Origin: a virus
DNA length: 64,000 bases
Direction: 5' to 3' (one strand)
IMG/VR virus record: IMGVR_UViG_3300028048_000003
Notes under the pieces: generated by a model
The model's input: the letters and a program-made list of their open reading frames with translations, nothing else
The model's database searches: none
What the model was told of the DNA's origin: nothing
In this document: one piece after another, positions 1-64,000 of the stretch
How the letters are laid out: the number at the start of each line of letters is the position of its first letter
Numbering within the stretch: position 1 is the stretch's first letter
Program-made: the position numbers and the translations under genes

Positions 1-677
1 TTTTCGTTTTGATGAAAGATGTAAAGATTGCCGTTTTCTACATCAATGTGAAAATCCCTGCCGCCTGATATATCATCTACAAGCTCTTGACCGAACAAAC
101 ATTTTTTCAGAAATACTTCTGAATTATTATCACCTTTACCGTCAGTCTCGAATGTAATTTCAGCTGACCAATCAGAAACGTCCGCGAGTGATACGGGAAT
201 TTTTGCATAGTTCGTCTTGCCGTCGAAGGTGAGCGCTACGGGCGTTGTGGAACTCGATGTAGCATAATCGACAAGCGTGACATTAGAAATATCAGCATTT
301 CCACTTCTATAATCGCAATATGATTTGAAGGTTAGTCTAAAATATTTGTGGACATCGTGATTTGTACAAACCGCCGTCGTTTGCTCGCCGTTGCTCGCCG
401 ACCATGTACCGCAATCGGTATAGCTCTCGCCATCATCCGAGTACGCTATGATTCCGCGCGTAGGAAGGTAGCCATCGCTTGATGCTAATACGACGTTACT
501 GAGCGCAAGTCCGTCTTTTATCCAGATTTCAATATACCTATCTGTGTTTGTACCATTGAGGTATTTAGTCGTACCGTCAAACGCTAAATAGGTATCGTTT
601 CCCATGCCGCGAACGGCAAAATCATCAACGCCCCACGTCCCGTTGCTTTTTAACACAGGCTGTTTCCAGTTGCTCAC
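1..677 (-). CDS. distal tail fibre / receptor-binding-type protein, first ~225 codons (gene continues past the left edge)
   Basis: Own minus-strand translation. GTG at 677-675 (GTGA overlap with the stop of ORF 674..1216, GAGGTGG SD upstream) opens a frame with no stop down to nt 1 (VSNWKQPVLKSNGTWGVDDFAVRGMGNDTYLAFDG...LTFDGKTNYAKIPVSLADV...). It is absent from the ORF track only because it is truncated. Function is inferred from its position after the tail-tip genes. Confidence 0.55.
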   Translation of the reverse strand, partial: MSNWKQPVLKSNGTWGVDDFAVRGMGNDTYLAFDGTTKYLNGTNTDRYIEIWIKDGLALSNVVLASSDGYLPTRGIIAYSDDGESYTDCGTWSASNGEQTTAVCTNHDVHKYFRLTFKSYCDYRSGNADISNVTLVDYATSSSTTPVALTFDGKTNYAKIPVSLADVSDWSAEITFETDGKGDNNSEVFLKKCLFGQELVDDISGGRDFHIDVENGNLYIFHQNE

Positions 678-1216
678 TTGACCACCACCTCACCACTTCC
701 ACCAAGGCCGCTAAATAGGTACAACATACCGTTTTCTATGCCAATACTAAAATCACCACTCACAGCGCCATTTGTGTCTGTATTTAGGAATGTCCCCTTC
801 CTCCACAGGTCATTCTTTTCCCTGTTTTGCGAATCGGAAGAATCTATGTCCATGACGATAGTAAACTTGGTAGCGTCTTTTAGGATATTTCCCATCGTAG
901 CGTAGGACACTTTGCCATCAAATTGTACCTTTGTCTCATAGTCAATATCATGGATTTCTCGAACAGCATCGTAGTTTGTAGATACGGAGAACTTCTTACC
1001 AATGAGCTTTACGCCAATATCAAGAAACTTGAATTTTACATCATCAGCATTTTTCCCTTTTGGTACGACAAAGATTTGGATGTCCTTTGCAACGAGTTTG
1101 TAGTGAGGGAAATAGTAAGCAACGATTTTTCTAGGAGTAACCTTTACGCGCTCAGAATTGATAATAGCTACGAGCTTTACATCGCTTACAGTTACCCTAT
1201 CGTCCATGTCACTCAC
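674..1216 (-). CDS. hypothetical virion (fibre/baseplate-associated) protein
   Basis: 180-aa ORF with 4-nt stop/start overlaps (GTGA) to both neighbours, inside the distal tail block. No recognisable motif. Confidence 0.5.
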   Translation of the reverse strand: MSDMDDRVTVSDVKLVAIINSERVKVTPRKIVAYYFPHYKLVAKDIQIFVVPKGKNADDVKFKFLDIGVKLIGKKFSVSTNYDAVREIHDIDYETKVQFDGKVSYATMGNILKDATKFTIVMDIDSSDSQNREKNDLWRKGTFLNTDTNGAVSGDFSIGIENGMLYLFSGLGGSGEVVVK

Positions 1217-2016
1217 CCCTTAATTACAACTTTTACGTTCTGCATATCGGACGGACTGTCAAATGTCAGCGGAATATAGCAAGTAGAAGTACCAACTGGA
1301 ATCTCGTATGTACCTACTTTATCGCCAACGGAAAATTGCAGAGTTTTGAGTTTAGAACCCTTTTTCTCGAGCTGGCAGCAGAGATAGCAGGACATAATAT
1401 CAGATGTCTGTTTCAGTTTAGTCAACTGCTCATTATCAAGCTGAATTATGCCCTCTTTGTCTACATCGGTAAGGAGGTAGTTCCCATCCGTTCCTTTCTC
1501 CCAATTCGTAATGTCATTGATGGTGAGGTGCGTGTATTCGGCATAAGGTGGAATCTCCGTGTCAGAAATGAAAATATCCTTAACCAATACTCCACCCGAA
1601 TTGTCATTCCCGAATGTGACAGACATAGGCAAAGACTTTACACTCGTGTCAACTGTGCTATATTTAGCCCCAGCGATTGTTACCTCTACTAAAAGGCCAT
1701 CGTCTTGAACATGAAAGTGACAGAAAACCCTTACTCCTGTACCAAGGTCAGCATGTTTGTCAGTAAATAAAGATTTGAAGGTTGTCGCATTTACACGAAA
1801 TTCTTTATTTTTGAGCGTGAACGAAAACCACGGGTCAGCGTACTTGTAATCTTTGGAATAGAAGAAAGAGTAATAAGCATCCTTTGTCTCGATTGGGGTA
1901 GGAATAGAAAAAGAATAATTCCAGTCAATGCGAATATATTCTCCTGACTGGCTAACACCTTTAGGAGAGCTAGGGAGCAGGGTAACGTCACCTTTGTTGT
2001 AGTAGGAAAAACTCAT
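1213..2016 (-). CDS. hypothetical virion protein
   Basis: 267-aa ORF. Its ATG overlaps the upstream stop (ATGA at 2013-2016). Lies in the tail-distal block. Confidence 0.5.
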   Translation of the reverse strand: MSFSYYNKGDVTLLPSSPKGVSQSGEYIRIDWNYSFSIPTPIETKDAYYSFFYSKDYKYADPWFSFTLKNKEFRVNATTFKSLFTDKHADLGTGVRVFCHFHVQDDGLLVEVTIAGAKYSTVDTSVKSLPMSVTFGNDNSGGVLVKDIFISDTEIPPYAEYTHLTINDITNWEKGTDGNYLLTDVDKEGIIQLDNEQLTKLKQTSDIMSCYLCCQLEKKGSKLKTLQFSVGDKVGTYEIPVGTSTCYIPLTFDSPSDMQNVKVVIKG

Positions 2017-3011
2017 TCTGAAATCCTCCTTGTCGTAAGAGTAAGTGTATCAATACCGTCAACATAATCCCATGCCGTGCCGATAGAGTGGTCACCGTAG
2101 TCAACGAGCTGCTGGGAAGTATTCGTGCCATAAGCTACATCGAGTGCGTTGATATTATCTCCTGTTCTCGAAGTAGTACCACAAAAACCAAATTTACGCG
2201 CGTCAACAAGCGTTTTAGCTTTTGCCAGAGACTCAGCATTGACCTTTAGTGTAGCCGTAGCATTTGTGAACTGTGTCGTGTACTTGTCACCGACCTTTGC
2301 CCAGCCATCTCCTGTAATACTTTCCACATCTACCTCCTGCACCGTATCGGAGAAGGTAATGGGTTCTTCTGAAACAATCAGGTTGCGGAGATAAACGCCT
2401 TGAAAAGCAATCTTGAATGGGACAGCCCTAGCGCCTACGATACCGCTTTGGATAGAGGAGATATGTTTGCATTGACCGCCTACTTTGTTATGGTAGTATA
2501 CCTTGAGAACATTTCCTCCTTCGATATATGCCTTTAGGACATCAACGTTCGCATAGGAAGAACCGTATGAATCGTGTTTATCACCCCAACTACCCATCGG
2601 AGGCATATCAGGCAACCAATTTCCATCACCATGATGTTCGTAGAGCCAGTCCCAATAATAGTCGTTCCAATTATACCTGATGCTTGCCACATGATTTACA
2701 GAATAGTCTGTGACACTATCACTTGAGGAGGTATAGTACCTTACATAAGAAGAAAGGGTATTCCCGTTCGGCATTTCTGCTTTATACATCTTTGTGAAGT
2801 CCTTGGGAATAGGAACAACCTCTGCCGAATAGTAAAAATCCGACAGGGACTTAGGGTTAATCATAAATCCTGCTTCAATGTTATACGGAATACGAATCCA
2901 TTTCTTGTCGAGATAGGTGATTTCCTCAAGTGCCGTAGAACCGTTACCCTTATCGTTGACATAGTTCAAGAGGTCTGCATTGTGCGTATTTGCGTAGAAG
3001 AACTTACCCAA
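2013..3011 (-). CDS. hypothetical virion protein (tail fibre/baseplate region)
   Basis: 332-aa ORF, co-oriented and translationally coupled within the tail block. Confidence 0.5.
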   Translation of the reverse strand: MGKFFYANTHNADLLNYVNDKGNGSTALEEITYLDKKWIRIPYNIEAGFMINPKSLSDFYYSAEVVPIPKDFTKMYKAEMPNGNTLSSYVRYYTSSSDSVTDYSVNHVASIRYNWNDYYWDWLYEHHGDGNWLPDMPPMGSWGDKHDSYGSSYANVDVLKAYIEGGNVLKVYYHNKVGGQCKHISSIQSGIVGARAVPFKIAFQGVYLRNLIVSEEPITFSDTVQEVDVESITGDGWAKVGDKYTTQFTNATATLKVNAESLAKAKTLVDARKFGFCGTTSRTGDNINALDVAYGTNTSQQLVDYGDHSIGTAWDYVDGIDTLTLTTRRISE

Positions 3012-3024
3012 AAGGAACCCCCCT

Positions 3025-3480
3025 TTATGCCTGTTCGATTACTGCTTCAATATGGATAGATTCGTCCGTGTCGTTTGTTGGAACTTCTGCCTTGCTCGAA
3101 GCCGCCTTTACCCAGATAAGCGTATTCTTGTCCGTGATTACATCGCTGATTGTGAGCTTGTTCGACCATGCTGCGTTTGTAAGAGCATTTGCCGCCGAAT
3201 CATAATCGCCAACAGCAAAAAACCACTTAGCCGTATCACCTGTATTGGGTTCATACTTCTTTGTCTCGGAATTGTAGTGGTAAGCCGTAATAACCGTATC
3301 ACCATAAGTCTTATACCCACTAGCGCACCGAATCGCAATCTGCTGGCAGGAAGACTCCTCTTTAGCCGCGTTCAGCGTGAAAGACAAGGGATTTGTCTGC
3401 GTACCGTTCTGGGAAAGCTCCGTACCGTCAGCTGCATCCTTTGTTACCGTACCGTTGTAAAGTTTAATCAGGTCGCTCAT
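3025..3480 (-). CDS. hypothetical virion protein
   Basis: 151-aa ORF. Its ATG overlaps the TAA of the upstream tail-tip gene by 1 nt (TAATG at 3478-3482). Confidence 0.5.
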   Translation of the reverse strand: MSDLIKLYNGTVTKDAADGTELSQNGTQTNPLSFTLNAAKEESSCQQIAIRCASGYKTYGDTVITAYHYNSETKKYEPNTGDTAKWFFAVGDYDSAANALTNAAWSNKLTISDVITDKNTLIWVKAASSKAEVPTNDTDESIHIEAVIEQA

Positions 3481-6437
3481 TATTTATCAATCTCCTTTTT
3501 CACAAGAGTTTTTACTCCGTCTTCAACAAGAAATTCTGAATTATTATCGAGGGTTACCGAATCGAGGAGGTTTATATTCCTTATCTCAGTCCCCTTTTCT
3601 TCGCTTGCATCCGTGTCTACTGTAAAATTGTACGGAGAAGCGAGGCAATAGTCATTACCAGAACGAATACTGAGAGAAAGGCTCTTCTTGGTTGCCTTAA
3701 ACGTAATCTTCGTCTCGTATGTTACAGCGCGATAGTCACCGCTTATTTCATAGAACTTAGCGCCGATTGCTTCATCCCAAGAAAGGGTGACGTATTCTCC
3801 AGACATACTCTGCCGTACAAAAGCAACAGGGTTAGGCATTAACGACATCGTGAACGTCTTTGCAGTGCTCGCCGAATTGCCAGCTTGGTCGTAAGCTGTG
3901 ATAACGACCGTGTTGACCCCATCCACACCAATACCTGTATATCGGGTATCAGTTGTGTGTTCGAGCTTGTCGCGGTATTTGACTGTGTATTCCTTGAAGT
4001 CCCCCTCTGTATTCTTATCCCATACCAGAGTGAACCTTGCACCATCTTTTGTAAGAATGACGTTTTGTGGTGCGGCTGGAGGACTGTCCGTGAGGTGAAG
4101 AGTAACCGTACCCGTCTCAATCGCTTTAGAATACAAACCACTCTCATTTCTGACGATGACGCGGAACGCAACATTTGCACCCTGCTTTTCTTCAACCTCA
4201 TAGGAACAAATATTCGTATCTGTAAGAAGCTCCCACTCCCCATCTGGATATTTGCGATAGAGAGAATAATACACTCCGATTTGCGTAGGTGAAGCGCCCC
4301 ATGTCACTTTTGCTTTTAGCTTTGTGATAGGCATATCGAGAATATCGTCAAGAACCGTTACTTTAATGCCGTCAGCGGGCAAAGGTGTACCGAGAACAGG
4401 CTTTTTCAGGGAGTAGTTTGGCATCGTGATTGTCGCACCAAGCGTATCATTGTAGATAGTTGGATTGTACTGTCTTCCCTTAATGGTATACTCGCCGTCT
4501 TCTGTCTCTTGAATCTCCGTAATTCTAAAAGGCATTTCTACGAAAATATCCTTGTAGGTAATGGAAACAACATCGGACGGTTCGAGATGTGCAGCTTGAT
4601 AGCCAGTTTTGAACTCTACTTGAAGAGTACACGTTCTGTTGTAGTCTCGATAGAAACGACCAAGACGAAGAGCTTGAGCCTGAGAAGTAACGCCCTCCAA
4701 TTCAACCTCTTTTGTAATTATCTTGTGCCGTTGTCGTTGGTCACCATAATCATCAACAATAGCGGTTGCCGTTTGCCAGTTATTGAGAGGGTCGATAAAC
4801 TTGATTTGATATTGGTTCGGACACTCATCGAGGGAAATTTGTGAGACAGAGAAATCCTTGATAGAACTGTCCGTAAACTTGTAGGATATATCAGTCTGTC
4901 TCTCGATTCGCAGATGAAGTTTATTCTTGGACAAGACAAGGTAGCCGCAGAAAGAAGCCATGATGTTTTGAATCCAGTCCCACATAGATTGCTGATTGTC
5001 CATGACAAGATTCAATTCGTATCTCTTGCCCGTAAGAACTGTACCGTCAGCCATCTTGTAAGAGACTTCCGCATCGCACCAGTCTGCTGCTTCTTTGAAA
5101 CTATCCTCGTCAATATTGTCCTCTGTCAGCCAAAGCCCGCCGCCGTATGTCTTGTTGAGGAGCAAGTCTCTGAGACACATAGCTGGGTTTGTTGAATATA
5201 CCCATTGATTAATTCGAGTGTCATATACCTTGCGTCCTTTTACAAGAGCTTCGACAGATGGATTTCCGTTTAGCTCACTACATACAGAAAAGGTAAGGTC
5301 GAGCCATGCCATGTTCGGATAGCCGCCGACTTTCTCGTAATCATCAGGCGTGTCTCCGTCGTGATACGTCATTTTAGTCTGTCCTGCAATCGTAGAAGCA
5401 ACAGCTGGAATAGGTCTGAGATAGCATGGAGATGGTTTACTGTTCACTACATATCGGTCAAATGTACAATACCATGCCTGACGTTTTCGCATGTGATGCC
5501 AATGGGATTCATTATGTCTGGTGTTAGGAACAGAGAGGAGAACCATACCGTCTCTATAAGACCTAATATCCCAATCATCGCCACCGTCCTTGCGTAGCTC
5601 TGCGCGTCCTTTGAATGTTAGGTCACCAACAAGGATGTCTCCTGCGCTCCGAGAAGTATTAGCAACAGGAAACGCCTCCCATCCATCCTGCAATTTATTG
5701 ATATACGATATGAGAGAAGACACTTCCATCTGCCAAGACCAATAACTTGCATCAGTGCCATTCGTATCGTCCTGATTTTTCAAGTCTAACTTTTTGAGGT
5801 TTCCGTTCCAGTACAGTTGAAGCTGTTTACCGTCCATCTGTACCCATGCGTCCTCGAATCGTCTGTTCTGAATATAGAAGATAGTCCTGCTCTGAATATC
5901 GTTTTTACACGATGGGTCAGGGATGTTATATGAAGCCGCTGTGACGTTTTCGACTCCCTCAATACCACCTTCACAGAGAACAACATGTTTATGGAGAGTA
6001 TTGGCATCTGCATCCGTTTCGTGAAGCGTCTGATTGCCAGTTATTTTTCTTCTTCCGTAGACAACTGAGACAACACCGCCAAGAGACTGGGATTCCTGCT
6101 CGCGGTCAAACCTCATCACGCTTACGTTGCTATTCGATTTTCCTTGTTGATTGCCACCAAAAGCCGTCCAAATCGAGGAGAAAAGAGATGCACCCATGAC
6201 ACCAGCAGCGAGAGAAACACCGTGAGCCGCTTGTAAGCCAAACATAGCAGGGTTGCAGAAACCAATCGCAAAACCTACAACGGATAAAGCAATCTTGCCA
6301 GCGTCCTTGCCTCCACCGCCTTTACCAAATCGTTGAAGGTCAAATTTGAACGTTTTAGAGGAAAATCTAAGAAATTCTTCTCCGTACCCCTTATCACTCA
6401 AGGCATTATGGGATGTAATAAATCTATCCTTCATCAT
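3480..6437 (-). CDS. tail tip / host-specificity protein (lambda J-like) with C-terminal fibronectin-III-like repeats
   Basis: ~985 aa, the largest gene after the tape-measure/M-L-K-like genes. N-terminal Gly-rich hydrophobic segment (GKGGGGKDAGKIALSVVGFAIGF...). C-terminal repeats resemble FN3 (PPAAPQNVILTKDGARFTLVWDKNTEGDFKEYTVKY...). Start set at the ATG after AAGGAGG; the track start 6464 is a TTG. Confidence 0.7.
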   Translation of the reverse strand: MMKDRFITSHNALSDKGYGEEFLRFSSKTFKFDLQRFGKGGGGKDAGKIALSVVGFAIGFCNPAMFGLQAAHGVSLAAGVMGASLFSSIWTAFGGNQQGKSNSNVSVMRFDREQESQSLGGVVSVVYGRRKITGNQTLHETDADANTLHKHVVLCEGGIEGVENVTAASYNIPDPSCKNDIQSRTIFYIQNRRFEDAWVQMDGKQLQLYWNGNLKKLDLKNQDDTNGTDASYWSWQMEVSSLISYINKLQDGWEAFPVANTSRSAGDILVGDLTFKGRAELRKDGGDDWDIRSYRDGMVLLSVPNTRHNESHWHHMRKRQAWYCTFDRYVVNSKPSPCYLRPIPAVASTIAGQTKMTYHDGDTPDDYEKVGGYPNMAWLDLTFSVCSELNGNPSVEALVKGRKVYDTRINQWVYSTNPAMCLRDLLLNKTYGGGLWLTEDNIDEDSFKEAADWCDAEVSYKMADGTVLTGKRYELNLVMDNQQSMWDWIQNIMASFCGYLVLSKNKLHLRIERQTDISYKFTDSSIKDFSVSQISLDECPNQYQIKFIDPLNNWQTATAIVDDYGDQRQRHKIITKEVELEGVTSQAQALRLGRFYRDYNRTCTLQVEFKTGYQAAHLEPSDVVSITYKDIFVEMPFRITEIQETEDGEYTIKGRQYNPTIYNDTLGATITMPNYSLKKPVLGTPLPADGIKVTVLDDILDMPITKLKAKVTWGASPTQIGVYYSLYRKYPDGEWELLTDTNICSYEVEEKQGANVAFRVIVRNESGLYSKAIETGTVTLHLTDSPPAAPQNVILTKDGARFTLVWDKNTEGDFKEYTVKYRDKLEHTTDTRYTGIGVDGVNTVVITAYDQAGNSASTAKTFTMSLMPNPVAFVRQSMSGEYVTLSWDEAIGAKFYEISGDYRAVTYETKITFKATKKSLSLSIRSGNDYCLASPYNFTVDTDASEEKGTEIRNINLLDSVTLDNNSEFLVEDGVKTLVKKEIDK

Positions 6438-6444
6438 TTCCTCC

Positions 6445-7248
6445 TTAGTGATAATTAGCTTCAAACGGAATTGCTGGGAAACCGCTGAAATGTTTTAGAT
6501 TATTGAACTTCTTACAACATTCTTTTGTCTTGTCGCAGCCACGCTCGAGAATTACATATTGACCGACTAAATCGCTTTGAAGGAAGTTGATACCAAGAGT
6601 AATATTGTTCCTATCGTTGCCGATAATATTCCTCGATTCGCCACGGATAATAGCCATTCCAAAGGAAAAGAAATCCTTATCGAAAGACCTTTCGACAGTC
6701 AGAACGTTTCCGTCCGTACTTACATCGGTGATTTTTACGTTGTACTGCTTTTGCTCAAGAGTGCAATTAACATCGCCAAAATTACTATTGCATTGTGTCT
6801 GGTAAAGCCTTTGCGGAGTATTAACCGTAGGGAAAATGGAGCGTAGTGTACATGAAAAAACACCCTCTGAGTAAGAAGGTGAATCAAGGTAGCCGATAAA
6901 GATAGGGAGGCAAGAACCATCTTTCAGACTGTCAGGGTATTGTATTTTCCAAATGCCAACTTCACATCCGCGAAAATCAAAACCATTCAAGACATAAGAC
7001 AGCTTAGTTCCGTCAACATCGCCAAGATGTACCTGTGTCTCATCAAAGAGATTATCCGCACTCCTCGTAATATCTTCTCTCGAAAAGGGAATGTGTACAA
7101 AGGTTTGCCCATTGAAAACAATGTCCTCATCACATGCAGCGATATAGGAAAGTCCTGTTCTGAGTTTTAGGACGTACAATTCAATAAAGAACGGAGCGTT
7201 TGAGTCTTTCGCTTTCTCCATTTCAACAGGGATATAAGACAAAATCAA
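6445..7248 (-). CDS. minor tail protein (lambda gpL / DUF2163-like position) with C-terminal Cys cluster
   Basis: 267 aa. C-terminal CDKTKECCKKFNNLKHFSGFPAIP resembles, from memory, the conserved end of gpL/BR0599-type tail proteins. The position fits. Confidence 0.45.
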   Translation of the reverse strand: MILSYIPVEMEKAKDSNAPFFIELYVLKLRTGLSYIAACDEDIVFNGQTFVHIPFSREDITRSADNLFDETQVHLGDVDGTKLSYVLNGFDFRGCEVGIWKIQYPDSLKDGSCLPIFIGYLDSPSYSEGVFSCTLRSIFPTVNTPQRLYQTQCNSNFGDVNCTLEQKQYNVKITDVSTDGNVLTVERSFDKDFFSFGMAIIRGESRNIIGNDRNNITLGINFLQSDLVGQYVILERGCDKTKECCKKFNNLKHFSGFPAIPFEANYH

Positions 7249-8181
7249 TCACCGTCCTTTTTTTATAGGAGCACCAAAAACAACAAGGTGCATAGTAGAA
7301 GAACTTGCCGTCTGAGGAGTCTGAGAAGTACCAAAAAGATATGTATTTTCTTTATTAACGCCGAGCACTTCACTTTTCTCCTTACCGCTGAGATAACAAA
7401 CAGCTTTCTTGAAATAAAACTCGTTGCTCTCTCCGAAAAGGTAGGAGTATGGCTTCAACACGACATGATTTACTGTCCCATTGTCCGAAGTAAGAGTCAT
7501 TTGACACTTATATCCAACAATGTTTTGCATTTCGCGAATATCTGTAATTGTAAGCTCACTAGGCATGTACACATTGTAGATATTTCCGTGGTTGATGAAC
7601 TGGAGCGGAGAAAAATCACCATAACGGTTATACAGGGACATCAGCCTATCTCTTTCTGCCTTTTTCCCATTCATATTAAAAGTAAAAGTGTGTATAGGGG
7701 TGTTCCATGTTTTTTCTCTAGCGTTGGCAAGCGTTTCGAGGATATTTGTATTCCAATCGTCTGTATCTTCAATAGTTCCCCGAATAGGAAAATCAAACTC
7801 GGCAAATTCTGGAAGTCCTTGATATAGAACTTTACTTCTGTCAACCTGCAACTTGATTTCAGCGCTATAACCGACGATGGTTTTTACTTCGCGGAGCTGT
7901 TTGAACGTTATTTTTTCTGCGAATTGACACGTTTCTTTTACGCCATCATAGTTGAAATAAAACTTATCGAGAAGTCCGTGATGTCTGTCGTAGAAGTCGC
8001 GAAGGTACACGAGCATATTTTCCTTGCCATATACAACAAAAGAAAGCATCTTCCTCGCTCTCGCTCTCTTACGATTATGGACAACCATGCCGTTATAGAA
8101 CTGGATTTCTTTACTTTCCCATGAGTAAATGTTATTCACTTCGCCGCGAGGGACAACATTCAATACTTCCATATCACTCAT
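7249..8181 (-). CDS. minor tail protein (gpM-like position), internally duplicated
   Basis: 310 aa. Two similar halves (…FKQLREVKTIVGYSAEIKLQV… / …ITDIREMQNIVGYKCQMTLTS…). Located between the NlpC/P60 gene and the gpL-like gene. Confidence 0.4.
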   Translation of the reverse strand: MSDMEVLNVVPRGEVNNIYSWESKEIQFYNGMVVHNRKRARARKMLSFVVYGKENMLVYLRDFYDRHHGLLDKFYFNYDGVKETCQFAEKITFKQLREVKTIVGYSAEIKLQVDRSKVLYQGLPEFAEFDFPIRGTIEDTDDWNTNILETLANAREKTWNTPIHTFTFNMNGKKAERDRLMSLYNRYGDFSPLQFINHGNIYNVYMPSELTITDIREMQNIVGYKCQMTLTSDNGTVNHVVLKPYSYLFGESNEFYFKKAVCYLSGKEKSEVLGVNKENTYLFGTSQTPQTASSSTMHLVVFGAPIKKGR

Positions 8182-8579
8182 CGTTTATACCCCGCTTTGA
8201 ATCCTTTTTGCCAGAAATCTCTATGGTAAATTGTGCTTGAGGTTTCCCCTTCGATTGTGGGAACTTGCATAGCCAAAACCTTACCATATTCAAGATAGAT
8301 ACCAAGGTGGGAGTCGCCGAGAACGTCAAAGAGAATAATATCCCCGAATTGCAGTTTCTCGTAATCATTCTCTCTTGTGAAATGACCATTGAGATACCGC
8401 GCTAATCGGAAAGGCTCTCTCTTCTCCCAGTCCTTTGTAATAGGCCGTCCATCATCAAATGTTTGCTCCCAGCCATGCTCTTTGTAAAACAAGGAACACA
8501 AACCAAGGCAGTCACATCCGTCATAGTCACGACCGTTGAATTTATGAAGAATACCAATGTATTTATCTATATTTTCCAT
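8178..8579 (-). CDS. NlpC/P60-family tail-associated peptidase (gpK-like)
   Basis: 133 aa. Candidate Cys (DGCDCLGLCSLFY) and His (GDSHLGIYLEYGKVLAMQ) are spaced as in NlpC/P60. Immediately follows the tape measure. Confidence 0.65.
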   Translation of the reverse strand: MENIDKYIGILHKFNGRDYDGCDCLGLCSLFYKEHGWEQTFDDGRPITKDWEKREPFRLARYLNGHFTRENDYEKLQFGDIILFDVLGDSHLGIYLEYGKVLAMQVPTIEGETSSTIYHRDFWQKGFKAGYKR

Positions 8580-8662
8580 GATACCTCCTTAACGCCAGAG
8601 CTTCTTGCGGCGTTTACTAGGCTTTTCACCTAGGCTTTCCCTTTGTAGGAGCTTACGAAAGA

Positions 8663-11600
8663 TTATCTGAAACCGTGACGCTGTTGATTACCCATGATTC
8701 TCTGGAAAGCACGCGGATTCTTTTGGATTGCCCTCATAACGCTCGCACTGTCCGCTTGCGTATTAAGAACAACCATATTCCCAGAACCGTTATCTTTACT
8801 CCCCATAGCGGCTAACATATCGTTCTGTTGCTGCATAAGCTGTTCCAGACGTTTGTTGCTGCTTGTCTTAATCACGGTGTTATTGCGGTTGAACTTGCGG
8901 TAATTCTCCACAGTTTTAGGACTCATAACAGGCTCATAGGACTCACCAAGGTTACCGCCGTCAGCGTATCGTTTCATGCCAGCGATAGCTTCTGGATTAG
9001 CGTTGAGCGTATCGAGGAAACCGACTCCAACCTTATCTACCGTTGACTTCTTGATGATGTACTCACCATTGGAAGTGCGGATAAACTGTCCCCGATTAGC
9101 AAGGTATGTAAGGATGGAATCACTTGTTCCTGTTCCTGCACCCCTAATAAGACCTGTTGTGTCACCGCCAGTAGCGAAACCTTTGATAAGTCCACCGTCA
9201 GCGTGCTTTCTGAACATTGAGAACAGAGAGATAGCTATACCAGCATAGCCAGCCCAACCCATACCGCCGCCAGAAGAACTACCACCGATACCAGCCGCGC
9301 CTCCCATAGAGCTTGTAGCTCCCTGCATTTGAAGCGCTGTTGTATTTGCGGTAGTAGCGCTAGTATTGCTAATATCTGCATTGGTATTGCCTTGGACGGC
9401 GATTGTGTTCCGCTGATTAGTTGCATTGAGAAGACTCATCTGATTAGAAGAGAGGTTTGTAGCTAAAACCTGTTGTCCAGTAGCAAGAGAGTTCTTTATA
9501 GAAGCTGACTGCGTAGCGACAGTAGCCGCTTTCTGCACCGTAGCGACGGCATTAGCAACAGTAGTTCCTTTTCTGATAGCAAGAGTATTTAGGTTGAGCT
9601 TTTGACTAAGCTGTTGGAAAGCCCTATTGTAGTCTGCCTTGCCACCGAATTGGTTTGTTGCGCCGTATCGAGAGGAAGGAATCTTATCTAAGACGTTTCC
9701 GCTCCAGCCGCTCATAAACCCGCCTACTCTGCCGACATTGTGGACGAAGTTTCTCCTCTGAACTCTTCTCGTGATGTTCTCACCACTCAGAATGTCCTTG
9801 AGTCCCCATTTCTGCATTTGAACTCTGAGGATTTGACGGAGAGCCAGCTTTGCAATATCGTTCCAGAGGGATTTCCACGACTCTTTGAAAGACTTCCCTT
9901 CGAGCAGCACATCGGAGAACATGTTGTGTACACCGTTTTCAATGATGTCAGCAAGTTCGTCCGTGACCGCGTTGAGGGATTTCTTTACATCGTCAATGGA
10001 TTTCTGAACCTCTGCCAAGTCTTTCTTGTATTGCTGTGTAGCTTCGCTGCCGTGTTCGCGGTTTTGGTCAATCCTGTCGGTAAGCTCATCTACATGCTTG
10101 GACACTTTCTGAATCTCGGCATTGAGTGTCTTATCTTCGCTTGTGAGTGTCTTGCGTTTCTCGATAAGCAAATCAAGGCGCTTCTGCTCTGCATCACGCT
10201 CTGTCTCCCAGCCGCTACGCTTCTCATAGTCGCTCGACTCTGCTTTAGACAACTGAGAATGAATCCAGTCGTATTTCTTTTGCAGGATGTCAAGTTTCTG
10301 TGCATAGAACCGCATATTCTCCATATAGGATTCACTATCGGTCATGCCGTTTATTTTGTGCTCGTGTGCGTTGGAAAGACTTTCAAGCTGTGCGTCCAGA
10401 CGTTCCGTAGGAGACATAGAGCCATAAACCTTGCGGTCGTGCTCTGCCTTGTCCTCTGCATAGTTCGATTCGAGGGACTCAAGTTGGCTACGAGACTTGA
10501 TAAGAGAGTTAATAGCTTTGGTGAAATCACCCTTGCCCTCTTTATCAAACTTCTTCGCAATCTCTTGAATCTCAGAATCAGGAAGTGTCTTGATACCTTC
10601 AATGGACAGGTTGTTCTCACTCAGGAAGCTCTTGAAGCCGCTGAACTTATCGGAATAGTCCTTGAGGAAGTCCTCGCCATTCTGTTGGACTGCTCTCCAG
10701 TAACTAAGCGTAGTCTCGGTAGACTTGAGTTTAGCTTCTTCATTTGCGGCAATCTTTTTGTAGATTTCAGCCGTATAGCCACTCAGTTTAGCTTCGGTTT
10801 CAAGGCGTTTCTGTTCCCTCTCATAGTGCTTCTGGTCACTCTCATACCGATAAGCAGCTTCTTCGATACCGTTTCTATGGAACGCATTTTCGCCGCGATA
10901 TTTCTCCCAACGGTCAACAGACTCACTTGAACTAATCGAAGGAGAACCGTATTTAACCCCGTTAGTTTTAGCAAGTTCCTTGATGTCTACGCGACCGAGG
11001 ACAGCTCCGAAATACTGTTGCGCTTCTTCCATTGTGCCGTGATGGACACCGCCTCTACTGTTCCGTGCGATATATCCACCATTACCGTCATAGATACCTA
11101 CATGGCCACGCCAGTTGATGATGTCACCAGCATTGAGAGGAGCTTCACCAGCGTGATATGCACTTCCTGCCTGCCCCATAAGCGTATCGCCGTTCGGACT
11201 ATTGACAGATGTGATGCCGTGCTTGTTCATCATGTAGGAAACCCAAGAAGAACATTGACTCTCCCAAGAAGAGTTATCATCGAAGCCCGCATCTATGCCG
11301 CGCCATTGTTCGCCAGCATGAGCGTCAGCTTCTTTAACCATAGCTTCGCCAATATTCTCACCAATGGTTTGTGCCGCCGTATTCCATCCAGACTCATTAG
11401 CGTATTGGTCAATAGAACGAGAATACTTGTAGCCATCTTCGTCATCTGGCCAACCATTAGCGTGTCCGACGTTATACCAATCCGTAGCTGTTTTAGCATC
11501 ATCGTAGCGCATACCGTTATAAGCGTCACCACGAATGTATGTCTTAGCTAATTTATCGATGAGGTCTGCTTCGTCACTGAAACTTTCCATATAGCCGCCG

Positions 11601-14600
11601 ATGTTAGCGTTTGTCGTAAACTCGGTAACATTAGGAGTTTCAGACATGAATTGGCCATACATCATATTAGGAGTGATATAACGGCCTGTTGTGTCTTGGA
11701 TTTCTTTCGACACCATTACCGCAAGTTTAGCAAGATACGGATTCGTGAAGGAACTGTAATCATACCCACCAGCATTGAGCCTAGAACCATCTGTCATACG
11801 ATGTTCATCGTTTCGAGAATAATCCCTAGAATACTTCGTGCTGTTGTACTTCTTGTCAAATTCCTCGATGTAGTCAGGGAGAACCTTGTCTAATTGCTCA
11901 TCGGAGAGGAAATTGCCATAGAGTTTCTTCCAAATCTCACCCTCAGATAACCCCTGTGAAGCAAGATTACCAAACTTTTCGAGGAGTTTATACAGAGAAT
12001 CAAATGGGTCAGAACCACCTGTCATAAACAAATCGCTGATACCAGAGAAGTTTATATTCTTAGCGTCCTTGCCATAGAGCATATTGAGAAGACTGAACAA
12101 GGAAGACTCTTTCACGCCGTACTTGGCAAAGTCACCGCGGGACATCATATCTTTAGCCGTAGCGATAGCCTGTTGCTGTTCGTCAGAGTAGTTTATGTAC
12201 TCTTTCGGTTCTTTCTTGTTATGGCCATGATTATGCTTTTGCTTGTGATTACCAAAATCGACGGAATCTTTGCCCTCGTTGTTGCGTCCCCTTGTCGGGT
12301 CAACTTGCTCTTCTTTTGGACTCTTTGTGCCATTAGCTATCTGCTCTTCAATTTTTGTGAGTTCCGCTGTTTTAGCGTCATTCTCACTTATCTCTTGCTG
12401 GAGAGCTGTAACGATACCCTCTTGTTCTTCTATTTGTTCTGCGGTTCTCTCTTGTTGGAGAGATGAGATGTCACCGTTATTCCTTAACGCCGTATCCCAT
12501 GTAGTATAAGCATTTTTAGCGTATTGAACTAAAGCGTCCTTTGTACTATTTATAGACTCTACCCATGACTCTGGAAGAATCTTCTTCATCATAGGGCTGT
12601 TAGCAGCGTTGGCAAGGACAGTCATTCCCTCTGCCGCAGCGCCACATGCTGCAAATATCACAGCTCCAAATTTTTGGTAAATCAGTCCAAGTAGACTAAC
12701 CGACGAACCTTCTGCTTTCATGGCTTTAATTCGTCTCTGTGTAGCTTCGAGCATGGCGTTCTTAGCAGCATTTTCGGAAGCAATTTCACCCTTCATAGAT
12801 TCTATTTTTTGAAGCGCTTTAGCTCTATCGCTGTTAGACAGTTTCATAATCATAGAAAGGTTCATCTTACCATCTTTGAGGAATTGGTCAGAGTTGGTAT
12901 GAAGAATTTCTGCTATCTGGTCGCTGATTTGCCCTTGCTCTTGCTTGATTTCATTAATTCTTTGGACGGATTCTGCGTTTTCATCATTGGCAGCAGTAAG
13001 CTGTTCGAGTTCGTCTTCAAGTTCATTGTACTTAGTAGCAAGTTTCTCAGCCTGTTGTACGCTTTCGTCTACCTCATTGTAGGTGTCAGCCCATTGTTCA
13101 GCCTGTTCTTTAAGTGTAGCCGTCAGGTTTTCTTGCTCCTCTCGATACGCTTCATACTCTGCGGCTGCTTGACCAGCTTCTTCTGACGTTTCGAGGAGAT
13201 ATGTACCGATTAGTGTGAGAGCGGTAATTACTAAACCAATAGGCCCTCCAAAACTATCGAGGACAACGTTGAATATCTTCATAGCCGTGCTGGCTCTTCC
13301 AATACCAACAGCAGACATCCTAGCGGCATCACCAAGAGCAATTACTCTAGTCCGTGCGGTAGTCAGGTCAACTTTGTAGAGTTTTGCCATCCTATCCGCG
13401 ATTTGCATCTGCCTAGAGAAAGAGAGATTAGCTCTTCGAGCAAGTTCCGTAGAGTTCTTGAACTGCTTGTTGATTCTATTTGCCCTATTTAGTTCCGTTG
13501 CATACTGCTTAGTTTGACGAATCGAGGAAACAGTAGCAAGTGCGGCCACGTCCTTCTGAGTGCTCATAACAGGATTCAATTTACTCATAAGAGCAGCGTT
13601 GCGAGAAGCCTGATATTGAGCTTGGATATTGGCAATAGGATTGGAAATATTGATAGAGCTACCGCCGTTTCTCCATGTAGCACTAGCCTTACCTAAGTTT
13701 CGTGCGATTTGGTTGATTAGCGGTGGCAGGAGTTTATATGCGGCAACGACTGCAAGAATACCTTTAGCGTACTTATAGGCATTTGACTCACCAGAAGAAA
13801 GACCTTTAACAAGGTTATTGAGGATATTGAGAACCCATTTCAGGTCATTGAGCAGACCGTTATTGCCATTTGACATGAAGAGCTTTGCGATGTTCGCTTT
13901 CAGAGTTTCTACCTTGCGGGCAACCGTGTCCATCTGGAGTGCTAACTGTTGATTAGTAAACCCAGCTGCATTTTTCGTAAGCTCAATGGTACGCTTTAAC
14001 TCGTTGTAATTTTTCAAGAGAGCGATTGTCTTAGACGATTGCCACTTACCACCAGAGATAGCAAGCATAAAATCAGACAAGGACTTAGAATCAAGGTTTG
14101 TGTGTTGCAGTCCTTTGGAAATATCAAGAATCAAGTCTTCAACAGGACGTAACTCTTTCTTTCCGTTTGCGCCAATCTTATAAACCTCAATACCAAATTT
14201 TTGCATAGCCTTGACAGCCTTATCAGACTGAATTGAAGCAAACAAAGATTTCAGCATTGTACCGATTTCATTACCACTCTTAGCCGTTGTACGAACACCA
14301 GTTGCGATAAGTGCATTTAAGAAACCGAAGGAGACACCAGCAGCGTCCGCGGCGGCTCCTGATTGCTTAACACCTTCTGTCAAATCCTGTGCCGACGCAC
14401 CAGACGTATGAGCAAGTTTCGTCCACACATCGAGAATATGAGTAGAACGTGCCATCAAGAGGTTGCTGTCCTCTGTCTGCATGTTGAACTGGGAAAGTGC
14501 CGACTCAAGACCAAGTACAGCGTCCTTCATCTCAAAGTTATCTGTGGTAGCCATCTTAGCCGCTTGCGCCGTCAGGATTTCAGTATTCCTAGCACCTACG

Positions 14601-17539
14601 TCAGCGTCACCGCCACCTTGGCCATACAAACGACCAACAGACCTCGCCGCGTCAAGGACATTATCAGCAGACTGTCCGAATTGAGCACCGATAGAAACAA
14701 ACTTTGAGAACTCTCCGTTCATCGCCGCTTGTCCTTCTTCTACCTTCGGCAACACCTGTGCGATACCAGCCATAGCTAACTCGTACTTTGTTACGTCAGA
14801 AACCACATCGGACGGGAAACTGATAATATGGTTCTCGATAGAACTACCAATCGCCCAGTTAGCAGATTCTCTTGCTCGTCTGAGGATGTTCTCTACATTG
14901 AGCGCATGACGCGGGGACTTAGCGATTTCTTCGTTAAACCGTTCTGCCTGACGATTAAGAAGCCTGAGTTCTTGCCGTGCCTTTTCAAAACCAATCTTAT
15001 CGGCCGTGGAGTGTGTCTGTTGGAGTTGGAGATAAAGGTCTTGGGCGTTCTTACGCGCTTCGGAGAGCCGTCGGTTGAACGAATCGGAGATAGTGAGAGC
15101 TTCTTCCTTGTTCGCCTTGATAGGCTCTGGCTTTTTGACATTATCCCAACGTTTTACGCCCTTCAAAAGCGACTCGTCAATTCCATCAGTAGGATGACCG
15201 AGGTCTTTGAGTTTTTTTGCAATATCCTCGATACGGTGCTTTTCCGCAAGGTAGCCAGCCTGAGTATAAACGATTCCTTTTTCACCAGTATGGTCTGCGA
15301 TATTACGCTTTACCTTTTCAAGAGCTTCGAGCTGCTTGATGATATTAGCTTGTCTTGTAGCTTCTTCTGCGGCAGCTTCTTTAGCTTGCTTTTCTCGCTC
15401 TTTCTGTGCCTTTACTTCTTCCTCCATCTGGCTTTTAAGGAGTGAAGAGTATTTCTTAGCGGAGATTTCTCTTTGCTTGATTTGCTCATCGAAAAGGTTA
15501 GTGACCTTCATATCACTACGCGCTTTTTCAATGTCTTTCAAGCTCATTGGCTGATTCTGTACGTTCTTTACATAGTCAGCGTACCTACCCTCAGAGAACG
15601 GATTTTTTGTAGACAGGTCACCTTTTAGTTCAGACAGGACTTTGCGAAGTGCGATAATGCGTTGACGAGCTTGTTCCCACTTACGTTCATTGAGAATAGT
15701 ACCGTTGTCTCTGCTGTTCCATCCGCTGTTGACAAGTTTATCATGCTCTTTCTGAGCGGCTTCAAGTCGTTTTGCAGGTTCTTCGCCAAGTTTTTTGCTT
15801 ACAGACTGTTTGAGTTCCTCGAAATGCCTACGAAGGGTTTCAAGTGTTGTAAGGTACTTTCTAGCGTCCCTGTCAGCGCGGTTGATACCTTGAGCAAAAT
15901 CACCGTTGCCGAGCTGTTGAAGAAGTGCTTCCGCCTGAGTGATTCTAGCGAGGGCGCGTCCGTACTTGCCGAGGGATTCGTCCTGCTCTGCTCCCTTTTT
16001 CAAAAGTTGTACAAGGTCATTCTGTTGCTTAGAAACATCAACCTTTGTGTCGTTGGTTTTCTTCCCGCTTGCGTAAGCCTTGCGAAGTTCTTCCTCTTTA
16101 GCGCGGATTTGCGAATCGAGGGTCTTTACTTCTGGTTTCTCAGGGGCTTTCTTTTCTTTGGATGATTCTTTCTTCTCTGCTTCTGCCTGTGCCTTGCGTT
16201 CCGCTGCCTTTTCAACGACATCCTTACCGAATTTCTTGAGTGTATCACGAGCCGCGTTTACAACAGCAAATGCGTTGGCAATAGAGGAAAAGTCGATATG
16301 TGCCGCGTTCCACAGGTATTCATACATAGAGCGCGTATCGGCAGCAAGAGCATTGATAGCGGAAACAGGGAGAGACTTACCTACATTTTCCCATGCGCGA
16401 GAAAGGCGTTCTGTATAGTCCTTGATGTCCTCATTCGCATCCGTACTCTTGACAGGCGGTTTCTTTGCCTTGGGAGTAGTAGTTTCCTTGACGTTCAGTC
16501 TCGGCAGTTCGGGAATCTTGATGTTCTTGAAGCTCTCGTTAATCTCGCGTGCCAGCTTCTTCGTCGATTCGGCCATAGCGGCTGTCTTATCGTTGGCATT
16601 GACCAGACTTGAATTAACTTTTGTGTCAAGAACGTTAGCAATTTCCAGCCATTTCTTTTTGATACCGTCGAGAAGCCCAGTGGCTTCGGCATACTCATCC
16701 AGAATAGCCTTAACTGCCTTTTCGGAGAAACTATTATCTGTTGTAAGAGCTTCTTTAGCGTTCTTCTTTGCCGCCGCCTTTGCCTTTGCAGCTTCTTTTT
16801 CCTTTTCCGCTTCTCTTTTCGCTTGAGCCGCCTTTGCAGCAGAAAGAAGATTATACTCACTCCTAAGAGCGCGGATTTCCTCTCTCTGTCCTTCTACGGA
16901 GAGTTCTTTGGGAAGTCCCTTGACTTTATTAAGTCCTGAGATAAAGTTACCCAAATCCATCTTGACTAAATTATTGCCAGCGAGAGAATGTAAGTCTTTT
17001 TTGATATTAGCTAAATTTTTACTAACGATACCAGAATAAGTTCTTACATTGTCAGCGGCTTTCTTTAAGTCGATACCCTCAACAGATTTTGTCCTTATTT
17101 TCTCCGCTGCCGAAGCAATCTCATTGATAGCAGTTTTGATAGTCTTAGATTGTTTAAGGAACTTGTCAAGGGCATCATCATGTGCCTTTGCTGTCTCTTC
17201 TGCGGCTTTTTTTACGTCTTTTGAGGCATTGATTTGCTCTTTAGACGCATTGACACTCTCTTGCAGTTTCTTATTCACATCGCCAATCTCTTTAGTCATG
17301 GTCGTTAAACCAAGTGATTTAGAGATTTTTTCAAGGTTCTGTGCTAGTTTAAGGGCAGAGCCACCAGTCTCATTCAAGGACGAGATGATAGACTTTCTGT
17401 ATTCATCCTTGAAGTCGGTGAACTTAATGTCGTTGATGGAACTGAGCGCATCTTTTACTTTTTCGAGGTTAGTAAGAGACTTGCCAATTTCAACTTCCAA
17501 GTTATATGAGATTTTCGTAGACTTAGAATCGTCTGGCAT
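8663..17539 (-). CDS. tail tape measure protein (2,958 aa) with embedded CHAP/NlpC-P60-like domain
   Basis: Very large coiled-coil-rich ORF (long K/E/A/Q-rich stretches) directly downstream of the G/GT chaperone genes. Internal QCSSWVSYMM…WRGHVGIYDGNGGYIA motif: Cys codon 11254-11252, His codon 11104-11102. Hydrophobic Gly-rich C-terminal part. Confidence 0.9.
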   Translation of the reverse strand: MPDDSKSTKISYNLEVEIGKSLTNLEKVKDALSSINDIKFTDFKDEYRKSIISSLNETGGSALKLAQNLEKISKSLGLTTMTKEIGDVNKKLQESVNASKEQINASKDVKKAAEETAKAHDDALDKFLKQSKTIKTAINEIASAAEKIRTKSVEGIDLKKAADNVRTYSGIVSKNLANIKKDLHSLAGNNLVKMDLGNFISGLNKVKGLPKELSVEGQREEIRALRSEYNLLSAAKAAQAKREAEKEKEAAKAKAAAKKNAKEALTTDNSFSEKAVKAILDEYAEATGLLDGIKKKWLEIANVLDTKVNSSLVNANDKTAAMAESTKKLAREINESFKNIKIPELPRLNVKETTTPKAKKPPVKSTDANEDIKDYTERLSRAWENVGKSLPVSAINALAADTRSMYEYLWNAAHIDFSSIANAFAVVNAARDTLKKFGKDVVEKAAERKAQAEAEKKESSKEKKAPEKPEVKTLDSQIRAKEEELRKAYASGKKTNDTKVDVSKQQNDLVQLLKKGAEQDESLGKYGRALARITQAEALLQQLGNGDFAQGINRADRDARKYLTTLETLRRHFEELKQSVSKKLGEEPAKRLEAAQKEHDKLVNSGWNSRDNGTILNERKWEQARQRIIALRKVLSELKGDLSTKNPFSEGRYADYVKNVQNQPMSLKDIEKARSDMKVTNLFDEQIKQREISAKKYSSLLKSQMEEEVKAQKEREKQAKEAAAEEATRQANIIKQLEALEKVKRNIADHTGEKGIVYTQAGYLAEKHRIEDIAKKLKDLGHPTDGIDESLLKGVKRWDNVKKPEPIKANKEEALTISDSFNRRLSEARKNAQDLYLQLQQTHSTADKIGFEKARQELRLLNRQAERFNEEIAKSPRHALNVENILRRARESANWAIGSSIENHIISFPSDVVSDVTKYELAMAGIAQVLPKVEEGQAAMNGEFSKFVSIGAQFGQSADNVLDAARSVGRLYGQGGGDADVGARNTEILTAQAAKMATTDNFEMKDAVLGLESALSQFNMQTEDSNLLMARSTHILDVWTKLAHTSGASAQDLTEGVKQSGAAADAAGVSFGFLNALIATGVRTTAKSGNEIGTMLKSLFASIQSDKAVKAMQKFGIEVYKIGANGKKELRPVEDLILDISKGLQHTNLDSKSLSDFMLAISGGKWQSSKTIALLKNYNELKRTIELTKNAAGFTNQQLALQMDTVARKVETLKANIAKLFMSNGNNGLLNDLKWVLNILNNLVKGLSSGESNAYKYAKGILAVVAAYKLLPPLINQIARNLGKASATWRNGGSSINISNPIANIQAQYQASRNAALMSKLNPVMSTQKDVAALATVSSIRQTKQYATELNRANRINKQFKNSTELARRANLSFSRQMQIADRMAKLYKVDLTTARTRVIALGDAARMSAVGIGRASTAMKIFNVVLDSFGGPIGLVITALTLIGTYLLETSEEAGQAAAEYEAYREEQENLTATLKEQAEQWADTYNEVDESVQQAEKLATKYNELEDELEQLTAANDENAESVQRINEIKQEQGQISDQIAEILHTNSDQFLKDGKMNLSMIMKLSNSDRAKALQKIESMKGEIASENAAKNAMLEATQRRIKAMKAEGSSVSLLGLIYQKFGAVIFAACGAAAEGMTVLANAANSPMMKKILPESWVESINSTKDALVQYAKNAYTTWDTALRNNGDISSLQQERTAEQIEEQEGIVTALQQEISENDAKTAELTKIEEQIANGTKSPKEEQVDPTRGRNNEGKDSVDFGNHKQKHNHGHNKKEPKEYINYSDEQQQAIATAKDMMSRGDFAKYGVKESSLFSLLNMLYGKDAKNINFSGISDLFMTGGSDPFDSLYKLLEKFGNLASQGLSEGEIWKKLYGNFLSDEQLDKVLPDYIEEFDKKYNSTKYSRDYSRNDEHRMTDGSRLNAGGYDYSSFTNPYLAKLAVMVSKEIQDTTGRYITPNMMYGQFMSETPNVTEFTTNANIGGYMESFSDEADLIDKLAKTYIRGDAYNGMRYDDAKTATDWYNVGHANGWPDDEDGYKYSRSIDQYANESGWNTAAQTIGENIGEAMVKEADAHAGEQWRGIDAGFDDNSSWESQCSSWVSYMMNKHGITSVNSPNGDTLMGQAGSAYHAGEAPLNAGDIINWRGHVGIYDGNGGYIARNSRGGVHHGTMEEAQQYFGAVLGRVDIKELAKTNGVKYGSPSISSSESVDRWEKYRGENAFHRNGIEEAAYRYESDQKHYEREQKRLETEAKLSGYTAEIYKKIAANEEAKLKSTETTLSYWRAVQQNGEDFLKDYSDKFSGFKSFLSENNLSIEGIKTLPDSEIQEIAKKFDKEGKGDFTKAINSLIKSRSQLESLESNYAEDKAEHDRKVYGSMSPTERLDAQLESLSNAHEHKINGMTDSESYMENMRFYAQKLDILQKKYDWIHSQLSKAESSDYEKRSGWETERDAEQKRLDLLIEKRKTLTSEDKTLNAEIQKVSKHVDELTDRIDQNREHGSEATQQYKKDLAEVQKSIDDVKKSLNAVTDELADIIENGVHNMFSDVLLEGKSFKESWKSLWNDIAKLALRQILRVQMQKWGLKDILSGENITRRVQRRNFVHNVGRVGGFMSGWSGNVLDKIPSSRYGATNQFGGKADYNRAFQQLSQKLNLNTLAIRKGTTVANAVATVQKAATVATQSASIKNSLATGQQVLATNLSSNQMSLLNATNQRNTIAVQGNTNADISNTSATTANTTALQMQGATSSMGGAAGIGGSSSGGGMGWAGYAGIAISLFSMFRKHADGGLIKGFATGGDTTGLIRGAGTGTSDSILTYLANRGQFIRTSNGEYIIKKSTVDKVGVGFLDTLNANPEAIAGMKRYADGGNLGESYEPVMSPKTVENYRKFNRNNTVIKTSSNKRLEQLMQQQNDMLAAMGSKDNGSGNMVVLNTQADSASVMRAIQKNPRAFQRIMGNQQRHGFR

Positions 17540-17660
17540 ATAAATCCTCCTTCGGATTGTTCTTTTGATTAGAATATGCTATACTTGATTGGTGAATTTA
17601 ATACGACAGAACGAATAAGCCTGTTGTATATCATAGGTACAAAATAACGAAAATGTTCCT

Positions 17661-17688
17661 TTACCCATTGGGGAATATTTGCTATAAT
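17661..17688 (+). promoter_or_regulatory. sigma70-like promoter with extended -10 (TTACCC-16 nt-TGcTATAAT)
   Basis: TGCTATAAT at 17680-17688 and TTACCC at 17661-17666, about 40 nt upstream of the plus-strand ORF. Confidence 0.5.
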
Positions 17689-17730
17689 GTACCCAAGTGA
17701 ATTGTGTGTTTTCGGAATGGAGTGATGAAG

Positions 17731-18096
17731 ATGGATATTGTAATTCAAATTGTTGCTGGATTTTTTCAGTTTTCTTTGATGATGGCTGGAATATCGATAC
17801 TATTTTCTTCGGTTTTCCCAAACGCACCAACGCAAATTGCTGTAAACTATGCTACATTTTTTGAAGTAGTAGGTCTTTTACCAGCTTTTGTTGCTTACAA
17901 GAAAGGGCGTTCGTTTCCGCTATGGTGGTTGTATGGTACAATGACCTTTATGATTGCCATCATCCACTCCATCCTCATCAAGAAAAACGATACTGCGTTA
18001 GCGGAAGACGAGTCTCTCAAGAAATGCCCGTATTGTGCCGAGTATATCAAGAAAGAAGCCAAGGTCTGCCGTTACTGTGGGAAGGAGCTTGAGTAA
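17731..18096 (+). CDS. moron: small multi-pass membrane protein with C-terminal zinc-ribbon (superinfection-immunity-like)
   Basis: Only plus-strand gene inside the minus-strand virion operon. GGAG lies 8 nt before the ATG at 17731. Three to four hydrophobic segments, a …LLPAFVAYKKGRSFPLWWLYG… motif, and C-terminal CPYCAEYIKKEAKVCRYCG. Confidence 0.65.
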   Translation: MDIVIQIVAGFFQFSLMMAGISILFSSVFPNAPTQIAVNYATFFEVVGLLPAFVAYKKGRSFPLWWLYGTMTFMIAIIHSILIKKNDTALAEDESLKKCPYCAEYIKKEAKVCRYCGKELE

Positions 18097-18326
18097 TTAC
18101 TGATTCTGCATGAACTCCATGAAGTCATTTGCGTCACCGTGAGTACGCTGGACACCTTTCAGTTCATCTTGCTCGCGCTCGGAGTTCTTAGTCATACCTT
18201 CCATAAGACCTTCTAACTCAGGATAGGACAAGTTCTTGATGTCTTGTACCGTCATGCTCGTATTAGCTACGATGCTGGCAACAAGTTCATCCCAAGTTAC
18301 TTGTCCTTCTTTGTCTTTTTTTTTGC
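18097..18326 (-). CDS. gpT-like extension reached by -1 frameshift (G-T fusion)
   Basis: Own translation. The -1 frame from the A-run is open for 72 codons (DKEGQVTWDELVASIVANTSMTVQDIKNLSYPELEGLMEGMTKNSEREQDELKGVQRTHGDANDFMEFMQNQ), has no start codon of its own, and ends at TAA 18099-18097. Confidence 0.7.
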
Positions 18327-18713
18327 TTCTCCATACCCGCTCGTCGCGAAGAACACATCGAAGATTTTCGGAATCATAGCAACGTCAACGAAGCCCTCGA
18401 TTTCCTCTCGCGTATACTTCTCACCAAAAGCAAGCACGAGCAGTTCCATCATAGCTTCATACGGCTCATCGGAGAAATACTCTTTGTCGTTATCGCTCGT
18501 AGGCGTGGACTCAACAACTTTCTGCATATCGGGAGAAATGATATTGAGAATAGCCATATCCGTTCTGAACCGTGTGATATAGTGGCGAATCTTGTTCTTG
18601 TACTTGATAAGTGCAGGGAAAATCTCGCGCTCCTTACCATCACGGCATTTGATGAAATTGTCTTTTTCCATATTGTCATAACCTTTCGTAATAGATTTTC
18701 TGTTTTTCGTCAA
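18297..18713 (-). CDS. tail assembly chaperone (gpG-like, zero-frame product)
   Basis: 138-aa acidic ORF between the major tail and tape measure genes. Ends …GYGEAKKKTKKDK just after an A9G run. Start uncertain (TTG 18713 or ATG 18671). Confidence 0.75.
   Translation of the reverse strand: MTKNRKSITKGYDNMEKDNFIKCRDGKEREIFPALIKYKNKIRHYITRFRTDMAILNIISPDMQKVVESTPTSDNDKEYFSDEPYEAMMELLVLAFGEKYTREEIEGFVDVAMIPKIFDVFFATSGYGEAKKKTKKDK
18313..18326 (-). other. programmed -1 ribosomal frameshift slippery run (GCA AAA AAA AAG AC)
   Basis: Nine consecutive A on the coding strand (T-run 18316-18324 on the plus strand), 5 codons before the gpG stop. Confidence 0.7.
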
Positions 18714-18774
18714 TGAGGGTTTCCCCTCAAAGACAAGAAAAGAGAAGAGATAGTAACCTCTCCTCCATCATTCA

Positions 18775-19599
18775 TTAGTGACCTGCGCCAGCGTCAGCGC
18801 CCGTGGAACTCGTGCTAGACGAACCAGCCGAGGCTGTCGGAGCAACGACATCCTTGTTATCGGACTCTGCCTCCGTGACATCCTCCGTAGCGAAGCTCCA
18901 GAACTTGCCGTCCTTGCGCTCAGGGTCAACAATGGAGAATTTCAGCTCAGGAGCAAAAGCGTTCTTGTGCTTGAAATCCAGCTTGAGAGAGCCGTCAGAG
19001 CGCGTCTTGTAAAGAATGACGTTCATACGGACGATACGACCGTTCTTCTGCTTCATCGGCTTCGACTTGAAGTAAATCGTGGCATAGCCAGGTACAGAAA
19101 CCGTCTGCACATCAAGGCCAACAGCACCAGTATCAGTCGTGTATGCGTAGGTAGCTTTAAGCTCCTTGCCAGCATACGTCGTATCAACCTTGCTGTCCGT
19201 CACCTTGACCACATTACCGTCATCGTCAGCGACAACGAGCGTAGCAAGGTCAGCCGTATCAGCGTGTGCCAGCTTGATAGCACCGTCAGCGCCGACTGTG
19301 ATAACCTCATCGAGAGCGAAGACAACAACACCCTTGTCCTTGGCTTTTACGCCCTGAGTGAGTGCAACCGTCTGCGTGTCCATAGAAGCGTTCGTAAACG
19401 TGACAGAACCGCTCTTCTCAGTCTGATACGAGAACAGGGACGTATTGGACTCGCCGCCGAAAATGTCCTCCATCTTGGACGAGAACTCGAATGTAGCGTT
19501 CTGGAGGTGGATGTAACCAACCTTGCCAGTCTCGCCGACTACAATAGCCTTACCAGTACCCTCAACAAAGAAGGACTCGTTCTTAGTGATTGGATTCAA
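18775..19599 (-). CDS. major tail protein
   Basis: 274-aa ORF immediately upstream of the G/GT chaperone genes (canonical siphovirus order). GC3-rich like the capsid gene. Confidence 0.7.
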   Translation of the reverse strand: MNPITKNESFFVEGTGKAIVVGETGKVGYIHLQNATFEFSSKMEDIFGGESNTSLFSYQTEKSGSVTFTNASMDTQTVALTQGVKAKDKGVVVFALDEVITVGADGAIKLAHADTADLATLVVADDDGNVVKVTDSKVDTTYAGKELKATYAYTTDTGAVGLDVQTVSVPGYATIYFKSKPMKQKNGRIVRMNVILYKTRSDGSLKLDFKHKNAFAPELKFSIVDPERKDGKFWSFATEDVTEAESDNKDVVAPTASAGSSSTSSTGADAGAGH

Positions 19600-19616
19600 A
19601 TTGATTCTCCTTTTCT

Positions 19617-20015
19617 TTATGCAAAAATCAACGGACGATAACGCTGTGCATATTTGTATACGCCCTTCGTGTCAGATGGAAGGTTATAGCACGAACCCAC
19701 GAAAAAATCCTCCTCGCGCAGCTCTTCCGTGATAATTCGCTTCATAGCTTTCAAATCTTTCCTCGATTTGGCATAATAATCTACGCACAAAAAACCTCTC
19801 AGCACATAGATATTATCCGTTTCAGTTGCGGACGAGAAATATATGCTTACAAAGTTTACGTTATCAACTGTGGCGTAACTAAGCGGCGTTAACTCCCTTC
19901 GGATTCGCTGATTAATTTCGCCCTCGGTTTTTGGATTTCCCAGCAGTTTTATGAGGTCTTTATTCTTTTTGAGCTTGCGGTAAACATCATCAAGGACTCC
20001 CATATCATCTGTCAT
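19617..20015 (-). CDS. head-tail joining / tail terminator-type protein (by position)
   Basis: 132-aa ORF between the connector genes and the major tail gene. ATGA-type overlap with the upstream gene. Confidence 0.45.
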   Translation of the reverse strand: MTDDMGVLDDVYRKLKKNKDLIKLLGNPKTEGEINQRIRRELTPLSYATVDNVNFVSIYFSSATETDNIYVLRGFLCVDYYAKSRKDLKAMKRIITEELREEDFFVGSCYNLPSDTKGVYKYAQRYRPLIFA

Positions 20016-20647
20016 AGAGAAATTCTCACCTTCTTTATTTCACTCTTAAAATATCTAGCGACACATTCGATAAAAACGTTGTGAATCTCTTCTTCCATAT
20101 CGGAGAGGAGATTGCTGTCCAGCAGCGCTTTTTTCAGAACATGATAAGCTGGAGACGGTGTATAGAAATAGCCATCAATTTTCAGTCTGTGGTTACGTCC
20201 TCGGAGGTTTATATGGCGCGAAGACCACCAATCTTCGAGATTTACCCACTCAGCACTACCGCTAGAGGTATATACATTACCGTCAAGGTCTTTGTATACG
20301 CCCTTCGGTCTGCCCATGATAGCCAAACCATCTGCAAGACGGTTCTTGTTGAAGTTGGAAGAAGCCAAGTAATCAGACAGGTATGGATTCTCATCCGATT
20401 TGTCCATTAGGCTACCTTTTCCATACTCAGCAATCCACGCCTTTTGTCCCCACGCTTCTACGATATAGCTCACAACATCATTCGTTTGCTGAGGTTTTTG
20501 AGTAGACGAGATGTGTGCTTCACCGTCAATCGTGTTCATCTTTTGCCACTCTGTACGGACGTTATCTTTTGCCGCTCTGATATATTTTGAGATAACCCTA
20601 CGGACACCATCTTTAAGGTTTTTCCCTAGGTCAAATCTTCTACTCAT
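20012..20647 (-). CDS. head-tail connector/neck protein (by position)
   Basis: 211-aa ORF, coupled to both neighbours. Confidence 0.45.
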   Translation of the reverse strand: MSRRFDLGKNLKDGVRRVISKYIRAAKDNVRTEWQKMNTIDGEAHISSTQKPQQTNDVVSYIVEAWGQKAWIAEYGKGSLMDKSDENPYLSDYLASSNFNKNRLADGLAIMGRPKGVYKDLDGNVYTSSGSAEWVNLEDWWSSRHINLRGRNHRLKIDGYFYTPSPAYHVLKKALLDSNLLSDMEEEIHNVFIECVARYFKSEIKKVRISL

Positions 20648-21219
20648 AGGTTACGGTTATCGTCGCTTGTCTGAACCGCAAGGAGTCCAGCAAACTTCGT
20701 GGTGTCAATAGCGTCTACACAATAGTTCTTGCCGTCGAGTGTAATACGGTCAAGTAACTTAATATCGCAAATCGGAACGCGGAACTCTTTTGTCGTGCTA
20801 GGAAGAAGCCCTGCGTCCATCATTCGCATATTGGCATTTACTGTCACATGATTGCATGGCGTATCAAGGACATGAACCAGTTCCGTGCCAATCAAATCAC
20901 CGTCTTCGTCATACTTCTCTTCGCCCTTCCTTGTTACGGAGATAGTGCCGTTGCACATATACACCGTAGCTTGCACCGACTCGGCAGAGGGACGTAATGC
21001 AACAACGATGAAATCTTTCTTAGTTCCCTTTACAGTGCAGGAAAACAAGTCACCGTTTTGGAGCTTCGTATTCTCTTGAAGGAGTCCAGTAAAAACAAAA
21101 TTGCTCTTGAAATTAGAAGCGTTGCTCTTACCTACTCGCGTGAGAACAATCTTTTCTGGGTCTTTACCAGCAATATCAATAGGCTGCTTGAACCTATTAA
21201 AAAGCGCGAACATCGGCAT
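20644..21219 (-). CDS. head-tail connector/head-closure protein (by position)
   Basis: 191-aa ORF, coupled. Confidence 0.45.
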   Translation of the reverse strand: MPMFALFNRFKQPIDIAGKDPEKIVLTRVGKSNASNFKSNFVFTGLLQENTKLQNGDLFSCTVKGTKKDFIVVALRPSAESVQATVYMCNGTISVTRKGEEKYDEDGDLIGTELVHVLDTPCNHVTVNANMRMMDAGLLPSTTKEFRVPICDIKLLDRITLDGKNYCVDAIDTTKFAGLLAVQTSDDNRNL

Positions 21220-21775
21220 TTAACCCCCTCAGAAGCATCTTAATGTCAGAAGTGAAGAAGCTATCATCTGTCATCATAATGTTAAAGTCAAGAGATGTTA
21301 ATTGCTTTGCTCCAGCAAAACTCTGTGCCTGTCTGATATTACAAGCAAGCATAGCCGTGGCCGTCTTGAGACGCTTAGGGTACTCATCAAAACCGCTCTT
21401 GTACTTGATTTCAAGTTTAGACGGTCTGGAGTGGAAGAGCATCATGTTAATATCGAAAGAGCCAATGTAGGTAAAATACCCATCGTTCTCAGTATCAAGT
21501 TCAATATCATTCACATCGAGAGCATTTGTACTCCTGCCGAACAGCGTATCAGAGATACAGGTGACAGACTCGATTTCAATGATAGGAGAATGGCTGAGTT
21601 TTCCTCGATTAGTCTTAGACAGCTTTACCCTGTCAACATATTCCTTTGGAACAAAAGAGCGCCCAAGAAAGCTATTGATAAGGTCTGTTGCCATCGCTAC
21701 ATCAGAGGAAGTGACCCCATCAATCGTAGAGCAATAAACAGGAATTTCTTCTTCCGTGAGATACATATCACTCAT
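21197..21775 (-). CDS. head-tail connector (gp6-like adaptor, by position)
   Basis: 192-aa ORF downstream of the capsid gene. Confidence 0.45.
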   Translation of the reverse strand: MSDMYLTEEEIPVYCSTIDGVTSSDVAMATDLINSFLGRSFVPKEYVDRVKLSKTNRGKLSHSPIIEIESVTCISDTLFGRSTNALDVNDIELDTENDGYFTYIGSFDINMMLFHSRPSKLEIKYKSGFDEYPKRLKTATAMLACNIRQAQSFAGAKQLTSLDFNIMMTDDSFFTSDIKMLLRGLNADVRAF

Positions 21776-21962
21776 TGGAAATCAGCCCCATCGCCTTAAC
21801 CTCGGCAAACTCCTCTGGATTGACAAGGACATAGCCATCATGTGCGATAACAGCACGATGCTTGAGAATAATTACATCCTCGCTCGTTTTGACCTTGTAG
21901 ACAACTTTCTTAGGAGTCTCCTTCGGTGCAACCTTTGTTGTAGTGGTCTTCCTTCGTGGCAT
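21768..21962 (-). CDS. small basic hypothetical protein
   Basis: Start moved to the ATG (MPRRKTTTTKV…) preceded by AAAGGAG. Confidence 0.4.
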   Translation of the reverse strand: MPRRKTTTTKVAPKETPKKVVYKVKTSEDVIILKHRAVIAHDGYVLVNPEEFAEVKAMGLISNE

Positions 21963-22057
21963 TGAATCAACTCCTTTTAATAGCCGCCGCAGACGCTTTC
22001 TGTTTATTTGTTGGAATACCAAGCGACTTATTACGAAAGATTAGGTATTAGCCGTTA

Positions 22058-23098
22058 TTACGCACCAGCCGCGTTCGTGGACGGACTCTCATCTGTCTTG
22101 TTGACCGTGATAACATCCGTACCAACAGGAACAGTAGCCTCCGTCTCGCCGTCAATCGTGAGCATGAGGTGACCGTAGTTACCACCGCGGACGATGAACG
22201 TATCGAACAGAACCGCGATATAACGCTGTGCAAGGTCTTTCTCCGTGCCGAGCTGATACATACGCGGAACAGCACTCGCCACATACTGACGCTCAAGGAG
22301 GTTCTCATCGACGATAGCAATCTTACCGACAGGGCAGTAAATATCCGTCACAATCGGCAGAACGCCAGCGACCGTCATAATGCCAGTCACCTTAATGCCA
22401 GGAAGCACCTCAACGTCATACGTCTTCACCTTGTCCTTGGCATTGATTTCCTGAGACTCAAGTTTTGCCTTGTCGAGCGGATTCATGTAGATAGCCGTCG
22501 GAGTGACCTTGTACTTCTTGTTGTACATGAGCATAGCCACACCGTTGCGAATAGCCTCCGTGAGACGCGCGTCCTTGGCAATCGTGCCAGTCTTCTTAAT
22601 CTGCGTGAGGATGGAGCAATACTCGTGAGACGTGGAGTCCATGAGGTCTTTTGCCCCGCCAGTCCACACAGCGCGGTCTTGTGCATCGAGCATATCGGAG
22701 ACAACTTCCGAGAGGTCTTGCGCTTGAAGGTCACCGAAAAGCCCCTGCTGCTGCGTAACCTCACGGTCAAACTTGCCGAACGTGATACCATCAACCTCGG
22801 CGCGAATCAGAGCCGAACGCTCAACACGCTGGACTTGCGTATCAAGAGCATGGTCGATTGCACGCGGGTCAATGAACTTCTCCTTGGTGTCATGTGCGAG
22901 CTTCTCGAAGTAGCGCGTCGGATGACCCGTTGCAGCCTTGGCCTTAACACGCTGGAGGAGCGTACCCCGCTTGCGCGTCTTGTCCATAATCTGCGACTCG
23001 AAAACAGGGACATACAGTGCGCCTGTGCCGATATAGTCAGCCGTCGCGTTTGCGAAACTCATAAAGCGGCTCTCGCCGTCAAAAAGTCGAATACTCAA
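22058..23098 (-). CDS. major capsid protein
   Basis: 346-aa ORF directly after the protease/scaffold gene. TTG start with GAGAGGAAGG SD. GC3-rich codon usage typical of a highly expressed gene. Confidence 0.8.
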   Translation of the reverse strand: MSIRLFDGESRFMSFANATADYIGTGALYVPVFESQIMDKTRKRGTLLQRVKAKAATGHPTRYFEKLAHDTKEKFIDPRAIDHALDTQVQRVERSALIRAEVDGITFGKFDREVTQQQGLFGDLQAQDLSEVVSDMLDAQDRAVWTGGAKDLMDSTSHEYCSILTQIKKTGTIAKDARLTEAIRNGVAMLMYNKKYKVTPTAIYMNPLDKAKLESQEINAKDKVKTYDVEVLPGIKVTGIMTVAGVLPIVTDIYCPVGKIAIVDENLLERQYVASAVPRMYQLGTEKDLAQRYIAVLFDTFIVRGGNYGHLMLTIDGETEATVPVGTDVITVNKTDESPSTNAAGA

Positions 23099-23114
23099 AT
23101 TTTACCTTCCTCTC

Positions 23115-24137
23115 TTATGCGTGAAACTCGTCTTGGTGCTCATTCCAGAGCTGGATTTTCTTCGCCCATTTCTGCTCTGCCGTCAGCTTATCGTTATCGT
23201 CGATAGCCTTGGAAAGCTCCATAGCCGTCTTCTTCTCGCCATCGAAACGCGGGAGGGATGCAAAGTCAACCTTAGTCTTACGCTCAGGCTCTTTCTCCTC
23301 TTCCTTCGTCTCTACCTTCTTCTCGGCAAGTGCCTGTGCCATAGCATCCTTAACGCCAGCCGTGATAGCATCCTGCATAGCCGCAAAATCCATCTTCGGT
23401 TCATCCTGCTTCGGCTCGGCCTTGTCTTCAACCTTGGACAGCTTTTCAACCGTCTCCGTCAGCGTCTTAATAGATGCTTCGAGAGCGGAAAACTTAGCGT
23501 CGAAAGCCTTTTGCTGCTCATCGAGAGCGTTCTTCGTTTCCTCGTTCAATTCTTCATTCTCCTTATTCATCATGGAACACATAAACTTAGTATTCTGAAA
23601 TGCCGCCTTGTTCTTGTAGAGGATTGCAACCCCTGTGAAGTGCGCTCCCAGTCCCGTAAGAGTCTGTGCTTTATCGTCTCTCATTACACCATCAAAGTAA
23701 ACTTCAACGGAGAAACCAAGAGACTCTTTCGCACTCTCAATCGTGTCGCACACATCGGGGAAATCATTCTTCCACAAATGACCAGCAACAGCAATTTCAT
23801 TACCGTTCAAATGAGCTTCATCAACCACGCCAACCTTGAAGCGAGGAGCATGGTCTTTCAGATTGTATGCAGGGTCGCTAAAGAAATCGTCGCTCCATTG
23901 GACGTTTACGCCACTACCAGCAAGGGACTCCACATCAATGTTCTCACTACTGATAATGGTTTTATATCCCATAATGCCGCCGCATGGCGTACCGTCCGTG
24001 GGAGTATCAACATACCCAGCAACACCGCTGAAATTCAATACGTCAGGATTGTTCTCGTCCTGCATCGTACTGAAACTAGAGAAATTAAGCGTTACGCTCT
24101 TTCCCTCTGTCTTCTTCTGCTCGTTTTTTTTCGCCAT
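23115..24137 (-). CDS. prohead serine protease fused to coiled-coil scaffold-like C-terminus
   Basis: The N-terminal half (…DHAPRFKVGVVDEAHLNGNEIAVAGHLWKN…SAKESLGFSVEVY) fits the HK97-type prohead protease His…Ser pattern. The C-terminal half is K/E/A-rich coiled coil. Confidence 0.65.
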   Translation of the reverse strand: MAKKNEQKKTEGKSVTLNFSSFSTMQDENNPDVLNFSGVAGYVDTPTDGTPCGGIMGYKTIISSENIDVESLAGSGVNVQWSDDFFSDPAYNLKDHAPRFKVGVVDEAHLNGNEIAVAGHLWKNDFPDVCDTIESAKESLGFSVEVYFDGVMRDDKAQTLTGLGAHFTGVAILYKNKAAFQNTKFMCSMMNKENEELNEETKNALDEQQKAFDAKFSALEASIKTLTETVEKLSKVEDKAEPKQDEPKMDFAAMQDAITAGVKDAMAQALAEKKVETKEEEKEPERKTKVDFASLPRFDGEKKTAMELSKAIDDNDKLTAEQKWAKKIQLWNEHQDEFHA

Positions 24138-25440
24138 CAGTCTTCTTTTTCACATCCTCTTTTTGGTCTTTGCCTAAACCATTAAATCCACCAGTCTGTA
24201 CAGCATATTTTTTATTCAATGCCGATTTCATCTCTGCCTGAGTCATGTCATTATACGGACTATCAATATGCGGCATACCAATAGCATTTCTGTACTCTGC
24301 AAAGGTAATACCGTTATTGTTCCATTGTTCCGTGAGCATCGTCTGCTTCTGTTGCTTCTGCGTCAGCGTATCTTCAAAGACAAACTCGAATTTCAAATAG
24401 TCGCCCATGCCTAAACGACCAATGATTTTCTTGTTAATCTCATCGGCAAGCAGTAAGCAATACGGACGAATCGCCTCATTGAGCATAGACTCATTTTGCT
24501 CTTCCACAGTAGAACGGTCTGTATTACTGCCCTGACCAAGTTTCTTAGGGTCAATGCCAAAGGCGAGAGCAATCTCTGTGATTAACTCTTTTTGCCATTC
24601 AAGGAACAGACCTTCATCACCGTCAGCACCAAGGTGAAGTGCTTGAGCACCCTTCGTACCGCCGATAATTGCCTGTTCACCACGTCCCTGTACCTCTTCA
24701 CGCCAATACTTTCTGAACGCATCGAGGTCTGCCTGTGAGACGTTCTCCCCAAGGTCAAGAGCGTATTTAGGAATAGCATTGTCGGTTTGCGTAGAAGCGT
24801 ATTCTTGAGCACTAGTCAACGCATTGATATGCTGAAAAGCCGCTTCAATAGGAGACAATCCGTATGGCGTATCGACGGTCTTATTATGCTGCAAATAAAG
24901 AACATCCTTGTCATACAGATACGTCCTGTTCGCTCCTACGACCTGACAAAATCGGTAAAACTCTGGATTTGTGAAAAACCCTGTGACATATTCAAGAGCG
25001 AAACCGTTAATCGGATATAACTTCATTGGTCTGCGAATGTCTCCAGTGAAGACAATCTCTGCCGCTCCATTATCTCCAATCAAGGTTTCATTGATAACCT
25101 GTCCCCAAAAAGACTCGTAAGTGTCTGTCTCATTAGGATGCAGGATAATATTCTCCAATGCTTTGATAGCAGCACCATAGGTACGTTTATCTCCTGCATT
25201 GGTAGGGACAATCCTCCAATTCTGCGCTAATACTCCGTCCCGAATAAGGGAAATAGCACGGTGAGGAATTGCCATTCGAGAAAAGTTCCGCAAGCTCCGT
25301 TCGTTCACTTTGATAAGCGAATCTTTTGGAGTGAAGTTAGGCAAAGAAATAATCGTCGTGGCAGACTGCCTTTGAAGGTGTCCGTCAGACGGTGTTTTAA
25401 TGCCAAGGTGGAAAACTTTCCCGAAAGCTCTTATCTCCAT
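24085..25440 (-). CDS. portal protein
   Basis: ~450 aa between TerL and the protease. Start moved to ATG 25440 (MEIRAFG…), which overlaps the TerL stop (ATGGAGATAA). Confidence 0.85.
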   Translation of the reverse strand: MEIRAFGKVFHLGIKTPSDGHLQRQSATTIISLPNFTPKDSLIKVNERSLRNFSRMAIPHRAISLIRDGVLAQNWRIVPTNAGDKRTYGAAIKALENIILHPNETDTYESFWGQVINETLIGDNGAAEIVFTGDIRRPMKLYPINGFALEYVTGFFTNPEFYRFCQVVGANRTYLYDKDVLYLQHNKTVDTPYGLSPIEAAFQHINALTSAQEYASTQTDNAIPKYALDLGENVSQADLDAFRKYWREEVQGRGEQAIIGGTKGAQALHLGADGDEGLFLEWQKELITEIALAFGIDPKKLGQGSNTDRSTVEEQNESMLNEAIRPYCLLLADEINKKIIGRLGMGDYLKFEFVFEDTLTQKQQKQTMLTEQWNNNGITFAEYRNAIGMPHIDSPYNDMTQAEMKSALNKKYAVQTGGFNGLGKDQKEDVKKKTDGEKKRAEEDRGKERNA

Positions 25441-26981
25441 TTTGTGAAAATCCCTCCCATCGGTGTTGGTTTCATGCGCGAGGATAGTCCTCCAAAAACA
25501 AGGCGGTGAGACATGTCTGGGAAAGCAGCAGAACAAATCATGTTAAGTGCATCCATTCCATCATCACTACCCTTTGGAAATCGTAGAAATTCGTTGACAA
25601 GTACAGTCTGGTCTTTACGGAACTTGATGTATTTGTTCTTGATTCTCGGAATCATACCGCGAAGACGTAACTGCTTTTCAACCTTGCTGTTGTACTCATT
25701 AATTGGAATCTGAATACCAGCGTTCAGACCTCTCTTAGCGACTTCATCCTTGAACATCGCTTGGAACTGAACTGTCTCAATCGTCACCGAAACAAGGTGG
25801 CTCTGATACTTCATAGAACCAGCAATAATGAGGTCAATGAGCCTGTCTGGTTTGAATCTTCCCATAGTCACATCAAGTACATAAAGGAATCCGTTCTCAT
25901 CCTTACCAGCGAATATGATTGCTGCTCGGTCTGATTTTGCCTTACCAAGAGAGGGGTCAACAGCGCCATAAACTTCCTTGATTTCTGGAAGTTCATAGTA
26001 GTAATCAAACCACTCAGGAAGGAACTCCGCGTTAGCAGGGTCAATCGGTTCATTCTGATACTCACTTGCAAAAGAGCTACTATCGGAAACCCTAAGTTCC
26101 ATCATGTTCTCGTAATAGTCTGGAGAACTCTCAGGCCAAAGAGATTCGACACCTTTAAGCATCTCGTCTCTGTGCTTCTGATAGAATTGATAGGCATCTT
26201 CGCCAGCTTTAGGGTTGTGCTCGTCCGTGAGGATTTGTTCCCAATCATCCCACAACGGAGAATCCGAAAAGTGCTGTACCGCTTGGTATCTCTTTCTGTC
26301 CCACATTGAGAACGCAGGAGCAGTTAAGAGCTTTTGCAGTAATGACTCATAGTGAAGTACCGTCCCAATGTAGATATAATCGCTTGTCGGCGTACCTACT
26401 GGAATAAGGGCTTTCATAAACCAGTTGAACAACTTTTTTCGTTGCGCTTCTGTCTCTACGTTTTCATCGTTCTCCAAATCATCGATGATGATTAACTCAG
26501 GGCGAATCGAGCCGAACTTATTACCGCGAAGTTTCTGTCCAGCACCACGGCCATAAACCTGTACGCGGTTAGAAGTAATAATCTTATCTTGCGCCCATTT
26601 CTCTTCCGAAACGAGGTCACCAAAGTCGGTTTTGATAAGGTCATTTTCTTCAAGTTCTGTCTTTATCGCCGAAATGAAAGAACGCGCTTGGTCTAACGTA
26701 TCAGAAACGAGCAAAATGTTCCTTTTGTACTTGTAAACTATGCACCAGATAATCAGCAAAAACGAGATAACCTGCGACTTACCATGTCCGCGCGGAGCGG
26801 CTCGAACATAGAAGTTTTTTCGTCTTTTTCTCCTCAGAATCATGTCCTCTGCTGACTTGAAAATTTCCTTGTGTAAAGGGGAAAATGCACAAGAAAATAC
26901 CGAGGGGAAATAGGTAAGAGCGAACTTTTCAAGGGAAGTAGCACAGTCTTTCATGCGCTGTCCCGCGTCCTCTCTATCCAT
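25431..26981 (-). CDS. terL: terminase large subunit
   Basis: 516 aa. Walker A APRGHGKS, Walker B LIIIDDLE, and a C-terminal RNaseH-like nuclease part (AVDPSLGKAKSDRAAIIFAG…). Confidence 0.9.
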   Translation of the reverse strand: MDREDAGQRMKDCATSLEKFALTYFPSVFSCAFSPLHKEIFKSAEDMILRRKRRKNFYVRAAPRGHGKSQVISFLLIIWCIVYKYKRNILLVSDTLDQARSFISAIKTELEENDLIKTDFGDLVSEEKWAQDKIITSNRVQVYGRGAGQKLRGNKFGSIRPELIIIDDLENDENVETEAQRKKLFNWFMKALIPVGTPTSDYIYIGTVLHYESLLQKLLTAPAFSMWDRKRYQAVQHFSDSPLWDDWEQILTDEHNPKAGEDAYQFYQKHRDEMLKGVESLWPESSPDYYENMMELRVSDSSSFASEYQNEPIDPANAEFLPEWFDYYYELPEIKEVYGAVDPSLGKAKSDRAAIIFAGKDENGFLYVLDVTMGRFKPDRLIDLIIAGSMKYQSHLVSVTIETVQFQAMFKDEVAKRGLNAGIQIPINEYNSKVEKQLRLRGMIPRIKNKYIKFRKDQTVLVNEFLRFPKGSDDGMDALNMICSAAFPDMSHRLVFGGLSSRMKPTPMGGIFTKWR

Positions 26982-27162
26982 TACCGCCTCGGCTGACGTA
27001 GTTTCCTCGATTGCCTTTGCTAACTCATCAAAATATCTTTTCTGCTTTATAGAATCACCCCTTTTAGTGCCTTGTCCCTGTCAGCACCTTGGACACCCCC
27101 AAATTGCATGTCTTCCTCGTGTCTCAGCCTCGTGCCTACACTCATAAGCTAGGACTTTTGTT

Positions 27163-27702
27163 TTAGATGGCTCTGATTGTCTCGAACATATCCGAACGCC
27201 GAAGCTCTTCAAAGACCTCAGCTTTAACTTGCGGGTATCTGTCTAGGATTTTCAAAAAGACCTCAAGCACTTTTCGCACCTTCTGGACACCTAGCTGTTC
27301 TTTCTGAATCCTTGATACGCTCTCGTTCAAATCTTCGAGAAACTTGCACGAATGGAGATAGGCGTTTGAGATGGAGGAAATCTCAGACAGCTTCTCTTCA
27401 TCGTCTTTGAGGTTGTCGAGTATTCTGCCGAGCTTGTTTGTATGCCTTACAAGACGGTTGCGAACACTCCACGCCTCGGAAAGAGCATTAAAGCGATTAA
27501 CCGCTGTTGCGACATCATTCCTGCCTACGTCCGTTAAGCCATGCGCGGCGCAGTATCTTGAAATGGTCATTTTGTTCAACGGCTGTTCGCCAGCTGGGAG
27601 GGATTCTCTGTTGATTACGTCGGCTACTTCTTCACAGGTAAGTGTCTTGCGGAGTTCAAGAACCTTCTTACCTAAGCCAAGTTCATCAATCCTGTACTTC
27701 AT
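27163..27702 (-). CDS. terS: terminase small subunit (HTH + coiled coil)
   Basis: 179 aa immediately upstream of terL. N-terminal HTH-like segment (LTCEEVADVINRES…MTISRYCAAHGL). ATG 27702 with GAGAGGTGA SD; the track start is a TTG. Confidence 0.6.
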   Translation of the reverse strand: MKYRIDELGLGKKVLELRKTLTCEEVADVINRESLPAGEQPLNKMTISRYCAAHGLTDVGRNDVATAVNRFNALSEAWSVRNRLVRHTNKLGRILDNLKDDEEKLSEISSISNAYLHSCKFLEDLNESVSRIQKEQLGVQKVRKVLEVFLKILDRYPQVKAEVFEELRRSDMFETIRAI

Positions 27703-27722
27703 GTAATCACCTCTCAATTTGT

Positions 27723-27754
27723 CCTCTCATATATTATCTATGGTGGCTTTTCAA
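27723..27754 (-). promoter_or_regulatory. conserved 32-bp box, copy A (upstream of terS)
   Basis: CCTCTCATATATTATCTATGGTGGCTTTTCAA matches 29170-29201 at 28 of 32 positions. On the coding strand it reads TTGAAAAGCCACC…GATAATATATGAGAGG, ending ~20 nt before the terS SD. Confidence 0.5.
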
Positions 27755-28023
27755 GTAAAAATGGGCTGAAATTCCAAAAAAAATCATTTTTAATCAAATT
27801 TTTAACTAAAATAGCTATAAGATATAACTTTTATAAAGAATCTGAGAGTAATAACAGGAGGTCGGCATTGGATGCGATGAGGACATGAAGCGATGATTTT
27901 GTGACCATGTTTTCGTGCTCCTTGTGATGCTCCAGAGCAAAGATGTCATTTTTCGCGTTTTTTACGATAAAAATTACCCTCAATTTTGACACGCGATAAC
28001 TTATACCTGTGAAAGATTCGAGA

Positions 28024-28056
28024 GGAATTTCCGTCGTAAATTTACGAGGGAAATCC
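28024..28056. repeat. imperfect 16/17-bp inverted repeat
   Basis: GGAATTTCCGTCGTAAA / TTTACGAGGGAAATCC (one indel, one mismatch), with no U-tract. Lies between the stop of the 28080 gene and the terS promoter region. Confidence 0.4.
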
Positions 28057-28079
28057 GCTTAAAATCGATTTTACGTTAA

Positions 28080-28367
28080 TTACCTACCCCCTTTTCCCTT
28101 GTTGAGAGTCTTCATAGCAGCAGAACGAGCTTTTTTTGTGCTGTCAGAAATACTATTTTTCCCACGTCGGAATGTAAGCAGCTTCTTCGGAACTCGATAT
28201 TCTACTGCCCAGATGTGTCGATTGGTCTTGAATACCTGATAGCGCGGGTAAATCTTGTCCAGCTTCGTAATCATCTTCGTGTCGCTTGTCCAAATTCTCA
28301 TCTCGTCAGGCTCTCGCTCAAACTCAATAACGGTTTCTTGTTCTTCTTTTGCTGTGTACTCTTTCAT
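28080..28367 (-). CDS. hypothetical protein
   Basis: Start moved to ATG 28367 (MKEYTAKEEQ…) with AAAGGAG SD. 95 aa. Confidence 0.45.
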   Translation of the reverse strand: MKEYTAKEEQETVIEFEREPDEMRIWTSDTKMITKLDKIYPRYQVFKTNRHIWAVEYRVPKKLLTFRRGKNSISDSTKKARSAAMKTLNKGKGGR

Positions 28368-28872
28368 GTAAACTCCTTTCAGTGTTCGTCTAAAGCCGAA
28401 TTGTCTTTTCCAGACAATCAAATGTTTGCTAATCGAGGAAATAGGGTTGTGACTGCCTACAAGCGGCGTAGCCGCATACCTAGCCATATAGATATACTTA
28501 TACCTATTAGTCGCGCGAAGGGGCTTAGAGCGAATGTCAGGCGGTCGGTTTTTATCGACGGCGTGGCTTCGTGATACGCCCGAGCGCGTGGCGAGCGGAA
28601 CACACCCCTTAGTTCGTCTGCTTGATATATAAATACATCTACACAGATGGAAACATGAATGTTTCTTTTGCTAATCTCTTACAGAGAGTTTTACTAATCG
28701 GAGAAGTTGGTCGGGGGAGGCTTGCCAAAGCCGACACCGATATTATTTATTTAAGATATACGTAGTATAGATTAAATAAATAATACATTCTATTAACACC
28801 CTTGTATGTATGTATATATATTAGGTGACATAAAAATTACGCCATAGAGCGCTGCCTGTCAGATTTGCCCCC

Positions 28873-29124
28873 TCAGATGGTGATTTTTAGTCGATACAGA
28901 GACGGGACTCCCTGCTGGCGCGATGGCCTATATCCAATCATTCCCTTCTCGATTAGTTCCCTTCTTGCTCTCTGTACTGTACAAATACTCATCCCAATAT
29001 CCTTAGCCGCCTGACGGTCTGTGTAACAGAACTCTCCTTCTCTGCCCTTCCAAGACAGAATGAGAAACAGTTTCAATGCCGATGGCGAGGTTTCCTTGAT
29101 TCTCTTGATAAATTCGTAGTTCAC
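28873..29124 (-). CDS. winged-HTH DNA-binding protein
   Basis: 83 aa. GTG start after AGGAGG. Contains …DRQAAKDIGMSICTVQRARRELIEKGMI…. Confidence 0.55.
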   Translation of the reverse strand: MNYEFIKRIKETSPSALKLFLILSWKGREGEFCYTDRQAAKDIGMSICTVQRARRELIEKGMIGYRPSRQQGVPSLYRLKITI

Positions 29125-29169
29125 TTCTTCCTCCTGTGATTCTTCTTCGTATCCTTATGGCATAAAATC

Positions 29170-29201
29170 CCTCTCATATATTATCCGCGGTGACTTTTCA
29201 A
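29170..29201 (-). promoter_or_regulatory. conserved 32-bp box, copy B (upstream of the wHTH gene)
   Basis: CCTCTCATATATTATCCGCGGTGACTTTTCAA. A second shared patch, AGCTATAAGA, lies 52-59 nt further on in both copies (27813-27822 and 29253-29262). Confidence 0.5.
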
Positions 29202-29681
29202 CCAAAAACACGCTCAAACACATTAAAATTACATTAGAATTATATTACAGAAAGCTATAAGACTTAACATGATGTAATGCTACCCCGTAACACTCAATCA
29301 TACTGCCTTGACATCCCTTTTGCCATGCGCCCTCGGCGGCTCTGAAATTGCCCCCTTTTCGTGATACCTGACACTAGCGCGTAACACCGTGAGTAACGCC
29401 AAAAATTGCTGCTCATGTACACCCTCAACAGACACCATTTTCCTCGATTCGTAAACTAAAAAACGCAAAGTGCTTGACGATGTATACGAGAATAAAGCGC
29501 CCCGTAGCTTGATCAAGTGTTTTTTGCAGGTCTGCCGAAAATTGCCCACTCCCGACCCAATCCTTTAGCTAACTAAAGAGGCCGCGAGGCCTTGTGGCAC
29601 TAGGGCTGACGGCGTTTTCACGTTGCATAATTGATATTATAAAACGATTGATAATAATTCCCAATTAATATGGTTAATCAA

Positions 29682-29696
29682 ATTGTCTGACAATTT
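29682..29696. promoter_or_regulatory. palindromic operator-like site ATTGTCTGACAATTT, copy 1
   Basis: Core TTGTC-T-GACAA dyad. Identical 15-mer at 30190-30204. Both are followed by a TTTCTCA segment. Confidence 0.45.
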
Positions 29697-29894
29697 CTTA
29701 TTGATAGATTTTCTCATTTACTTTGACCTTTTGTCCTATATCATTTCTGCATATTATACGCGCGTATTATGCCTTTTTTGTATGTACGCCCACAGTGGAC
29801 ACGTTACTAAAATATACCCCTCTAGGGTATACTAAAGTCAAACTTAAATTTACACTCATTTTATCCAATTCAATTTAGCTAAATCGTTTTTATC

Positions 29895-30110
29895 CCTAGT
29901 AGTATCAAGGCTTTTCGCGCAGCCGAATCCCATTTAGTAATATCCTTTGTTACATAATCATATCTAGTATCATTAGGTCATATTCAATCATACCTAGTAA
30001 TACCTTTGCATATCGGAGAAGTATGTTTTAGTTCGCTAAAGTAAATAGTATTCATACTTGATTGCTATGTTTTAGTAAAGTAAAGAAACAGGAAAATAGT
30101 CCTATCAAGC
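29895..30110. repeat. iteron-like array (TAGTA-core repeats)
   Basis: At least 6 copies: CCTAGTAGTATCAAGG, TTTAGTAATATCCTTTG, AATCATATCTAGTATCATT, AATCATACCTAGTAATACCTTTG, AATAGTATTCAT, AATAGTCCTATCAAGC. Two pairs are spaced 30 and 60 bp. AT-rich context. Confidence 0.45.
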
Positions 30111-30189
30111 GCCCGAAACCCTTATAATCACTAGCTTTATCGCCCTTGTACTCTCTCAATGCACATTTGTTTTGCCTTATCAAATTATT

Positions 30190-30204
30190 ATTGTCTGACA
30201 ATTT
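30190..30204. promoter_or_regulatory. palindromic operator-like site ATTGTCTGACAATTT, copy 2
   Basis: Exact repeat of 29682-29696. Confidence 0.45.
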
Positions 30205-30439
30205 ATTTTTCTCAATGCCCGCCAGCCCTTGTATTTACTAGCCTCATCACTGTTTTCTATCTTTTTCTAATAAAATAAAATATCCATGCTCACATATCAA
30301 CGCCTCTCCAGCCCAATAACTACGCCGCCTGATAGCCTTTTCGATTAGCAAAAAATCAACTGTTTCTCTCATATAAAAAATATACGCGAGGAAATCCCTT
30401 ATTGATAATATTTCTCAAAAGAATTAAAAATAAAAATGC

Positions 30440-30467
30440 TTGCACGTTATTCGTCGTGGGGTATAAC
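30440..30467 (+). promoter_or_regulatory. sigma70-like promoter TTGCAC-16 nt-TATAAC
   Basis: Hexamers at 30440-30445 and 30462-30467, at the AT-rich/GC-rich junction, pointing into the non-coding GC-rich block. Confidence 0.4.
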
Positions 30468-31130
30468 AAGGTTGTCCTTGAGATACGGAAGAAACAAGGG
30501 AGGCAAGAAAGAGAACCGTATCAAGAGAGGAAGCGCGGTTTTCCATTAGGCCGTGACAAGTAAATAATGACGCGCGACGCTCGCGGAAAATGACGTATAG
30601 ACGTTGGAAACGTCGATAAACACAAAGCCCGACCGGAGACGAAAACCCCGCCGTAGTTCCTTCTAGTGATAGTTCTTTGACAATTTCATATTGTACGGAG
30701 GAAGTATCCTCTTTGAAGGGTTTGTATTGCCCGCGATGTTATTTCCGTCTGGCCAGCAGGCTGGATTGGATAGACGGAGCGCCCAGGCAATCGTGCAAAT
30801 CTGGAAAAGTGTAACGCGAGTATCCTATACAATATGATACCATATCGACGCATAAGTTTCGGGAACAGGGGAGACAGCCGCGGGCTGGAAAACCAGCTAT
30901 CAACGCCGCCTTGTCTCTCACACGAGAACCGGCCCGAAAAGACAGCACGGAGGGCGTTTACCGCGTCCGCTTGTTGGCAGCACGCTATTAATTTTAATAG
31001 TGCCGTAGGTCGAACACCAGGCTTTTAGCTGGGCAGTCACCGACCAAAAAACCCTATCAGCGGGGAGAAATCCCCGCTTTCATCGTGCCGAGCAGGTGAG
31101 AGTCTGCAAGGCGCGCCTAATTTTTGCCAA
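30468..31130 (+). ncRNA. candidate large structured non-coding RNA or long structured leader (~0.66 kb), class unknown
   Basis: No credible ORF or SD. GC-rich compared with its surroundings. Many local helices: GATACGG 30482-88 / CCGTATC 30516-22; CCGTCT 30745-50 / AGACGG 30772-77; GAGACA 30871-76 / TGTCTC 30912-17 enclosing GCTGG-AAAA-CCAGC 30884-97; and AGCGGGGA-GAAA-TCCCCGCT 31059-78 (GNRA loop). Confidence 0.35.
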
Positions 31131-31164
31131 GTCAACCTAGATAATGAATAAGGAGGGGCTATCT

Positions 31165-31593
31165 ATGAAAATCAAGTTCTACGAGCAGGCGGGGACGCTC
31201 CACATTATCCCAGAGCGCAAGCACGAGATTCTCCATGGAATATGGAACGCCGTCCGCGATTGCCGCGACGCGATGAAGTGGACGGACGTGCCGCGCCGCA
31301 ATCGCGGCAACGGCGTTCAAAAACCGCAGGTCAAGCGCCCGGCGCCGAAGTGCTTTATCCCGCCAGACAAGACGGTGGGTAGTCGCGAATACAAAATCGG
31401 CCGCAAGGGAAAAGTGATTTTCCGCTTTGATTGGCACATCATCACGTTTTCACGCGACCGGCGCCGTCACGAGTGGAAAGTCACGCCCGAACAGTTCGCC
31501 GCGGCAGAATACGGCCTAAAGATGGGAAAATTTGCCAATCTGGGAATTTTCTGCCAGCAGTTCATGCTCGCCGGTATGAAGGAGGTACACTAA
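31165..31593 (+). CDS. hypothetical basic protein (GC-rich island ORF 1)
   Basis: ATG 8 nt after AGGAGG. 142 aa, Arg-rich, GC3-rich. Confidence 0.6.
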   Translation: MKIKFYEQAGTLHIIPERKHEILHGIWNAVRDCRDAMKWTDVPRRNRGNGVQKPQVKRPAPKCFIPPDKTVGSREYKIGRKGKVIFRFDWHIITFSRDRRRHEWKVTPEQFAAAEYGLKMGKFANLGIFCQQFMLAGMKEVH

Positions 31594-31859
31594 TGATTGC
31601 ACTGAGAATCACCATTAACGGGCGCTACGTCCCATGGGAAATTGACTGGAACGGCGAGACGGCCGTCCTTGCGGAGACAGGCGAAATCATTTTCAGCCGT
31701 GAAGAAGGCCTCATGCCGTACTGGGAGGAGTTCTTTACGCGGCTTTGCGGCTGGGTATCAGAAATCGACGTGCGCGAAGTCGATATCGAGACGGCGGCGA
31801 TGATTCCGCGCCGTAGCCTCAGCCGAACCGCGCGTGAAATGAGAAAGGGGAAGTGCTAA
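31593..31859 (+). CDS. hypothetical protein (GC-rich island ORF 2)
   Basis: TAATG stop-start overlap with ORF 1. GGAGG SD. 88 aa (MIALRITINGRYVPWEIDW…). Confidence 0.6.
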   Translation: MIALRITINGRYVPWEIDWNGETAVLAETGEIIFSREEGLMPYWEEFFTRLCGWVSEIDVREVDIETAAMIPRRSLSRTAREMRKGKC

Positions 31860-31994
31860 ACCGACCATTTTTGCGCCCGCCGGCGCCGCTTTTCCAGCTT
31901 GAACGTTTTACGAGCCTACGCGGATTTTCCCGATTCGCATAGGTTTGCTAATGCTGTCAAGCAGATGTTTTCTCTATCAAGGGAGGTAACAATT

Positions 31995-32243
31995 ATGGAA
32001 TTTGTACTGTATCAGTCCGCTAATAGCACTGGAGTTGTGTTCCTTATGGACGAGGGCTCCGCGCGTGACCTTTTGGCGGTTCATGCCGAACAGGATGAGC
32101 GGGCCGCGGCTGGTAACTTTTTCGGCGCGGAGTGCCTCGATGAGGCGCTGGATTCAATCTGGGATAACGCAACCGTCCTAGAGAAGACGCGCGACAAGCG
32201 AGCTATTGCGGCGCTCAAGCAGCAGTATAAGGAGGTGTGCTGA
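31995..32243 (+). CDS. hypothetical protein (GC-rich island ORF 3)
   Basis: ATG after GGGAGG (MEFVLYQSANSTG…). 82 aa. Confidence 0.55.
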   Translation: MEFVLYQSANSTGVVFLMDEGSARDLLAVHAEQDERAAAGNFFGAECLDEALDSIWDNATVLEKTRDKRAIAALKQQYKEVC

Positions 32244-32450
32244 TAAAGATGAGCTGGCAACAGAGAGAAGCACGAACGGCGCACAAGGTGTATCAGCGTC
32301 AGTTATTGATGAGGCGCTACATTTCCCGTCGTGTCGCTTTTATGCGTGCTTGGTACATCATGGGATATAAAGTAGCTATGCCGATTCGGAAATGAAGAAA
32401 GGAGGCGTTGTTGAATAAGTGCAAGTTCTGAAATGAAACAAGGCAGAAAG

Positions 32451-32494
32451 AAAACCGCCTATCTGTAAAGGGTAGGCGGTTTTATTGTGCCGTG
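32451..32494 (+). repeat. cassette-boundary element copy 1: terminator-like hairpin + TTTATTGTGCCGTG box
   Basis: ACCGCCTA…TAGGCGGT stem (32454-32480), then TTTATTGTGCCGTG (32481-32494). Confidence 0.55.
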
Positions 32495-32524
32495 TTTCAA
32501 CTATCAAAAAAGGAGTGTTTAACT

Positions 32525-32920
32525 ATGGCAACAGTAGCAGAAATTCGCGAGGCAATCAAGGAGAGAAAAGCCCGCTCGGCGTGGAACAGAGGAGTAAAAG
32601 AGTATATGCAGGAGTTCCTCGACGACGTGAAGTTCCACCGCAAACTCGACGAGAATGACGAGGTAGCTCCCGTGAGTAAGAAGGAACTTCTCAACGGTGC
32701 AAAGAGCTGGCAACAGTATAGCGAGGGAGGCTCTTCCCTCGTCTATGCTGAAGATATTTGCGAACGTCTCTGCACACCGTCGTTTCAGAAAAAGAAGAAG
32801 GATGGCGAACTTCCTCCGAATAGCATGGAGACGTGGCTCGACGTACAGGCGCACGCACTCTTCGTCGCCGCTTTCCGTTTCATTCTCCTTGTAAAGAGGA
32901 TGAGTAAGAGGGAGGAGTGA
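32525..32920 (+). CDS. hypothetical protein
   Basis: ATG 9 nt after AAGGAG (MATVAEIREAIKERKARSAWNRGV…). 131 aa. Confidence 0.6.
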   Translation: MATVAEIREAIKERKARSAWNRGVKEYMQEFLDDVKFHRKLDENDEVAPVSKKELLNGAKSWQQYSEGGSSLVYAEDICERLCTPSFQKKKKDGELPPNSMETWLDVQAHALFVAAFRFILLVKRMSKREE

Positions 32921-33024
32921 CCGAACCGACCATTTTCCGCGCGTCCGTAAAGAAAGCCTAGCAGCATTTAGGCGTTGCTGGGCTTTTTCAATATCAAAAT
33001 CTGAATAGGTCTGGAGGAAACAGC

Positions 33025-33381
33025 ATGGAAGAGATTTTAAAAAAAAGCTATAAGGGTGAGAACCTCTATGCAAGGCTATGCAACGAGGAAGCTCAATCCT
33101 TTATGAAATGTTATTGGTCGGACTGTGTTCTCTCTATGGAGGAGATTATGGAGGCGCAGAAGGAGGGCGAGACGGCGTTCATCGTTGTTTTTCGCAAGCT
33201 GGGAGCGGAGCTTTTCCCTGTAAAGAAGGGAGTGAGTAAAAGATTCTCATTCTACAAGAAAAACGAACCAGAGGCGAAAGTGTTCTTGCTAGACTATGAT
33301 TCCGAATGTGTATATTCCCTCTCGTGGGATGAAGCGGAGGCAATTCTAGGGAACAAAGTTTTGAGGAGGTTCTATCTGTAA
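33025..33381 (+). CDS. hypothetical protein
   Basis: GGAGG SD. 118 aa. Confidence 0.6.
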   Translation: MEEILKKSYKGENLYARLCNEEAQSFMKCYWSDCVLSMEEIMEAQKEGETAFIVVFRKLGAELFPVKKGVSKRFSFYKKNEPEAKVFLLDYDSECVYSLSWDEAEAILGNKVLRRFYL

Positions 33382-33394
33382 AAATCAAGACAAA

Positions 33395-33450
33395 ACCATA
33401 GCCAGTTACATTGTGGTGTAACTGGTTTTATTTTGCCGTGATTTTATGTA
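33395..33450 (+). repeat. cassette-boundary element copy 2
   Basis: CCAGTTACA…TGTAACTGG stem (33402-33425), then TTTTATTTTGCCGTGATTTTATGTA. Confidence 0.55.
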
Positions 33451-33470
33451 TAGGTTAGGAGGAATTTATT

Positions 33471-33848
33471 ATGACGTATGAAGAACTTGCCGTGATTCTT
33501 GGTGTGAAGAAAAAATGGTATCGCGAAAAACGCGACAGAGAGGAATGGTTTCTCGGCTACCGTGACCTCGTTGTGAGTGGCACAAATGGATGGAGCGACC
33601 GCGAGTGTGTATGGTTCCATGAGGGAAAAGAACTGCACTTTCTCGAACCGTTCCTGATTGATGATTTGTATGTAATCTGGAATGAAATACACCGCGAGGA
33701 ATCCGACGATGAAGATGCCTTCGACGTGTGGCTGAAAACTATGGAAGGTCATGCGGAGATAGAAGAGGGATTGTATATTTTGCTTGACGCAGCAGAGCAG
33801 AACGCCCGCGATGGTGTTGCAGATAGACAGCTTTATGTAGAGGAATAA
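33471..33848 (+). CDS. hypothetical acidic protein
   Basis: AGGAGG SD. 125 aa. Confidence 0.6.
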   Translation: MTYEELAVILGVKKKWYREKRDREEWFLGYRDLVVSGTNGWSDRECVWFHEGKELHFLEPFLIDDLYVIWNEIHREESDDEDAFDVWLKTMEGHAEIEEGLYILLDAAEQNARDGVADRQLYVEE

Positions 33849-33863
33849 GGAGGTATGGCTAAA

Positions 33864-34115
33864 ATGATTGAAATGATGGCAAGTGCAAGGTGCAAGAAGT
33901 ACCTGAGCCAATCGGAGGAGGAACTGGAGAAGGTGAAATATGCGGTGCGCCGTGCCAAACTGAGCATTGTGGCCGTCGAGCGCCAGTTAGAGATGGGAGT
34001 GAATCCCAAATCAAATATTTCCGAATTGTTAAAACTCGTCAGGTCTATGGAGACAAGTTCCACTATGGCAAGCGTGGCCGAAAAGGCCGCGCGGTTCTAT
34101 GGTGACGCTGTGTAA
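33864..34115 (+). CDS. hypothetical coiled-coil protein
   Basis: The second ATG is chosen because the first is only 1 nt from the GGAGGT SD. Confidence 0.55.
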   Translation: MIEMMASARCKKYLSQSEEELEKVKYAVRRAKLSIVAVERQLEMGVNPKSNISELLKLVRSMETSSTMASVAEKAARFYGDAV

Positions 34116-34128
34116 AGGAGGAATAAAA

Positions 34129-34725
34129 ATGCGTACTATTACCACGACAACTACCACTACGGTCTATAAATTCGATGAGTTATCAGAGGAGGCAAAGGAA
34201 AAAGTCATCGAGGACGCTAGAGATTTTGAAGCGGAATATACCTTAGAGGAAATTGTCGCTTGTATGGCATCTGCTATGGACAAGATGGGAATTACCATCA
34301 AAGATTATTCCATTAACATTGACGGCAGTGGATATATTAACTTGTCCGTAGTGGACGATGACCTTGAAGGTGTCAGGGCATATCGGTATATCGTAAACAA
34401 CTTCTTTAGCGAGGTGAATAAGAAGAAACTCTACTATAAGGAATGGAAAAAACGCAGAAAGTCTGACCTTGATAGGAAAGACTGGATGGATAACTGCCCG
34501 TTCTCTGGATTGTGCTATGACTTCGCAATTCAGTCGGCATGGGAAGATTTCTGTGCAGAGTTAAAACAGGGAGAACGCCCAACTGTTCGTGACTTTCTTG
34601 ACAAGTTGGAATGGGCTTATCTAAAGGAACAGTCCGATGAGTATTACGGCTTCGATGAAGATGCCGCAAGAGAGTTTTCCGAGGCGAACGAATATGAATA
34701 CCTTGAGGACGGAACTATTTACTAA
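34129..34725 (+). CDS. hypothetical acidic protein with N-terminal poly-Thr run
   Basis: AGGAGG SD. MRTITTTTTTTVYKFDELSEEAKEKVIED…ANEYEYLEDGTIY. 198 aa. Confidence 0.6.
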   Translation: MRTITTTTTTTVYKFDELSEEAKEKVIEDARDFEAEYTLEEIVACMASAMDKMGITIKDYSINIDGSGYINLSVVDDDLEGVRAYRYIVNNFFSEVNKKKLYYKEWKKRRKSDLDRKDWMDNCPFSGLCYDFAIQSAWEDFCAELKQGERPTVRDFLDKLEWAYLKEQSDEYYGFDEDAAREFSEANEYEYLEDGTIY

Positions 34726-34752
34726 TTAAGCAATCATAGGGAGGAATAAAAA

Positions 34753-35115
34753 ATGTTGAATCACAACAAGAAAGAGTTTAAGAAAAAAGTACAGGCGTAT
34801 TTCCTTGAGCACGTCCGCGATGAGTTTGATGGTGATATTCTTGAGGACTACGCCGCGTACGCAAGCGGATGGAAGGGAGAGGAAAATTGGTACTACCGTT
34901 CCCAGATGAAATGGGTAGGCTTTCTGAAAGCTACCTGTTTCGGTACTCCCTCCACTGATGAGCAGGAGGAACTGATTAAGGAATGGGAGGAATCGAGCCA
35001 GACGAAAAAGGTCAAGGATATGGCAGAGTATTTCTATTCTACAATCTTCATTTGTGCCGTTAAACCGTACCTCGAAAAACGCGGTGTTTATTACGTAGAA
35101 GTGAAGAACAAGTAA
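34753..35115 (+). CDS. hypothetical protein
   Basis: GGGAGG SD. 120 aa. Confidence 0.6.
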   Translation: MLNHNKKEFKKKVQAYFLEHVRDEFDGDILEDYAAYASGWKGEENWYYRSQMKWVGFLKATCFGTPSTDEQEELIKEWEESSQTKKVKDMAEYFYSTIFICAVKPYLEKRGVYYVEVKNK

Positions 35116-35128
35116 GGGAGGAAAAACA

Positions 35129-35332
35129 ATGGAAAGTGTGACAGTTCACATTAGCGGACGAGCGGCTGCGGTAGTTCGCGCATATATGGAAGAATACAAG
35201 GAAGCCAACCTCACATTTATGGAAGCGCTCGACAACTTGTTAAAGGCAACTTATTTCTTTCGTGTGAGGATGGGAATTAAGTGGGAAGAAGTTGTGCCTT
35301 ATGTTGATGAGGAGGAGAAGGAAGTCTTGTAA
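35129..35332 (+). CDS. hypothetical protein
   Basis: GGGAGG SD. 67 aa. Confidence 0.55.
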   Translation: MESVTVHISGRAAAVVRAYMEEYKEANLTFMEALDNLLKATYFFRVRMGIKWEEVVPYVDEEEKEVL

Positions 35333-35363
35333 AGTAATTTAAGGCAACTAATCAAGGTACACG

Positions 35364-35415
35364 AAGCCGCTTATCATAATTGGTAGGCGGCTTTATTGTG
35401 CCGTGATTCTATGTA
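35364..35415 (+). repeat. cassette-boundary element copy 3
   Basis: AGCCGC…GCGGCT stem (35364-35392), then CTTTATTGTGCCGTGATTCTATGTA. Confidence 0.55.
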
Positions 35416-35435
35416 AATGTAAGGAGGAATAAACC

Positions 35436-35720
35436 ATGAAGGAATGTAAAAACATCTACGAGTTGAAGGATATTCTCTATGAAAAGTTTGACTACTGGGA
35501 CGTAGAGGATTTGACGAAGAGTATCAAGAGGATTGTCAACAATATGGTAGAGGAACAAATCGAGGACGCAGTAGAGGAAGAGCGCAGCGAGAGTGCTTAC
35601 TGGCAGGATGTTGCCGAGGATGCGGAGACAGAGCACGATGAATTGCAGGATGAGGTCATCGAGCTGAAAGAAAAGTTGAAGGAATACGAGCAGGACGATG
35701 GGAAAGTCATTCCGTTCTAA
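35436..35720 (+). CDS. hypothetical very acidic protein
   Basis: AGGAGG SD. 94 aa, E/D-rich. Confidence 0.6.
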   Translation: MKECKNIYELKDILYEKFDYWDVEDLTKSIKRIVNNMVEEQIEDAVEEERSESAYWQDVAEDAETEHDELQDEVIELKEKLKEYEQDDGKVIPF

Positions 35721-35733
35721 GGAGGTATCAGTT

Positions 35734-35907
35734 ATGGATGTAAGAGAGTTGAACAGCGAGCAGTTGGAGAAATTGAAAGTCAACTACTACGCCGAAAGAC
35801 ACGAAGATATGTCGTATGGCGATATTGTGGACATCAACAACCTTGTTTCAGATAAGGAAGTTTTCGAGGAGTACGCAGGGACGATGTTCACCGAAGAGGA
35901 TTTCTAA
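35734..35907 (+). CDS. hypothetical acidic protein
   Basis: ATG after AAGGAGG (MDVRELNSEQ…). 57 aa. Confidence 0.5.
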   Translation: MDVRELNSEQLEKLKVNYYAERHEDMSYGDIVDINNLVSDKEVFEEYAGTMFTEEDF

Positions 35908-35925
35908 GGAGGAAGGAGAAGAAGA

Positions 35926-36075
35926 ATGGCACAAAAACTGATTCTGATTGCGCTTGAATTGGCAGGAATGGTCATTCATCCCTTTCAACGAGAGCGCATT
36001 TGCGTGTATAATGAGGACAACAAGCTAGTGTCGTTCGCATACGGTGAGCGTCCGATTAGCAAGATATGGAGGTAA
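35926..36075 (+). CDS. small hypothetical protein (49 aa, not in ORF track)
   Basis: Own translation: MAQKLILIALELAGMVIHPFQRERICVYNEDNKLVSFAYGERPISKIWR. AGGAGGAAGGAG lies upstream. Confidence 0.45.
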   Translation: MAQKLILIALELAGMVIHPFQRERICVYNEDNKLVSFAYGERPISKIWR

Positions 36076-36080
36076 CAGAG

Positions 36081-36278
36081 ATGAAACTAAGAGGAAAGGT
36101 AACCATCTATGCAGAGCAGGAAATTCCTGATGATGTGTGGAATAGCATGACGAGTGAAGAACAGGAGGAAGCAGCTAGTAACCTTCATTTATTCCTGCGC
36201 CTCGGGGCAGATAACTTCAACTACGGTGGCAACCCTGATGATGATGAACGCTATTATGTATGGTATGATGAGGATTAA
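36081..36278 (+). CDS. hypothetical acidic protein
   Basis: GGAGG SD. 65 aa. Confidence 0.5.
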   Translation: MKLRGKVTIYAEQEIPDDVWNSMTSEEQEEAASNLHLFLRLGADNFNYGGNPDDDERYYVWYDED

Positions 36279-36290
36279 GGGGGATTAATC

Positions 36291-36593
36291 ATGGAAAACG
36301 TAATGGGGAAAATGGAGAAAAAATTCGGTGCCGTTGGTTTCAATTTTAATAAATATGTTCTCATCCAGGATGCCTACCTCGATGGGACTGGTGACGACGC
36401 TGCGTACTTCGCTGATGCTATCAGGGAGGGTGATGAACCTGATGAAGATGGGTATGTTCAAATCTATGAGGTAGAGTGGAAAATCATCTATCCTGACGCT
36501 GAGGATGAGGGAGACAGATGCGATTGGGAAAAACCAGTGGATGTCGATGCGACTGGGGCAAGGTTCAATCTAATGGATGGCTCGGTGTTCTAA
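36291..36593 (+). CDS. hypothetical very acidic protein
   Basis: 100 aa, D/E-rich (…GDEPDEDGYVQIYEVEWKIIYPDAEDEGDRCDWEKPVDVD…). Confidence 0.55.
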   Translation: MENVMGKMEKKFGAVGFNFNKYVLIQDAYLDGTGDDAAYFADAIREGDEPDEDGYVQIYEVEWKIIYPDAEDEGDRCDWEKPVDVDATGARFNLMDGSVF

Positions 36594-36648
36594 TCACCTA
36601 CTGAGTGTGGTTATGAAGGGTAAGGATGTAAATTAAGGAGGAATTGAT

Positions 36649-36891
36649 ATGTATTTCAAAACAGAATTAGATTGGGAGTATCTGGAGAAAAACGTTACTT
36701 ATGACAAGGCAAGAGAGCTTATGGATAGGATTGAGGAGCAGGAGAAAGAGTACGAGTTCATCGTATACATCAAAGAGCACATTTGTCTCGACCCATACGA
36801 AGATGATGTGCTAGACTTAGTGGACGAGCTTGCAGAGAATCCTGACAAACTTGATTTCCTTGAAGACGAAGAAGAAAGGGAGGATGATTGA
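36649..36891 (+). CDS. hypothetical very acidic protein
   Basis: AGGAGG SD. 80 aa, ends …LEDEEEREDD. Confidence 0.55.
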   Translation: MYFKTELDWEYLEKNVTYDKARELMDRIEEQEKEYEFIVYIKEHICLDPYEDDVLDLVDELAENPDKLDFLEDEEEREDD

Positions 36892-36892
36892 C

Positions 36893-37546
36893 ATGAAGGT
36901 TCAGATTGTAGGCTTTGAAGGGTACGACGATGACTGGGGCGGGGTTACTGCGACAGTCCTCGTGAATGGTAAGAAACATACGATTGCAATCCAATGCTGC
37001 GTAACAAAGAGTGGGGAATATGCAGAAAATGACTACAACAATCCAGAGGACAACGGGTGGTTCATCGATGGTTTAGATGTGGAAGAGTTAAGCAACTGCG
37101 TCGTGTGTTCTACTTTCCCATGCGACAAAACGTGTAAAAAGCTCTTTGAAGAGTTCGGAAATTGGGAAAACATCAGGAATCTGATTCGCGCTGTCAATGA
37201 CGAGATTATTCACTGGGACTACGCGCCAGACATCGCCACAGAAATTATCGATGTGTACTCTAACAACCATCGTGGTTATATGAATCCTTTTGACATGGTT
37301 TATACATATAACATCGAGAAAGTTTCCGATGAGGTCGATAGTTTCAAAATCAACAAAGAGAAGGAGGCATGTGAAGACTATATCTATGACTCAGATGATG
37401 AAAGTGAATACCGTGTTCCCATGAAAGAAATCATTGAAGAATATCATGATGAAATCATGGGAGTGTTCTACGAGAGAGAAACAGAGAAATCCTACAAGCA
37501 GACAGCAGCTATCGGTTGGTTTGTTGACGTGGAGAAGGAGGACTAA
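36893..37546 (+). CDS. hypothetical acidic protein
   Basis: ATG after GGGAGG (MKVQIVGFEGYDDDWGG…). 217 aa. Confidence 0.6.
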   Translation: MKVQIVGFEGYDDDWGGVTATVLVNGKKHTIAIQCCVTKSGEYAENDYNNPEDNGWFIDGLDVEELSNCVVCSTFPCDKTCKKLFEEFGNWENIRNLIRAVNDEIIHWDYAPDIATEIIDVYSNNHRGYMNPFDMVYTYNIEKVSDEVDSFKINKEKEACEDYIYDSDDESEYRVPMKEIIEEYHDEIMGVFYERETEKSYKQTAAIGWFVDVEKED

Positions 37547-37548
37547 TT

Positions 37549-37833
37549 ATGGAGAAGATGGATTTTGCAAAGTTCACGGAAAAGATGACTGAGTTCCAGA
37601 AACAGAAGAAAGAAGTGATGGGAGTGATTGTATTCACAGAGAACAGTTTCCCCGCTCCGTATGATGTCACAGGGAGGAGCTACGAGGTGAGCAGTATGGC
37701 AAAATACTTCAATCCATTCGCAGGAGGTAGCGGCCTTGCAGGGAATTGTCTTGACGGTACGGATGATGGCGTTCGGCTGGACTATTACATGAGCGTGTAT
37801 GGATGGGAACCTGAGTATTGCTATATCGCCTAA
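37549..37833 (+). CDS. hypothetical protein
   Basis: AAGGAGG SD. 94 aa. Confidence 0.55.
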   Translation: MEKMDFAKFTEKMTEFQKQKKEVMGVIVFTENSFPAPYDVTGRSYEVSSMAKYFNPFAGGSGLAGNCLDGTDDGVRLDYYMSVYGWEPEYCYIA

Positions 37834-37861
37834 TTTAATTTGACATAGGAGGAAAACTAAA

Positions 37862-38167
37862 ATGGATAAGAAGAAAATGTTTTATGTTCAGGTGTGGCCG
37901 TATGGCATTGGTTATGGCGGTGAAGGTGAGCCGCGTTCATACGCTTTTGAGACACAGGAGGAGCGTGATAAATGGATGAGACAGGACTGGATTGTACGTG
38001 CAGAAGAAGATGGAAACCCTGTTGTCTCGTTCGCTGATTATGCGGATATGCAGAGGGCATATGGGAACAACTTCCGCGTTTTCAAGGATGATGATGGTAA
38101 TCTCTCCGTGTGCAGTTATCTTGAATCAATGAAGATTGCAGAGATTGCCGACGTAGATTTCTTCTAA
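37862..38167 (+). CDS. hypothetical acidic protein
   Basis: AGGAGG SD. 101 aa. Confidence 0.55.
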   Translation: MDKKKMFYVQVWPYGIGYGGEGEPRSYAFETQEERDKWMRQDWIVRAEEDGNPVVSFADYADMQRAYGNNFRVFKDDDGNLSVCSYLESMKIAEIADVDFF

Positions 38168-38221
38168 ATACAAAAAGTCAAGAGAAGTAGATGAGTATTT
38201 TATTGTAATGAGGTGAGCAGT

Positions 38222-38398
38222 ATGAATGTATGGAAGAAGCATAAAGGAAAATTTGAGAAAGTGAACGGCCCGTTTCTCGACAGACTGTTCGATTGGTGGG
38301 AAGGCCGCACGCAGGGCGAGTTCACCGCAGACCGTCTGCGTATGATTGCAAGAGCGCGGAAGATTATGCTGGGAAACCATTTAAGTAAGCATGGATGA
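38222..38398 (+). CDS. small basic hypothetical protein
   Basis: ATG after GAGGTGAG. 58 aa. Confidence 0.45.
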   Translation: MNVWKKHKGKFEKVNGPFLDRLFDWWEGRTQGEFTADRLRMIARARKIMLGNHLSKHG

Positions 38399-38413
38399 AG
38401 GAGGAAAATTAAT

Positions 38414-38626
38414 ATGGATAACAATAACAACGATACGGGAGAGATGCTCAAATGGTTTGGTATTATGCTGCTGGTTTATGCTGGCTTTTTTATCTTTGTC
38501 GGAGCATTAGCTGACTTCTTAGTATCTTGTGGGGCTAACCTAGGTGATGTATTGTTTGTATGTGTTGTATTGCTGATTATTGTATGCTCTTCGAGGGCAT
38601 TTGAGGACTGGAAAGACAGACTGTGA
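38414..38626 (+). CDS. small two-pass membrane protein
   Basis: AGGAGG SD. 70 aa with two hydrophobic helices. Confidence 0.55.
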   Translation: MDNNNNDTGEMLKWFGIMLLVYAGFFIFVGALADFLVSCGANLGDVLFVCVVLLIIVCSSRAFEDWKDRL

Positions 38627-38654
38627 TGAGAGTGGTAGAAAGGTGAGGAATAAC

Positions 38655-39536
38655 ATGACTTGGGATGAACTGTATAAGAAGATTGAGAAAGACCTATTCT
38701 CCTCGATGAGTGAGAACACAGCCAAAGGCTATTTAGCTGACATTAAAATGTTTGAATTTTCAGATAAGCCGTGCCGTGCTGCTGTTGAAAGAAAAAGAAA
38801 GGAGTGGCAGGACAAGGGGCTGTCTGGTAAGACTATCCAGAGGAGGTTTGCCGCGGTCAGATGGGTTCTCGATATGTACCCTCGCGAGTTTGGTCTTGAC
38901 GATATTCTTGACATCAAGTCCGCTATGAAGCACGTTGACATCAATAACAAAGAGATGGTTTACGCCACGAAAGAACAGGCTGACAAGGTTATCTCTATGG
39001 CCGATGAACGGACAGCTCTCTGTGTAGCGATGATGTTCTACGAGGGGATGCGCCGCGACGAGGTATACAACAACAGATTGCAGGACTGGGACATCAAGGG
39101 AGAAGATACTCTCAACGGCGGTGTTCCCGCTATCATTATCCCGCGCACGAAGAACGACGAACCGAGACGTGTACCATTAGCGCAGCAGACGATTGATTGT
39201 TTCCTCCGATATGTAAACGGTGACAGGGTACGGAACGCCAGACTTATCGAGAACGTTTCCCCTAAGACTGCCACCTACACTATTCTCTCTACATACGGTA
39301 GGCTTCGCAGGGAATCTATCCAGCGTGACGTAAAGAAAGCATCCATCGCCGCAGGATTTCCCCAGCTTCATTGTCACAGCTATCGCCACGGTCTTGCTAC
39401 CTTGCTTGCTAAATCGGGGAGGGATTCTATCTATATCGCAACAATGATGGGACACAAGAACCTTAACACAACTCGCCGCTATATCCACCTCTCCCCTGCC
39501 GACCTCAAGAAAGGAACAGAGGATGTGCTAAAGTGA
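38655..39536 (+). CDS. tyrosine recombinase (XerC/D-like integrase or dimer resolvase)
   Basis: 293 aa. ATG after AAGGTGAGG. Catalytic-type motifs …EGMRRDEV…, LHCHSYRHGLAT (HxxR) and GHKNLNTTRRYIHLS (Tyr). Confidence 0.85.
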   Translation: MTWDELYKKIEKDLFSSMSENTAKGYLADIKMFEFSDKPCRAAVERKRKEWQDKGLSGKTIQRRFAAVRWVLDMYPREFGLDDILDIKSAMKHVDINNKEMVYATKEQADKVISMADERTALCVAMMFYEGMRRDEVYNNRLQDWDIKGEDTLNGGVPAIIIPRTKNDEPRRVPLAQQTIDCFLRYVNGDRVRNARLIENVSPKTATYTILSTYGRLRRESIQRDVKKASIAAGFPQLHCHSYRHGLATLLAKSGRDSIYIATMMGHKNLNTTRRYIHLSPADLKKGTEDVLK

Positions 39537-39606
39537 GCAAAATCGGCTCGACGAGATGCAAAAAAATACCTCCGAATATGATAGAGCACTTTCACGAAAA
39601 AGAGAC

Positions 39607-39635
39607 TTGTCACAGGTCTGGGCTTGTGATATTCT
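39607..39635 (+). promoter_or_regulatory. possible promoter TTGTCA-17 nt-TATTCT
   Basis: Hexamers at 39607-12 and 39630-35, upstream of the 39659 ORF. Confidence 0.3.
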
Positions 39636-39658
39636 CAAATAAAAGGAGGTGGCTATCA

Positions 39659-39877
39659 ATGCCGCGTAAAGTAGACTACGATATGAAGCTCTCAAAACTC
39701 GCCGATAAGCTCAAGAAGAACGAAGAAGAGTACCAGAAACTAAAAGATGCTTATGACAAAACCAAAGAAGAGAAAAACCGCAAGTTTTACAAGAAGCTCC
39801 TAAACTTTATGGAGAAGAACAACATTTCCCCTGATACCGCTCTCGAGATTTTAGAGAAGAATCTGCCTACGACCTAA
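39659..39877 (+). CDS. small coiled-coil hypothetical protein
   Basis: ATG after AAAGGAGG (MPRKVDYDMKLSKLADKLKKNEEEYQKL…). 72 aa. Confidence 0.5.
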   Translation: MPRKVDYDMKLSKLADKLKKNEEEYQKLKDAYDKTKEEKNRKFYKKLLNFMEKNNISPDTALEILEKNLPTT

Positions 39878-39958
39878 TTCGTCATAGGTTGAGAAAAACA
39901 CCTACCTTCGTTTTCCTGCTGATAGGGTTAGCATGGACAGATAGACTTTTTGGTGAAC

Positions 39959-39996
39959 AAAAAAACACCTACTTTTTTAAGGTAGGTGTTTTTCTC
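39959..39996. terminator. bidirectional intrinsic terminator between convergent operons
   Basis: AAAAACACCTAC-TTTTTTAAG-GTAGGTGTTTTT, with an A-run on one side and a T-run on the other. Sits between stop 39877 (+) and stop 40000 (-). Confidence 0.7.
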
Positions 39997-39999
39997 AGT

Positions 40000-40740
40000 T
40001 TATGATGATTTTTCAAGACCGTATGTGCCGTGACCTTTGCGACCGTATACGTCTCGCTTTCGCTTACAGGTGGCGCACAACGTACAACAGACATACTTAG
40101 AAGCGTCCCCCATCGTATCTTTCATATACTCTGGGATAAGACATTTCGTGACAGGCTTCAACACTTTGTACCCCTGCTCCAACTTCACCTCAGAACCAAA
40201 CTGAGCATTTTGGGCGCGTTCAAACGGATAGAGTGCGTAGTTAATGCCTTTATCGGCTTCTTTACGACTCTCAAGAGGTAATAGGTCTACGAAAAGAACC
40301 TTGAGCGCTTCACGAACAGCAAACCTCTGGTCAAGCTCATCGCAAAGTGACTCATACAATGCGCTGTGGCGTCCTCTGCTCGTCTCTGATAGTTCCATAA
40401 CCTTCGCCGCGACATATTCTATACGTTCCTCATCAGCGACGTTCTCAAGGCGCTTACAGATGCTATTCCGAGCCGATGCACATGCCTGTGGTGACATTCC
40501 AAGCTCGTTAGCCATGCTCTCCAGTGTGTCCCCCGCTCCAACCATGAGGAGAATCTTCTGCTGCGTATCGGAGAGACAGCCAAGAACGACTTGCAAGCTA
40601 TCAAGGACACGTTTACGCCGCTCCGTTTCCTCTAAGATGGTATCAGGAGACAGCCCATATTTCCTCGATACGTCAAAAGCAATCTTGTTTGAATCCAGCC
40701 AACCCTCACCGAGAAGGTCTACGGCGTTAGCCAAACTCAT
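40000..40740 (-). CDS. HTH regulator (sigma-70 region-4 / LuxR-like HTH) with C-terminal Cys cluster
   Basis: 246 aa. LSDTQQKILLMVGAGDTLESMANELGMSPQACASARNSICKRL resembles region-4-type HTH. No region 2 is recognisable. C-terminal CCTLCATC. Confidence 0.5.
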   Translation of the reverse strand: MSLANAVDLLGEGWLDSNKIAFDVSRKYGLSPDTILEETERRKRVLDSLQVVLGCLSDTQQKILLMVGAGDTLESMANELGMSPQACASARNSICKRLENVADEERIEYVAAKVMELSETSRGRHSALYESLCDELDQRFAVREALKVLFVDLLPLESRKEADKGINYALYPFERAQNAQFGSEVKLEQGYKVLKPVTKCLIPEYMKDTMGDASKYVCCTLCATCKRKRDVYGRKGHGTYGLEKSS

Positions 40741-40982
40741 GCTTGCTCCCTCTTTAACGAATCGGAGGTAAAGTAGCAGCCCCTTATGAAACCGTTCCCA
40801 AGTTTTCTCTTTCCCTTGAACCGATACCTGTCTTTGAAATCTGAGGACTCACTCTTTATGTAGCGCACATCAGCAAAATACCGCTTGAGATTTTCTTCTG
40901 CCGCCTTTCTCTCATCCTCTACAACGACAGAATACCTTTCTACCTCATGCGGCATACGCACTACGAAAAAGTGCAGCCCCAT
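40737..40982 (-). CDS. hypothetical protein
   Basis: 81 aa. TGATG overlap with the nrdG stop and ATGA overlap with the downstream gene. Confidence 0.5.
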   Translation of the reverse strand: MGLHFFVVRMPHEVERYSVVVEDERKAAEENLKRYFADVRYIKSESSDFKDRYRFKGKRKLGNGFIRGCYFTSDSLKREQA

Positions 40983-41500
40983 CAGCGGATTTTCACTACG
41001 TCCTCGTCAATCTCGTTACCGCTATCATCAAAATCAACGGCCTTATAGCTGCCGTCAGGAAGATGTTTCCAGATTTTCTGGTTGCGACTTCCACGGAACG
41101 GCAGTCTTTCTTTCTGCTTGCAGTCAAATGCACCGTCAATCACATAATCAAACGGAGAAAAGATGTTAAGTTTACGCTTTTTGAATAACTCATCAATGGT
41201 GTGGCCTGTATAGATTGTAGTTTGAAGACCTTTCGACTTTGCCCATGCCGCAATCTCCTTGACCTCATCCATCTGCATAGAGCTTTCCCCGCCGCTGAAC
41301 GTGACACCACTCACGGGAGGAACATAGCTCTCAATCTTACCCTCAATCTCTTCTACGGACATCTCTACGCCACCGTCTGTTGCCCATGTAGAAGGATTCT
41401 GACACTCTTTACAATGGATGTCACACCCCTGCGCGAACAGGACGTAATTGATACCCTTCCCATCCGCGAGAGACGTGGCATTTACGCCAGCAACTTTCAA
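40982..41500 (-). CDS. nrdG: anaerobic ribonucleotide reductase activating protein (radical SAM)
   Basis: 172 aa. …GINYVLFAQGCDIHCKECQNPSTW… carries the CxxxCxxC radical-SAM cluster motif. Directly downstream of nrdD. Confidence 0.85.
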   Translation of the reverse strand: MKVAGVNATSLADGKGINYVLFAQGCDIHCKECQNPSTWATDGGVEMSVEEIEGKIESYVPPVSGVTFSGGESSMQMDEVKEIAAWAKSKGLQTTIYTGHTIDELFKKRKLNIFSPFDYVIDGAFDCKQKERLPFRGSRNQKIWKHLPDGSYKAVDFDDSGNEIDEDVVKIR

Positions 41501-41555
41501 CGAATATAAAACCTCTTTTCAAATAATTTTTGAGCAAATCGGGGATAGTTCTCAT

Positions 41556-42518
41556 TTATCCAATCGCTCCACCTGCATGAGAAACACGGTCAGCCATTTC
41601 AGCTTTCTTGCCGTCGTTTGCTCTCTCATACTCTGTAAGATACCCTGTAATAATTTCTGTCACCTTGATATTCTCGCTCCCGCACTTCGGACAAGCACCA
41701 TCGAAACTACCTTGATAGCCACAGTCCTTACAGAAGCATTGTACCCAGTTCAGACCACCATAGACGATACCAGACTTATCCATATACTGAATGAGCTTTA
41801 GCACGCCCTCTGGATTGAACTTAGGCGTATCTCCTGCTTCAATGTAAAAGATAGCTCCCGCGTTGCAATAGAGATGATAAGGTGCTTCGGTATCAATCTT
41901 CTTTTTCATGTCACACTTGAACGATACAGGGAGATGAAAACTATTGGTAAGGTACTCTTTGTCTGTGACGTTCGGAATTGTACCAAAGGTCTTCTTAGTC
42001 TTCTTCATCAGCGTGTAACATGCGCTCTCGCACGGACTGGCGAATAAGCTCACATTCAAATGAGTATCTTTCTTTGCCTTATCGACGCGCTTTCTCATCA
42101 ATTTTATGATTTCAAGACCAAGTTCCTGAGACTTCCCCGATTCGCCGTGATGTTTGCCAGTAAGAACAATCAAGCACTCAGCAAGCCCGATGAATCCCAT
42201 AGAAAGAGAGCCATTTTTCACCATAGGTTCAATCGTGTCATCCTCATCAAGCTCTGCTCCATCCTGATACCAATCGGCAACAAAAGGAATATCGCGCTTT
42301 TTCAGATTCTTGATAACGTCGTATCTCTCAAGTAGTTCACCAACTGCATCATCCATTGTCTCGTAGAGAATATCCCAGAACTCAGGCAGCGGGTCAGATG
42401 GGTTCTTCTCTTTTGCTTCGAGGGCAAGGTACGGAAGATTGATTGTATTGAACGCGAGATTACCACGCGCATCTGGGTTTTCATCACCGTTGACATTTCC
42501 TCGAACAGCAGTCCTACA
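41556..42518 (-). CDS. nrdD: anaerobic ribonucleoside-triphosphate reductase, exon 3
   Basis: Begins CRTAVRGNVNGDENPDARGNLAFNTINLPYLA…. Ends with the Zn-ribbon CKDCGYQGSFDGACPKCGS and the glycyl-radical-type motif …VTEIITGYL…. Confidence 0.85.
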   Translation of the reverse strand, partial: CRTAVRGNVNGDENPDARGNLAFNTINLPYLALEAKEKNPSDPLPEFWDILYETMDDAVGELLERYDVIKNLKKRDIPFVADWYQDGAELDEDDTIEPMVKNGSLSMGFIGLAECLIVLTGKHHGESGKSQELGLEIIKLMRKRVDKAKKDTHLNVSLFASPCESACYTLMKKTKKTFGTIPNVTDKEYLTNSFHLPVSFKCDMKKKIDTEAPYHLYCNAGAIFYIEAGDTPKFNPEGVLKLIQYMDKSGIVYGGLNWVQCFCKDCGYQGSFDGACPKCGSENIKVTEIITGYLTEYERANDGKKAEMADRVSHAGGAIG

Positions 42519-42759
42519 CATATAATCGACTATCACTAGCCGTACTGACTATATCATCTACTATTTCTAGCAGCCCTCCGCTTCGGAACAGTACCTATCT
42601 CTGTCCCTACATGGTTACACTCATCACCATTAGTCGATACACTTTACTGTTTCCAGTCTTAGCACGGACTCATCTCATAAAGACCTATCCGTTAGCACGA
42701 AAAATCGCACACCCTCTAGGTGAGGTTCAAAGGGTTTTACATGGGCTGAGGATTCGCTT
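42519..42759 (-). ncRNA. group I self-splicing intron 2 (241 nt, no ORF)
   Basis: Separates …EYIGTMG from CRTAV…. The 5' exon ends in U (ggU 42760). The intron ends in G (42519). Exon AUGGGU (42765-42760) pairs with intron GCCCAU (42746-42741), with a U:G wobble at the splice site. Stops occur in the exon frame. Confidence 0.75.
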
Positions 42760-43266
42760 ACCCATAGTTCCAATATACTCAAGCGGCATACCGTCATACG
42801 CTTTAGAGTCGCAGAACACAAATCGCGGTTGAATACGCTTACCAACACACTCGATTGCAAGCTGCGTAATGTCAAAGTTCGGCTCACCTTCATGGAGGTT
42901 GATTCCATCTTTTACGCGATAACAAAGGTTCGGAAAGATAGGATTCTCTCCCTTGCCAAGACCAGCAATGTAAGCCTTGAACAAGTTTTTAGAAATCATC
43001 CTCGCCCACTTTGATGTATCTGTGCCAAAGTTTACGCTGGAGAAGGTGACTTGAGCGCCGCTACGTGACCTCATCATATTGCAATTATAAACAAACTGCT
43101 CCATCGCCTGATATACGGCTTTATCGGTACGTTCAAGAGCAAGTTCTGCCGTTCTTTCTGTATTTACATACCCATCACCATATACCTCCTCGATTTGCTT
43201 CTTCTGGTACTCGTACTCACGCTGAACATACGGCGCAAGGTCAGTATCAAAGTTCAAAAATCCCTG
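42760..43266 (-). CDS. nrdD: anaerobic ribonucleoside-triphosphate reductase, exon 2
   Basis: QGFLNFDTDLAPYVQREYEYQ…PLEYIGTMG. 169 codons, in frame with both flanking exons after intron removal. Confidence 0.85.
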
Positions 43267-43698
43267 CTGACACATTCGAGGTTTCCCTCAGTCGTGCCTA
43301 GACTATCTCTTCACTCAAGCGGCTGACTCACCGCTATCATCGTGCCTTGCACTACGGAATACGGAATTGCACCGTAAACCTCTTAGACTGCGTTAGTCAA
43401 TTTAGTCGTTACACCTTGCTTGCTCTTTTTCTCTTTGATTTCACCTGATTTAGCCGCAAAATATCCGTCGTACTTTGTCGGATAAAATTCAATCCCGTTG
43501 AATAGCGTTTTATCACCTCCTTTTATTTTTAGAATAAAGAGCAAGCCTTGGCACGGTATTACCTGCTATCTTACGAAAGACCGTAGGTTCTCTTACGGAG
43601 CGTATTCGAGCGCAAGCCTTATTTAACTCCTACCGTTAGCCATGAAAACATGACACCCTAGATTTCTAGGTTCACAAGGTTACGCGGCCAGTTTATCG
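43267..43698 (-). ncRNA. group I self-splicing intron 1 (432 nt)
   Basis: Separates …QNSMFGG from QGFLNFD…. The 5' exon ends in U (ggU 43699). The intron ends in G (43267). Exon GCGGU (43703-43699) pairs with intron GCCGC (43688-43684), with U:G at the splice site. Shares a GCTAACGG(A)TAGG segment with intron 2 (43640-43633 vs 42696-42689). Confidence 0.75.
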
Positions 43699-44307
43699 AC
43701 CGCCGAACATGCTGTTCTGGCTGCTCTGCAAGATGATACATGCAAGAGCCGTAGCACTTCCAATGCGTTTCGGAGTACGAATACTTCCAACGCCATTTGA
43801 GAAGCCATTTTTCAGCATCTTCCCAAGAGGATTGAAAAAGCAATTAAACGTAATTCCGTAATATCCCAAATCGTGAATATAAACTCTACCTTTTCGGTGA
43901 TTTTCTGCGTACTTCTTACTCATCCGCGACAAATTAAACCGCTTTGTAGCCGCTTCTGCTACGGAATACATCTTACTTGCCGCTGAACCGTTAGCCGCAT
44001 TAGCATTGTCGGTATTGATTGTAGAGTACAGACGCGCAATTTCTTTATTCAAATCGCTGCCATACTCTCGGTAATCTGTGCGTTTCTGCCGATAGAGAAT
44101 ATACGCCTTGGCAACGTCAGGGTATTTCTCCATCAACTTCTTTTCAACAGCATCGTGAATCTCATCCACGGTTACGTCCCTATCGAACGAGATTTCATTA
44201 GCGATTTCCTTGCCAATCTCTGCACTCTTAGCGGCCTTTGTCACCGCATTTTCAATCTTTTCCTTCTTGAACGGCTCTTTCCGTCCGTCATGCTTCGTTA
44301 CTGTCAT
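43699..44307 (-). CDS. nrdD: anaerobic ribonucleoside-triphosphate reductase, exon 1 (ATP-cone + N-terminal part)
   Basis: ATG 44307 after GGAGGA. MTVTKHDGRKEPFKKEKIENAVTKA…AKAYILYRQKR is an ATP-cone pattern. Followed by …RVYIHDLGYYG…ILQSSQNSMFGG. Confidence 0.85.
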
Positions 44308-44473
44308 TTTTCTCCTCCAAAACCTTATACATACCTCCTGCTCGATAAGCAACTACTACGTTACCCTCGGCATCCTTAAACAAGTACACATCGCCACAAG
44401 CGCACCTAGCGTACCCATTCTCCATATACTTATCCCACAGCACATCCCAGCACCTCATGCACTTGACTTTCAT
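44288..44473 (-). CDS. small Cys-rich (zinc-ribbon-like) protein
   Basis: 61 aa. MKVKCMRCWDVLWDKYMENGYARCACGD…. Confidence 0.45.
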   Translation of the reverse strand: MKVKCMRCWDVLWDKYMENGYARCACGDVYLFKDAEGNVVVAYRAGGMYKVLEEKNDSNEA

Positions 44474-45132
44474 AATGTAAAATCCTCTGCAAGCTGGCTG
44501 AACTTACCGCGGAAATTCTTTGTAAGGGAAATCGAATTGCCGAGAACTGACAGATATTTACCATACTTCACAAAATCGTTGTTATGATAACCCCTGTTGT
44601 CCTTCTGGAAACTGTCTCCGATAAGCACCACATGGCAATCATCGTGGCAACGTGTAAAGATGAGCTTCAAGGTTTCATAGTCGCAGTTTTCGGCTTCATC
44701 GATAATCACGCCAGCCCTCTCAAAGTTCACGCCCCTGAGATTACTGTCTGTGGTCAAATGCAATAGCTTTCCAGCCCTGAGTGCTTGAATCTCATACGGT
44801 GTGAATCCCAACGTTTCCATAGCGTCGTACACGGGATTGAACAGCGCTTCTGTCTTATCCTCCATAGTCCCAGGTAAAAATCCGTTCTGTAAGAACCTCT
44901 GAGAGACCTTCTGGATGTAGATAATCTTGTTGATTACGTCATTCGCCAAGAGGTCAATCATAGCTGCACAGGAAACAATCGTCTTACCAGTACCAGCCGC
45001 AGCTTCGATAAAAGTAAACACATTGTCTGTGATACTACTGAAAGCATACTTCTGCTCCTGTGTCATACTTGCATAGAACCTATCGCGGTCTTTTCTATTC
45101 TTGAGTTCGATATATGGCTTATCGTTCACCAT
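44470..45132 (-). CDS. phoH: PhoH-family ATPase
   Basis: 220 aa. Walker A AAAGTGKT, and …NGFLPGTMEDKTEALFNPVYDAMETLG… typical of PhoH. Confidence 0.8.
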   Translation of the reverse strand: MVNDKPYIELKNRKDRDRFYASMTQEQKYAFSSITDNVFTFIEAAAGTGKTIVSCAAMIDLLANDVINKIIYIQKVSQRFLQNGFLPGTMEDKTEALFNPVYDAMETLGFTPYEIQALRAGKLLHLTTDSNLRGVNFERAGVIIDEAENCDYETLKLIFTRCHDDCHVVLIGDSFQKDNRGYHNNDFVKYGKYLSVLGNSISLTKNFRGKFSQLAEDFTL

Positions 45133-45361
45133 ATTTGCCCTCTACATACTTCTTCGCAAGACCTACAATAGCATTGGCAACCATATCCTTATTCTTCTCT
45201 TTTTCAAGTACAGCGCCGACGAGATAGATAGCAGCGCGAATCAAAGAGACCTCTCCGTGCATCGCCACATAGTCCTCATCATCTCCGAACATGACCATAG
45301 CATAGCCGCTATAACCATGTTTCTTGCACTCATCGAGAACCTGACTCTCAAAATCGTCCAT
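45119..45361 (-). CDS. hypothetical protein
   Basis: 80-aa ORF, coupled. Confidence 0.45.
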   Translation of the reverse strand: MDDFESQVLDECKKHGYSGYAMVMFGDDEDYVAMHGEVSLIRAAIYLVGAVLEKEKNKDMVANAIVGLAKKYVEGKYGER

Positions 45362-45364
45362 TGA

Positions 45365-45820
45365 CTACCTCCAAATCTTCACCAAGATACGTTGTCTACC
45401 GAAGCGAAAGGCTTCTTTCTTTGAGTTCATGTAGATGTCTATACGGTTTGTATATCCACCACCGAATCTATCTTCAACGGTATAAATATGACCGTTTATT
45501 TCAACCTTTGTGCCGAAGGGGACGCCATCCATAGCGATTGTCCTTCCCGCTGTCGCCCTCCTGCCGCTCGCCGTTATGCCGTCACCCTTGGCGCACTCAT
45601 CGTCCGAAGAGGTATAAGCACTGACATTGGCAACCATCTCTCGATAAGCAGGTTCTTCTACCTTCTGAACAGGCTCAACAACAGGCTCTTTTACAGGTGA
45701 TATGTATGTATCGTGCCAAACTTTATGAGCCTTTGCCGCATGGTGAGGTTTTAGCAGCAGGAACACAACGAGGACGGCTTTGACCAGACCGAAAAATAGT
45801 TTACGACCCAACGACACCAA
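45365..45820 (-). CDS. secreted/anchored 3D-domain (MltA/RlpA-like double-psi barrel) protein
   Basis: N-terminal hydrophobic anchor. C-terminal …VSAYTSSDDECAKGDGITASGRRATAGRTIAMDGVPFGTKVEINGHIYTVEDRFGGGYTNRIDIYM… matches the 3D-domain pattern. Confidence 0.65.
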   Translation of the reverse strand: MVSLGRKLFFGLVKAVLVVFLLLKPHHAAKAHKVWHDTYISPVKEPVVEPVQKVEEPAYREMVANVSAYTSSDDECAKGDGITASGRRATAGRTIAMDGVPFGTKVEINGHIYTVEDRFGGGYTNRIDIYMNSKKEAFRFGRQRILVKIWR

Positions 45821-46388
45821 ACTCCTCTGCCCACGGAAGAGTGCTGATGAACTTGCAGAACTCCCTCCACTCTGGCAGTCTGTGATTGTGCCGCTGATAC
45901 CAAATAGTTTTCAACTGGGCGTAGTTTGTGACGATGCCAGCACCAAGGCAGATACCCTCGGGCATATTTGACTTCACTGCGAGGAGATTCTCTTCGGACG
46001 GGTGCTCTATATACTCCTCAACAATGTCCTCAAAAATACCAAGGATAGTGGGATGTACATACTTGTTCGCCATCTTTTTATAGTCCAGAGATTTTACCTT
46101 GTGCATCGAGGACATACTGTTTTTGGTGAACCAATGATAGGTATCGTGCTGCTGCCACCAGTACCGAGGAGCGATAATGTCATAAGCCACCGTAATTTGT
46201 CTGAGAAACTTATCATCCCCATGACCATACGGCGAATTGCCCAGCTTGTCACCTCGCTTAATCAGCTTGACCTTATCTACGTCTACATCGTTCATATCCT
46301 TAATTTCTGTGGACATAGGGTAGCCAGCGCGGATAAGAGCTTCTTGAATCCCCCATACATCCACATTAAGAATCTTTATGTGCTCCAT
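45801..46388 (-). CDS. ThyX-like (flavin-dependent thymidylate synthase fold) protein with a degenerate signature
   Basis: ATG after GGAGGGGG. Overall ThyX-like layout (…FLRQITVAYDIIAPRYWWQQHDTYHWFTKNSMSSMHK…NYAQLKTIWYQRHNHRLPEWREF…). Where RHRxxxxxxxS is expected it reads QHD…S. Confidence 0.4.
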   Translation of the reverse strand: MEHIKILNVDVWGIQEALIRAGYPMSTEIKDMNDVDVDKVKLIKRGDKLGNSPYGHGDDKFLRQITVAYDIIAPRYWWQQHDTYHWFTKNSMSSMHKVKSLDYKKMANKYVHPTILGIFEDIVEEYIEHPSEENLLAVKSNMPEGICLGAGIVTNYAQLKTIWYQRHNHRLPEWREFCKFISTLPWAEEFGVVGS

Positions 46389-46677
46389 GTTTACCCCCTC
46401 GAATTGCAATCAGGTATCTAGCCTTGCCAATCGCCGCATCGTCGGCTTTATAGACAAGATTCATACCCGTAGAATAATCAAAATCGCAGAACATATCGAA
46501 GAGAGGAGCTTCTTTGCTTTCTTCTGGGTAATTCCTCTGCAATTCCACCAGTTGTTTAGCTCGTTTTGTCCAGTCCGCATCCGAGATGATATTTTCATTG
46601 AATTTGTAGTAAACAACCGAATGGACAAGCGTTTGAAGCCGTCTTCTTTTGATAAGCTCTACGATTTGTTTATTCAT
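46366..46677 (-). CDS. hypothetical protein
   Basis: 103 aa. Weak resemblance of …LVHSVVYYKFNENIISDADWTKRAKQLVELQRNYPE… to the N-terminal Ia motif of NAD-dependent ligases; this is a recollection only. Confidence 0.4.
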   Translation of the reverse strand: MNKQIVELIKRRRLQTLVHSVVYYKFNENIISDADWTKRAKQLVELQRNYPEESKEAPLFDMFCDFDYSTGMNLVYKADDAAIGKARYLIAIRGGKHGAHKDS

Positions 46678-47301
46678 TTATTCTCCCGTACTCCCAATAC
46701 CACCATCACGCGAATCAGCAGGAGCATCATCACTGACAAGGAACTTCTGGAAGATACCCTGTGCAATCTTGTCTCCCTTATGAACAACCTGCGGTGTATC
46801 GCCGTAGTTATACAGGAAAAGCATGATATGCCCCTCGTTTGAAGAGTTGTTGTAGTAGTCAGAATCAATAATTCCGACCGTATTGGGGAGGATAAGGTGC
46901 TTCTTTACCCCCATCGAAGAACGAGGATAGATTTTCAATACCTCATCGGAGAGCATATACGCTTTTACGCCAGAAGGAATACATTTTTGCTCACCGCTGC
47001 CGATAACACAATCAACAGGGGAATAGAAATCGTACCCTGCCGAGAAAACTGTGCTACGCTTTGGGAGAATGATGTCCTCTTGGTTGAGGTTTGTCTTTTT
47101 CACCTTCTCGAAACCGCGCTCTGGTTTTTCCAGCACATCGCAGAAAGAATTGCAAATCCCCTCAATTGCGCTCATCCGAAGCCCCTTCATAATTTTGGCT
47201 TCTTCCCTTGTCACATCGTTCTCTTCACAGAACTTATCGAAGCGTTCCTTTTCTCTCCGTACTGCTTCAACCAAAATCTGTGCTGCATTACCCTTGTTCA
47301 T
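46678..47301 (-). CDS. dut: dUTP diphosphatase (trimeric dUTPase) with ~70-aa N-terminal extension
   Basis: All five motifs are present: SAGYDFYSP, PRSSMGVK, GIIDSDYYNN, GDKIAQGIF, RDGGIGSTG. Start set at ATG 47301 (ATGA overlap with the upstream stop). Confidence 0.85.
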   Translation of the reverse strand: MNKGNAAQILVEAVRREKERFDKFCEENDVTREEAKIMKGLRMSAIEGICNSFCDVLEKPERGFEKVKKTNLNQEDIILPKRSTVFSAGYDFYSPVDCVIGSGEQKCIPSGVKAYMLSDEVLKIYPRSSMGVKKHLILPNTVGIIDSDYYNNSSNEGHIMLFLYNYGDTPQVVHKGDKIAQGIFQKFLVSDDAPADSRDGGIGSTGE

Positions 47302-47519
47302 CTGCGCTTTCCTTTCTTGTTCTGTGTTTTCCAATCCATCAGCTTCTTCTGCCACGGCTCAAGCTCTTCATAAGGAGGAAGGCCGCCGATACAATGCTTT
47401 AGAATACCCTTTTCGAGATTCTCATCGACGATTTTTTCCATTTTTTCCTTGTACTCGTCAGCGTTTTTGCGTGTGGAATCATAGTAAATCCATGTTCCGT
47501 GATACTTGTACTTGTCCAA
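47298..47519 (-). CDS. hypothetical protein (73 aa)
   Basis: TTG 47519 lies 8 nt after GGGGAGG. The track's longer N-terminus (to 47672) is Arg-rich with no SD. Confidence 0.4.
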   Translation of the reverse strand: MDKYKYHGTWIYYDSTRKNADEYKEKMEKIVDENLEKGILKHCIGGLPPYEELEPWQKKLMDWKTQNKKGKRR

Positions 47520-47858
47520 ATATTCTGTCCTCCCCGATAAGTAAAATTTTAATACCCCAGACTGCACAGGTATCTGTCTCCAATTACGCAGGAGAGTTTG
47601 AACGGTCGATACATCCCGAACATCACGCCGTAGGTCTATCCTAGGAATACAATACAACACATGTCTAGGCAATCTCTCACCGCCGAATCGAGGGACTTAT
47701 ATGGGAGCGCCCGACATATCGCCTGTGTCATATCGGAGTTTTAACGTCTTGTCTTTGACAGCTTAATTTAGAATGTTATTTATATACCTGTTTTACGGCT
47801 TATCTCTCGGCATGACCGTACCTCGTTACTTTCTCGCACTTGCGCTACATCTGGATAA

Positions 47859-47949
47859 TGGTGCGAGAGACGGGATTCGAACCCGTATGATATTTCTATC
47901 GAGGGTTTTTAAGACCCTTGCGCCTACCACATGATTACGCCACTCTCGC
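47859..47949 (-). tRNA. trnL: tRNA-Leu (anticodon UAA), long variable arm, encoded CCA
   Basis: Hand-folded: GCGAGAG acceptor stem; AGGGT-CTTAAAA-ACCCT anticodon arm; GATA-GAAA-TATC variable arm; ACGGG-TTCGAAT-CCCGT T-arm; CTCTCGC-A-CCA. Confidence 0.85.
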
Positions 47950-48292
47950 ATAATAATTGGTTTTTTCGTCTTTTCCTTGACGACCTAGCTTTTCAGATGT
48001 GTTTTAGTGCTGGCCAGTCACTTCAAGCATAGTCCCATTCACATCAGGGGCTTTAGGATTCGGTGCGGCGCTCCTGCCACCTTTCAGACAGGTCGCAATC
48101 CGCAGAGATGGTTCCAACATTTTTTAAGCGCATTTTCCATTCGGCGCTGCTGTTTTACCCACCTACCAGCAAGGGAAGCCTGAGCGTCGTGAATCGCGGC
48201 CTTGTCAGCCAAAACCAGTATGCTCCTAAAACATCAGGGACATCTGGAGTTCACGGTGGCTCACGCAAAAAAACTCGACCAATCATTCATAA

Positions 48293-48368
48293 TGGAGCTA
48301 CCGAGAGGAATCGAACCTCCAACCTACGCATTACAAGTGCGTTGCTCTACCAGTTGAGCTACGATAGC
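48293..48368 (-). tRNA. trnT: tRNA-Thr (anticodon UGU), encoded CCA
   Basis: GCTATCG…ACGCA-CTTGTAA-TGCGT…GGAGG-TTCGATT-CCTCT-CGGTAGC-T-CCA. Confidence 0.85.
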
Positions 48369-48527
48369 ATGATAATGTACCCAGATGTCAAAAGAATCTT
48401 TTTTAGTTGGAAAGGAGGTATTCTTACTGGGTACATCTTTATAAAATCACCCTTTTTTATAAATTGCTCAGGTCAACCTTTATAAAATATCGCTTTTTTA
48501 TAAAAACAGGTGATTAAATAAACATAT

Positions 48528-48602
48528 TGGCAGGGGTTACTGGACTCGAACCAGTGATGCGGGAGTCAAAGTCCCGTGCCTTAACCACTTGGCAAAACCC
48601 CT
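48528..48602 (-). tRNA. trnQ: tRNA-Gln (anticodon UUG), encoded CCA
   Basis: AGGGGTT…CGGGA-CTTTGAC-TCCCG…ACTGG-TTCGAGT-CCAGT-AACCCCT-G-CCA. Confidence 0.85.
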
Positions 48603-48604
48603 AT

Positions 48605-48680
<76 letters not shown>

Positions 48681-48759
48681 ATGATATATGGTTTTAGCGA
48701 GTTTTCCTTCTCGATTTGAGGTTTTCTTCTCTTCCGAAGTTCTCCTCACTACGGTTTAT

Positions 48760-48788
48760 ATCATATCACTTTTTAGGTCTGTTGTAAA
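48760..48788 (-). promoter_or_regulatory. sigma70-like promoter TTTACA-17 nt-TATGAT upstream of the tRNA array
   Basis: Minus-strand hexamers at 48788-48783 and 48765-48760, ~80 nt upstream of tRNA-Lys. Confidence 0.45.
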
Positions 48789-48817
48789 CAAAAAATTTAT
48801 TTATATAACGTAATTTT

Positions 48818-49375
48818 TCATTTACTCAACTCATTGAAGAAAGACGGCTGGAGTGCAAACATGAAGTCCTTATATGACTCATCGAGGGAAACCATGTCAG
48901 CGTAGTCCTGTTCAAAGAACTTGTGCAGCTCCCCGTAGTTGCGGTCAGAGACTTCTCGAATAGCATACTTCTCGCCGCTCTCGCTCTCAATCACGTTACC
49001 GTTCACGGCCTTGGAGTGCTTTACCAAATCATAGAAGATATTCTCATCCATGACATAGCAGAACCCTGTGATATAAAGTATCTTCTTCTCTCCGATTAGC
49101 CGACGAATCCGCTCAAAAGACTGCCGCTTCTTGTTCTCTACCTTACGTTCTACACCGAAGATGGTCACGCGCAAGTCAGAATCAGCGCCCTCACGAATCT
49201 TCTTATATGCGCCAGAACCGTCAATGATACGAGCTTCAAATCCCTGTCTCTGGAAATGCAGGAGCAACTTCTTTTCAGACTTCTTCCCTCGCCGCTTGTT
49301 GGAACGTCCGATAGCCTGTCTCGATTTGCTCTTCTTACGCTCAAACTTGTTGTACTCTTTACACTTACGACACAT
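48818..49375 (-). CDS. PD-(D/E)xK nuclease, archaeal-Hjc-like Holliday junction resolvase fold
   Basis: …GKKSEKKLLLHFQRQGFEARIIDGSGAY…DSDLRVTIFGVERKVENKKR… fits the E…GS…D…E.K pattern. Start uncertain (ATG 49375 or TTG 49396). Confidence 0.45.
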   Translation of the reverse strand: MCRKCKEYNKFERKKSKSRQAIGRSNKRRGKKSEKKLLLHFQRQGFEARIIDGSGAYKKIREGADSDLRVTIFGVERKVENKKRQSFERIRRLIGEKKILYITGFCYVMDENIFYDLVKHSKAVNGNVIESESGEKYAIREVSDRNYGELHKFFEQDYADMVSLDESYKDFMFALQPSFFNELSK

Positions 49376-49407
49376 ACCGCGAGTCTCACTAGACAAGCAG
49401 TACGGCT

Positions 49408-49617
49408 TTACAACACACTCAGAAATGGTGCATCCTCCTCCTCTACATCGTCAATCACAATGTTTGCGAACATATCCTCATCTGTATAGTCCTCTGGGTA
49501 GTCAATCATCATCTGTGCTGCTTCTTTTTTTGATGTAGCGCGGACAATAGAGCTATCATCCGTATGCCACCTCACACGGTACGTCTTAGTCTCCAAAATG
49601 GATGTACCTCTTTGCAA
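49408..49617 (-). CDS. hypothetical acidic protein
   Basis: ORF with a TTG start. An alternative TTG at 49596 follows AGAGGT. Confidence 0.4.
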   Translation of the reverse strand: MQRGTSILETKTYRVRWHTDDSSIVRATSKKEAAQMMIDYPEDYTDEDMFANIVIDDVEEEDAPFLSVL

Positions 49618-49725
49618 TCTTCTCGATTAGCGACAAAAAACCGCTCATTACTACCCAACCAAGTGCCAGACCAGCACTGAGCATAACTCCATCTACAAAC
49701 AACATTCCTATCACTTTCCTTTCTA

Positions 49726-50073
49726 TCATTCCAATCTATCAGGCACAGGCTCTCCCCAGAAATCATGCCGCGCAATATCACAAAACATATCGGCAATACC
49801 AAGTTCATTGATACCGAAAGAGATAGCCAGAGCCTTATCGCCTTTTACCGTATCGCGAATTTCCTTCAATATTTCAAGATACTCCATTATTACCTTCGCT
49901 TTCATATTGCAAATAAAAGGAGAACGACGGAGAGCAAGCTCTGCTGCGTAAAGAGCATTGTTTTCCTCATCCGAAAAGATGAACTTCATATCTTCTTTCT
50001 CTTCTTTTAGGCGCATCTTCTCGATGATTTTAATAGCTTTCTTTCTCTTCATATCAATCACCAATTTCATCAC
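49726..50073 (-). CDS. hypothetical protein
   Basis: 115-aa ORF. Start uncertain (GTG 50073, ATG 50070 or ATG 50052). Confidence 0.45.
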   Translation of the reverse strand: MMKLVIDMKRKKAIKIIEKMRLKEEKEDMKFIFSDEENNALYAAELALRRSPFICNMKAKVIMEYLEILKEIRDTVKGDKALAISFGINELGIADMFCDIARHDFWGEPVPDRLE

Positions 50074-50455
50074 GCAGCTCTAGCTCTTCATCGCTATATT
50101 TACACCACATATAGTTGCAATAATCGGCTTCATTGACGTACTTGTTGAAGTCACGCCAAGTCATATCAACTAACCTATCATACACTTTCCTTTCCTTGAA
50201 ATAATACTTTTGAAGCAAGCGATATTTCGCCAGTTTCTTCCCTTTTTCGAGGTCAAACTTATCGTCTGGATGGCACTTCGCAACACCGACCAGCCCACCT
50301 TTTGTAAGCTCATCGGCATACTTTCCTATCCTGTCCTTCACTTGAACAGAGAGGTGTTTTTCTTCAAAGATACCATTTACGATTTGATAGCCGTCTGGTT
50401 CATCTCCAGAAAACCGAGCGTAGACTTCGTTTCCCTTGCGCGTATACTCAATCAT
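50054..50455 (-). CDS. hypothetical protein
   Basis: 133 aa. ATGA overlap with the upstream stop. Contains …AKCHPDDKFDLEKGKKLAKYRL…. Confidence 0.5.
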   Translation of the reverse strand: MIEYTRKGNEVYARFSGDEPDGYQIVNGIFEEKHLSVQVKDRIGKYADELTKGGLVGVAKCHPDDKFDLEKGKKLAKYRLLQKYYFKERKVYDRLVDMTWRDFNKYVNEADYCNYMWCKYSDEELELRDEIGD

Positions 50456-50727
50456 TGTTTTCCCTCCCCAAGGATTCCAAGTGCTTCTGGCAGACTGATA
50501 ATACCATTTTCGCGTAGCAATTCTTTTTCCTTATCTGCTTTCCATGACGCATCGGAGCAAAAAATATCATACCAATCTAACACAGACAGAATCACCTCTC
50601 CGCATCTATCGCACCTGCAAACATCATAAATCTTTACGTTCACGTTCATATAGCTAGAAGAAATTACATACGCTGGAATACGCTTTCCTTTCCGCTTATG
50701 CCCAAAGAGATGACAAAGAATACTCAC
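50452..50727 (-). CDS. small Cys-containing prophage protein (DUF1660-like N-terminus)
   Basis: 91 aa. The MSILCHLFGHKRKG… start resembles the C.LFGHKW motif recalled for DUF1660. CRCDRCGE zinc-ribbon-like. Confidence 0.45.
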   Translation of the reverse strand: MSILCHLFGHKRKGKRIPAYVISSSYMNVNVKIYDVCRCDRCGEVILSVLDWYDIFCSDASWKADKEKELLRENGIISLPEALGILGEGKQ

Positions 50728-50957
50728 TTTTCCACACTCCTATAATCGTCACAACTCCACGACAAATCTCCCATGCTGACAGGGGACTGTTTCATACTCT
50801 TTTTACAGAACTCAGAATCTTTGTTTCTATGGCAGCTTGTCTCGGCACAATCAGCTAAACAGAAGCAAATGTCAGAACTTGACCCTGTATACTTCCATGT
50901 ATGATACTCCTTAGTCCCCAATTCTGGGTTTTGACTCACGACATCAAGGGTTTTCAT
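50724..50957 (-). CDS. small Cys-rich protein
   Basis: ATG 9 nt after AGGAGG (MKTLDVVSQ…). CFCLADCAETSCHRNK motif. Confidence 0.45.
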   Translation of the reverse strand: MKTLDVVSQNPELGTKEYHTWKYTGSSSDICFCLADCAETSCHRNKDSEFCKKSMKQSPVSMGDLSWSCDDYRSVEK

Positions 50958-50990
50958 TACTTGTTTCCTCCTCTGTCCCAATAAGTTCCA

Positions 50991-51368
50991 TCACTTATCC
51001 TCTCTTACCGTAATCCTCAATGAGTCCTTATCTGTTTCTCCTTCGATAAAAGAGATTATGTAGTCACCATACAATTCGATTCGGAAAAAGCCTCCGTAAG
51101 CAGAATTAATAAAGACAATGGCTAATGAAAACTTGTCATGTATAACGCATACCTGTGTATCGTATTTATGCAAAAAGAGAGTCATATCGTCTCCAATAAC
51201 CACTTCATTATGTCCATTTACGATAGAGGAGAAGAGGTCTTCAAGGATTTTTATATTTTTGCAAGCGAGCTTTTTATCGTCCTTTGGAAAGTCATGTATG
51301 TTCATCTTATAAGAATGGAGTGTCACTACATTCCTTTGACCGAAAACCGAACGTTCAATTATTTGCAT
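50991..51368 (-). CDS. hypothetical protein
   Basis: 125-aa ORF. Confidence 0.45.
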   Translation of the reverse strand: MQIIERSVFGQRNVVTLHSYKMNIHDFPKDDKKLACKNIKILEDLFSSIVNGHNEVVIGDDMTLFLHKYDTQVCVIHDKFSLAIVFINSAYGGFFRIELYGDYIISFIEGETDKDSLRITVREDK

Positions 51369-51574
51369 ATCCAGTTCCCATCCTTAAACTCTACGTCAAA
51401 AGCACTTCCCGCTAAATACTTTTTGTCGAAATCGCTTTCTGGAATAGCGCATCCACATGTAAGGCAATCCTCATCACAACCGTCACAATCTAGTTTATTT
51501 CGCGTACAGAAATCACAGCACATGTTATCCATATCGCAATCAGGAACAGCGTCTTTACACCTCAAAACAATCAT
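51359..51574 (-). CDS. Cys-rich small protein, paralogue A
   Basis: 71 aa with 10 Cys: …CKDAVPDCDMDNMCCDFCTRNKLDCDGCDEDCLTCGCAIPE…. ATGA overlap with the paralogue B stop. Confidence 0.55.
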   Translation of the reverse strand: MIVLRCKDAVPDCDMDNMCCDFCTRNKLDCDGCDEDCLTCGCAIPESDFDKKYLAGSAFDVEFKDGNWICK

Positions 51575-51780
51575 CCCTTTCCGTTATCGTTTACGATTCT
51601 TTCAAGTTCCTCTAAATCATCGCTATCCTCTCGAATTGCACATCCGCAAAAGAAGAACTCGTAATCACATCCAACACATTCTGCTCTATCTTTGACACAG
51701 AAATTACAACACATATTATTCATCCTACATTCGTCGTTTTTTATGCTACACTTCAAAACACCACGACCTTCCCATGCCAT
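51571..51780 (-). CDS. Cys-rich small protein, paralogue B
   Basis: …CSIKNDECRMNNMCCNFCVKDRAECVGCDYEFFFCGCAIRE…. Start is ATG 51780, or TTG 51756 (TTGA overlap). Confidence 0.55.
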   Translation of the reverse strand: MAWEGRGVLKCSIKNDECRMNNMCCNFCVKDRAECVGCDYEFFFCGCAIREDSDDLEELERIVNDNGKG

Positions 51781-51962
51781 CCTTCTTGCATAACCCTACA
51801 AACCAAGTTATATGCTCCATCCTCCGTATAGGTGTGAACCTTCGCTTTAGGTGGGTATTTCCTTAGTTCGTGAATCATGTCTTCCACGGTCATTCCCTTG
51901 ATGTATGTAGCAAACCGTTTCCTCGATGGGGCGCGGTCAACGTTTTCAACCTTCGTAATCAT
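51753..51962 (-). CDS. hypothetical protein
   Basis: Start moved to ATG 51962 (MITKVENVD…), with an ATGA overlap to the upstream small ORF. Confidence 0.45.
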   Translation of the reverse strand: MITKVENVDRAPSRKRFATYIKGMTVEDMIHELRKYPPKAKVHTYTEDGAYNLVCRVMQEGWHGKVVVF

Positions 51963-52102
51963 GCGTCGAACCCCAGATAGTAGTCCCAAGAGCAAGCGGC
52001 AGCCACAGCTAGTTCGTACTTGCCCCAGCCGATTTCTCTCGCAAGCATAATGACCTCTTTCATCTTCTCGATTAGCTCATCAATCTTCTCGTCTTTTTCC
52101 AT
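51959..52102 (-). CDS. small hypothetical protein (47 aa, not in ORF track)
   Basis: Own translation: MEKDEKIDELIEKMKEVIMLAREIGWGKYELAVAAACSWDYYLGFDA. GAGAGGAAAG lies upstream. Confidence 0.4.
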   Translation of the reverse strand: MEKDEKIDELIEKMKEVIMLAREIGWGKYELAVAAACSWDYYLGFDA

Positions 52103-52280
52103 TCGCTTTCCTCTCGAACCATAAACGGCATAATTCCTTCGCGTGATTTACCACGTTCACAATATCATCGTTTCCATTCACGTTGATACTCATTTCTTTC
52201 AGCGTCCCCTGCATCGTATCGTCGTGAATCGTAATCGTCACCAAATCAAAAATCGCCAACTTTCCAAAAATAAACTTGAG

Positions 52281-52310
52281 ACTAATTGCAACTAATTGCG
52301 ACTAATTAAA
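52281..52310. repeat. 3 x 10-bp tandem repeat (ACTAATTGCA ACTAATTGCG ACTAATTAAA)
   Basis: Read directly from the sequence, in an intergenic stretch. Confidence 0.6.
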
Positions 52311-52331
52311 ACAAAGAGTGTATAGTTACCA

Positions 52332-52544
52332 CTACACCAACTTTCTAAGCTCCAAAAGCTCTTTTCGCAGCAGGGTAACTTTATTTCCGATATTGTATGC
52401 AGTTGAAGCTGTGGTATAGCCGTAGCCCCGTGTTTTTCCAATCTCATCGGCATCAGCTCTTTCACATACATCTCTGTACAAGCTGTTCATAAGCAATTTA
52501 CATAGCTCCGCTTTTTCTACGGCAAGCTCTGTCCGCTCATCCAT
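52332..52544 (-). CDS. hypothetical protein
   Basis: ATG 10 nt after GAGGAG; the track start GTG is too close to the SD. Confidence 0.45.
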   Translation of the reverse strand: MDERTELAVEKAELCKLLMNSLYRDVCERADADEIGKTRGYGYTTASTAYNIGNKVTLLRKELLELRKLV

Positions 52545-52556
52545 ATCAATCACTCC

Positions 52557-52808
52557 TCAAATACGGATATGCTCTTCTGGCCGCAAAAGGCCATTTTTAG
52601 CAAGTTCCTTCTCATCAACAAACGACGAATATCGATTGATAAACAGCGGGCATCGACGGCACTCATTAAGAGGTTCGTCTGTCCTTGCATCATATCTTCC
52701 TCCGCACAGATAGATTTTTCTTCCGCTAGTTGTCTCAACCGAATCTAGTGCGTAGCCTTTGGTCTTTACCTCACCTTTGCGTACTAGCTCACATGCGCTT
52801 TGTCTCAT
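52557..52808 (-). CDS. hypothetical protein
   Basis: ATG after GAGGAGGAG. 83 aa. Preferred over the overlapping 52550..52738 frame. Confidence 0.5.
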   Translation of the reverse strand: MRQSACELVRKGEVKTKGYALDSVETTSGRKIYLCGGRYDARTDEPLNECRRCPLFINRYSSFVDEKELAKNGLLRPEEHIRI

Positions 52809-52852
52809 ATTTTCTCCTCCTCAAATACGAATAGATAATATTTGTTTTACAT

Positions 52853-53185
52853 TCATTTCGTTTCGCGAACAACTTCAGCAATCCTAGAAATCAAATCTAC
52901 AACATGGTCTTCTGTAATAGAAATATTATCTGGTGTGATAACAGATGCAGCAATCATTGTATAAACCGTTTTCTTATCTGGGATAAATACCAGCAAGATA
53001 AGGCATATTGTTGCTACAACCGCACAGATTTTAATATACATCACTTTTTTCTCATCAGGCCAGTCAACCAAAATAGGCATAATCGTTGCGAATACTGATG
53101 CGAATAGAATGAAAAGTGATAAACCATGAATTGCATTGAGCACATAGATTAAATAAAACCATGCTGGAGAGATAATCGCGTCCAT
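52853..53185 (-). CDS. three-pass membrane protein
   Basis: 110 aa. AAGGTGGTGA SD. Three hydrophobic helices. Confidence 0.55.
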   Translation of the reverse strand: MDAIISPAWFYLIYVLNAIHGLSLFILFASVFATIMPILVDWPDEKKVMYIKICAVVATICLILLVFIPDKKTVYTMIAASVITPDNISITEDHVVDLISRIAEVVRETK

Positions 53186-53202
53186 TTTGCTTAATCACCA
53201 CC

Positions 53203-53388
53203 TTAGATACGAATACATTCAAAGTCCATGACGGATTGCGTCTGCTCGTTTTTCTCAAACCAACCTTTTGCCGCGGGAACTACGAGCGCACCGTCTTTAC
53301 CGTCGATAAAAATTACGTCCCCAGTTAGAACACTCCTGTCTGTATTTCCTTTCGTCACTTTATAAAACTTGTCAGGTTCTAACCTCAT
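53203..53388 (-). CDS. hypothetical protein (61 aa)
   Basis: ATG 53388 (MRLEPDKFYKVTKG…) overlaps the TGA of the small upstream ORF (ATGA). Confidence 0.5.
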   Translation of the reverse strand: MRLEPDKFYKVTKGNTDRSVLTGDVIFIDGKDGALVVPAAKGWFEKNEQTQSVMDFECIRI

Positions 53389-53522
53389 TGGTTCTCTATC
53401 CTCTTGTGAGCAAGCGCCCCAGTAATTGCGCCACAAACGAACACAGCTATATAGGTGATTATCTCTATCATTTCTCTTGCTCCAGAGGTGAGCACGGATA
53501 TATAGCTGATTATTTCTATCAT
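53385..53522 (-). CDS. small hydrophobic peptide (45 aa) with duplicated 5' end
   Basis: Own translation: MIEIISYISVLTSGAREMIEIITYIAVFVCGAITGALAHKRIENQ. ATGA overlaps at both ends. AAAGGAG SD lies inside the end of the upstream gene. Confidence 0.45.
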   Translation of the reverse strand: MIEIISYISVLTSGAREMIEIITYIAVFVCGAITGALAHKRIENQ

Positions 53523-53806
53523 TTTTCTTTTCTCCTTTCAATCTCACGATTCAGATACCAAGCGGCTTTCTTTAAGTCTTCGACCACCTTGTCGGATTTC
53601 TTACCGCATCGAGCGATGTACTTCACCGTATTGCCAAGGCAGAAGTCCAAGTTCCATGCTTCAATCACGTCGATAGCCTCGATACCGCCAGTTTTATAGT
53701 AAGCTGGGTGGTTCACGGCTTCACGTCGTTCAATATCTGCAAGCTGCTCCTGCGCGTATGTCGGAGCATCATTGATGCAGTTGCCGTTTCTATCGCAAGT
53801 CTCCAT
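53519..53806 (-). CDS. DUF3310-like phage protein
   Basis: …VNHPAYYKTGGIEAIDVIEAWNLDFCLGNTVKYIARCGKKSDKVVEDLKKAAWYL… matches the recalled DUF3310 pattern (HPxHY…iE.idvi…gN.iKYi.R…eDL.KA.wYl). Confidence 0.6.
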   Translation of the reverse strand: METCDRNGNCINDAPTYAQEQLADIERREAVNHPAYYKTGGIEAIDVIEAWNLDFCLGNTVKYIARCGKKSDKVVEDLKKAAWYLNREIERRKEK

Positions 53807-53849
53807 TATTCTCCCTCTTATTCCTCTAACAAAATATGACAGAAATTTT

Positions 53850-53996
53850 TCATTTCTGAATCAACAGCCATTCTAGGAACGTCATGTGCTCTTTAAGCTG
53901 CCCCGTATCGTATACATACCATTCGATTCCAAGTCCTACGGCAGACAGCAAAAGCATAAATCCAACGGTAAAAAGAAATTCGTATAAAAGTTTCAT
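53850..53996 (-). CDS. small hydrophobic peptide (48 aa, not in ORF track)
   Basis: Own translation: MKLLYEFLFTVGFMLLLSAVGLGIEWYVYDTGQLKEHMTFLEWLLIQK. The ATG overlaps the upstream TGA (ATGA at 53993-53996). Confidence 0.45.
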   Translation of the reverse strand: MKLLYEFLFTVGFMLLLSAVGLGIEWYVYDTGQLKEHMTFLEWLLIQK

Positions 53997-54478
53997 TTTC
54001 TTCTCCTTTTCTTTAAGTGACTAATCTCCCTCATCAATCCAGCGAGGAAAACTTTATCCTTACTGTTCCATGACTTTTTTAATTCTCTTGACAATGAACG
54101 AATCAGGTACATTTTCATGTCATTTTCCCTCGATTTGCTCATGCTCTTCCTTTTAGCTTTCTTCACACATTCAAGGTCAGTACCTACAAGAATGCCTATC
54201 TCATCGGGAATCTCGTCCTTCACAGCCTGATATAAAGCTCTCGGCATGACATAGTAATTGTAGTGGCCTTCAAAATTGTGTCCGTGCTTGCTGTGGAAAT
54301 CCCCCTCAGAAACCTTTATCTCATAGCACCAGATTGTCCCCTTCGTGTTTGTCTGCATAAAGTCAACGCGCTTTTTTCCATACCAACCAATAGTTACCTC
54401 TGGACAACCGAAAGTTCTAAACTCTACCGTTTTTCTGATAAGGGCATGTTCCAGCTTTAGTGTTTCTTCGCTTTTCAT
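53993..54478 (-). CDS. PD-(D/E)xK nuclease-fold protein (MmcB-like)
   Basis: …CPEVTIGWYGKKRVDFMQTNTKGTIWCYEIKVSEGDF… gives a D…E.K arrangement. Start ATG 54478 (ATGA overlap). Confidence 0.5.
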   Translation of the reverse strand: MKSEETLKLEHALIRKTVEFRTFGCPEVTIGWYGKKRVDFMQTNTKGTIWCYEIKVSEGDFHSKHGHNFEGHYNYYVMPRALYQAVKDEIPDEIGILVGTDLECVKKAKRKSMSKSRENDMKMYLIRSLSRELKKSWNSKDKVFLAGLMREISHLKKRRRK

Positions 54479-54789
54479 GCTAACCTCTTCAATACTCGAA
54501 AGCACAAATCATCCACAGTAACATTTTGATTAGCCCTTGTGTATCTGTGCTCTCTTTTATTTCTCTCGTGTTTGATAGGGACGCATAGTGCTTCTTCCCC
54601 GATACGCAATCCCTTGAACGAACGATTACTCGCCTGTACCGCTCCCATCTCCTCAATAATTCTCTTGGTGCAAGGATGTCCTATATAATGTGGAATACCT
54701 TCAATATGCACCGCTTTTCGAGGAATGGTATAGATACTGTAAACACCGTCTTTAGGCATTACGCTAGTAGATAAAACCGCCACAATCAT
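54475..54789 (-). CDS. hypothetical protein (possibly DUF1874-like)
   Basis: 104 aa. MIVAVLSTSVMPKDGVYSIYTI…IGHPCTKRIIEEMG… resembles my recollection of DUF1874/B116-type proteins. Weak. Confidence 0.35.
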   Translation of the reverse strand: MIVAVLSTSVMPKDGVYSIYTIPRKAVHIEGIPHYIGHPCTKRIIEEMGAVQASNRSFKGLRIGEEALCVPIKHERNKREHRYTRANQNVTVDDLCFRVLKRLA

Positions 54790-55700
54790 TTCTTATTATG
54801 TGCGCTCCTTCCGAAAGAACAATACTTCCAGACTGGACAGAACCCTTCGCACTTGCGCCCTCCCCATCTCTCTCGATAAGAACACGGAGGAGGAGTTACA
54901 TGAGCTTCTAGTGCCTCTTGCAATCTGTGAGCCTTGGTCAGCATGTACTTCTGAATCCACTCATCGGAAATCTTATTGATACGGATAAGCTGCATATTGG
55001 TATTCACACCACGGTCACGAGCGGAAAACGTCCCAGCATCGCGCGTAAATATCTCCACTTGCATATCATCAACAGGAAGACCGATAGACTCTACCATTAT
55101 CCGATAAGCATTGAGCTGAATGGCAACATCATGCACATCCCTGATACCGCGTGTGTAGTAGGTTTTGTACTTCTTCTTACCGTTCCTCCACTTCTCTTGC
55201 TTTCCGTCCTTACCAATGACAGGTTCTTTATGCTTGACCAGCCCCATCGCATGAGCCGTCTTAAAGCTCCCATAAGTCTTCACGTCGTACAGGATATGCC
55301 TCTTGCCGTCGTAGCAGTCAAACTGCCCCGTATACGTTCCTGTTGGGTCTGTGAGCCGCTTCTCTGCAACCATCTGGTCATTCTCAAGGAACTGTTCGAG
55401 GAAAGCATGACAGCCTGTACCAAAGATAGCGAATATAGAATCCTGTGGATTGATTGAGTAGTTCCTCGTCAGTTTCAAGTATTCTTCCCTAGTACCACTA
55501 AGGAGCTGCGTAGCAGATGGCTTTCCAGTCCACTCTCTTTGCTCTGAAATAGCCTTGAGCGTCCTGTGAGACAAGCACCTCCCTGCATCAAAACACCTTC
55601 CGATTCGACACTTTGTTAAACACTTCTCGATTTGCACATCCTTCCCATCGGGGCAGATGTATTTGTTATATGGCAATTTATCACTTCTCCTTTCATTCAA
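54786..55700 (-). CDS. Cas4/RecB-like PD-(D/E)xK exonuclease with Cys cluster
   Basis: 304 aa. …FDCYDGKRHILYDVKTYGSFK… (D…D.K), …IQLNAY… (QxxxY), and C-terminal CSYRERWGGRKCEGFCPVWKYC plus N-terminal Cys residues. Confidence 0.65.
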   Translation of the reverse strand: MNERRSDKLPYNKYICPDGKDVQIEKCLTKCRIGRCFDAGRCLSHRTLKAISEQREWTGKPSATQLLSGTREEYLKLTRNYSINPQDSIFAIFGTGCHAFLEQFLENDQMVAEKRLTDPTGTYTGQFDCYDGKRHILYDVKTYGSFKTAHAMGLVKHKEPVIGKDGKQEKWRNGKKKYKTYYTRGIRDVHDVAIQLNAYRIMVESIGLPVDDMQVEIFTRDAGTFSARDRGVNTNMQLIRINKISDEWIQKYMLTKAHRLQEALEAHVTPPPCSYRERWGGRKCEGFCPVWKYCSFGRSAHNKK

Positions 55701-57664
55701 TCTGCAAGACGGATTCTACTCGTATTCAAATCCATCACTAGCTCTACCTCTTCCACCTTCGTACCATGTCTAGCTTTGCCAATACCGAGCATGACCTTGT
55801 TCTTCTTTAACTCCGCTTCTTCTGGCATAAGCTCTGGATTTTTCCCAGGTCTCCACAGCAGGAAGATGTTATCCGCACTCGCTTCGAGGTCGCCGCCGCC
55901 TTTAAGGTCTGCCATACTAGGCTTCTCCCAGATACGGCTACCGCGATTTAACTGGCTCAGAACAACCACATGGATGTTATTGTCTTTTGCCAGAGGTTTC
56001 ATTCCTTTAGCGGTTTCGGCAAGGAACTCAAACTGAGAGCAGTTCTTCATATACTGAATGTAGTCGATGAAAACAACATCCAACTGCCCCTCGAAGAGCT
56101 TCGCATTTGCGTCCTTGATGTAAGAATCCACCTGTTTGATGTCCAGACCGTTCTTATCAATGATATACAGGTGTTCCTTGAGCTTATCGAGACAGTTATA
56201 TACGAGCACATCTCCCTGCTTAATCATCTCATCAACGATTTCAACAGGTCTTGCCAGCATACACGCCAGCACCCGCTCATAAAGTGCTCCTGCGCTCATC
56301 TCCATTGAGAAATAGAGGACGTTCTTACGCTGTCTCACCACCATATCTACGCACATACAGACGGTAATGAAGGTCTTTCCTGCGCCGCTATATCCACCAA
56401 TGAAGGTAACATCCTTGCGCCGTCCTCCTCCTCTCACACCATCGTCAACAGCCGTGATACCATACTGGACGCTCTTCTCTTCAAGCATAGCTCTCGTCTC
56501 TTCTAGGCACTGCTCTGGTGCTTTGAAATCCTCATCGAGACGAATATCCTCTTGTGATACATGCAGAAAATCAAGGATTGCAGGGCGCTCCACTTTCCAC
56601 CTCTCAGCGAGCATGTCAGCGATAGAGATTAATGTCAAGTTGTCTTTGACACTCTTTGAAAAGTTTTCCGCTACCTTCTTCTCTGCCGATTCGGAAGAAC
56701 ATTTGTTAAGCTCCTGCTCCAATACAAAGATGTCAAGCGGCACACGTTTAAGCGAGTCAAGGTCATTGTTCCCCTTTGAAAAATACTCGTTTGTGTCTTT
56801 GATACCATCAGGAAGAAGCAACACCTCGAACGGCACATCGGCGGCATATTTCAGAGCGTTTTTCCTCACCTTTGTCAGCAGTGGATAAGCCACACCGTCA
56901 TTGTCAGGAACGAGCACAACGGTAAGGGACTCATATATCCTATGAATCTTTTGCAGCTCTTCAAGATGATACTTGGACGGCTGAGAGGAGTTATAGGCAA
57001 CTGCCGCATATCCAGCTTGGTGAAGACTCATCGCATCGAAGAACCCTTCTACAAGAAAAAGCGTATTGGTGAGCCGTTCTTTCGCCCCTCTGAGGTTGAA
57101 CAGGAACTTGGATTTCGTGAAAATATCGTCGTTCTTATTGGTCAGATACTTAGGAGTTCCCTCGAATCGACGTAAAGCATAGCCGACATAGCGACCGTTA
57201 GTATCAACGAAAGGAATAAACACATTTCCGTGATTATCCGCGCCCAACGTAAACTCATTAATCGTTTCTTCTGTAAGACCGCGTTCTTTTGTGAGGTAGT
57301 CCTGCACAACCTTCACGTTCTTGTGATACGTTTCGGCTGCTTCTTCGTTGTAGTTGACGATGCTCTTTCGTTTCACATACCCCTCATCTTGAGAAATATC
57401 TACGTTAAGCTCGTCGGCGAGAATCTCACAAGCGGTAAAGAAGTCAACCTGCTCCATTTCCTCGATTAGATTGATTACGTCACCGCTCTTGCCACACGCC
57501 CAACAATGAAACGTCTTGTGGTCATACACACAGAACTCCGTAGCGTTGCCATGCTTGCAAATCGGGCAGACTCCACGATATACATTCCCCTGACGTGTAA
57601 GCTCTGTGAACTTCTCGCAATACTCAACGAGGTCTATCTGGTCGATTAGTGCTCTTAGAATCAT
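55697..57664 (-). CDS. bifunctional DNA primase / DnaB-like helicase
   Basis: 655 aa. CHC2 zinc finger CPICKHGNATEFCVYDHKTFHCWACG. Toprim (LFLVEGFFDAMS, VLVPDNDG). Helicase Walker A GGYSGAGKT and Walker B VVFIDYIQ. Confidence 0.85.
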   Translation of the reverse strand: MILRALIDQIDLVEYCEKFTELTRQGNVYRGVCPICKHGNATEFCVYDHKTFHCWACGKSGDVINLIEEMEQVDFFTACEILADELNVDISQDEGYVKRKSIVNYNEEAAETYHKNVKVVQDYLTKERGLTEETINEFTLGADNHGNVFIPFVDTNGRYVGYALRRFEGTPKYLTNKNDDIFTKSKFLFNLRGAKERLTNTLFLVEGFFDAMSLHQAGYAAVAYNSSQPSKYHLEELQKIHRIYESLTVVLVPDNDGVAYPLLTKVRKNALKYAADVPFEVLLLPDGIKDTNEYFSKGNNDLDSLKRVPLDIFVLEQELNKCSSESAEKKVAENFSKSVKDNLTLISIADMLAERWKVERPAILDFLHVSQEDIRLDEDFKAPEQCLEETRAMLEEKSVQYGITAVDDGVRGGGRRKDVTFIGGYSGAGKTFITVCMCVDMVVRQRKNVLYFSMEMSAGALYERVLACMLARPVEIVDEMIKQGDVLVYNCLDKLKEHLYIIDKNGLDIKQVDSYIKDANAKLFEGQLDVVFIDYIQYMKNCSQFEFLAETAKGMKPLAKDNNIHVVVLSQLNRGSRIWEKPSMADLKGGGDLEASADNIFLLWRPGKNPELMPEEAELKKNKVMLGIGKARHGTKVEEVELVMDLNTSRIRLAD

Positions 57665-58014
57665 GTACCAAGAAATCCTTTCAAGTCGATGTCATATTCC
57701 TTCTTATCCGTAATACTCTTAACGGCTTTTTTCTCTTCTTCGGACTGCCGACTCTCAACCCATATCTGAGATATACGCTCAAGTGAGTACACATCTTCAA
57801 CAGGAATCTCCGTCTCAGTCAGCATCACACAGATATTCTTTATGGTCTGCCGTGGTAGCTTCATAAGATAGCTTCGACAAATGAAATACTCCTTACGAGG
57901 CTTCCCCCCTACGAATGGTTTCAGATGGATATTGTGAAGCCAAGCAAGGCAGCACTTATGCACCTGCTTATTGAAATCTATCTTACTAAATTCGATAATT
58001 TCCTCTTTAGTCAT
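57661..58014 (-). CDS. hypothetical protein
   Basis: ATG after GAGGTGGTG (MTKEEIIEF…). 117 aa. Confidence 0.5.
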   Translation of the reverse strand: MTKEEIIEFSKIDFNKQVHKCCLAWLHNIHLKPFVGGKPRKEYFICRSYLMKLPRQTIKNICVMLTETEIPVEDVYSLERISQIWVESRQSEEEKKAVKSITDKKEYDIDLKGFLGT

Positions 58015-58127
58015 ACAATCACCACCTCTAATCGTATTAATAAAGTGTTTCATAAAGTAGTATCTATTTACATTTGATAGTATAAGTTACTACTCTATGG
58101 GTAAAAAAAATATGTAAGTATTACACG

Positions 58128-58151
58128 AAAAGACGGCCTATTATGACCGTC
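58128..58151 (-). terminator. intrinsic terminator after the annealase gene
   Basis: Minus strand reads GACGG-tcataatagg-CCGTC followed by TTTT. Confidence 0.55.
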
Positions 58152-58163
58152 CACAGAGTAGTA

Positions 58164-58877
58164 TTACTTACGAGGGAACTTGAAATCAAGCACCTTTGCG
58201 GCGGCATCCTTGAGAACTGGGTCAGCGCTATTGAACTTCATCCACGTCAGGGACTTCATAGACACCTCAGACAGCTTCTTACCGTTGTTCATGCTGCCGT
58301 CACTCACCACCATATCGAGGAGCTTCTGAATCTCTTCGGGGGCATTTGCCGTGTCCACAGGCTTCTGGTATGTGCTGCTAGAGCCGTAGGACTGCCGCTT
58401 ATCATACTCTACCTTGGTTTCGAGATTGCCGCTACGCTCGTTCTCAGGGAGCGCCCAATCGGGGAGAGTAATCTTTCCGTAGAAGCGCCCATTGTGAAGG
58501 TCAACGCGCGGAGAATCAAGCTCATAGAGATAGCGACCAATGCCAAGCTGCGCCGCTGCACGTTTGAGAGCACCAGAGATAGCGCCCTTGAGGGGAGAAG
58601 CCTGTTCTGTGAACTCTGCTCCATCCGATTTAACGATAGTCTTGCCGTCGAACTCACACGTCAGGGTACAGATAACGCCCTTAGAGCACGTCTCAAAACT
58701 GTCTTTCCAGCCCTCAACGCCGAAGACCTCATCGAGACGGTTCTGGATGCCACGAGCCGATACATAAGCGAGCATCGTACCGCTCTGACGGTCTTTGAAC
58801 GTACTTCCTACACGCCACTCAATTTCCTTGCTCGGAAAAGGTGCGCGGAGCAGTTCAGCTACATTTTTTTCTGCCAT
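58164..58877 (-). CDS. Rad52/22-family single-strand annealing protein
   Basis: ATG after GGAGGAAG (MAEKNVAELLRAPFPSKEIEWRVG…). …YVSARGIQNRLDEVFGVEGW…PLKGAISGALKRAAAQLGIGRYLY is a Rad52/Sak-type core. Confidence 0.75.
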   Translation of the reverse strand: MAEKNVAELLRAPFPSKEIEWRVGSTFKDRQSGTMLAYVSARGIQNRLDEVFGVEGWKDSFETCSKGVICTLTCEFDGKTIVKSDGAEFTEQASPLKGAISGALKRAAAQLGIGRYLYELDSPRVDLHNGRFYGKITLPDWALPENERSGNLETKVEYDKRQSYGSSSTYQKPVDTANAPEEIQKLLDMVVSDGSMNNGKKLSEVSMKSLTWMKFNSADPVLKDAAAKVLDFKFPRK

Positions 58878-59052
58878 TTTGTTCTTCCTCCATCTTGAAC
58901 TGAATATTAATCTTTGGCACATAGCGAGTACCGTGAGAATCAACGGCGTAAATCCTGATTGGAATACCGTGTTTGATACAGTTGTTGCAATAAGCTGTTG
59001 CTTCGTCTGGCTCGTTTGTTAGTACACCAAACTCTTCGTGGATAAACGTCAT
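58855..59052 (-). CDS. small hypothetical protein
   Basis: 65-aa ORF upstream of the annealase gene. Confidence 0.4.
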   Translation of the reverse strand: MTFIHEEFGVLTNEPDEATAYCNNCIKHGIPIRIYAVDSHGTRYVPKINIQFKMEEEQNGRKKCS

Positions 59053-59199
59053 TCTTACGACCTCCCATGTGATAACACCAGTATAACAGAGTTAGAGCAT
59101 TACGTCAATAGAAAATTTATTTACGCAGTAATACTTTTCGGCAGACCTTTTGTGGTAAATCAATAATAGCACTCTGCTCGATTAGTGTCAATCTTGATT

Positions 59200-59976
59200 T
59201 TACTTGGAAAGACGTTTTGCGAGACGAGCAGCGAGAGCAGGGTTAGTCTTAGAGAGGTTGCGCATAAAGTCAGAATCGATAGCTTTCTTCGCAGAGACAA
59301 TGGGCTTCACATCAACAGCATAGACAACGGCACGGTTTCTGGCAGGTTTCCCAATATCATTCTTAGCTTTCTTGCCGAGCTGCCAGTTGTTTTTGAGAGC
59401 GGCGAAGAAGTAGGCAATAGGATTCTTAACAGAGAGGGAGCTGTTGAGCAAGGCGAGCTTCTCTTCAACGTAGTTCACGCCAAGCTCTTTCATCTCCTCG
59501 AAGGAGCACGGCTTATTACCAGCCAGCTTGCGTCCGTATTCCAGAACTTTCGTGGCGTAGAGGACGGGGGAGATACCGAGGGCAGCAGCTTTCTGTCCAA
59601 CGGCGGCATGGTGGCTAGTCTCAGTCTCCTTCTCAACATCGTTATTATTTGTTTTAACTATTCTAGTTTGTTCTTTGCGATTCGTAGCCATAGGGCATGT
59701 CACGGGCTTATCGAGGATTCTGACGTAGCGTGCCAAGACCATTTTAGGGATTTTTGGGGAGTACATGAGCTTGACTGCGACCAGACCAGCGCGGCGAAGG
59801 TCGGTAATGATATGGCTGACGCGAGACATAGACTTACCCATCATCTCAGCGAGGCTACGATTATTCGCCCAGCATGAGCCTGTTTTGGCAGAAAGATATT
59901 CAATCCTCTCGAACAGCAACACATGCGTGGATGTCATTTTGATGCCGTTGACTACATCGTTCGGTTTGAACTTCAT
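59200..59976 (-). CDS. replication initiator/organizer-type protein with N-terminal winged HTH
   Basis: 258 aa. …NNRSLAEMMGKSMSRVSHIITDLRRAGLVAV… HTH. C-terminal …NPIAYFFAALKNNW… is like the ends of many phage/plasmid initiators (recollection). First gene beside the origin-like region. Confidence 0.5.
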   Translation of the reverse strand: MKFKPNDVVNGIKMTSTHVLLFERIEYLSAKTGSCWANNRSLAEMMGKSMSRVSHIITDLRRAGLVAVKLMYSPKIPKMVLARYVRILDKPVTCPMATNRKEQTRIVKTNNNDVEKETETSHHAAVGQKAAALGISPVLYATKVLEYGRKLAGNKPCSFEEMKELGVNYVEEKLALLNSSLSVKNPIAYFFAALKNNWQLGKKAKNDIGKPARNRAVVYAVDVKPIVSAKKAIDSDFMRNLSKTNPALAARLAKRLSK

Positions 59977-60048
59977 GTTGTACCTCCGTTTTTAATAAAA
60001 AAATAAGCGCCCAACACACCTTTTTGGTGCATCAGACGCTTTTGTTTC

Positions 60049-60077
60049 TTGCCTGTGCAGTTTGACTATGATATAAT
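60049..60077 (+). promoter_or_regulatory. strong sigma70-like promoter TTGCCT-17 nt-TATAAT
   Basis: Hexamers at 60049-54 and 60072-77. No ORF follows. Confidence 0.55.
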
Positions 60078-60083
60078 AGTCGT

Positions 60084-60201
60084 AGAAGTTGATGAAACGG
60101 TGTATATATCTGTGTTCCATCGACTCGCTCTACTGGGGTGTGTAAAGAAGACCAGTAAAGCCGCTTCTAAGTGACGCCAATCACTTGGGAGCATTTTTTT
60201 T
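60084..60201 (+). ncRNA. candidate ~115-nt small RNA
   Basis: Lies between the promoter above and the AAGTGA-cgccaa-TCACTT hairpin (60169-60186) and T8 run (60194-60201). No SD or ORF. Confidence 0.3.
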
Positions 60202-60219
60202 GTTCAGTTTTCAAAGGAA

Positions 60220-60240
60220 TGTGGATAACGCTGTGGATAA
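60220..60240. promoter_or_regulatory. two tandem perfect DnaA boxes (TGTGGATAA = complement of TTATCCACA)
   Basis: Exact 9-mers at 60220-60228 and 60232-60240, 3 bp apart. Confidence 0.6.
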
Positions 60241-60371
60241 CTCATGTTTCACAGATTGCTACCTACGTCTTATATGATAACTCGCCAGCCCTTATGTAGT
60301 CAACGCTTAAAAGCAAATATTTACATAAAAGGTTCGGTATGTTACTGAGTATTACTCGATGATATTTTTTC

Positions 60372-60400
60372 TTGACGTATCGCTTATAGTGTTATACAAT
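60372..60400 (+). promoter_or_regulatory. parM promoter TTGACG-17 nt-TACAAT flanked by direct repeats
   Basis: Hexamers at 60372-77 and 60395-400. GATGAT(A)TTTTTTCTT occurs at 60358-60373 and 60410-60423. Confidence 0.55.
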
Positions 60401-60443
60401 GTGAGCGTAGATGATTTTTTCTTATCGAGAAGGAGGATTTACC

Positions 60444-61355
60444 ATGATTTCTATCGACGTAGGATTCGGTAACACTAAGGTGTATGACGGCGAAACCTTA
60501 AACGTGTTCCCCTCTATCTATTACCGCGCCAAGGCAGCCGAAGCCGTGAACGACCCAAGAGATATGCTCCTTGAGCTGGATGGTGAGAAGTATCATGTTG
60601 GCATCACGGCTCTGAACAAAGGTGGAGAGTCACAGATGGAGCGTCACAACCTCCTCCGTCACAAGCTCTTCATTCTCTCTGCGATTTGTGCTACGACGAG
60701 AGGCGATTTCTCCGATAAGGTTCTTCTTGGTCTTCCGATTAGCGACATGGAGACGATGAAGGAATCTGTTGAGGGATTGAAAGGCACATACCACGTTATT
60801 TTCAACGGAGAGCCGAGAGAAATCAACATCACGACCATTAAGGTATATCCTCAGTCAGAAGCCGTATACAACCTCCTAGAGCGTCAGGACGAGAATATCA
60901 GAGACAAGGCAATCGGTATCATCGATGTGGGACAGAAAACGGTTGACCTCGCCTACTACAACTACGGGACGCTTGATGATGATAGGTGCGGGAGTCTAAC
61001 AAAACTCGGTTGCAAATCGGCGTATCTTGACATCCAGAAGGCGCTTAACCGTGTCTGCGACATCGATACTGAGTGGTATCTGGTATCTAAGTTCTTGAAC
61101 CGCGAAGCAATAGAAGAAGATAAGAACCGTGCGTTTGAGGACATGGCGCGTAAGATTCTGAGCGCAACCAGTAACCTTGGATGGAATTACCATGAACTCG
61201 ATGCAGTGTACCTTATCGGAGGCGGTAGTTCTTATATCGAACCATTCGTAAAGGAGCATGTAAAGGTTCTTACTGGAGAGAGCGACAAGGTTATTATTCC
61301 ATCTAACCCAGTATTCGCGAATGTGAGGAGTTACTACGAGGGGGAATTGAAATGA
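60444..61355 (+). CDS. parM: ParM/StbA-family actin-like segregation ATPase
   Basis: ATG after GAAGGAGGA. Actin-fold motifs ISIDVGFGNTKV (phosphate 1), GIIDVGQKTVDL (phosphate 2) and VYLIGGGS (adenosine). Confidence 0.8.
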   Translation: MISIDVGFGNTKVYDGETLNVFPSIYYRAKAAEAVNDPRDMLLELDGEKYHVGITALNKGGESQMERHNLLRHKLFILSAICATTRGDFSDKVLLGLPISDMETMKESVEGLKGTYHVIFNGEPREINITTIKVYPQSEAVYNLLERQDENIRDKAIGIIDVGQKTVDLAYYNYGTLDDDRCGSLTKLGCKSAYLDIQKALNRVCDIDTEWYLVSKFLNREAIEEDKNRAFEDMARKILSATSNLGWNYHELDAVYLIGGGSSYIEPFVKEHVKVLTGESDKVIIPSNPVFANVRSYYEGELK

Positions 61356-61768
61356 GTAAGAGAGTTTCAGTAGTATTCCCTGGGCTTATCGGGGACTATG
61401 TAGAAAAACGTATGAACCAGCTTGGACTCACTCCTAGCCAGTTCCTTCATATCATGGTTATCAGGGATTTAATCAGACCATTGACCATCGAAGAAGCTGG
61501 CATCCTGAGTATCGGCGTAGGCCGTATGAAGTCAGGTGGTAGTGCGGAACAGGTTATCGCTGGACTTGCCCCGCTATTCGAGAGAGAAGGTTACTCCAAA
61601 AAGCAGGAAGAGGAAGAGCCTTTAGGAGACGAGGACGTAAAGAAGGTGGTTAGCGACATTCTTGCCGAGCCAATCCCAGAACCGTCAAAGGCAGAAGAAA
61701 AGCCAAAACAGACCGTAGAGAAACACCAAGACGAGCCTAAAATGGGGAATATGACAGGCTACATCTGA
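61352..61768 (+). CDS. parR: ribbon-helix-helix adaptor (ParR-like) with acidic tail
   Basis: ATGA overlap with parM. The N-terminus KRVSVVFPGLIGDYVEKRMNQLGLTPSQFLHIMVIRDL fits a beta-alpha-alpha RHH. E/K/P-rich C-terminus. Confidence 0.55.
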   Translation: MSKRVSVVFPGLIGDYVEKRMNQLGLTPSQFLHIMVIRDLIRPLTIEEAGILSIGVGRMKSGGSAEQVIAGLAPLFEREGYSKKQEEEEPLGDEDVKKVVSDILAEPIPEPSKAEEKPKQTVEKHQDEPKMGNMTGYI

Positions 61769-61786
61769 AAATAGGCAAAAAAATAA

Positions 61787-61813
61787 GGGGACTGCGAAAG
61801 CAGCCCTCTTTTT
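61787..61813. terminator. bidirectional terminator between parR and the convergent HTH gene
   Basis: GGGGACTGC-GAAA-GCAGCCCTC followed by TTTTT, with an A-run upstream. Confidence 0.6.
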
Positions 61814-62261
61814 ATGTGAGTTTGTTTTTTCTCTTCGTCGGATATAAAGCGAATACGGCTTTTTCGAGGTCAGATGCAAGGTTTTTCTCCTCTGCTTCTT
61901 TTTCTAGCCGTAATTTTTCCTCGATTTGTTTCTTCTTATAAGCGGCGTAACCTCTTACTAAATAGTCGCTGCCCTCTCTTGTGTGAATCCATTTTTCTAC
62001 TTCGGCAGGGAGTGACACAAGTTGTTCCGAAACACTAGCTTCTCCCAGCAGCATATCGACAGGGATATTCATGCCCTCTGCGGCTTTGATAATGTTTTTA
62101 AGATAGACACGGCTACCCTTCATCGCTTGCAGGTATTGTGGTTTCCAGCCAATGCTACGACAAAACTCGGCGGCAGAGATTTTATGCTGCTTAGTATATC
62201 TCTTAATAGTCTCAAACAGATAATCTCCGCTAATGTGTGTTGATTTACTATGCTTTATCAT
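61812..62261 (-). CDS. XRE-family HTH protein (possible repressor)
   Basis: 149 aa. …KISAAEFCRSIGWKPQYLQAMKGSRVYLKNIIKAAEGMNIPVDMLLG…. Confidence 0.6.
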   Translation of the reverse strand: MIKHSKSTHISGDYLFETIKRYTKQHKISAAEFCRSIGWKPQYLQAMKGSRVYLKNIIKAAEGMNIPVDMLLGEASVSEQLVSLPAEVEKWIHTREGSDYLVRGYAAYKKKQIEEKLRLEKEAEEKNLASDLEKAVFALYPTKRKNKLT

Positions 62262-62491
62262 CTAAACACACTCCTTGCCAAAAAATAATACAACGTTCAA
62301 TCGCATGTTATCCATACATATAATATTTACTTTGTCCTAGTATGAAAAGCAACGAAATTTATTTGTCGCAATATGATAATATGCTTTTATTTCATAACCA
62401 GTCAGATAACATCGTAGAACGTCACAAGACTCTATCTACATTATATTGAATAGTAAGAGAATCCGCAAGACCTAAATACTGCTAGTTAATA

Positions 62492-64000
62492 TTAAATAAT
62501 ACTCCTAAATTTGTTGCCAACAACAGACATCCGATAGATTTTGTTCGTATCGATTGGTACATAAACACTATTAAACATTACCATATCATGCTGAGTTCCA
62601 TCGGGGCATTCCAGAGTGAAGAACATCATAGGCTTACCGTTTTTCTGTTTCCAATGTTTGATACGACGCACAACGCCAAGGACGATGCGGACGTTATTAT
62701 CCTGCTCATCGGGGACTTGGTATTTACTTGTATCATAGTCAGCGAAGATATTCTCAAAGGTCATGCCGAGCACTTCAAGCTCCCCTGCTCTGTTGTCAAA
62801 GTCGGTGTCTGTGGCTTCAACCTCTTTGATTTTCTGCTCAATATCCCAATACTTAGAGCTGTAATCAAGGTATTTCTTATGAGCATCAGACTTTTTCTTC
62901 GTTCCGTCCTTCGCCGTCTCGTAGATAGCCTTATTCTTCTCGATTCGTTCCTTGGTCGTTTCCAGTTGCTTGTTGAGCTTATCGAGGACACCGCTCTGAT
63001 AAAGAACCTGTAAAAGCTCGCTCCTATCTCCTAAGAAGTCCAGCGCACCAGCCTTGATAAGATTCTCCACTTTGTCCTTCGGAAGTTTCTTGTAGCTCTG
63101 ATAGTCAAGGGGAACAGGAATATCGCCGATACCAGAAATGTAGTTGATAGCCATTCTGATAGCCTTTTTGCCGTCATCTTTGACAACCACTTGCCAATCA
63201 CATGTAGTAGAACGCGCATCGGGAGGAAGAATCTCTACGCCATGCCTACGAGCGTCGTTGATATACACCAGCAAATCCTCCTGCTTGTCTCCGTTGTACG
63301 CATTGAGATAGGCGCAAAGGAACTCAGCAGGATAGTGTGCCTTGAGATATGCCGTCTGATAGCATGTGTAACCGTATGCGGCGCTGTGCGACTTATTGAA
63401 CTGATACGCGGCAGCGTTAGAGAGCCATTCTGCTAGTTTTTGAGCGACCTCAGAGCTTACACCACGCTTCTCACAATCACTCACAAACTGAGGAACAAGT
63501 TTAGCCATCTCCTCTGGAATCTTTCTACCGATAGCACGACGGAACACATCTGCCTGTCCTAAATCATATCCTGCCATAGCCTGTACAATCTGCATCGCCT
63601 GTTCCTGATAGAGCATGACACCATAAGTATCTTTCAAGCAAGTCTCTACCCAAGGATGGATATAAGTAAACGGCTTTCCCTTTCTCCGATTAGTAAACTC
63701 ATCAACCATACCACTCTGAATAGTGCTAGGACGATACAACGCCACCAGCGGCACAATATCGAACACACTTTGAGGTTTAATATCTTGAATGATTTTTCTC
63801 ATACCACCAGATTCAATCTGAAAGCATCCGAGAACATCGTCATGGTTCAGCATATCGAAGGTAGCTTCATCCGTATCAGGAAGGTTGTCTACGTCCACAG
63901 ACGCGCCGTAGCGTGCCTCTACCATCTTACAGGTATTATCTATCACGTCGAGGGTTTTGATGCCCAGAACGTCCTCTTTGAGCAGCCCCATAGCTTCGAG
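62492..64000 (-). CDS. dnaE: DNA polymerase III alpha subunit (DnaE-type), C-terminal ~500 codons; gene continues past the right edge
   Basis: …GIKTLDVIDNTC…GCFQIESGGMRKIIQDIKP…YRPSTIQSGMVDEF…MLYQEQAMQIV…FNKSHSAAYGYTCYQTAYLKAHYPAEF… are classic Pol III alpha motifs. The frame stays open upstream of the track's internal Met to nt 64000. Confidence 0.85.
   Translation of the reverse strand, partial: LEAMGLLKEDVLGIKTLDVIDNTCKMVEARYGASVDVDNLPDTDEATFDMLNHDDVLGCFQIESGGMRKIIQDIKPQSVFDIVPLVALYRPSTIQSGMVDEFTNRRKGKPFTYIHPWVETCLKDTYGVMLYQEQAMQIVQAMAGYDLGQADVFRRAIGRKIPEEMAKLVPQFVSDCEKRGVSSEVAQKLAEWLSNAAAYQFNKSHSAAYGYTCYQTAYLKAHYPAEFLCAYLNAYNGDKQEDLLVYINDARRHGVEILPPDARSTTCDWQVVVKDDGKKAIRMAINYISGIGDIPVPLDYQSYKKLPKDKVENLIKAGALDFLGDRSELLQVLYQSGVLDKLNKQLETTKERIEKNKAIYETAKDGTKKKSDAHKKYLDYSSKYWDIEQKIKEVEATDTDFDNRAGELEVLGMTFENIFADYDTSKYQVPDEQDNNVRIVLGVVRRIKHWKQKNGKPMMFFTLECPDGTQHDMVMFNSVYVPIDTNKIYRMSVVGNKFRSII

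Follow-up and report, generated by a model that had tools for sequence, protein, structure and literature searches.

A large, modular structured RNA of unknown class between the promoter and first gene of a presumably early operon in a lineage of gut phages

INTRODUCTION

Strongly covarying bacterial and phage RNAs longer than 500 nt are rare, with OLE, GOLLD, ROOL, HEARO and raiA making up the usual list, and each of these has opened structural or mechanistic work. At this size, known RNAs for the most part act in trans or are catalytic. OLE and raiA come from chromosomes and not from phages, while ROOL and GOLLD, in phages and prophages, often have tRNA genes or tRNA islands next to them. 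In nascent early transcripts, the promoter-near put and nut elements span about 15–70 nt, and the P4 CI, P1/P7 c4 and N15 CA RNAs are 70–90 nt long, are processed from leaders and have identifiable complementary targets. ROOL forms a homo-octameric RNA-only nanocage, its env-120 representative being 659 nt in length, and the 3′ region of GOLLD is conserved while its 5′ region is less so (PMC12286853).

Here, we describe a locus in the virus record IMG/VR IMGVR_UViG_3300028048_000003, of which a stretch of 64,000 nt (the window) was analysed. Its plus strand carries at 30440–31130 a promoter and then ∼655 nt without a conserved reading frame. The best overall explanation that we can offer, put forward as tentative, is a structured RNA serving as the giant cis-acting leader of an early operon.

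RESULTS

A gene-free segment heads the rightward operon

All loci have one common layout, namely minus-strand genes of 179, 95 and 83 aa, a gene-free gap of ∼2 kb and the first plus-strand gene. The RNA of every carrier lies behind a conserved sigma-70-type promoter and ahead of the ribosome-binding site belonging to the operon's first gene, and the operon that it heads runs away from the packaging and structural module. As an earlier sequence-only reading of the window had proposed, a promoter of the sigma-70/sigma-A type, recognized by its sequence, is present on the plus strand as TTGCAC (30440–30445), a 16-nt spacer and TATAAC (30462–30467). Both hexamers are kept in 12–13 of the 13 homologues described below, while the spacer varies (L001, L038 and L040), and sister phages have TTGACA-17-TACAAT, TTGCAT-17-CATATT and TTGACA-17-TATGAT at the same relative place. 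A generic promoter scan missed TATAAC because it accepts only T as the sixth base of the −10 hexamer. Such scanning detected no promoter-like site between the RNA and the first genes, these sites being depleted across 31000–40200. By inference, transcription likely starts near 30474, and the RNA is probably made from this promoter as the 5′ 0.65 kb of a rightward, presumably early, transcript. No expression data exist, and the 3′ end and the co-transcription of the RNA with the ORFs are inferred as well.

The GC content changes from 0.32–0.37 (29600–30500) to 0.49–0.56 (30500–31400), i.e. the abrupt switch from AT-rich to GC-rich DNA that had been noticed earlier. Upstream of the promoter, the RNA is adjoined by an AT-rich, highly conserved stretch with iteron-like repeats and palindromes, and the 83-aa HTH protein encoded nearby has weak similarity to replication initiators. 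The former claim that no plausible ORF lies between promoter and first gene holds: open stretches of 80–110 codons occur in the GC-rich DNA, but they change from one homologue to the next, with stops or frameshifts interrupting them, and the variable columns have no 3-nt periodicity (variable/invariant by phase 89/86, 91/85 and 83/92; chi-square p = 0.70). A candidate peptide frame, ‘ENRG...RLGETGRRG’, was rejected, since stops and frameshifts in L036, L025, L028 and the window reduce its likeness to nucleotide conservation only.

The Shine-Dalgarno (SD) sequence AAGGAGG, identified by sequence at 31150–31156 (+), precedes the first ORF of the operon (142 aa, 31165–31593, +), a neighbour of the RNA that lies outside the element. 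Homologues of this ORF have 192 aa and start with MKIKFY, the window start codon being at 31165, and no Pfam or PHROG family matches it. L039 carries this gene without the RNA and L038 carries the RNA with a different first gene, so there is no specific RNA-gene partnership; the neighbouring ORFs are small, match no nuclease domain of Pfam or PHROG and are not maintained as partners of the RNA. Further into the operon, a strong terminator-like hairpin is found on the plus strand (33400–33427). The four tRNA genes of the window (47859–48680, i.e. 47.9–48.7 kb, minus strand) are ∼17 kb from the RNA, and none of the homologue loci scanned with Rfam has a tRNA next to the RNA.

Compensatory changes establish a multi-domain structured RNA

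Homologues were obtained by going from the protein of the downstream ORF to the contigs encoding it. Thirteen, all in gut metagenome phage contigs, have a common multi-domain secondary structure. The MFE z-score was −4.3 on the plus and −2.4 on the minus strand. In an 11-sequence alignment of the 3′ core with 135 pairs, paired cells amounted to 97.3% versus 89.1% in shuffles, and 55 of the 135 pairs were compensatory (both sides changed) versus 26.1 ± 2.9 in shuffles, with 0 of 500 shuffles reaching the observed number; controls slid by 1–3 columns gave 6–9. Two sequences alone yielded 21 compensatory pairs, and the full-length alignment of 13 sequences 57 among 139 pairs. Helix-sized insertions and deletions, typical of structured RNAs, occur among the homologues. 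The alignment contained 199 G-U cells versus 21 A-C cells, with 97.3% paired on the plus and 85.2% on the minus strand, and the excess of G-U over A-C marks the plus strand as the transcribed one.

We conclude that 30474–31130 (+) of the window is a genuine, evolutionarily maintained, multi-domain structured RNA of ∼655 nt. A large structured RNA of unknown class behind a sigma70-like promoter had been suspected in the sequence-only reading, and the 13 homologues and 55–57 compensatory pairs substantiate it; the findings that would have refuted it, i.e. a lack of homologues, a lack of compensatory changes or a conserved protein frame, were each looked for and none applies.

A variable 5′ domain precedes a conserved core and a 3′ module

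All features of the RNA are on the plus strand. The leader motif AAGGTTGTCCTTGAGATACGG (30468–30488) is near-invariant in 12 of the 13 sequences of this family, hereafter type A, and UUGUCCUUGAG also occurs in leaders of sister phages, as GATTGTCCTTGAGAG in L055 (type C) and as ATTTGTCCTTGAGGG in L043 (type D). This promoter-proximal motif may function at the RNA level or as a DNA operator. D1 (30475–30645), a 5′ domain that is variable and swappable, has hairpins at 30475–30488/30516–30531 and 30600–30605/30609–30614 and comes in versions of ∼150, ∼70 and ∼25 nt, of which the window has the long one. Among six long versions 8 of the 38 predicted pairs are compensatory, and the detailed fold of D1 is less certain than that of the core. 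It is followed by the linker GCCG..ACUUCU..UAGUUCUUUGAnAAUUUCA (30646–30685), highly conserved in 13 of 13 sequences and unpaired in the consensus fold, whose sub-motif UUCUUUGAnAAUUnCAUA is found again in L055 (type C), in L043 (type D) and, as a weaker match, in type B.

D2 (30686–30837) is a long irregular hairpin arm of eight helical segments with an 11-bp tip (30743–30754/30759–30770) and contains 25 compensatory pairs (helices 3–11); in L042 its interior is replaced by a mini-CRISPR-like array, with the basal helix kept. The branched domain D3 (30850–30946) comprises 30857–30863/30933–30939, 30869–30875/30913–30919, 30877–30882/30904–30909 and 30883–30888/30893–30898, the last closing an AAAA loop, and has 16 compensatory pairs in helices 12–17, e.g. 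CUGG/CCAG to CGUG/CACG and GAGAC/GUCUC to GCGCG/CGCGC. A 21-nt hairpin present in most homologues is missing from D3 of the window. The multi-stem domain D4 (30947–31006) is built from 30947–30950/31003–31006, 30953–30957/30963–30968 and 30983–30989/30996–31002, the latter having the most covariation in the full alignment, and contains the invariant CGCUUGUUGGCAGCACG (30968–30984). A putative pseudoknot between UGUUGG (30972–30977) and UCAACG (30900–30905) would have 6 bp, two of them covarying, with one exception, and remains tentative. The D5 hairpin (31008–31045) has a basal helix 31008–31012/31041–31045, inner helices and the conserved GGGCAGUCACCGACC, and is replaced by a different hairpin in L040.

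D6 (31060–31077) is a 7-bp hairpin, GCGGGGA-GAAA-UCCCCGC, that covaries from GCGGGG/CCCCGC to GCAGGG/CCCUGC. The two helical features singled out earlier from the window alone, a GAAA-capped stem and a nest of helices, are therefore both real and covarying, the former being D6 and the latter lying in D3 (∼30869–30919). D7 (31080–31115), UCAU followed by CGUGCC-GAG-CAGG-UGAGAG-UCUG-CAA-GGCGCG, is the most conserved element, with near-invariant stem and loop and one covarying pair (A-U versus G-C in 6 versus 5 of 11 sequences). Covariance model R1 found D6 and D7 in the type C leader of L055, which is 1.05 kb long and dissimilar in other respects, and where the outer stem of D7 has become CAUC/GAUG and the loop GGUGAnAnUC is kept. 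The 3′ tail CCUAAUUUUUGCCAA (31116–31130; type A consensus UAAyUUUyG), with its U tract at 31121–31125, ends the conserved module. The D7 stem (−17 kcal/mol) is followed by CCUAA and U5, and a generic scan called no terminator there; U4–5 after D7 is kept in all type A sequences, and an A tract follows the homologous hairpin in L055. The U tract being 5 nt past the stem, where an intrinsic terminator would have 0–2 nt, and the A tract in L055 leave a terminator role uncertain.

Conservation stops at ∼31130, 20 nt before the SD, which together with a start at ∼30474 defines the conserved RNA module of ∼655 nt. Downstream of this point the homologues split into unrelated cassettes, and the type of 5′ domain is uncoupled from the type of SD cassette, the two assorting independently. 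No covarying alternative, i.e. switching, pairing with the SD was found, nor was covarying long-range complementarity between the variable domains and the SD-proximal cassette. Several candidate pairings were discarded: a 5′–3′ closing helix of AAGGUUG with UAAUUUU/CAACC, given by MFE and alifold, has its 5′ strand at or before the likely start and lacks compensatory support; the long-range pairing GCCCGACCGG/CCGCUUGUUGGC of a two-sequence fold is unsupported by sequences with other 5′ domains; UUGGCA/UGCCAA, joining D4 to the 3′ tail, is inconsistent across homologues; UUGUC/GACAA, joining leader and linker, is broken in most of them; and sequestration of the SD by D6 or a 5′ UCCUU is possible on paper with no informative covariation.

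The RNA matches no Rfam 15 family and is confined to one phage lineage

No family was found over the RNA when the whole window was scanned against Rfam 15 at gathering score (cmscan, 4227 models), and there was no match over it in scans at E ≤ 10 of 29800–31700 with permissive filters or of six homologue loci; chance-level miRNA and sRNA matches (E > 1) fell only outside or at the edge of the element. None of the Rfam 15 models of group I/II introns, RNase P, tmRNA, riboswitches or self-cleaving ribozymes matched. Membership in the ROOL, GOLLD or HEARO class, which had been put forward as one option, is unsupported, with no match even at E ≤ 10 and no adjoining IscB-type ORF, and no model of the Rfam library, OLE and raiA included, matched the RNA in window or homologues. 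The other two options then raised, namely a new class and a long regulatory leader for the downstream ORFs, both fit and are compatible with each other. The RNA belongs to no Rfam 15 family, and a new class fits the data. No description of it was found in the literature, a search that did not cover the catalogue of Fremin et al. 2023.

BLASTN in distant mode with 30380–31200 against GenBank phages and PLSDB plasmids gave no match. Scans with exact and degenerate DNA patterns over IMG/VR, JGI metagenome contigs and GTDB genomes found one IMG/VR contig (L001/L002) as the sole true relative, and the pattern matches L003–L018 and L037 were judged by BLAST and context reading to be due to chance. 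With only one further carrier in these scans, the family is restricted to one ∼70-kb gut-phage lineage. The window phage is of ∼70 kb and temperate type. Its Mu-like terminase is most similar to those from phages of Faecalibacterium and Clostridium, and its integrase and ParM-like segregation ATPase suggest a phage-plasmid-like lifestyle; we regard the carriers as ∼70-kb temperate, possibly plasmid-like, uncultured gut phages. The prophage and Gram-positive setting supposed at the outset is thus broadly right as to the temperate type and terminase affinity, while the phage is known from metagenomic phage contigs and its host is unproven. Between the window and L001, the terminase proteins are identical and the upstream AT-rich DNA is ∼95% identical, while identity is 78% for the RNA and 55% for the first protein, steps such as the border of a mosaic early or immunity region should show.

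Sister phages carry other leaders in the same slot

Sister phages have long ORF-free leaders of types B, C and D in the same promoter-to-first-gene slot, and a type D relative is present in the isolate behind IMG genome 2513237213. Type B has 19 compensatory pairs versus 10.2 in shuffles and 1–5 in slid controls. Types A–D have only a few sequence islands in common, and sequence profiles connect types A, B and C only marginally (E 0.02–0.05, in a tiny database); homology of type B to type A is not claimed, the apparent link consisting of short motifs only. The presence of other ORF-free leaders in the slot, one with independent covariation, argues that the head-of-operon position is part of the function. 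The spacers of the L042 mini-CRISPR-like array match the early region of its own genome (39/40) and the window phage (33/35), so the locus would seem to be used for nucleic-acid-guided competition. In its Rfam orientation the L042 repeats are antisense to the leader, so the array may also be an unrelated insertion into a decaying locus. D5–D7 and most of the first gene are lost in L042, indicating that the D6–D7 module is dispensable or decayed there.

DISCUSSION

Among single mechanisms we favour, without confidence, a giant cis-acting leader that gates expression of the early operon, its function being inferred in the absence of expression data. The D2–D5 fold with the exchangeable D1 would serve as scaffold or sensor, and D6–D7 with the A/U-rich tail, 35–100 nt before the start codon, as the effector that decides on the passage of RNA polymerase and ribosomes into the early genes, whether by attenuation or by put/nut-like antitermination, possibly tied to immunity between related phages. 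Such a role is supported by the best-conserved part being the 3′ module that abuts the SD, and the hairpin inside the operon would make control of read-through useful. To our knowledge, cis-acting leaders of 0.6–1 kb with this much conserved structure are essentially without precedent in bacteria and phages. Counting against the cis-acting leader are this lack of precedent, the missing expression data, the absence of a covarying SD switch, the uncoupling of 5′-domain and SD-cassette types, the unfixed first gene, the loss in L042 and the motif-only link between types A and B; moreover, D7 followed by U5 may be no more than the 3′ end of a discrete RNA.

A stand-alone, trans-acting ornate RNA of ∼655 nt, freed by termination at D7 and the U tract or by processing, is nearly as likely, and remains a serious possibility of which we are doubtful. 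By analogy with ROOL and GOLLD, it would act as an RNA-only assembly or a ribonucleoprotein in the early phase of infection or induction, and read-through would merely feed the downstream genes. Its size, many-domain fold and density of covariation resemble those of large, mostly trans-acting RNAs, the module ends at a hairpin with U4–5 and conservation stops ∼5 nt later, there is no tie to a particular downstream gene, and the GNRA and A-rich loops and long conserved unpaired stretches could make tertiary or quaternary contacts. The size of ROOL env-120 and the plan of GOLLD, with conserved 3′ and variable 5′ parts, also resemble this RNA (PMC12286853). Against these points, the U tract lies 5 nt beyond the stem and escapes the generic terminator scan, the type C relative has an A tract despite its conserved D7, the RNA occurs solely in the promoter-to-first-gene slot and never beside a tRNA cluster, and it has no similarity to the ROOL or GOLLD models.

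It is also conceivable, though unlikely, that a whole clade of ∼70-kb gut phages opens its early unit with a rapidly diversifying, modular structured RNA of 0.55–1.05 kb that is neither a passive leader nor another nanocage. This would be a new type of RNA machine, possibly for reprogramming polymerase or ribosome or for immunity specificity between competing phages. On this reading, the locus can also be exchanged for a mini-CRISPR array aimed at sibling phages.

We consider it improbable that the RNA is the precursor or leader of an immunity RNA, from which small RNAs would be processed, as in the P4 CI, P1/P7 c4 and N15 CA systems, to target the nascent early transcripts of the phage itself or of its relatives; the rapidly diversifying domains would then be specificity determinants. 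The RNA heads an operon of a temperate-type genome whose integrase and ParM-like ATPase suggest a phage-plasmid-like lifestyle, as in P1, P4 and N15, sharp divergence and module swapping occur exactly here whereas the packaging genes have 100% identity, and the L042 array at the same locus has spacers against its own early region and the window phage. However, no complementary target sites covarying with the variable domains were found, D1 type is uncoupled from SD-cassette type, the known immunity RNAs have 70–90 nt versus the conserved 500-nt core of this one, and the antisense orientation of the L042 repeats allows for an unrelated insertion. That the segment is no RNA but acts as DNA, be it a replication origin, a packaging site or a hotspot of recombination, or is a cryptic coding region, is hardly tenable: the iteron-like repeats, the palindromes and the nearby HTH protein could hint at a DNA element and the open 80–110-codon stretches at coding, but the repeats lie outside the element, upstream of the promoter, the G-U over A-C excess reflects one-strand pairing in an asymmetry that DNA cruciforms would lack, and the 55 compensatory pairs, the missing codon periodicity and the frames broken in homologues also speak against this reading.

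The favoured cis-acting gate of ∼0.65 kb, if true, would exceed in size, by a wide margin, every such leader known from phages, and a trans-acting RNA, if that is true, would be a new ornate class. The different leaders in one slot, together with a mini-CRISPR array that targets relatives, point to the locus as a hotspot where RNA-level innovation takes place in conflicts among phages or between phage and host.

When compared with known systems, the RNA resembles HK022 put and lambdoid nut in its early-transcript place, in a two-hairpin module with sequence-specific loops (D6–D7) and in downstream terminator-like sites, a likeness by analogy that is circumstantial only; it differs in that D6–D7 lies ∼590 nt past the start, behind a conserved fold of 500 nt, and in the absence of a boxA-like motif. 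With P4 CI, P1/P7 c4 and N15 CA it shares the nature of a leader non-coding RNA in an early or antirepressor operon of a temperate, plasmid-like phage, at a locus variable between relatives, but its conserved structure is ∼7 times larger and complementary targets were not found. HEARO/IscB omega RNA, OLE and raiA are like it as large structured non-coding RNAs; for HEARO, there is neither an Rfam match nor an adjoining IscB/TnpB-like ORF. From ROOL and GOLLD it is set apart by the lack of a model match (E ≤ 10) and of a tRNA neighbour and by its restriction to one operon slot and one phage lineage, whereas it is like them in being phage-borne, in its range of 0.6–0.8 kb, in its many covarying helices and in having no known protein partner or function, and like GOLLD, in general layout only, in its conserved 3′ core and swappable 5′ domain. 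To this company it adds a well-supported fold with at least 55 compensatory pairs, natural domain-swap and domain-deletion variants and a fixed early-operon position, which make its function directly testable.

Genomic setting of the RNA element

The phage genome is divided into divergent modules: packaging and structural genes run leftwards on the minus strand from ~28.5 kb, among them those for the large terminase (25431-26981, −) and a portal protein as well as an ORF of 2958 aa, while small plus-strand genes of unknown function form a block from 31165. Between them lies a ~2-kb gene-free gap, comprising an AT-rich half (~29550-30440) and a GC-rich half, the type A RNA element (~655 nt, ~30474-31130, +). 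To the right of the plus-strand block are a tyrosine integrase (38580-39536, +), a split anaerobic ribonucleotide reductase (NrdD), PhoH, dUTPase and four clustered tRNA genes (Leu-TAA, Thr-TGT, Gln-TTG and Lys-TTT; 47859-48680, −), which are ~17 kb from the RNA and do not adjoin it; a primase-helicase, Rad52, a ParM/actin-like segregation ATPase (60411-61355, +) and Pol III alpha are also found rightward. The integrase together with these last four proteins suggests a temperate phage, maybe plasmid-maintained. NrdD occupies two ORFs within 41556-44352 (−), N-terminal (43693-44352) and C-terminal (41556-42536), with a 182-aa ORF (42727-43275) between them; the split might be due to an intron, intein or homing-endonuclease insertion, although Rfam matched no intron. 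The terminase is Mu-like, its nearest GenBank phages, Faecalibacterium phage Mushu and a Clostridium phage, being only ~38% identical, and the related contigs (66-73 kb) came from gut metagenomes, with records naming pig gut and ‘gut metagenome’.

The AT-rich half (29550-30440) is ORF-free with a GC content of ~0.32-0.37, and its ~95% identity to that of the related contig L001 exceeds the conservation of the RNA. Within it are iteron-like repeats at ~60 nt spacing (29867, 29926 and 29986), two copies of the palindrome ATTGTCTGACAAT (29682 and 30190) and a duplicated box, CTTATTGATAnnTTTCTCA (29692 and 30393), the second copy of which is immediately 5′ of the RNA promoter. The stretch may be an origin, an operator or a region used in packaging.

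Domain organization of the type A RNA

A sequence-only reading had proposed a large structured RNA of unknown class behind a promoter TTGCAC-16 nt-TATAAC, and the landmarks that it described were all recovered, namely the promoter (30440-30467, +), with transcription likely starting near 30474, the Shine-Dalgarno sequence (SD, 31150-31156) before the first gene (start codon 31165), the switch in GC content from ~0.35 to ~0.52, and the absence of any credible ORF between promoter and first gene. Near the 5′ end (+) is the nearly invariant leader motif UUGUCCUUGAGAUA, followed by seven plus-strand domains: D1 (to ~30645), which exists in long, medium and short versions and seems to be exchangeable; a linker that is conserved and unpaired (30646-30685); the long arm D2 (30686-30837); the branched D3 (30850-30946), to which the previously noted nested helices belong; D4 (30947-31006), carrying the invariant CGCUUGUUGGCAGCACG; D5 (31008-31045) and an A-rich linker; D6 (31060-31077), identical with the GAAA-capped stem noted before; and D7 (31084-31115), with nearly invariant stems and loops, then the 3′ tail CCUAAUUUUUGCCAA (+). 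A pseudoknot between UCAACG (30900-30905) and UGUUGG (30972-30977) is tentative, having two covarying positions and one exception. Conservation ends at ~31130, and the 20-35 nt before the SD belong to cassettes that are unrelated to one another and go together with the gene that follows.

Homologues are rare and share one genomic layout

No relatives of the element were detected by BLASTN among GenBank phages or PLSDB plasmids, and an IMG/VR protein search with the downstream ORF returned a single contig, L001, whose non-coding DNA aligned with the window over 1.7 kb at ~95% identity in the AT-rich half and ~78% in the GC-rich half, versus only 55% for the downstream protein. When IMG/VR, JGI metagenomes and GTDB genomes were scanned for DNA patterns, all matches other than L001 were due to chance, indicating that the family is rare in these collections. 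The homologues that the sequence-only reading had called for were obtained from a 5.8-billion-protein collection, in which 26 homologues of the downstream ORF were detected, their contigs yielding 11 further distinct element copies. All carriers share a layout of minus-strand 179-, 95- and 83-aa genes, the ~2-kb gap and the first plus-strand gene, with one element copy per genome.

A first-ORF homologue of 191 aa (L039:1-940, NCBI assembly GCA_034286655.1) lacks the leader RNA and is preceded by another gene and a terminator-like hairpin, while in contig L038 the RNA precedes a different first gene of 113 aa; thus RNA and gene are separable modules. The window's first ORF has 142 aa versus 192 aa in nearly all homologues, and is overlapped downstream by a 142-aa ORF in another frame (31431-31859, +); for this region (31165-31859, +), a frameshift and a naturally shorter variant are both possible.

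Covariation identifies a selected plus-strand fold

Where the window and L001 differ within the GC-rich half, the changes clearly compensate for each other, such as CUGG-AAAA-CCAG versus CGUG-AAAA-CACG and GAGACAG/CUGUCUC versus GCGCGC/GCGCGC, and this pair alone gave 21 compensatory pairs. RNAalifold on the 11-sequence alignment of the 3′ core (30625-31150) predicted 135 pairs, in which 97.3% of cells were paired versus 89.1 ± 0.5% with shuffled 3′ partners, and 55 pairs had changed on both sides versus 26.1 ± 2.9 in shuffles (0/500 reaching 55) and 6-9 in controls shifted by 1-3 columns. Covariation, which the original RNA claim had named as a check, bears that claim out, the compensatory pairs exceeding both controls. 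The full-length 13-sequence alignment had 139 pairs (57 compensatory). Variable columns were equally frequent among paired (52%) and unpaired (48%) positions. Folding energy was also lower than in shuffles (z = −4.3), more weakly on the minus strand (z = −2.4), and G-U cells far outnumbered A-C cells (199 versus 21), placing the structure on the plus strand only; a double-strand DNA element was ruled out by this strand asymmetry. Whole helices differ as well: a 21-nt hairpin found in most homologues is missing from the window, L030 and L040 each carry an additional hairpin, D3 of L038 has a large insertion and D5 of L040 is replaced. As read from the aligned sequences, covariation and helix-level differences are the mark of an RNA fold under selection.

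A conserved protein frame, which would have refuted the RNA claim, was sought and not found, as variation in the element lacked codon periodicity (p = 0.70) and every reading frame was broken in some homologue, none being shared; a coding region was thereby ruled out. Searched with Rfam 15 at the gathering score, the whole window matched only the four tRNAs, and neither the element, even at E ≤ 10, nor nine related loci had any match. The suggested membership in ROOL, GOLLD or HEARO consequently failed, and OLE, raiA, introns, riboswitches and ribozymes were likewise rejected.

Sister phages keep other long leaders in the same slot

Sister phages with 73-83% identical terminases, retrieved from IMG/VR, lack type A RNA and have other long ORF-free stretches in the same slot, each behind its own sigma-70-like promoter. 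Type B (~560-600 nt; L044:1050-1660(−), L127:7861-8473(−) and L120-L126; terminase ~78% identical) follows TTGACA-17-TACAAT, has no Rfam match, and was 96.7% paired with 19 compensatory pairs, where shuffling gave 10.2 ± 1.8 and register-shifted controls 1-5. Type C (L055:2290-3340(−), ~1.05 kb) has in common with type A UUGUCCUUGAG near the start, the linker motif UUCUUUGAnAAUUnCAUA and D6-D7, the last matched by covariance model R1 at 19.8 bits with a compensatorily changed outer stem and an unchanged loop. Type D (L043:2340-3310(−), ~0.9 kb) has the 5′ motif UUGUCCUUGAG and linker motif UUCUUUGAnAAUUnCAUA; its source, IMG isolate genome 2513237213, could reveal a cultivable host. Types C and D share only sequence islands with the window RNA, and profile searches between types were marginal, so that a putative superfamily of A, C and D is plausible, and unproven for B.

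L042, a contig whose terminase shows 100% identity to that of the window, has a decayed type A copy (L042:985-1655, minus strand); D5-D7 are deleted there, as is the greater part of the first gene. Its D2 interior is replaced by a mini-CRISPR-like array of three ~36-nt direct repeats at 75-nt spacing, resembling Rfam CRISPR-DR18 below threshold (35 bits, E 0.023) and antisense to the leader. Of its spacers, one agrees at 39/40 positions with a downstream ORF on its own contig and the other at 33/35 with the window at 58971-59005 (−), matches which suggest phage-against-phage targeting.

Possible functions of the element

The element thus has a selected plus-strand fold, lies behind a conserved promoter and always heads the rightward operon. 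Its transcription from that promoter, and jointly with the downstream genes, is inferred, no other promoter-like site intervening. We tentatively favour, without strong confidence, that it would act as a giant cis-acting leader of this operon, because it never occurs outside the promoter-to-first-gene slot, the slot is kept by different RNA types, conservation, loops included, peaks in D6-D7 directly before the SD, and D6-D7 is retained in the type C leader despite the differences elsewhere. In further support, the operon holds a strong bidirectional terminator-like hairpin (33400-33427, +/−) with a 12-bp stem and U-rich tail, on which a control of polymerase processivity or read-through would be able to act. 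Sigma-70-like promoter matches are depleted over 31000-40200 (6 observed versus 13.1 ± 3.6 expected). Whether D7 and its U5 form a transcription attenuator is uncertain; the U tract lies 5 nt from the D7 stem and is an A tract in type C, which favours a recognition element over a plain terminator.

The main rival, only slightly less likely, is that the element yields a separate ornate RNA acting in trans, as ROOL and GOLLD would, an analogy drawn from size and overall plan (PMC12286853). Comparably big, complex RNAs are in most cases more than leaders. RNA-based immunity or competition, as with P4 CI, P1 c4 and N15 CA, is suggested by the mosaic divergence at the element and by the CRISPR-like array that L042 has in its place, but is improbable, covarying target sites not having been found.

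The narrow distribution limits the generality of the finding, and strong covariation with a testable cis-versus-trans question makes the element a good experimental target. It is a new RNA family within a known category, the large structured phage RNAs: like ROOL and GOLLD, it joins a conserved 3′ part to a variable 5′ part at similar size (PMC12286853). Its fixed early-operon leader position is unusual, and it varies naturally in its modules.

Follow-up and report, generated by a model that had tools for sequence, protein, structure and literature searches.

The DNA analyzed here (the window) is a 64-kb stretch from IMG/VR virus record IMGVR_UViG_3300028048_000003. Three open reading frames on its minus strand (43693-44352, 42727-43275, and 41556-42536) are successive parts of one gene, nrdD, encoding a class III ribonucleotide reductase (RNR). 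The Pfam NRDD profile is divided amongst them, with positions 1-105 in the first frame (which also contains the ATP-cone), 106-247 in the second, and 264-562 in the third. According to the original prediction, removal of two inserts, 43698-43267 and 42759-42519, restores a single frame of 692 codons, and this proved exact: the exons, joined as 44307..43699 + 43266..42760 + 42518..41556, amount to 2079 nt, i.e., 692 codons and a stop.

Exon 1 (43699..44307, minus strand, 203 codons) carries the ATP-cone and the start of NRDD. It begins with MTVTKHDG, a start that agrees with homologue P0084 and has the Shine-Dalgarno (SD) sequence GGAGGAG upstream, and it ends in ATG TTC GGC GGT. Exon 2 (42760..43266, minus strand, 169 codons) extends from QGFLNFDTDL to EYIGTMG and aligns continuously with homologues over NRDD positions 106-247. 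Exon 3 (41556..42518, minus strand, 320 codons and the stop) begins with CRTAVRGNV and contains the Zn-ribbon (CxxC...CxxC) and the glycyl-radical motif ITGYL. Directly downstream on the same strand lies nrdG (40982..41500), encoding the radical-SAM activase (Pfam Fer4_12 and Radical_SAM), identical copies of which are found in many sister-phage contigs. All the features of a class III RNR are present: the ATP-cone, an NRDD barrel containing the MGCR cysteine loop, a Zn-ribbon at the C terminus, the glycyl-radical motif, and, encoded next door, NrdG.

Alignment of the conceptually spliced protein with known NrdDs, proposed earlier as a check, bears out the reconstruction. Residues 2-689 align with PDB 8p23 (E = 1.9e-134), free of gaps at both junctions, and full-length alignments were also obtained with PDB 9d3x and 1h78. 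Uninterrupted metagenomic NrdDs of about 700 amino acids are 64-71% identical to the product at 100% coverage, and uninterrupted homologues read directly through the positions of the junctions (...SMFGGQGFLNFDTDL... and ...IGTMGCRTAVR...). Both inserts are in phase 0 and interrupt highly conserved NrdD motifs, the first between residues 203 and 204, the second between the codons for Gly372 and Cys373 (MG|CRT). This cysteine, that of MGCR, is established in NrdD as the active-site radical cysteine.

Group I characteristics of the two inserts

Intron 1 (43267..43698, minus strand) is 432 nt long, and intron 2 (42519..42759, minus strand) is 241 nt. As predicted, the last base is U in each upstream exon (T at 43699 and 42760) and G in each insert (43267 and 42519). 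The proposed internal guides are fully complementary to the exon ends: GCCGC (43684..43688) forms P1 of intron 1 with GCGGU (43703-43699) through 5/5 pairs, and GCCCAU (42741..42746) forms P1 of intron 2 with AUGGGU (42765-42760) through 6/6 pairs, in both cases with a terminal U·G. P10, short in both introns and judged by eye, could form in intron 1 between CUG (43691-43689), beside the guide, and the first bases of exon 2 (CAG) and in intron 2 as UG(U)AGG/CCUCA. The introns end in ...GUCAG and ...UAUG, respectively. Inteins were also considered and rejected, as translation of the inserts in the frame of the exons would meet stops after 1 and 10 codons.

A covariance model (R1; 216 positions) was built from 19 related introns of other viral contigs, with no sequence from the window. 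When the 64-kb window was searched with it, there were only two matches, exactly the two inserts, each over all 216 positions: intron 2 at 162.8 bits (E = 6.8e-45), with no noncanonical pair flagged, and intron 1 at 97.6 bits (E = 2.3e-26). A P3-P8 core can thus be modeled in both. The same model matches the full length of the T4 nrdD (sunY) intron, whose self-splicing has been demonstrated experimentally, at 68.9 bits (E = 1.7e-19).

The fold common to the family comprises P3-P9, a P3/P7 pseudoknot, and P7.1/P7.2. Compensatory changes are found in 33 of 42 pairs on a plain MAFFT alignment and, amongst 99 distinct sequences, in 47 of 52, including P7.1 and two pairs of P7. In the latter set, 91.9% of cells are paired, vs 64% after shuffling and 35-39% after sliding, percentages that are inflated by the fitting of that alignment (A3) to the model. 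P7 is nearly invariant across the family (97.7% paired), and P7.2 (helix 14) covaries. P1 and all core helices are canonical in both introns of the window.

The 3' half of the core of intron 2 (42547..42635, minus strand) contains P7 (GACUA, 42635-42631, with UAGUC, 42551-42547), P7.1 (AUGGU/ACCAU), P7.2 (GGGACAG/CUGUUCC), the 3' strand of P3, P8, and J8/7 (AUGAUA), in a layout nearly identical to that of T4 sunY. Its P5 is minimal (4 bp and a triloop), and J4/5 and J5/4 are unusual relative to the family consensus. Intron 1 has an extended P5, an atypical P7.1 (GACU/AGUC), and a P7.2 of UACGG/CCGUA, the location of these helices having been corrected manually. Both introns have P7.1 and P7.2 between the 5' strand of P7 and the 3' strand of P3, the hallmark of subgroup IA2, by which they may be called IA2-like.

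In intron 2, P3 and P4 are separated by two additional hairpins, P3.1 and P3.2 (42725-42713 and 42710-42695, minus strand). They exhibit compensatory changes according to RNAalifold and are 98% and 97% paired by pair count (helices 3 and 4). Their counterparts in intron 1 are at 43670-43657 and 43654-43639 (minus strand). The core-like segment GCTAACGG, said at the outset to be shared by the two inserts, is real and invariant throughout the family; it spans the end of P3.2, the UAA of the junction, and the P4 5' strand.

A test against the Rfam group I model had been proposed and was passed by neither intron. At the gathering threshold, a scan of the whole window found 4 tRNAs and no intron. 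Intron 2 matched Intron_gpI (RF00028) at 19.2 bits (E = 0.044), under the gathering score of 50, and intron 1 gave no match, even though both match the covariance model of the family. Other members of the family with the P3.1/P3.2 block likewise fail RF00028, whereas T4 sunY passes at 105 bits. The extra hairpins between P3 and P4 are probably responsible for the miss.

The edges of intron 1 are set to the base by a contig (L001), 95-98% identical to the window, from which exactly those 432 nt are absent. The exon end in this intronless allele is GGA where the window has GGT, and the exon mismatches between the two are clustered within 42 nt upstream of the intron 1 site, in what looks like a co-conversion tract. 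Sister phages do not set the edges of intron 2 in this way, because their uninterrupted nrdD body is only 65-67% identical to that of the window in DNA. Related introns occupy the identical site (ATGGGT|TGTAGR) in Lactococcus phage 949 and in at least seven nrdD genes of divergent phages, and P1 of intron 2 recurs in homologous introns at that site. The intron of L107 is 72.6% identical to intron 2, the host proteins being about 33% identical. The assignment of both inserts to group I is therefore supported by every test that sequence permits: the independent covariance model, covariation, the edges given by the intronless allele, and the recurrence of intron 2 at its site.

A scan of viral contigs with a motif common to both introns (TTTTCRT..GCTAACGG..TAGG) gave no matches. 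Most of the loci from an R-element scan, at first expected to be mostly due to chance, were found by covariance model searches to hold real introns, and the family-specific model recovered more than 150 related introns in the viral contigs fetched.

A remnant of an endonuclease gene in intron 1

P6a of intron 1 (43418..43546, minus strand) is an 11-bp stem (GCUUGCUCUUU / AAAGAGCAAGC, 11/11 pairs) enclosing a loop of 107 nt, and here lies most of a 53-codon open reading frame (43383..43544, minus strand), its SD sequence GGAGG being followed by ACG rather than ATG. It is the truncated stump of a gene for an HNH homing endonuclease (NUMOD4 + HNH_3). Only about 40 N-terminal codons are kept, there is no intact HNH frame in intron 1, and the stump has no significant match in Pfam, nor any to the endonuclease frames of longer members of the intron family (tblastn and a small HMM; 0.4 bits). 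Its identity is settled solely by a contig (L133) with the same intron, 96% identical over nt 1-276, in which the frame runs on into ...HRLIAETFLPN..VNHINGIKDDNRVENLEWAT and matches two Pfam profiles, HNH_3 (42.7 bits against a cut-off of 24.8) and NUMOD4 (19.6 bits). A 19-mer specific to intron 1 had no matches in a scan of viral contigs and was found at 4 loci in a metagenome scan, this contig being the sole true homologue.

By this comparison, intron 1 is a deletion derivative of a mobile intron encoding an HNH endonuclease. The description of both introns as endonuclease-free therefore holds for intron 2, in which there is no frame of at least 30 codons apart from read-through from the exons, and fails for intron 1. 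Since intron 1 has lost its endonuclease gene and intron 2 has no frame, both probably persist now as passengers, either immobile or mobilized in trans.

A deletion so clear raises the question of whether the gene itself is decaying, at least one of the introns having become incompetent to splice, so that nrdD would be a pseudogene in this phage. The low score of intron 1 (97.6 bits is below those of most family members) and its atypical P7.1 might be taken in this sense, as might the minimal P5 of intron 2 and the presence in sister phages of a different, uninterrupted nrdD cassette. The deletion, however, took only loop sequence and left the P6a stem perfect, and the P5 of T4 sunY is as short as that of intron 2. 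Conceptual splicing leaves all 692 codons open and every catalytic motif intact, and nrdG downstream is intact and conserved. Moreover, independent samples share the allele with 100% identity over 3.5 kb (assemblies L124 and L127 carry the same two introns), and intron 2 is unchanged relative to L001 over its first 154 nt, while exon 2 differs from that contig at 11 of 507 positions. Decay therefore seems improbable.

Splicing or a split enzyme

One might instead suppose that the inserts stay in the RNA and that three fragments are translated separately, assembling into an active NrdD. The NrdA of Aeromonas phage Aeh1, its gene split by a homing endonuclease gene, reportedly assembles from fragments in this way. 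In the window, there is an in-frame ATG at 43275, with GAGG about 10 nt ahead of it, and another ATG at 42521, comprising the last three bases of intron 2; GenBank starts ORF102 of Lactococcus phage 949 at the equivalent intron-terminal ATG. However, the GAGG is sequestered in the P9 hairpin, the third fragment has no SD sequence at its start, and the terminal UG is a trait of the family, in which ACG and UUG also arise from it at this site. Promoters are not in excess (5 sites vs 5.9 expected), and no terminators above chance were found, the terminator-like matches being ribozyme hairpins. Both breaks interrupt conserved motifs of the core, one of them directly before the MGCR cysteine, and a mere spacer would not retain a ribozyme fold that is complete, covaries, and is homologous to that of an intron proven to self-splice. 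A split enzyme is, in our judgment, even less probable than decay.

We thus prefer, with a probability of about 0.9, to regard the window as holding one nrdD of 692 codons interrupted by two related phage introns of the IA2 type, homologues of the T4 sunY intron, and from their sequences we infer that both splice. In the mechanism proposed, nrdD and nrdG would probably share one pre-mRNA, and each intron would fold into the P3-P9 core with its P3/P7 pseudoknot and the peripheral domain of P7.1 and P7.2. Free guanosine bound at P7 would attack 3' of the exon-terminal U, held by P1 as a U·G wobble pair. The intron's last G would then occupy the G site, and the freed 3'-OH of the exon would attack the 3' splice site, aligned by P10. 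Ligation would create the junctions GGU|CAG (FGG-QG) and GGU|UGU (MG-CR), within ...TTCGGCGGT|CAGGGATTT... and ...ACTATGGGT|TGTAGGACT..., respectively. Metatranscriptome reads back the splicing of some of the compact group I introns found in genes of gut phages, nrdD included (PMC12880540).

Variation at the locus and its significance

The phage of the window is temperate and siphovirus-like: its tape measure protein has 2958 amino acids, the matching contig carries an integrase, and its contig is about 74 kb long. When the locus was compared with GenBank phages by Megablast, nothing matched, and the closest phage NrdDs are less than 40% identical. Some sister phages carry inteins at the intron 2 site that are not in the window. 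In another contig (L008), the nrdD alignment stops at residue 202, and no intron was confirmed there.

These variants constitute a compact natural series in which to study how selfish elements are gained, decay, and compete at a motif essential to the active site: the gene uninterrupted, with intron 2 only, with both introns, with an intron 1 carrying the HNH frame (lost in the window), and with an intein at the codon boundary of intron 2. Perhaps, though we would put this at somewhat less than even odds, the IA2 introns with P3.1 and P3.2 form a distinct sub-class, abundant in uncultured phages, largely those of the gut, and systematically missed at the Rfam threshold; the MG|C boundary of nrdD is a shared homing hot spot, contested within one phage species between LAGLIDADG inteins and introns of this family; and the nrdD body is swapped as a cassette between genomes otherwise 97-99% identical.

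A practical consequence was foreseen correctly, that automated annotation would miscall the gene. Public contigs give three fragments, of 204, 182, and 321 amino acids, the introns go unflagged by Rfam at its curated threshold, and the same miscall is found in GenBank for phage 949. A covariance model specific to the family remedies it. What is understood of group I introns or of RNRs is not altered by this locus, a real but ordinary case of a well-known phage phenomenon.

Comparison with known systems

The T4 nrdD (sunY) intron is a group I intron of subgroup IA2 that encodes I-TevII. Like the introns of the window, it resides in nrdD, and its core has the same layout and in part the same sequence: GUAAAA following P1, CGACUA/UAGUC in P7, GAUGA(A/G)UGUA in the loop of P7.1, P7.2, AGAUAU in J8/7, and a P9 with a GNRA loop. 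It differs in its site (at approximately aligned residues 262-271, vs 203/204 and 372/373), in its lack of P3.1 and P3.2 (34 positions of the model are deleted), and in its GIY-YIG frame downstream of the core.

The nrdD of Lactococcus phage 949 has a noncoding intron between ORF101 and ORF102 (PMC3653736). This intron is of the same family, P3.1 and P3.2 included (R1, 127.7 bits, E = 5e-36), and its insertion site (PMG|CRS) is identical to that of intron 2. It is about 300 nt long and, like intron 2, has no ORF and ends in AUG. The two NrdDs are only about 25-30% identical, and phage 949 has a single intron, with none seen matching intron 1, and an intein later in the gene (PMC3653736).

Two further systems are compared by their published descriptions. 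The 'Jug' phages of the gut have nrdD in several pieces, with compact group I introns (about 206 nt) and inteins (PMC12880540). They are, like the phage of the window, gut phages with nrdD split by compact introns, but they are jumbo phages, whereas the phage of the window is temperate and siphovirus-like. The RNR genes of Twort (nrdE) and SPβ (bnrdE and bnrdF) contain two group I introns and/or inteins (PMC3653736), again at conserved catalytic motifs and with HNH frames present or absent, but in class Ib rather than class III enzymes. With phage nrdD genes bearing one or several compact group I introns already published (PMC3653736; PMC12880540), and with phage 949 having the same type of intron at the same site, the original prediction overstated the case in calling the twin-intron nrdD notable.

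A single nrdD gene in three exons

The three minus-strand ORFs in question cover, in turn, positions 1-105, 106-247 and 264-562 of a single NRDD profile (Pfam) and are therefore consecutive parts of one domain, with an ATP-cone preceding the NRDD segment of the first. They are, as described in the original prediction, pieces of one class III ribonucleotide reductase. The single frame expected upon removal of the two inserts was also recovered: 44307..43699, 43266..42760 and 42518..41556 join to give 2079 nt, i.e., 692 codons and a stop. The proposed alignment of the spliced protein to NrdD proved to be full length, residues 2-689 matching a solved NrdD (8p23; E=1.9e-134) without a gap at either junction. 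Many uninterrupted metagenomic NrdDs (~700 aa) match the joined product over 100% of its length with 64-71% identity, and in them SMFGGQGFLNFDTDL and IGTMGCRTAVR read continuously. On the unspliced strand, the exon frame meets a stop after 1 codon of intron 1 (43698-43267, 432 nt) and after 10 codons of intron 2 (42759-42519, 241 nt). A gene for nrdG (Pfam) lies downstream on the same strand. That nrdD might be a pseudogene is contradicted by its 692 intact codons, by the perfect stems of its introns, and by identical copies in independent samples, two further assemblies (L124 and L127) matching the 3.5-kb nrdD region at 100% identity.

The inserts as group I introns

The Rfam search suggested for the inserts gave little: nothing at either one at the gathering threshold and, in E-value mode, 19.2 bits against Intron_gpI for intron 2 (E=0.044) and no match for intron 1. 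A motif common to both inserts (AARGTGTAWCGACTAA) occurs at 120 loci in a scan of viral contigs, and nhmmer finds homologues of either intron 1 or intron 2 at many of these. For an alignment of 19 homologues, with the window sequence left out, the fold predicted by RNAalifold comprises P3, a pair of hairpins following it (P3.1 and P3.2), P4, P5, P6, P6a, P7.2 and P8; 33 of the 42 pairs show compensatory changes. The covariance model built on this alignment (R1) finds exactly two matches in the 64-kb window, both full length and on the minus strand: intron 2 at 42537-42740 (162.8 bits, E=6.8e-45) and intron 1 at 43291-43685 (97.6 bits, E=2.3e-26). The identification of the inserts as group I introns is thereby upheld by a model that had not seen them. 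When P7 and P7.1 were added, 91.9% of cells were paired over 99 distinct family sequences; the shuffled control gave 64% and the slid one 35-39%. Compensatory changes then extend to 47 of 52 pairs, but since this alignment was fitted to the model, the MAFFT-based 33/42 is the more conservative figure. To judge by sequence and predicted fold, both inserts are members of a large intron family related to sunY, the T4 nrdD intron. The T4 intron passes Rfam (105 bits); family members with the extra two-hairpin block do not, and this variant that escapes Rfam is among the modest extras of the find.

The predicted order of elements is P1, GUAAAA, P3, AA, P3.1, GU, P3.2, UAA, P4, P5, P4', P6/P6a, J6/7, P7, P7.1, P7.2, P3', P8, J8/7, P7', P9 (with a GNRA loop) and a terminal G. 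Every helix is canonical in both introns (some intron 1 coordinates were corrected by hand). The presence of P7.1/P7.2 and the resemblance in sequence to sunY would place both in or next to subgroup IA2, the dominant subtype among viral group I introns (PMC11835236). "P3.1" appears in a list of optional group I pairings (PMC3873408); no description of a two-hairpin block between P3 and P4 was found in the literature searched, which did not cover the classic literature.

Intron 1 and its endonuclease remnant

A protein 96% identical to the joined product (P0084) is encoded on a contig, L001, that is colinear with the window (95-98% DNA identity) and lacks exactly 43698..43267. The intron-less allele reads GGCGGA|CAGGGA and the window GGCGGT|intron|CAGGGA, so the exon-terminal U that the U·G wobble requires is specific to the allele bearing the intron. 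Exon mismatches are concentrated in the 42 nt upstream of the site, the pattern expected of a co-conversion tract. The site itself, FGG|QG, had not previously been sampled, a modest extra.

The introns had been called endonuclease-free. For intron 1 this does not hold. The loop of its P6a stem (11/11 bp) contains a Shine-Dalgarno sequence and a 53-codon ORF, which alone has no significant match in Pfam or among the endonuclease ORFs of longer family members. In a metagenome contig, L133 (exon 1 counterpart 92% identical in amino acids; nucleotides 1-276 of intron 1 96% identical), the same frame continues through a weak NUMOD4 match to an HNH_3 domain (42.7 bits). For this reason the intron in the window is a deletion derivative, a decayed mobile intron. 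In L133 (1-547, minus strand) the ORF runs off the end of the contig. The Shine-Dalgarno sequence GGAGG precedes ACG, not ATG, in the window and in L133 alike. Longer family introns elsewhere carry HNH or GIY-YIG-like ORFs.

Intron 2 and the MG|C site

Intron 2 interrupts MGCR in phase 0, separating Gly372 from Cys373, which is the conserved active-site-loop cysteine. In other contigs (L107/L108/L012/L065, L002, L064, L015, L086 and L070), ATGGGT|TGTAGR is the site of related introns; their NrdDs are only ~25-45% identical to that of the window; in the L107 group the protein is ~33% identical and the L107 intron 72.6% identical to intron 2. The site thus looks like a homing hot-spot. Across the viral contigs retrieved, family introns also break nrdD at many other points, near residues 147, 266-272 (the T4 site), 315, 392, 535, 567 and 598. 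Individual nrdD genes of uncultured phages have as many as three or more of these introns, and roughly eight further sites, those just named among them, are in use (L015, L086, L076, L102, L002, L012/L065). L001 keeps intron 2, which is more conserved than exon 2: its first 154 nt (42606-42759; L001:2402-2555) are identical, and the adjacent exon differs at 11 of 507 positions.

The only hint that the fragments might be translated separately comes from the in-frame AUGs with which the introns close. The terminal UG is a family habit, and the same site also yields ACG and UUG; fragment 3 has no Shine-Dalgarno sequence before its start, the GAGG ahead of fragment 2 sits in the P9 stem, and promoters were not enriched in a scan. 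The last codon of MG|C-site introns, AUG, UUG or ACG, is in frame with the exon that follows (window 42519-42521, 43273-43275; L137:2803-2808), and the GenBank start of Lactococcus phage 949 ORF102 is the last three bases of its intron. Such start codons are probably a by-product of the conserved terminal UG and phase-0 insertion, though unspliced RNA could be translated to some extent into the C-terminal fragment. We infer that nrdD is spliced at both introns.

Alleles and genomic context

Contigs with an identical NrdG show three states of nrdD: twin-intron, uninterrupted (687 aa), and 1044 aa with a LAGLIDADG intein placed precisely at MG|C, the codon boundary of intron 2 (L125:2815-5949; also L128, L130 and L132). 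R1 finds no match in the latter two. Their nrdD bodies are 65-67% identical in DNA to the window, versus 97-99.7% in the flanks (L125, L126, L128-L132), so most of the body appears to have been swapped as one cassette, whose breakpoints lie shortly past the start of the ATP-cone (~44069) and at the nrdD stop (~41547). This tidy allelic series is a modest extra.

The phage is probably temperate, since a phage integrase is encoded downstream of nrdG in the matching public contig. Four tRNA genes, one with a long variable arm, cluster upstream of the nrdD region (47862-48680, minus strand). The very long tape measure gene (8663-17539, minus strand; 2958 codons) suggests a long-tailed, siphovirus-like phage. 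The large terminase ORF (25431-26981, minus strand) matches only positions 256-708 of 760 of PHROG 38. For an ORF at 62492-63991 (minus strand), the match to a phage DNA polymerase family is confined to the C-terminal portion of the profile (591-1049 of 1190). It starts right at the edge of the window, following an in-frame stop, with the upstream part beyond the window; this gene may also be split.

Comparison with known systems

The twin group I introns in nrdD are real and were correctly interpreted. The finding stands, but it is of a known kind: group I introns are established in phage ribonucleotide reductase genes, several per gene, with or without endonuclease ORFs (PMC3653736, PMC2988022), and multi-intron nrdD of gut phages has metatranscriptomic support (PMC12880540). 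R1 matches the T4 nrdD intron with 68.9 bits, the 34-position two-hairpin block being absent from T4. In cultured Lactococcus phage 949, a family intron (127.7 bits) lies at PMG|CRS between annotated ORF101 and ORF102, in agreement with the "non-coding intron" noted in that phage (PMC3653736).
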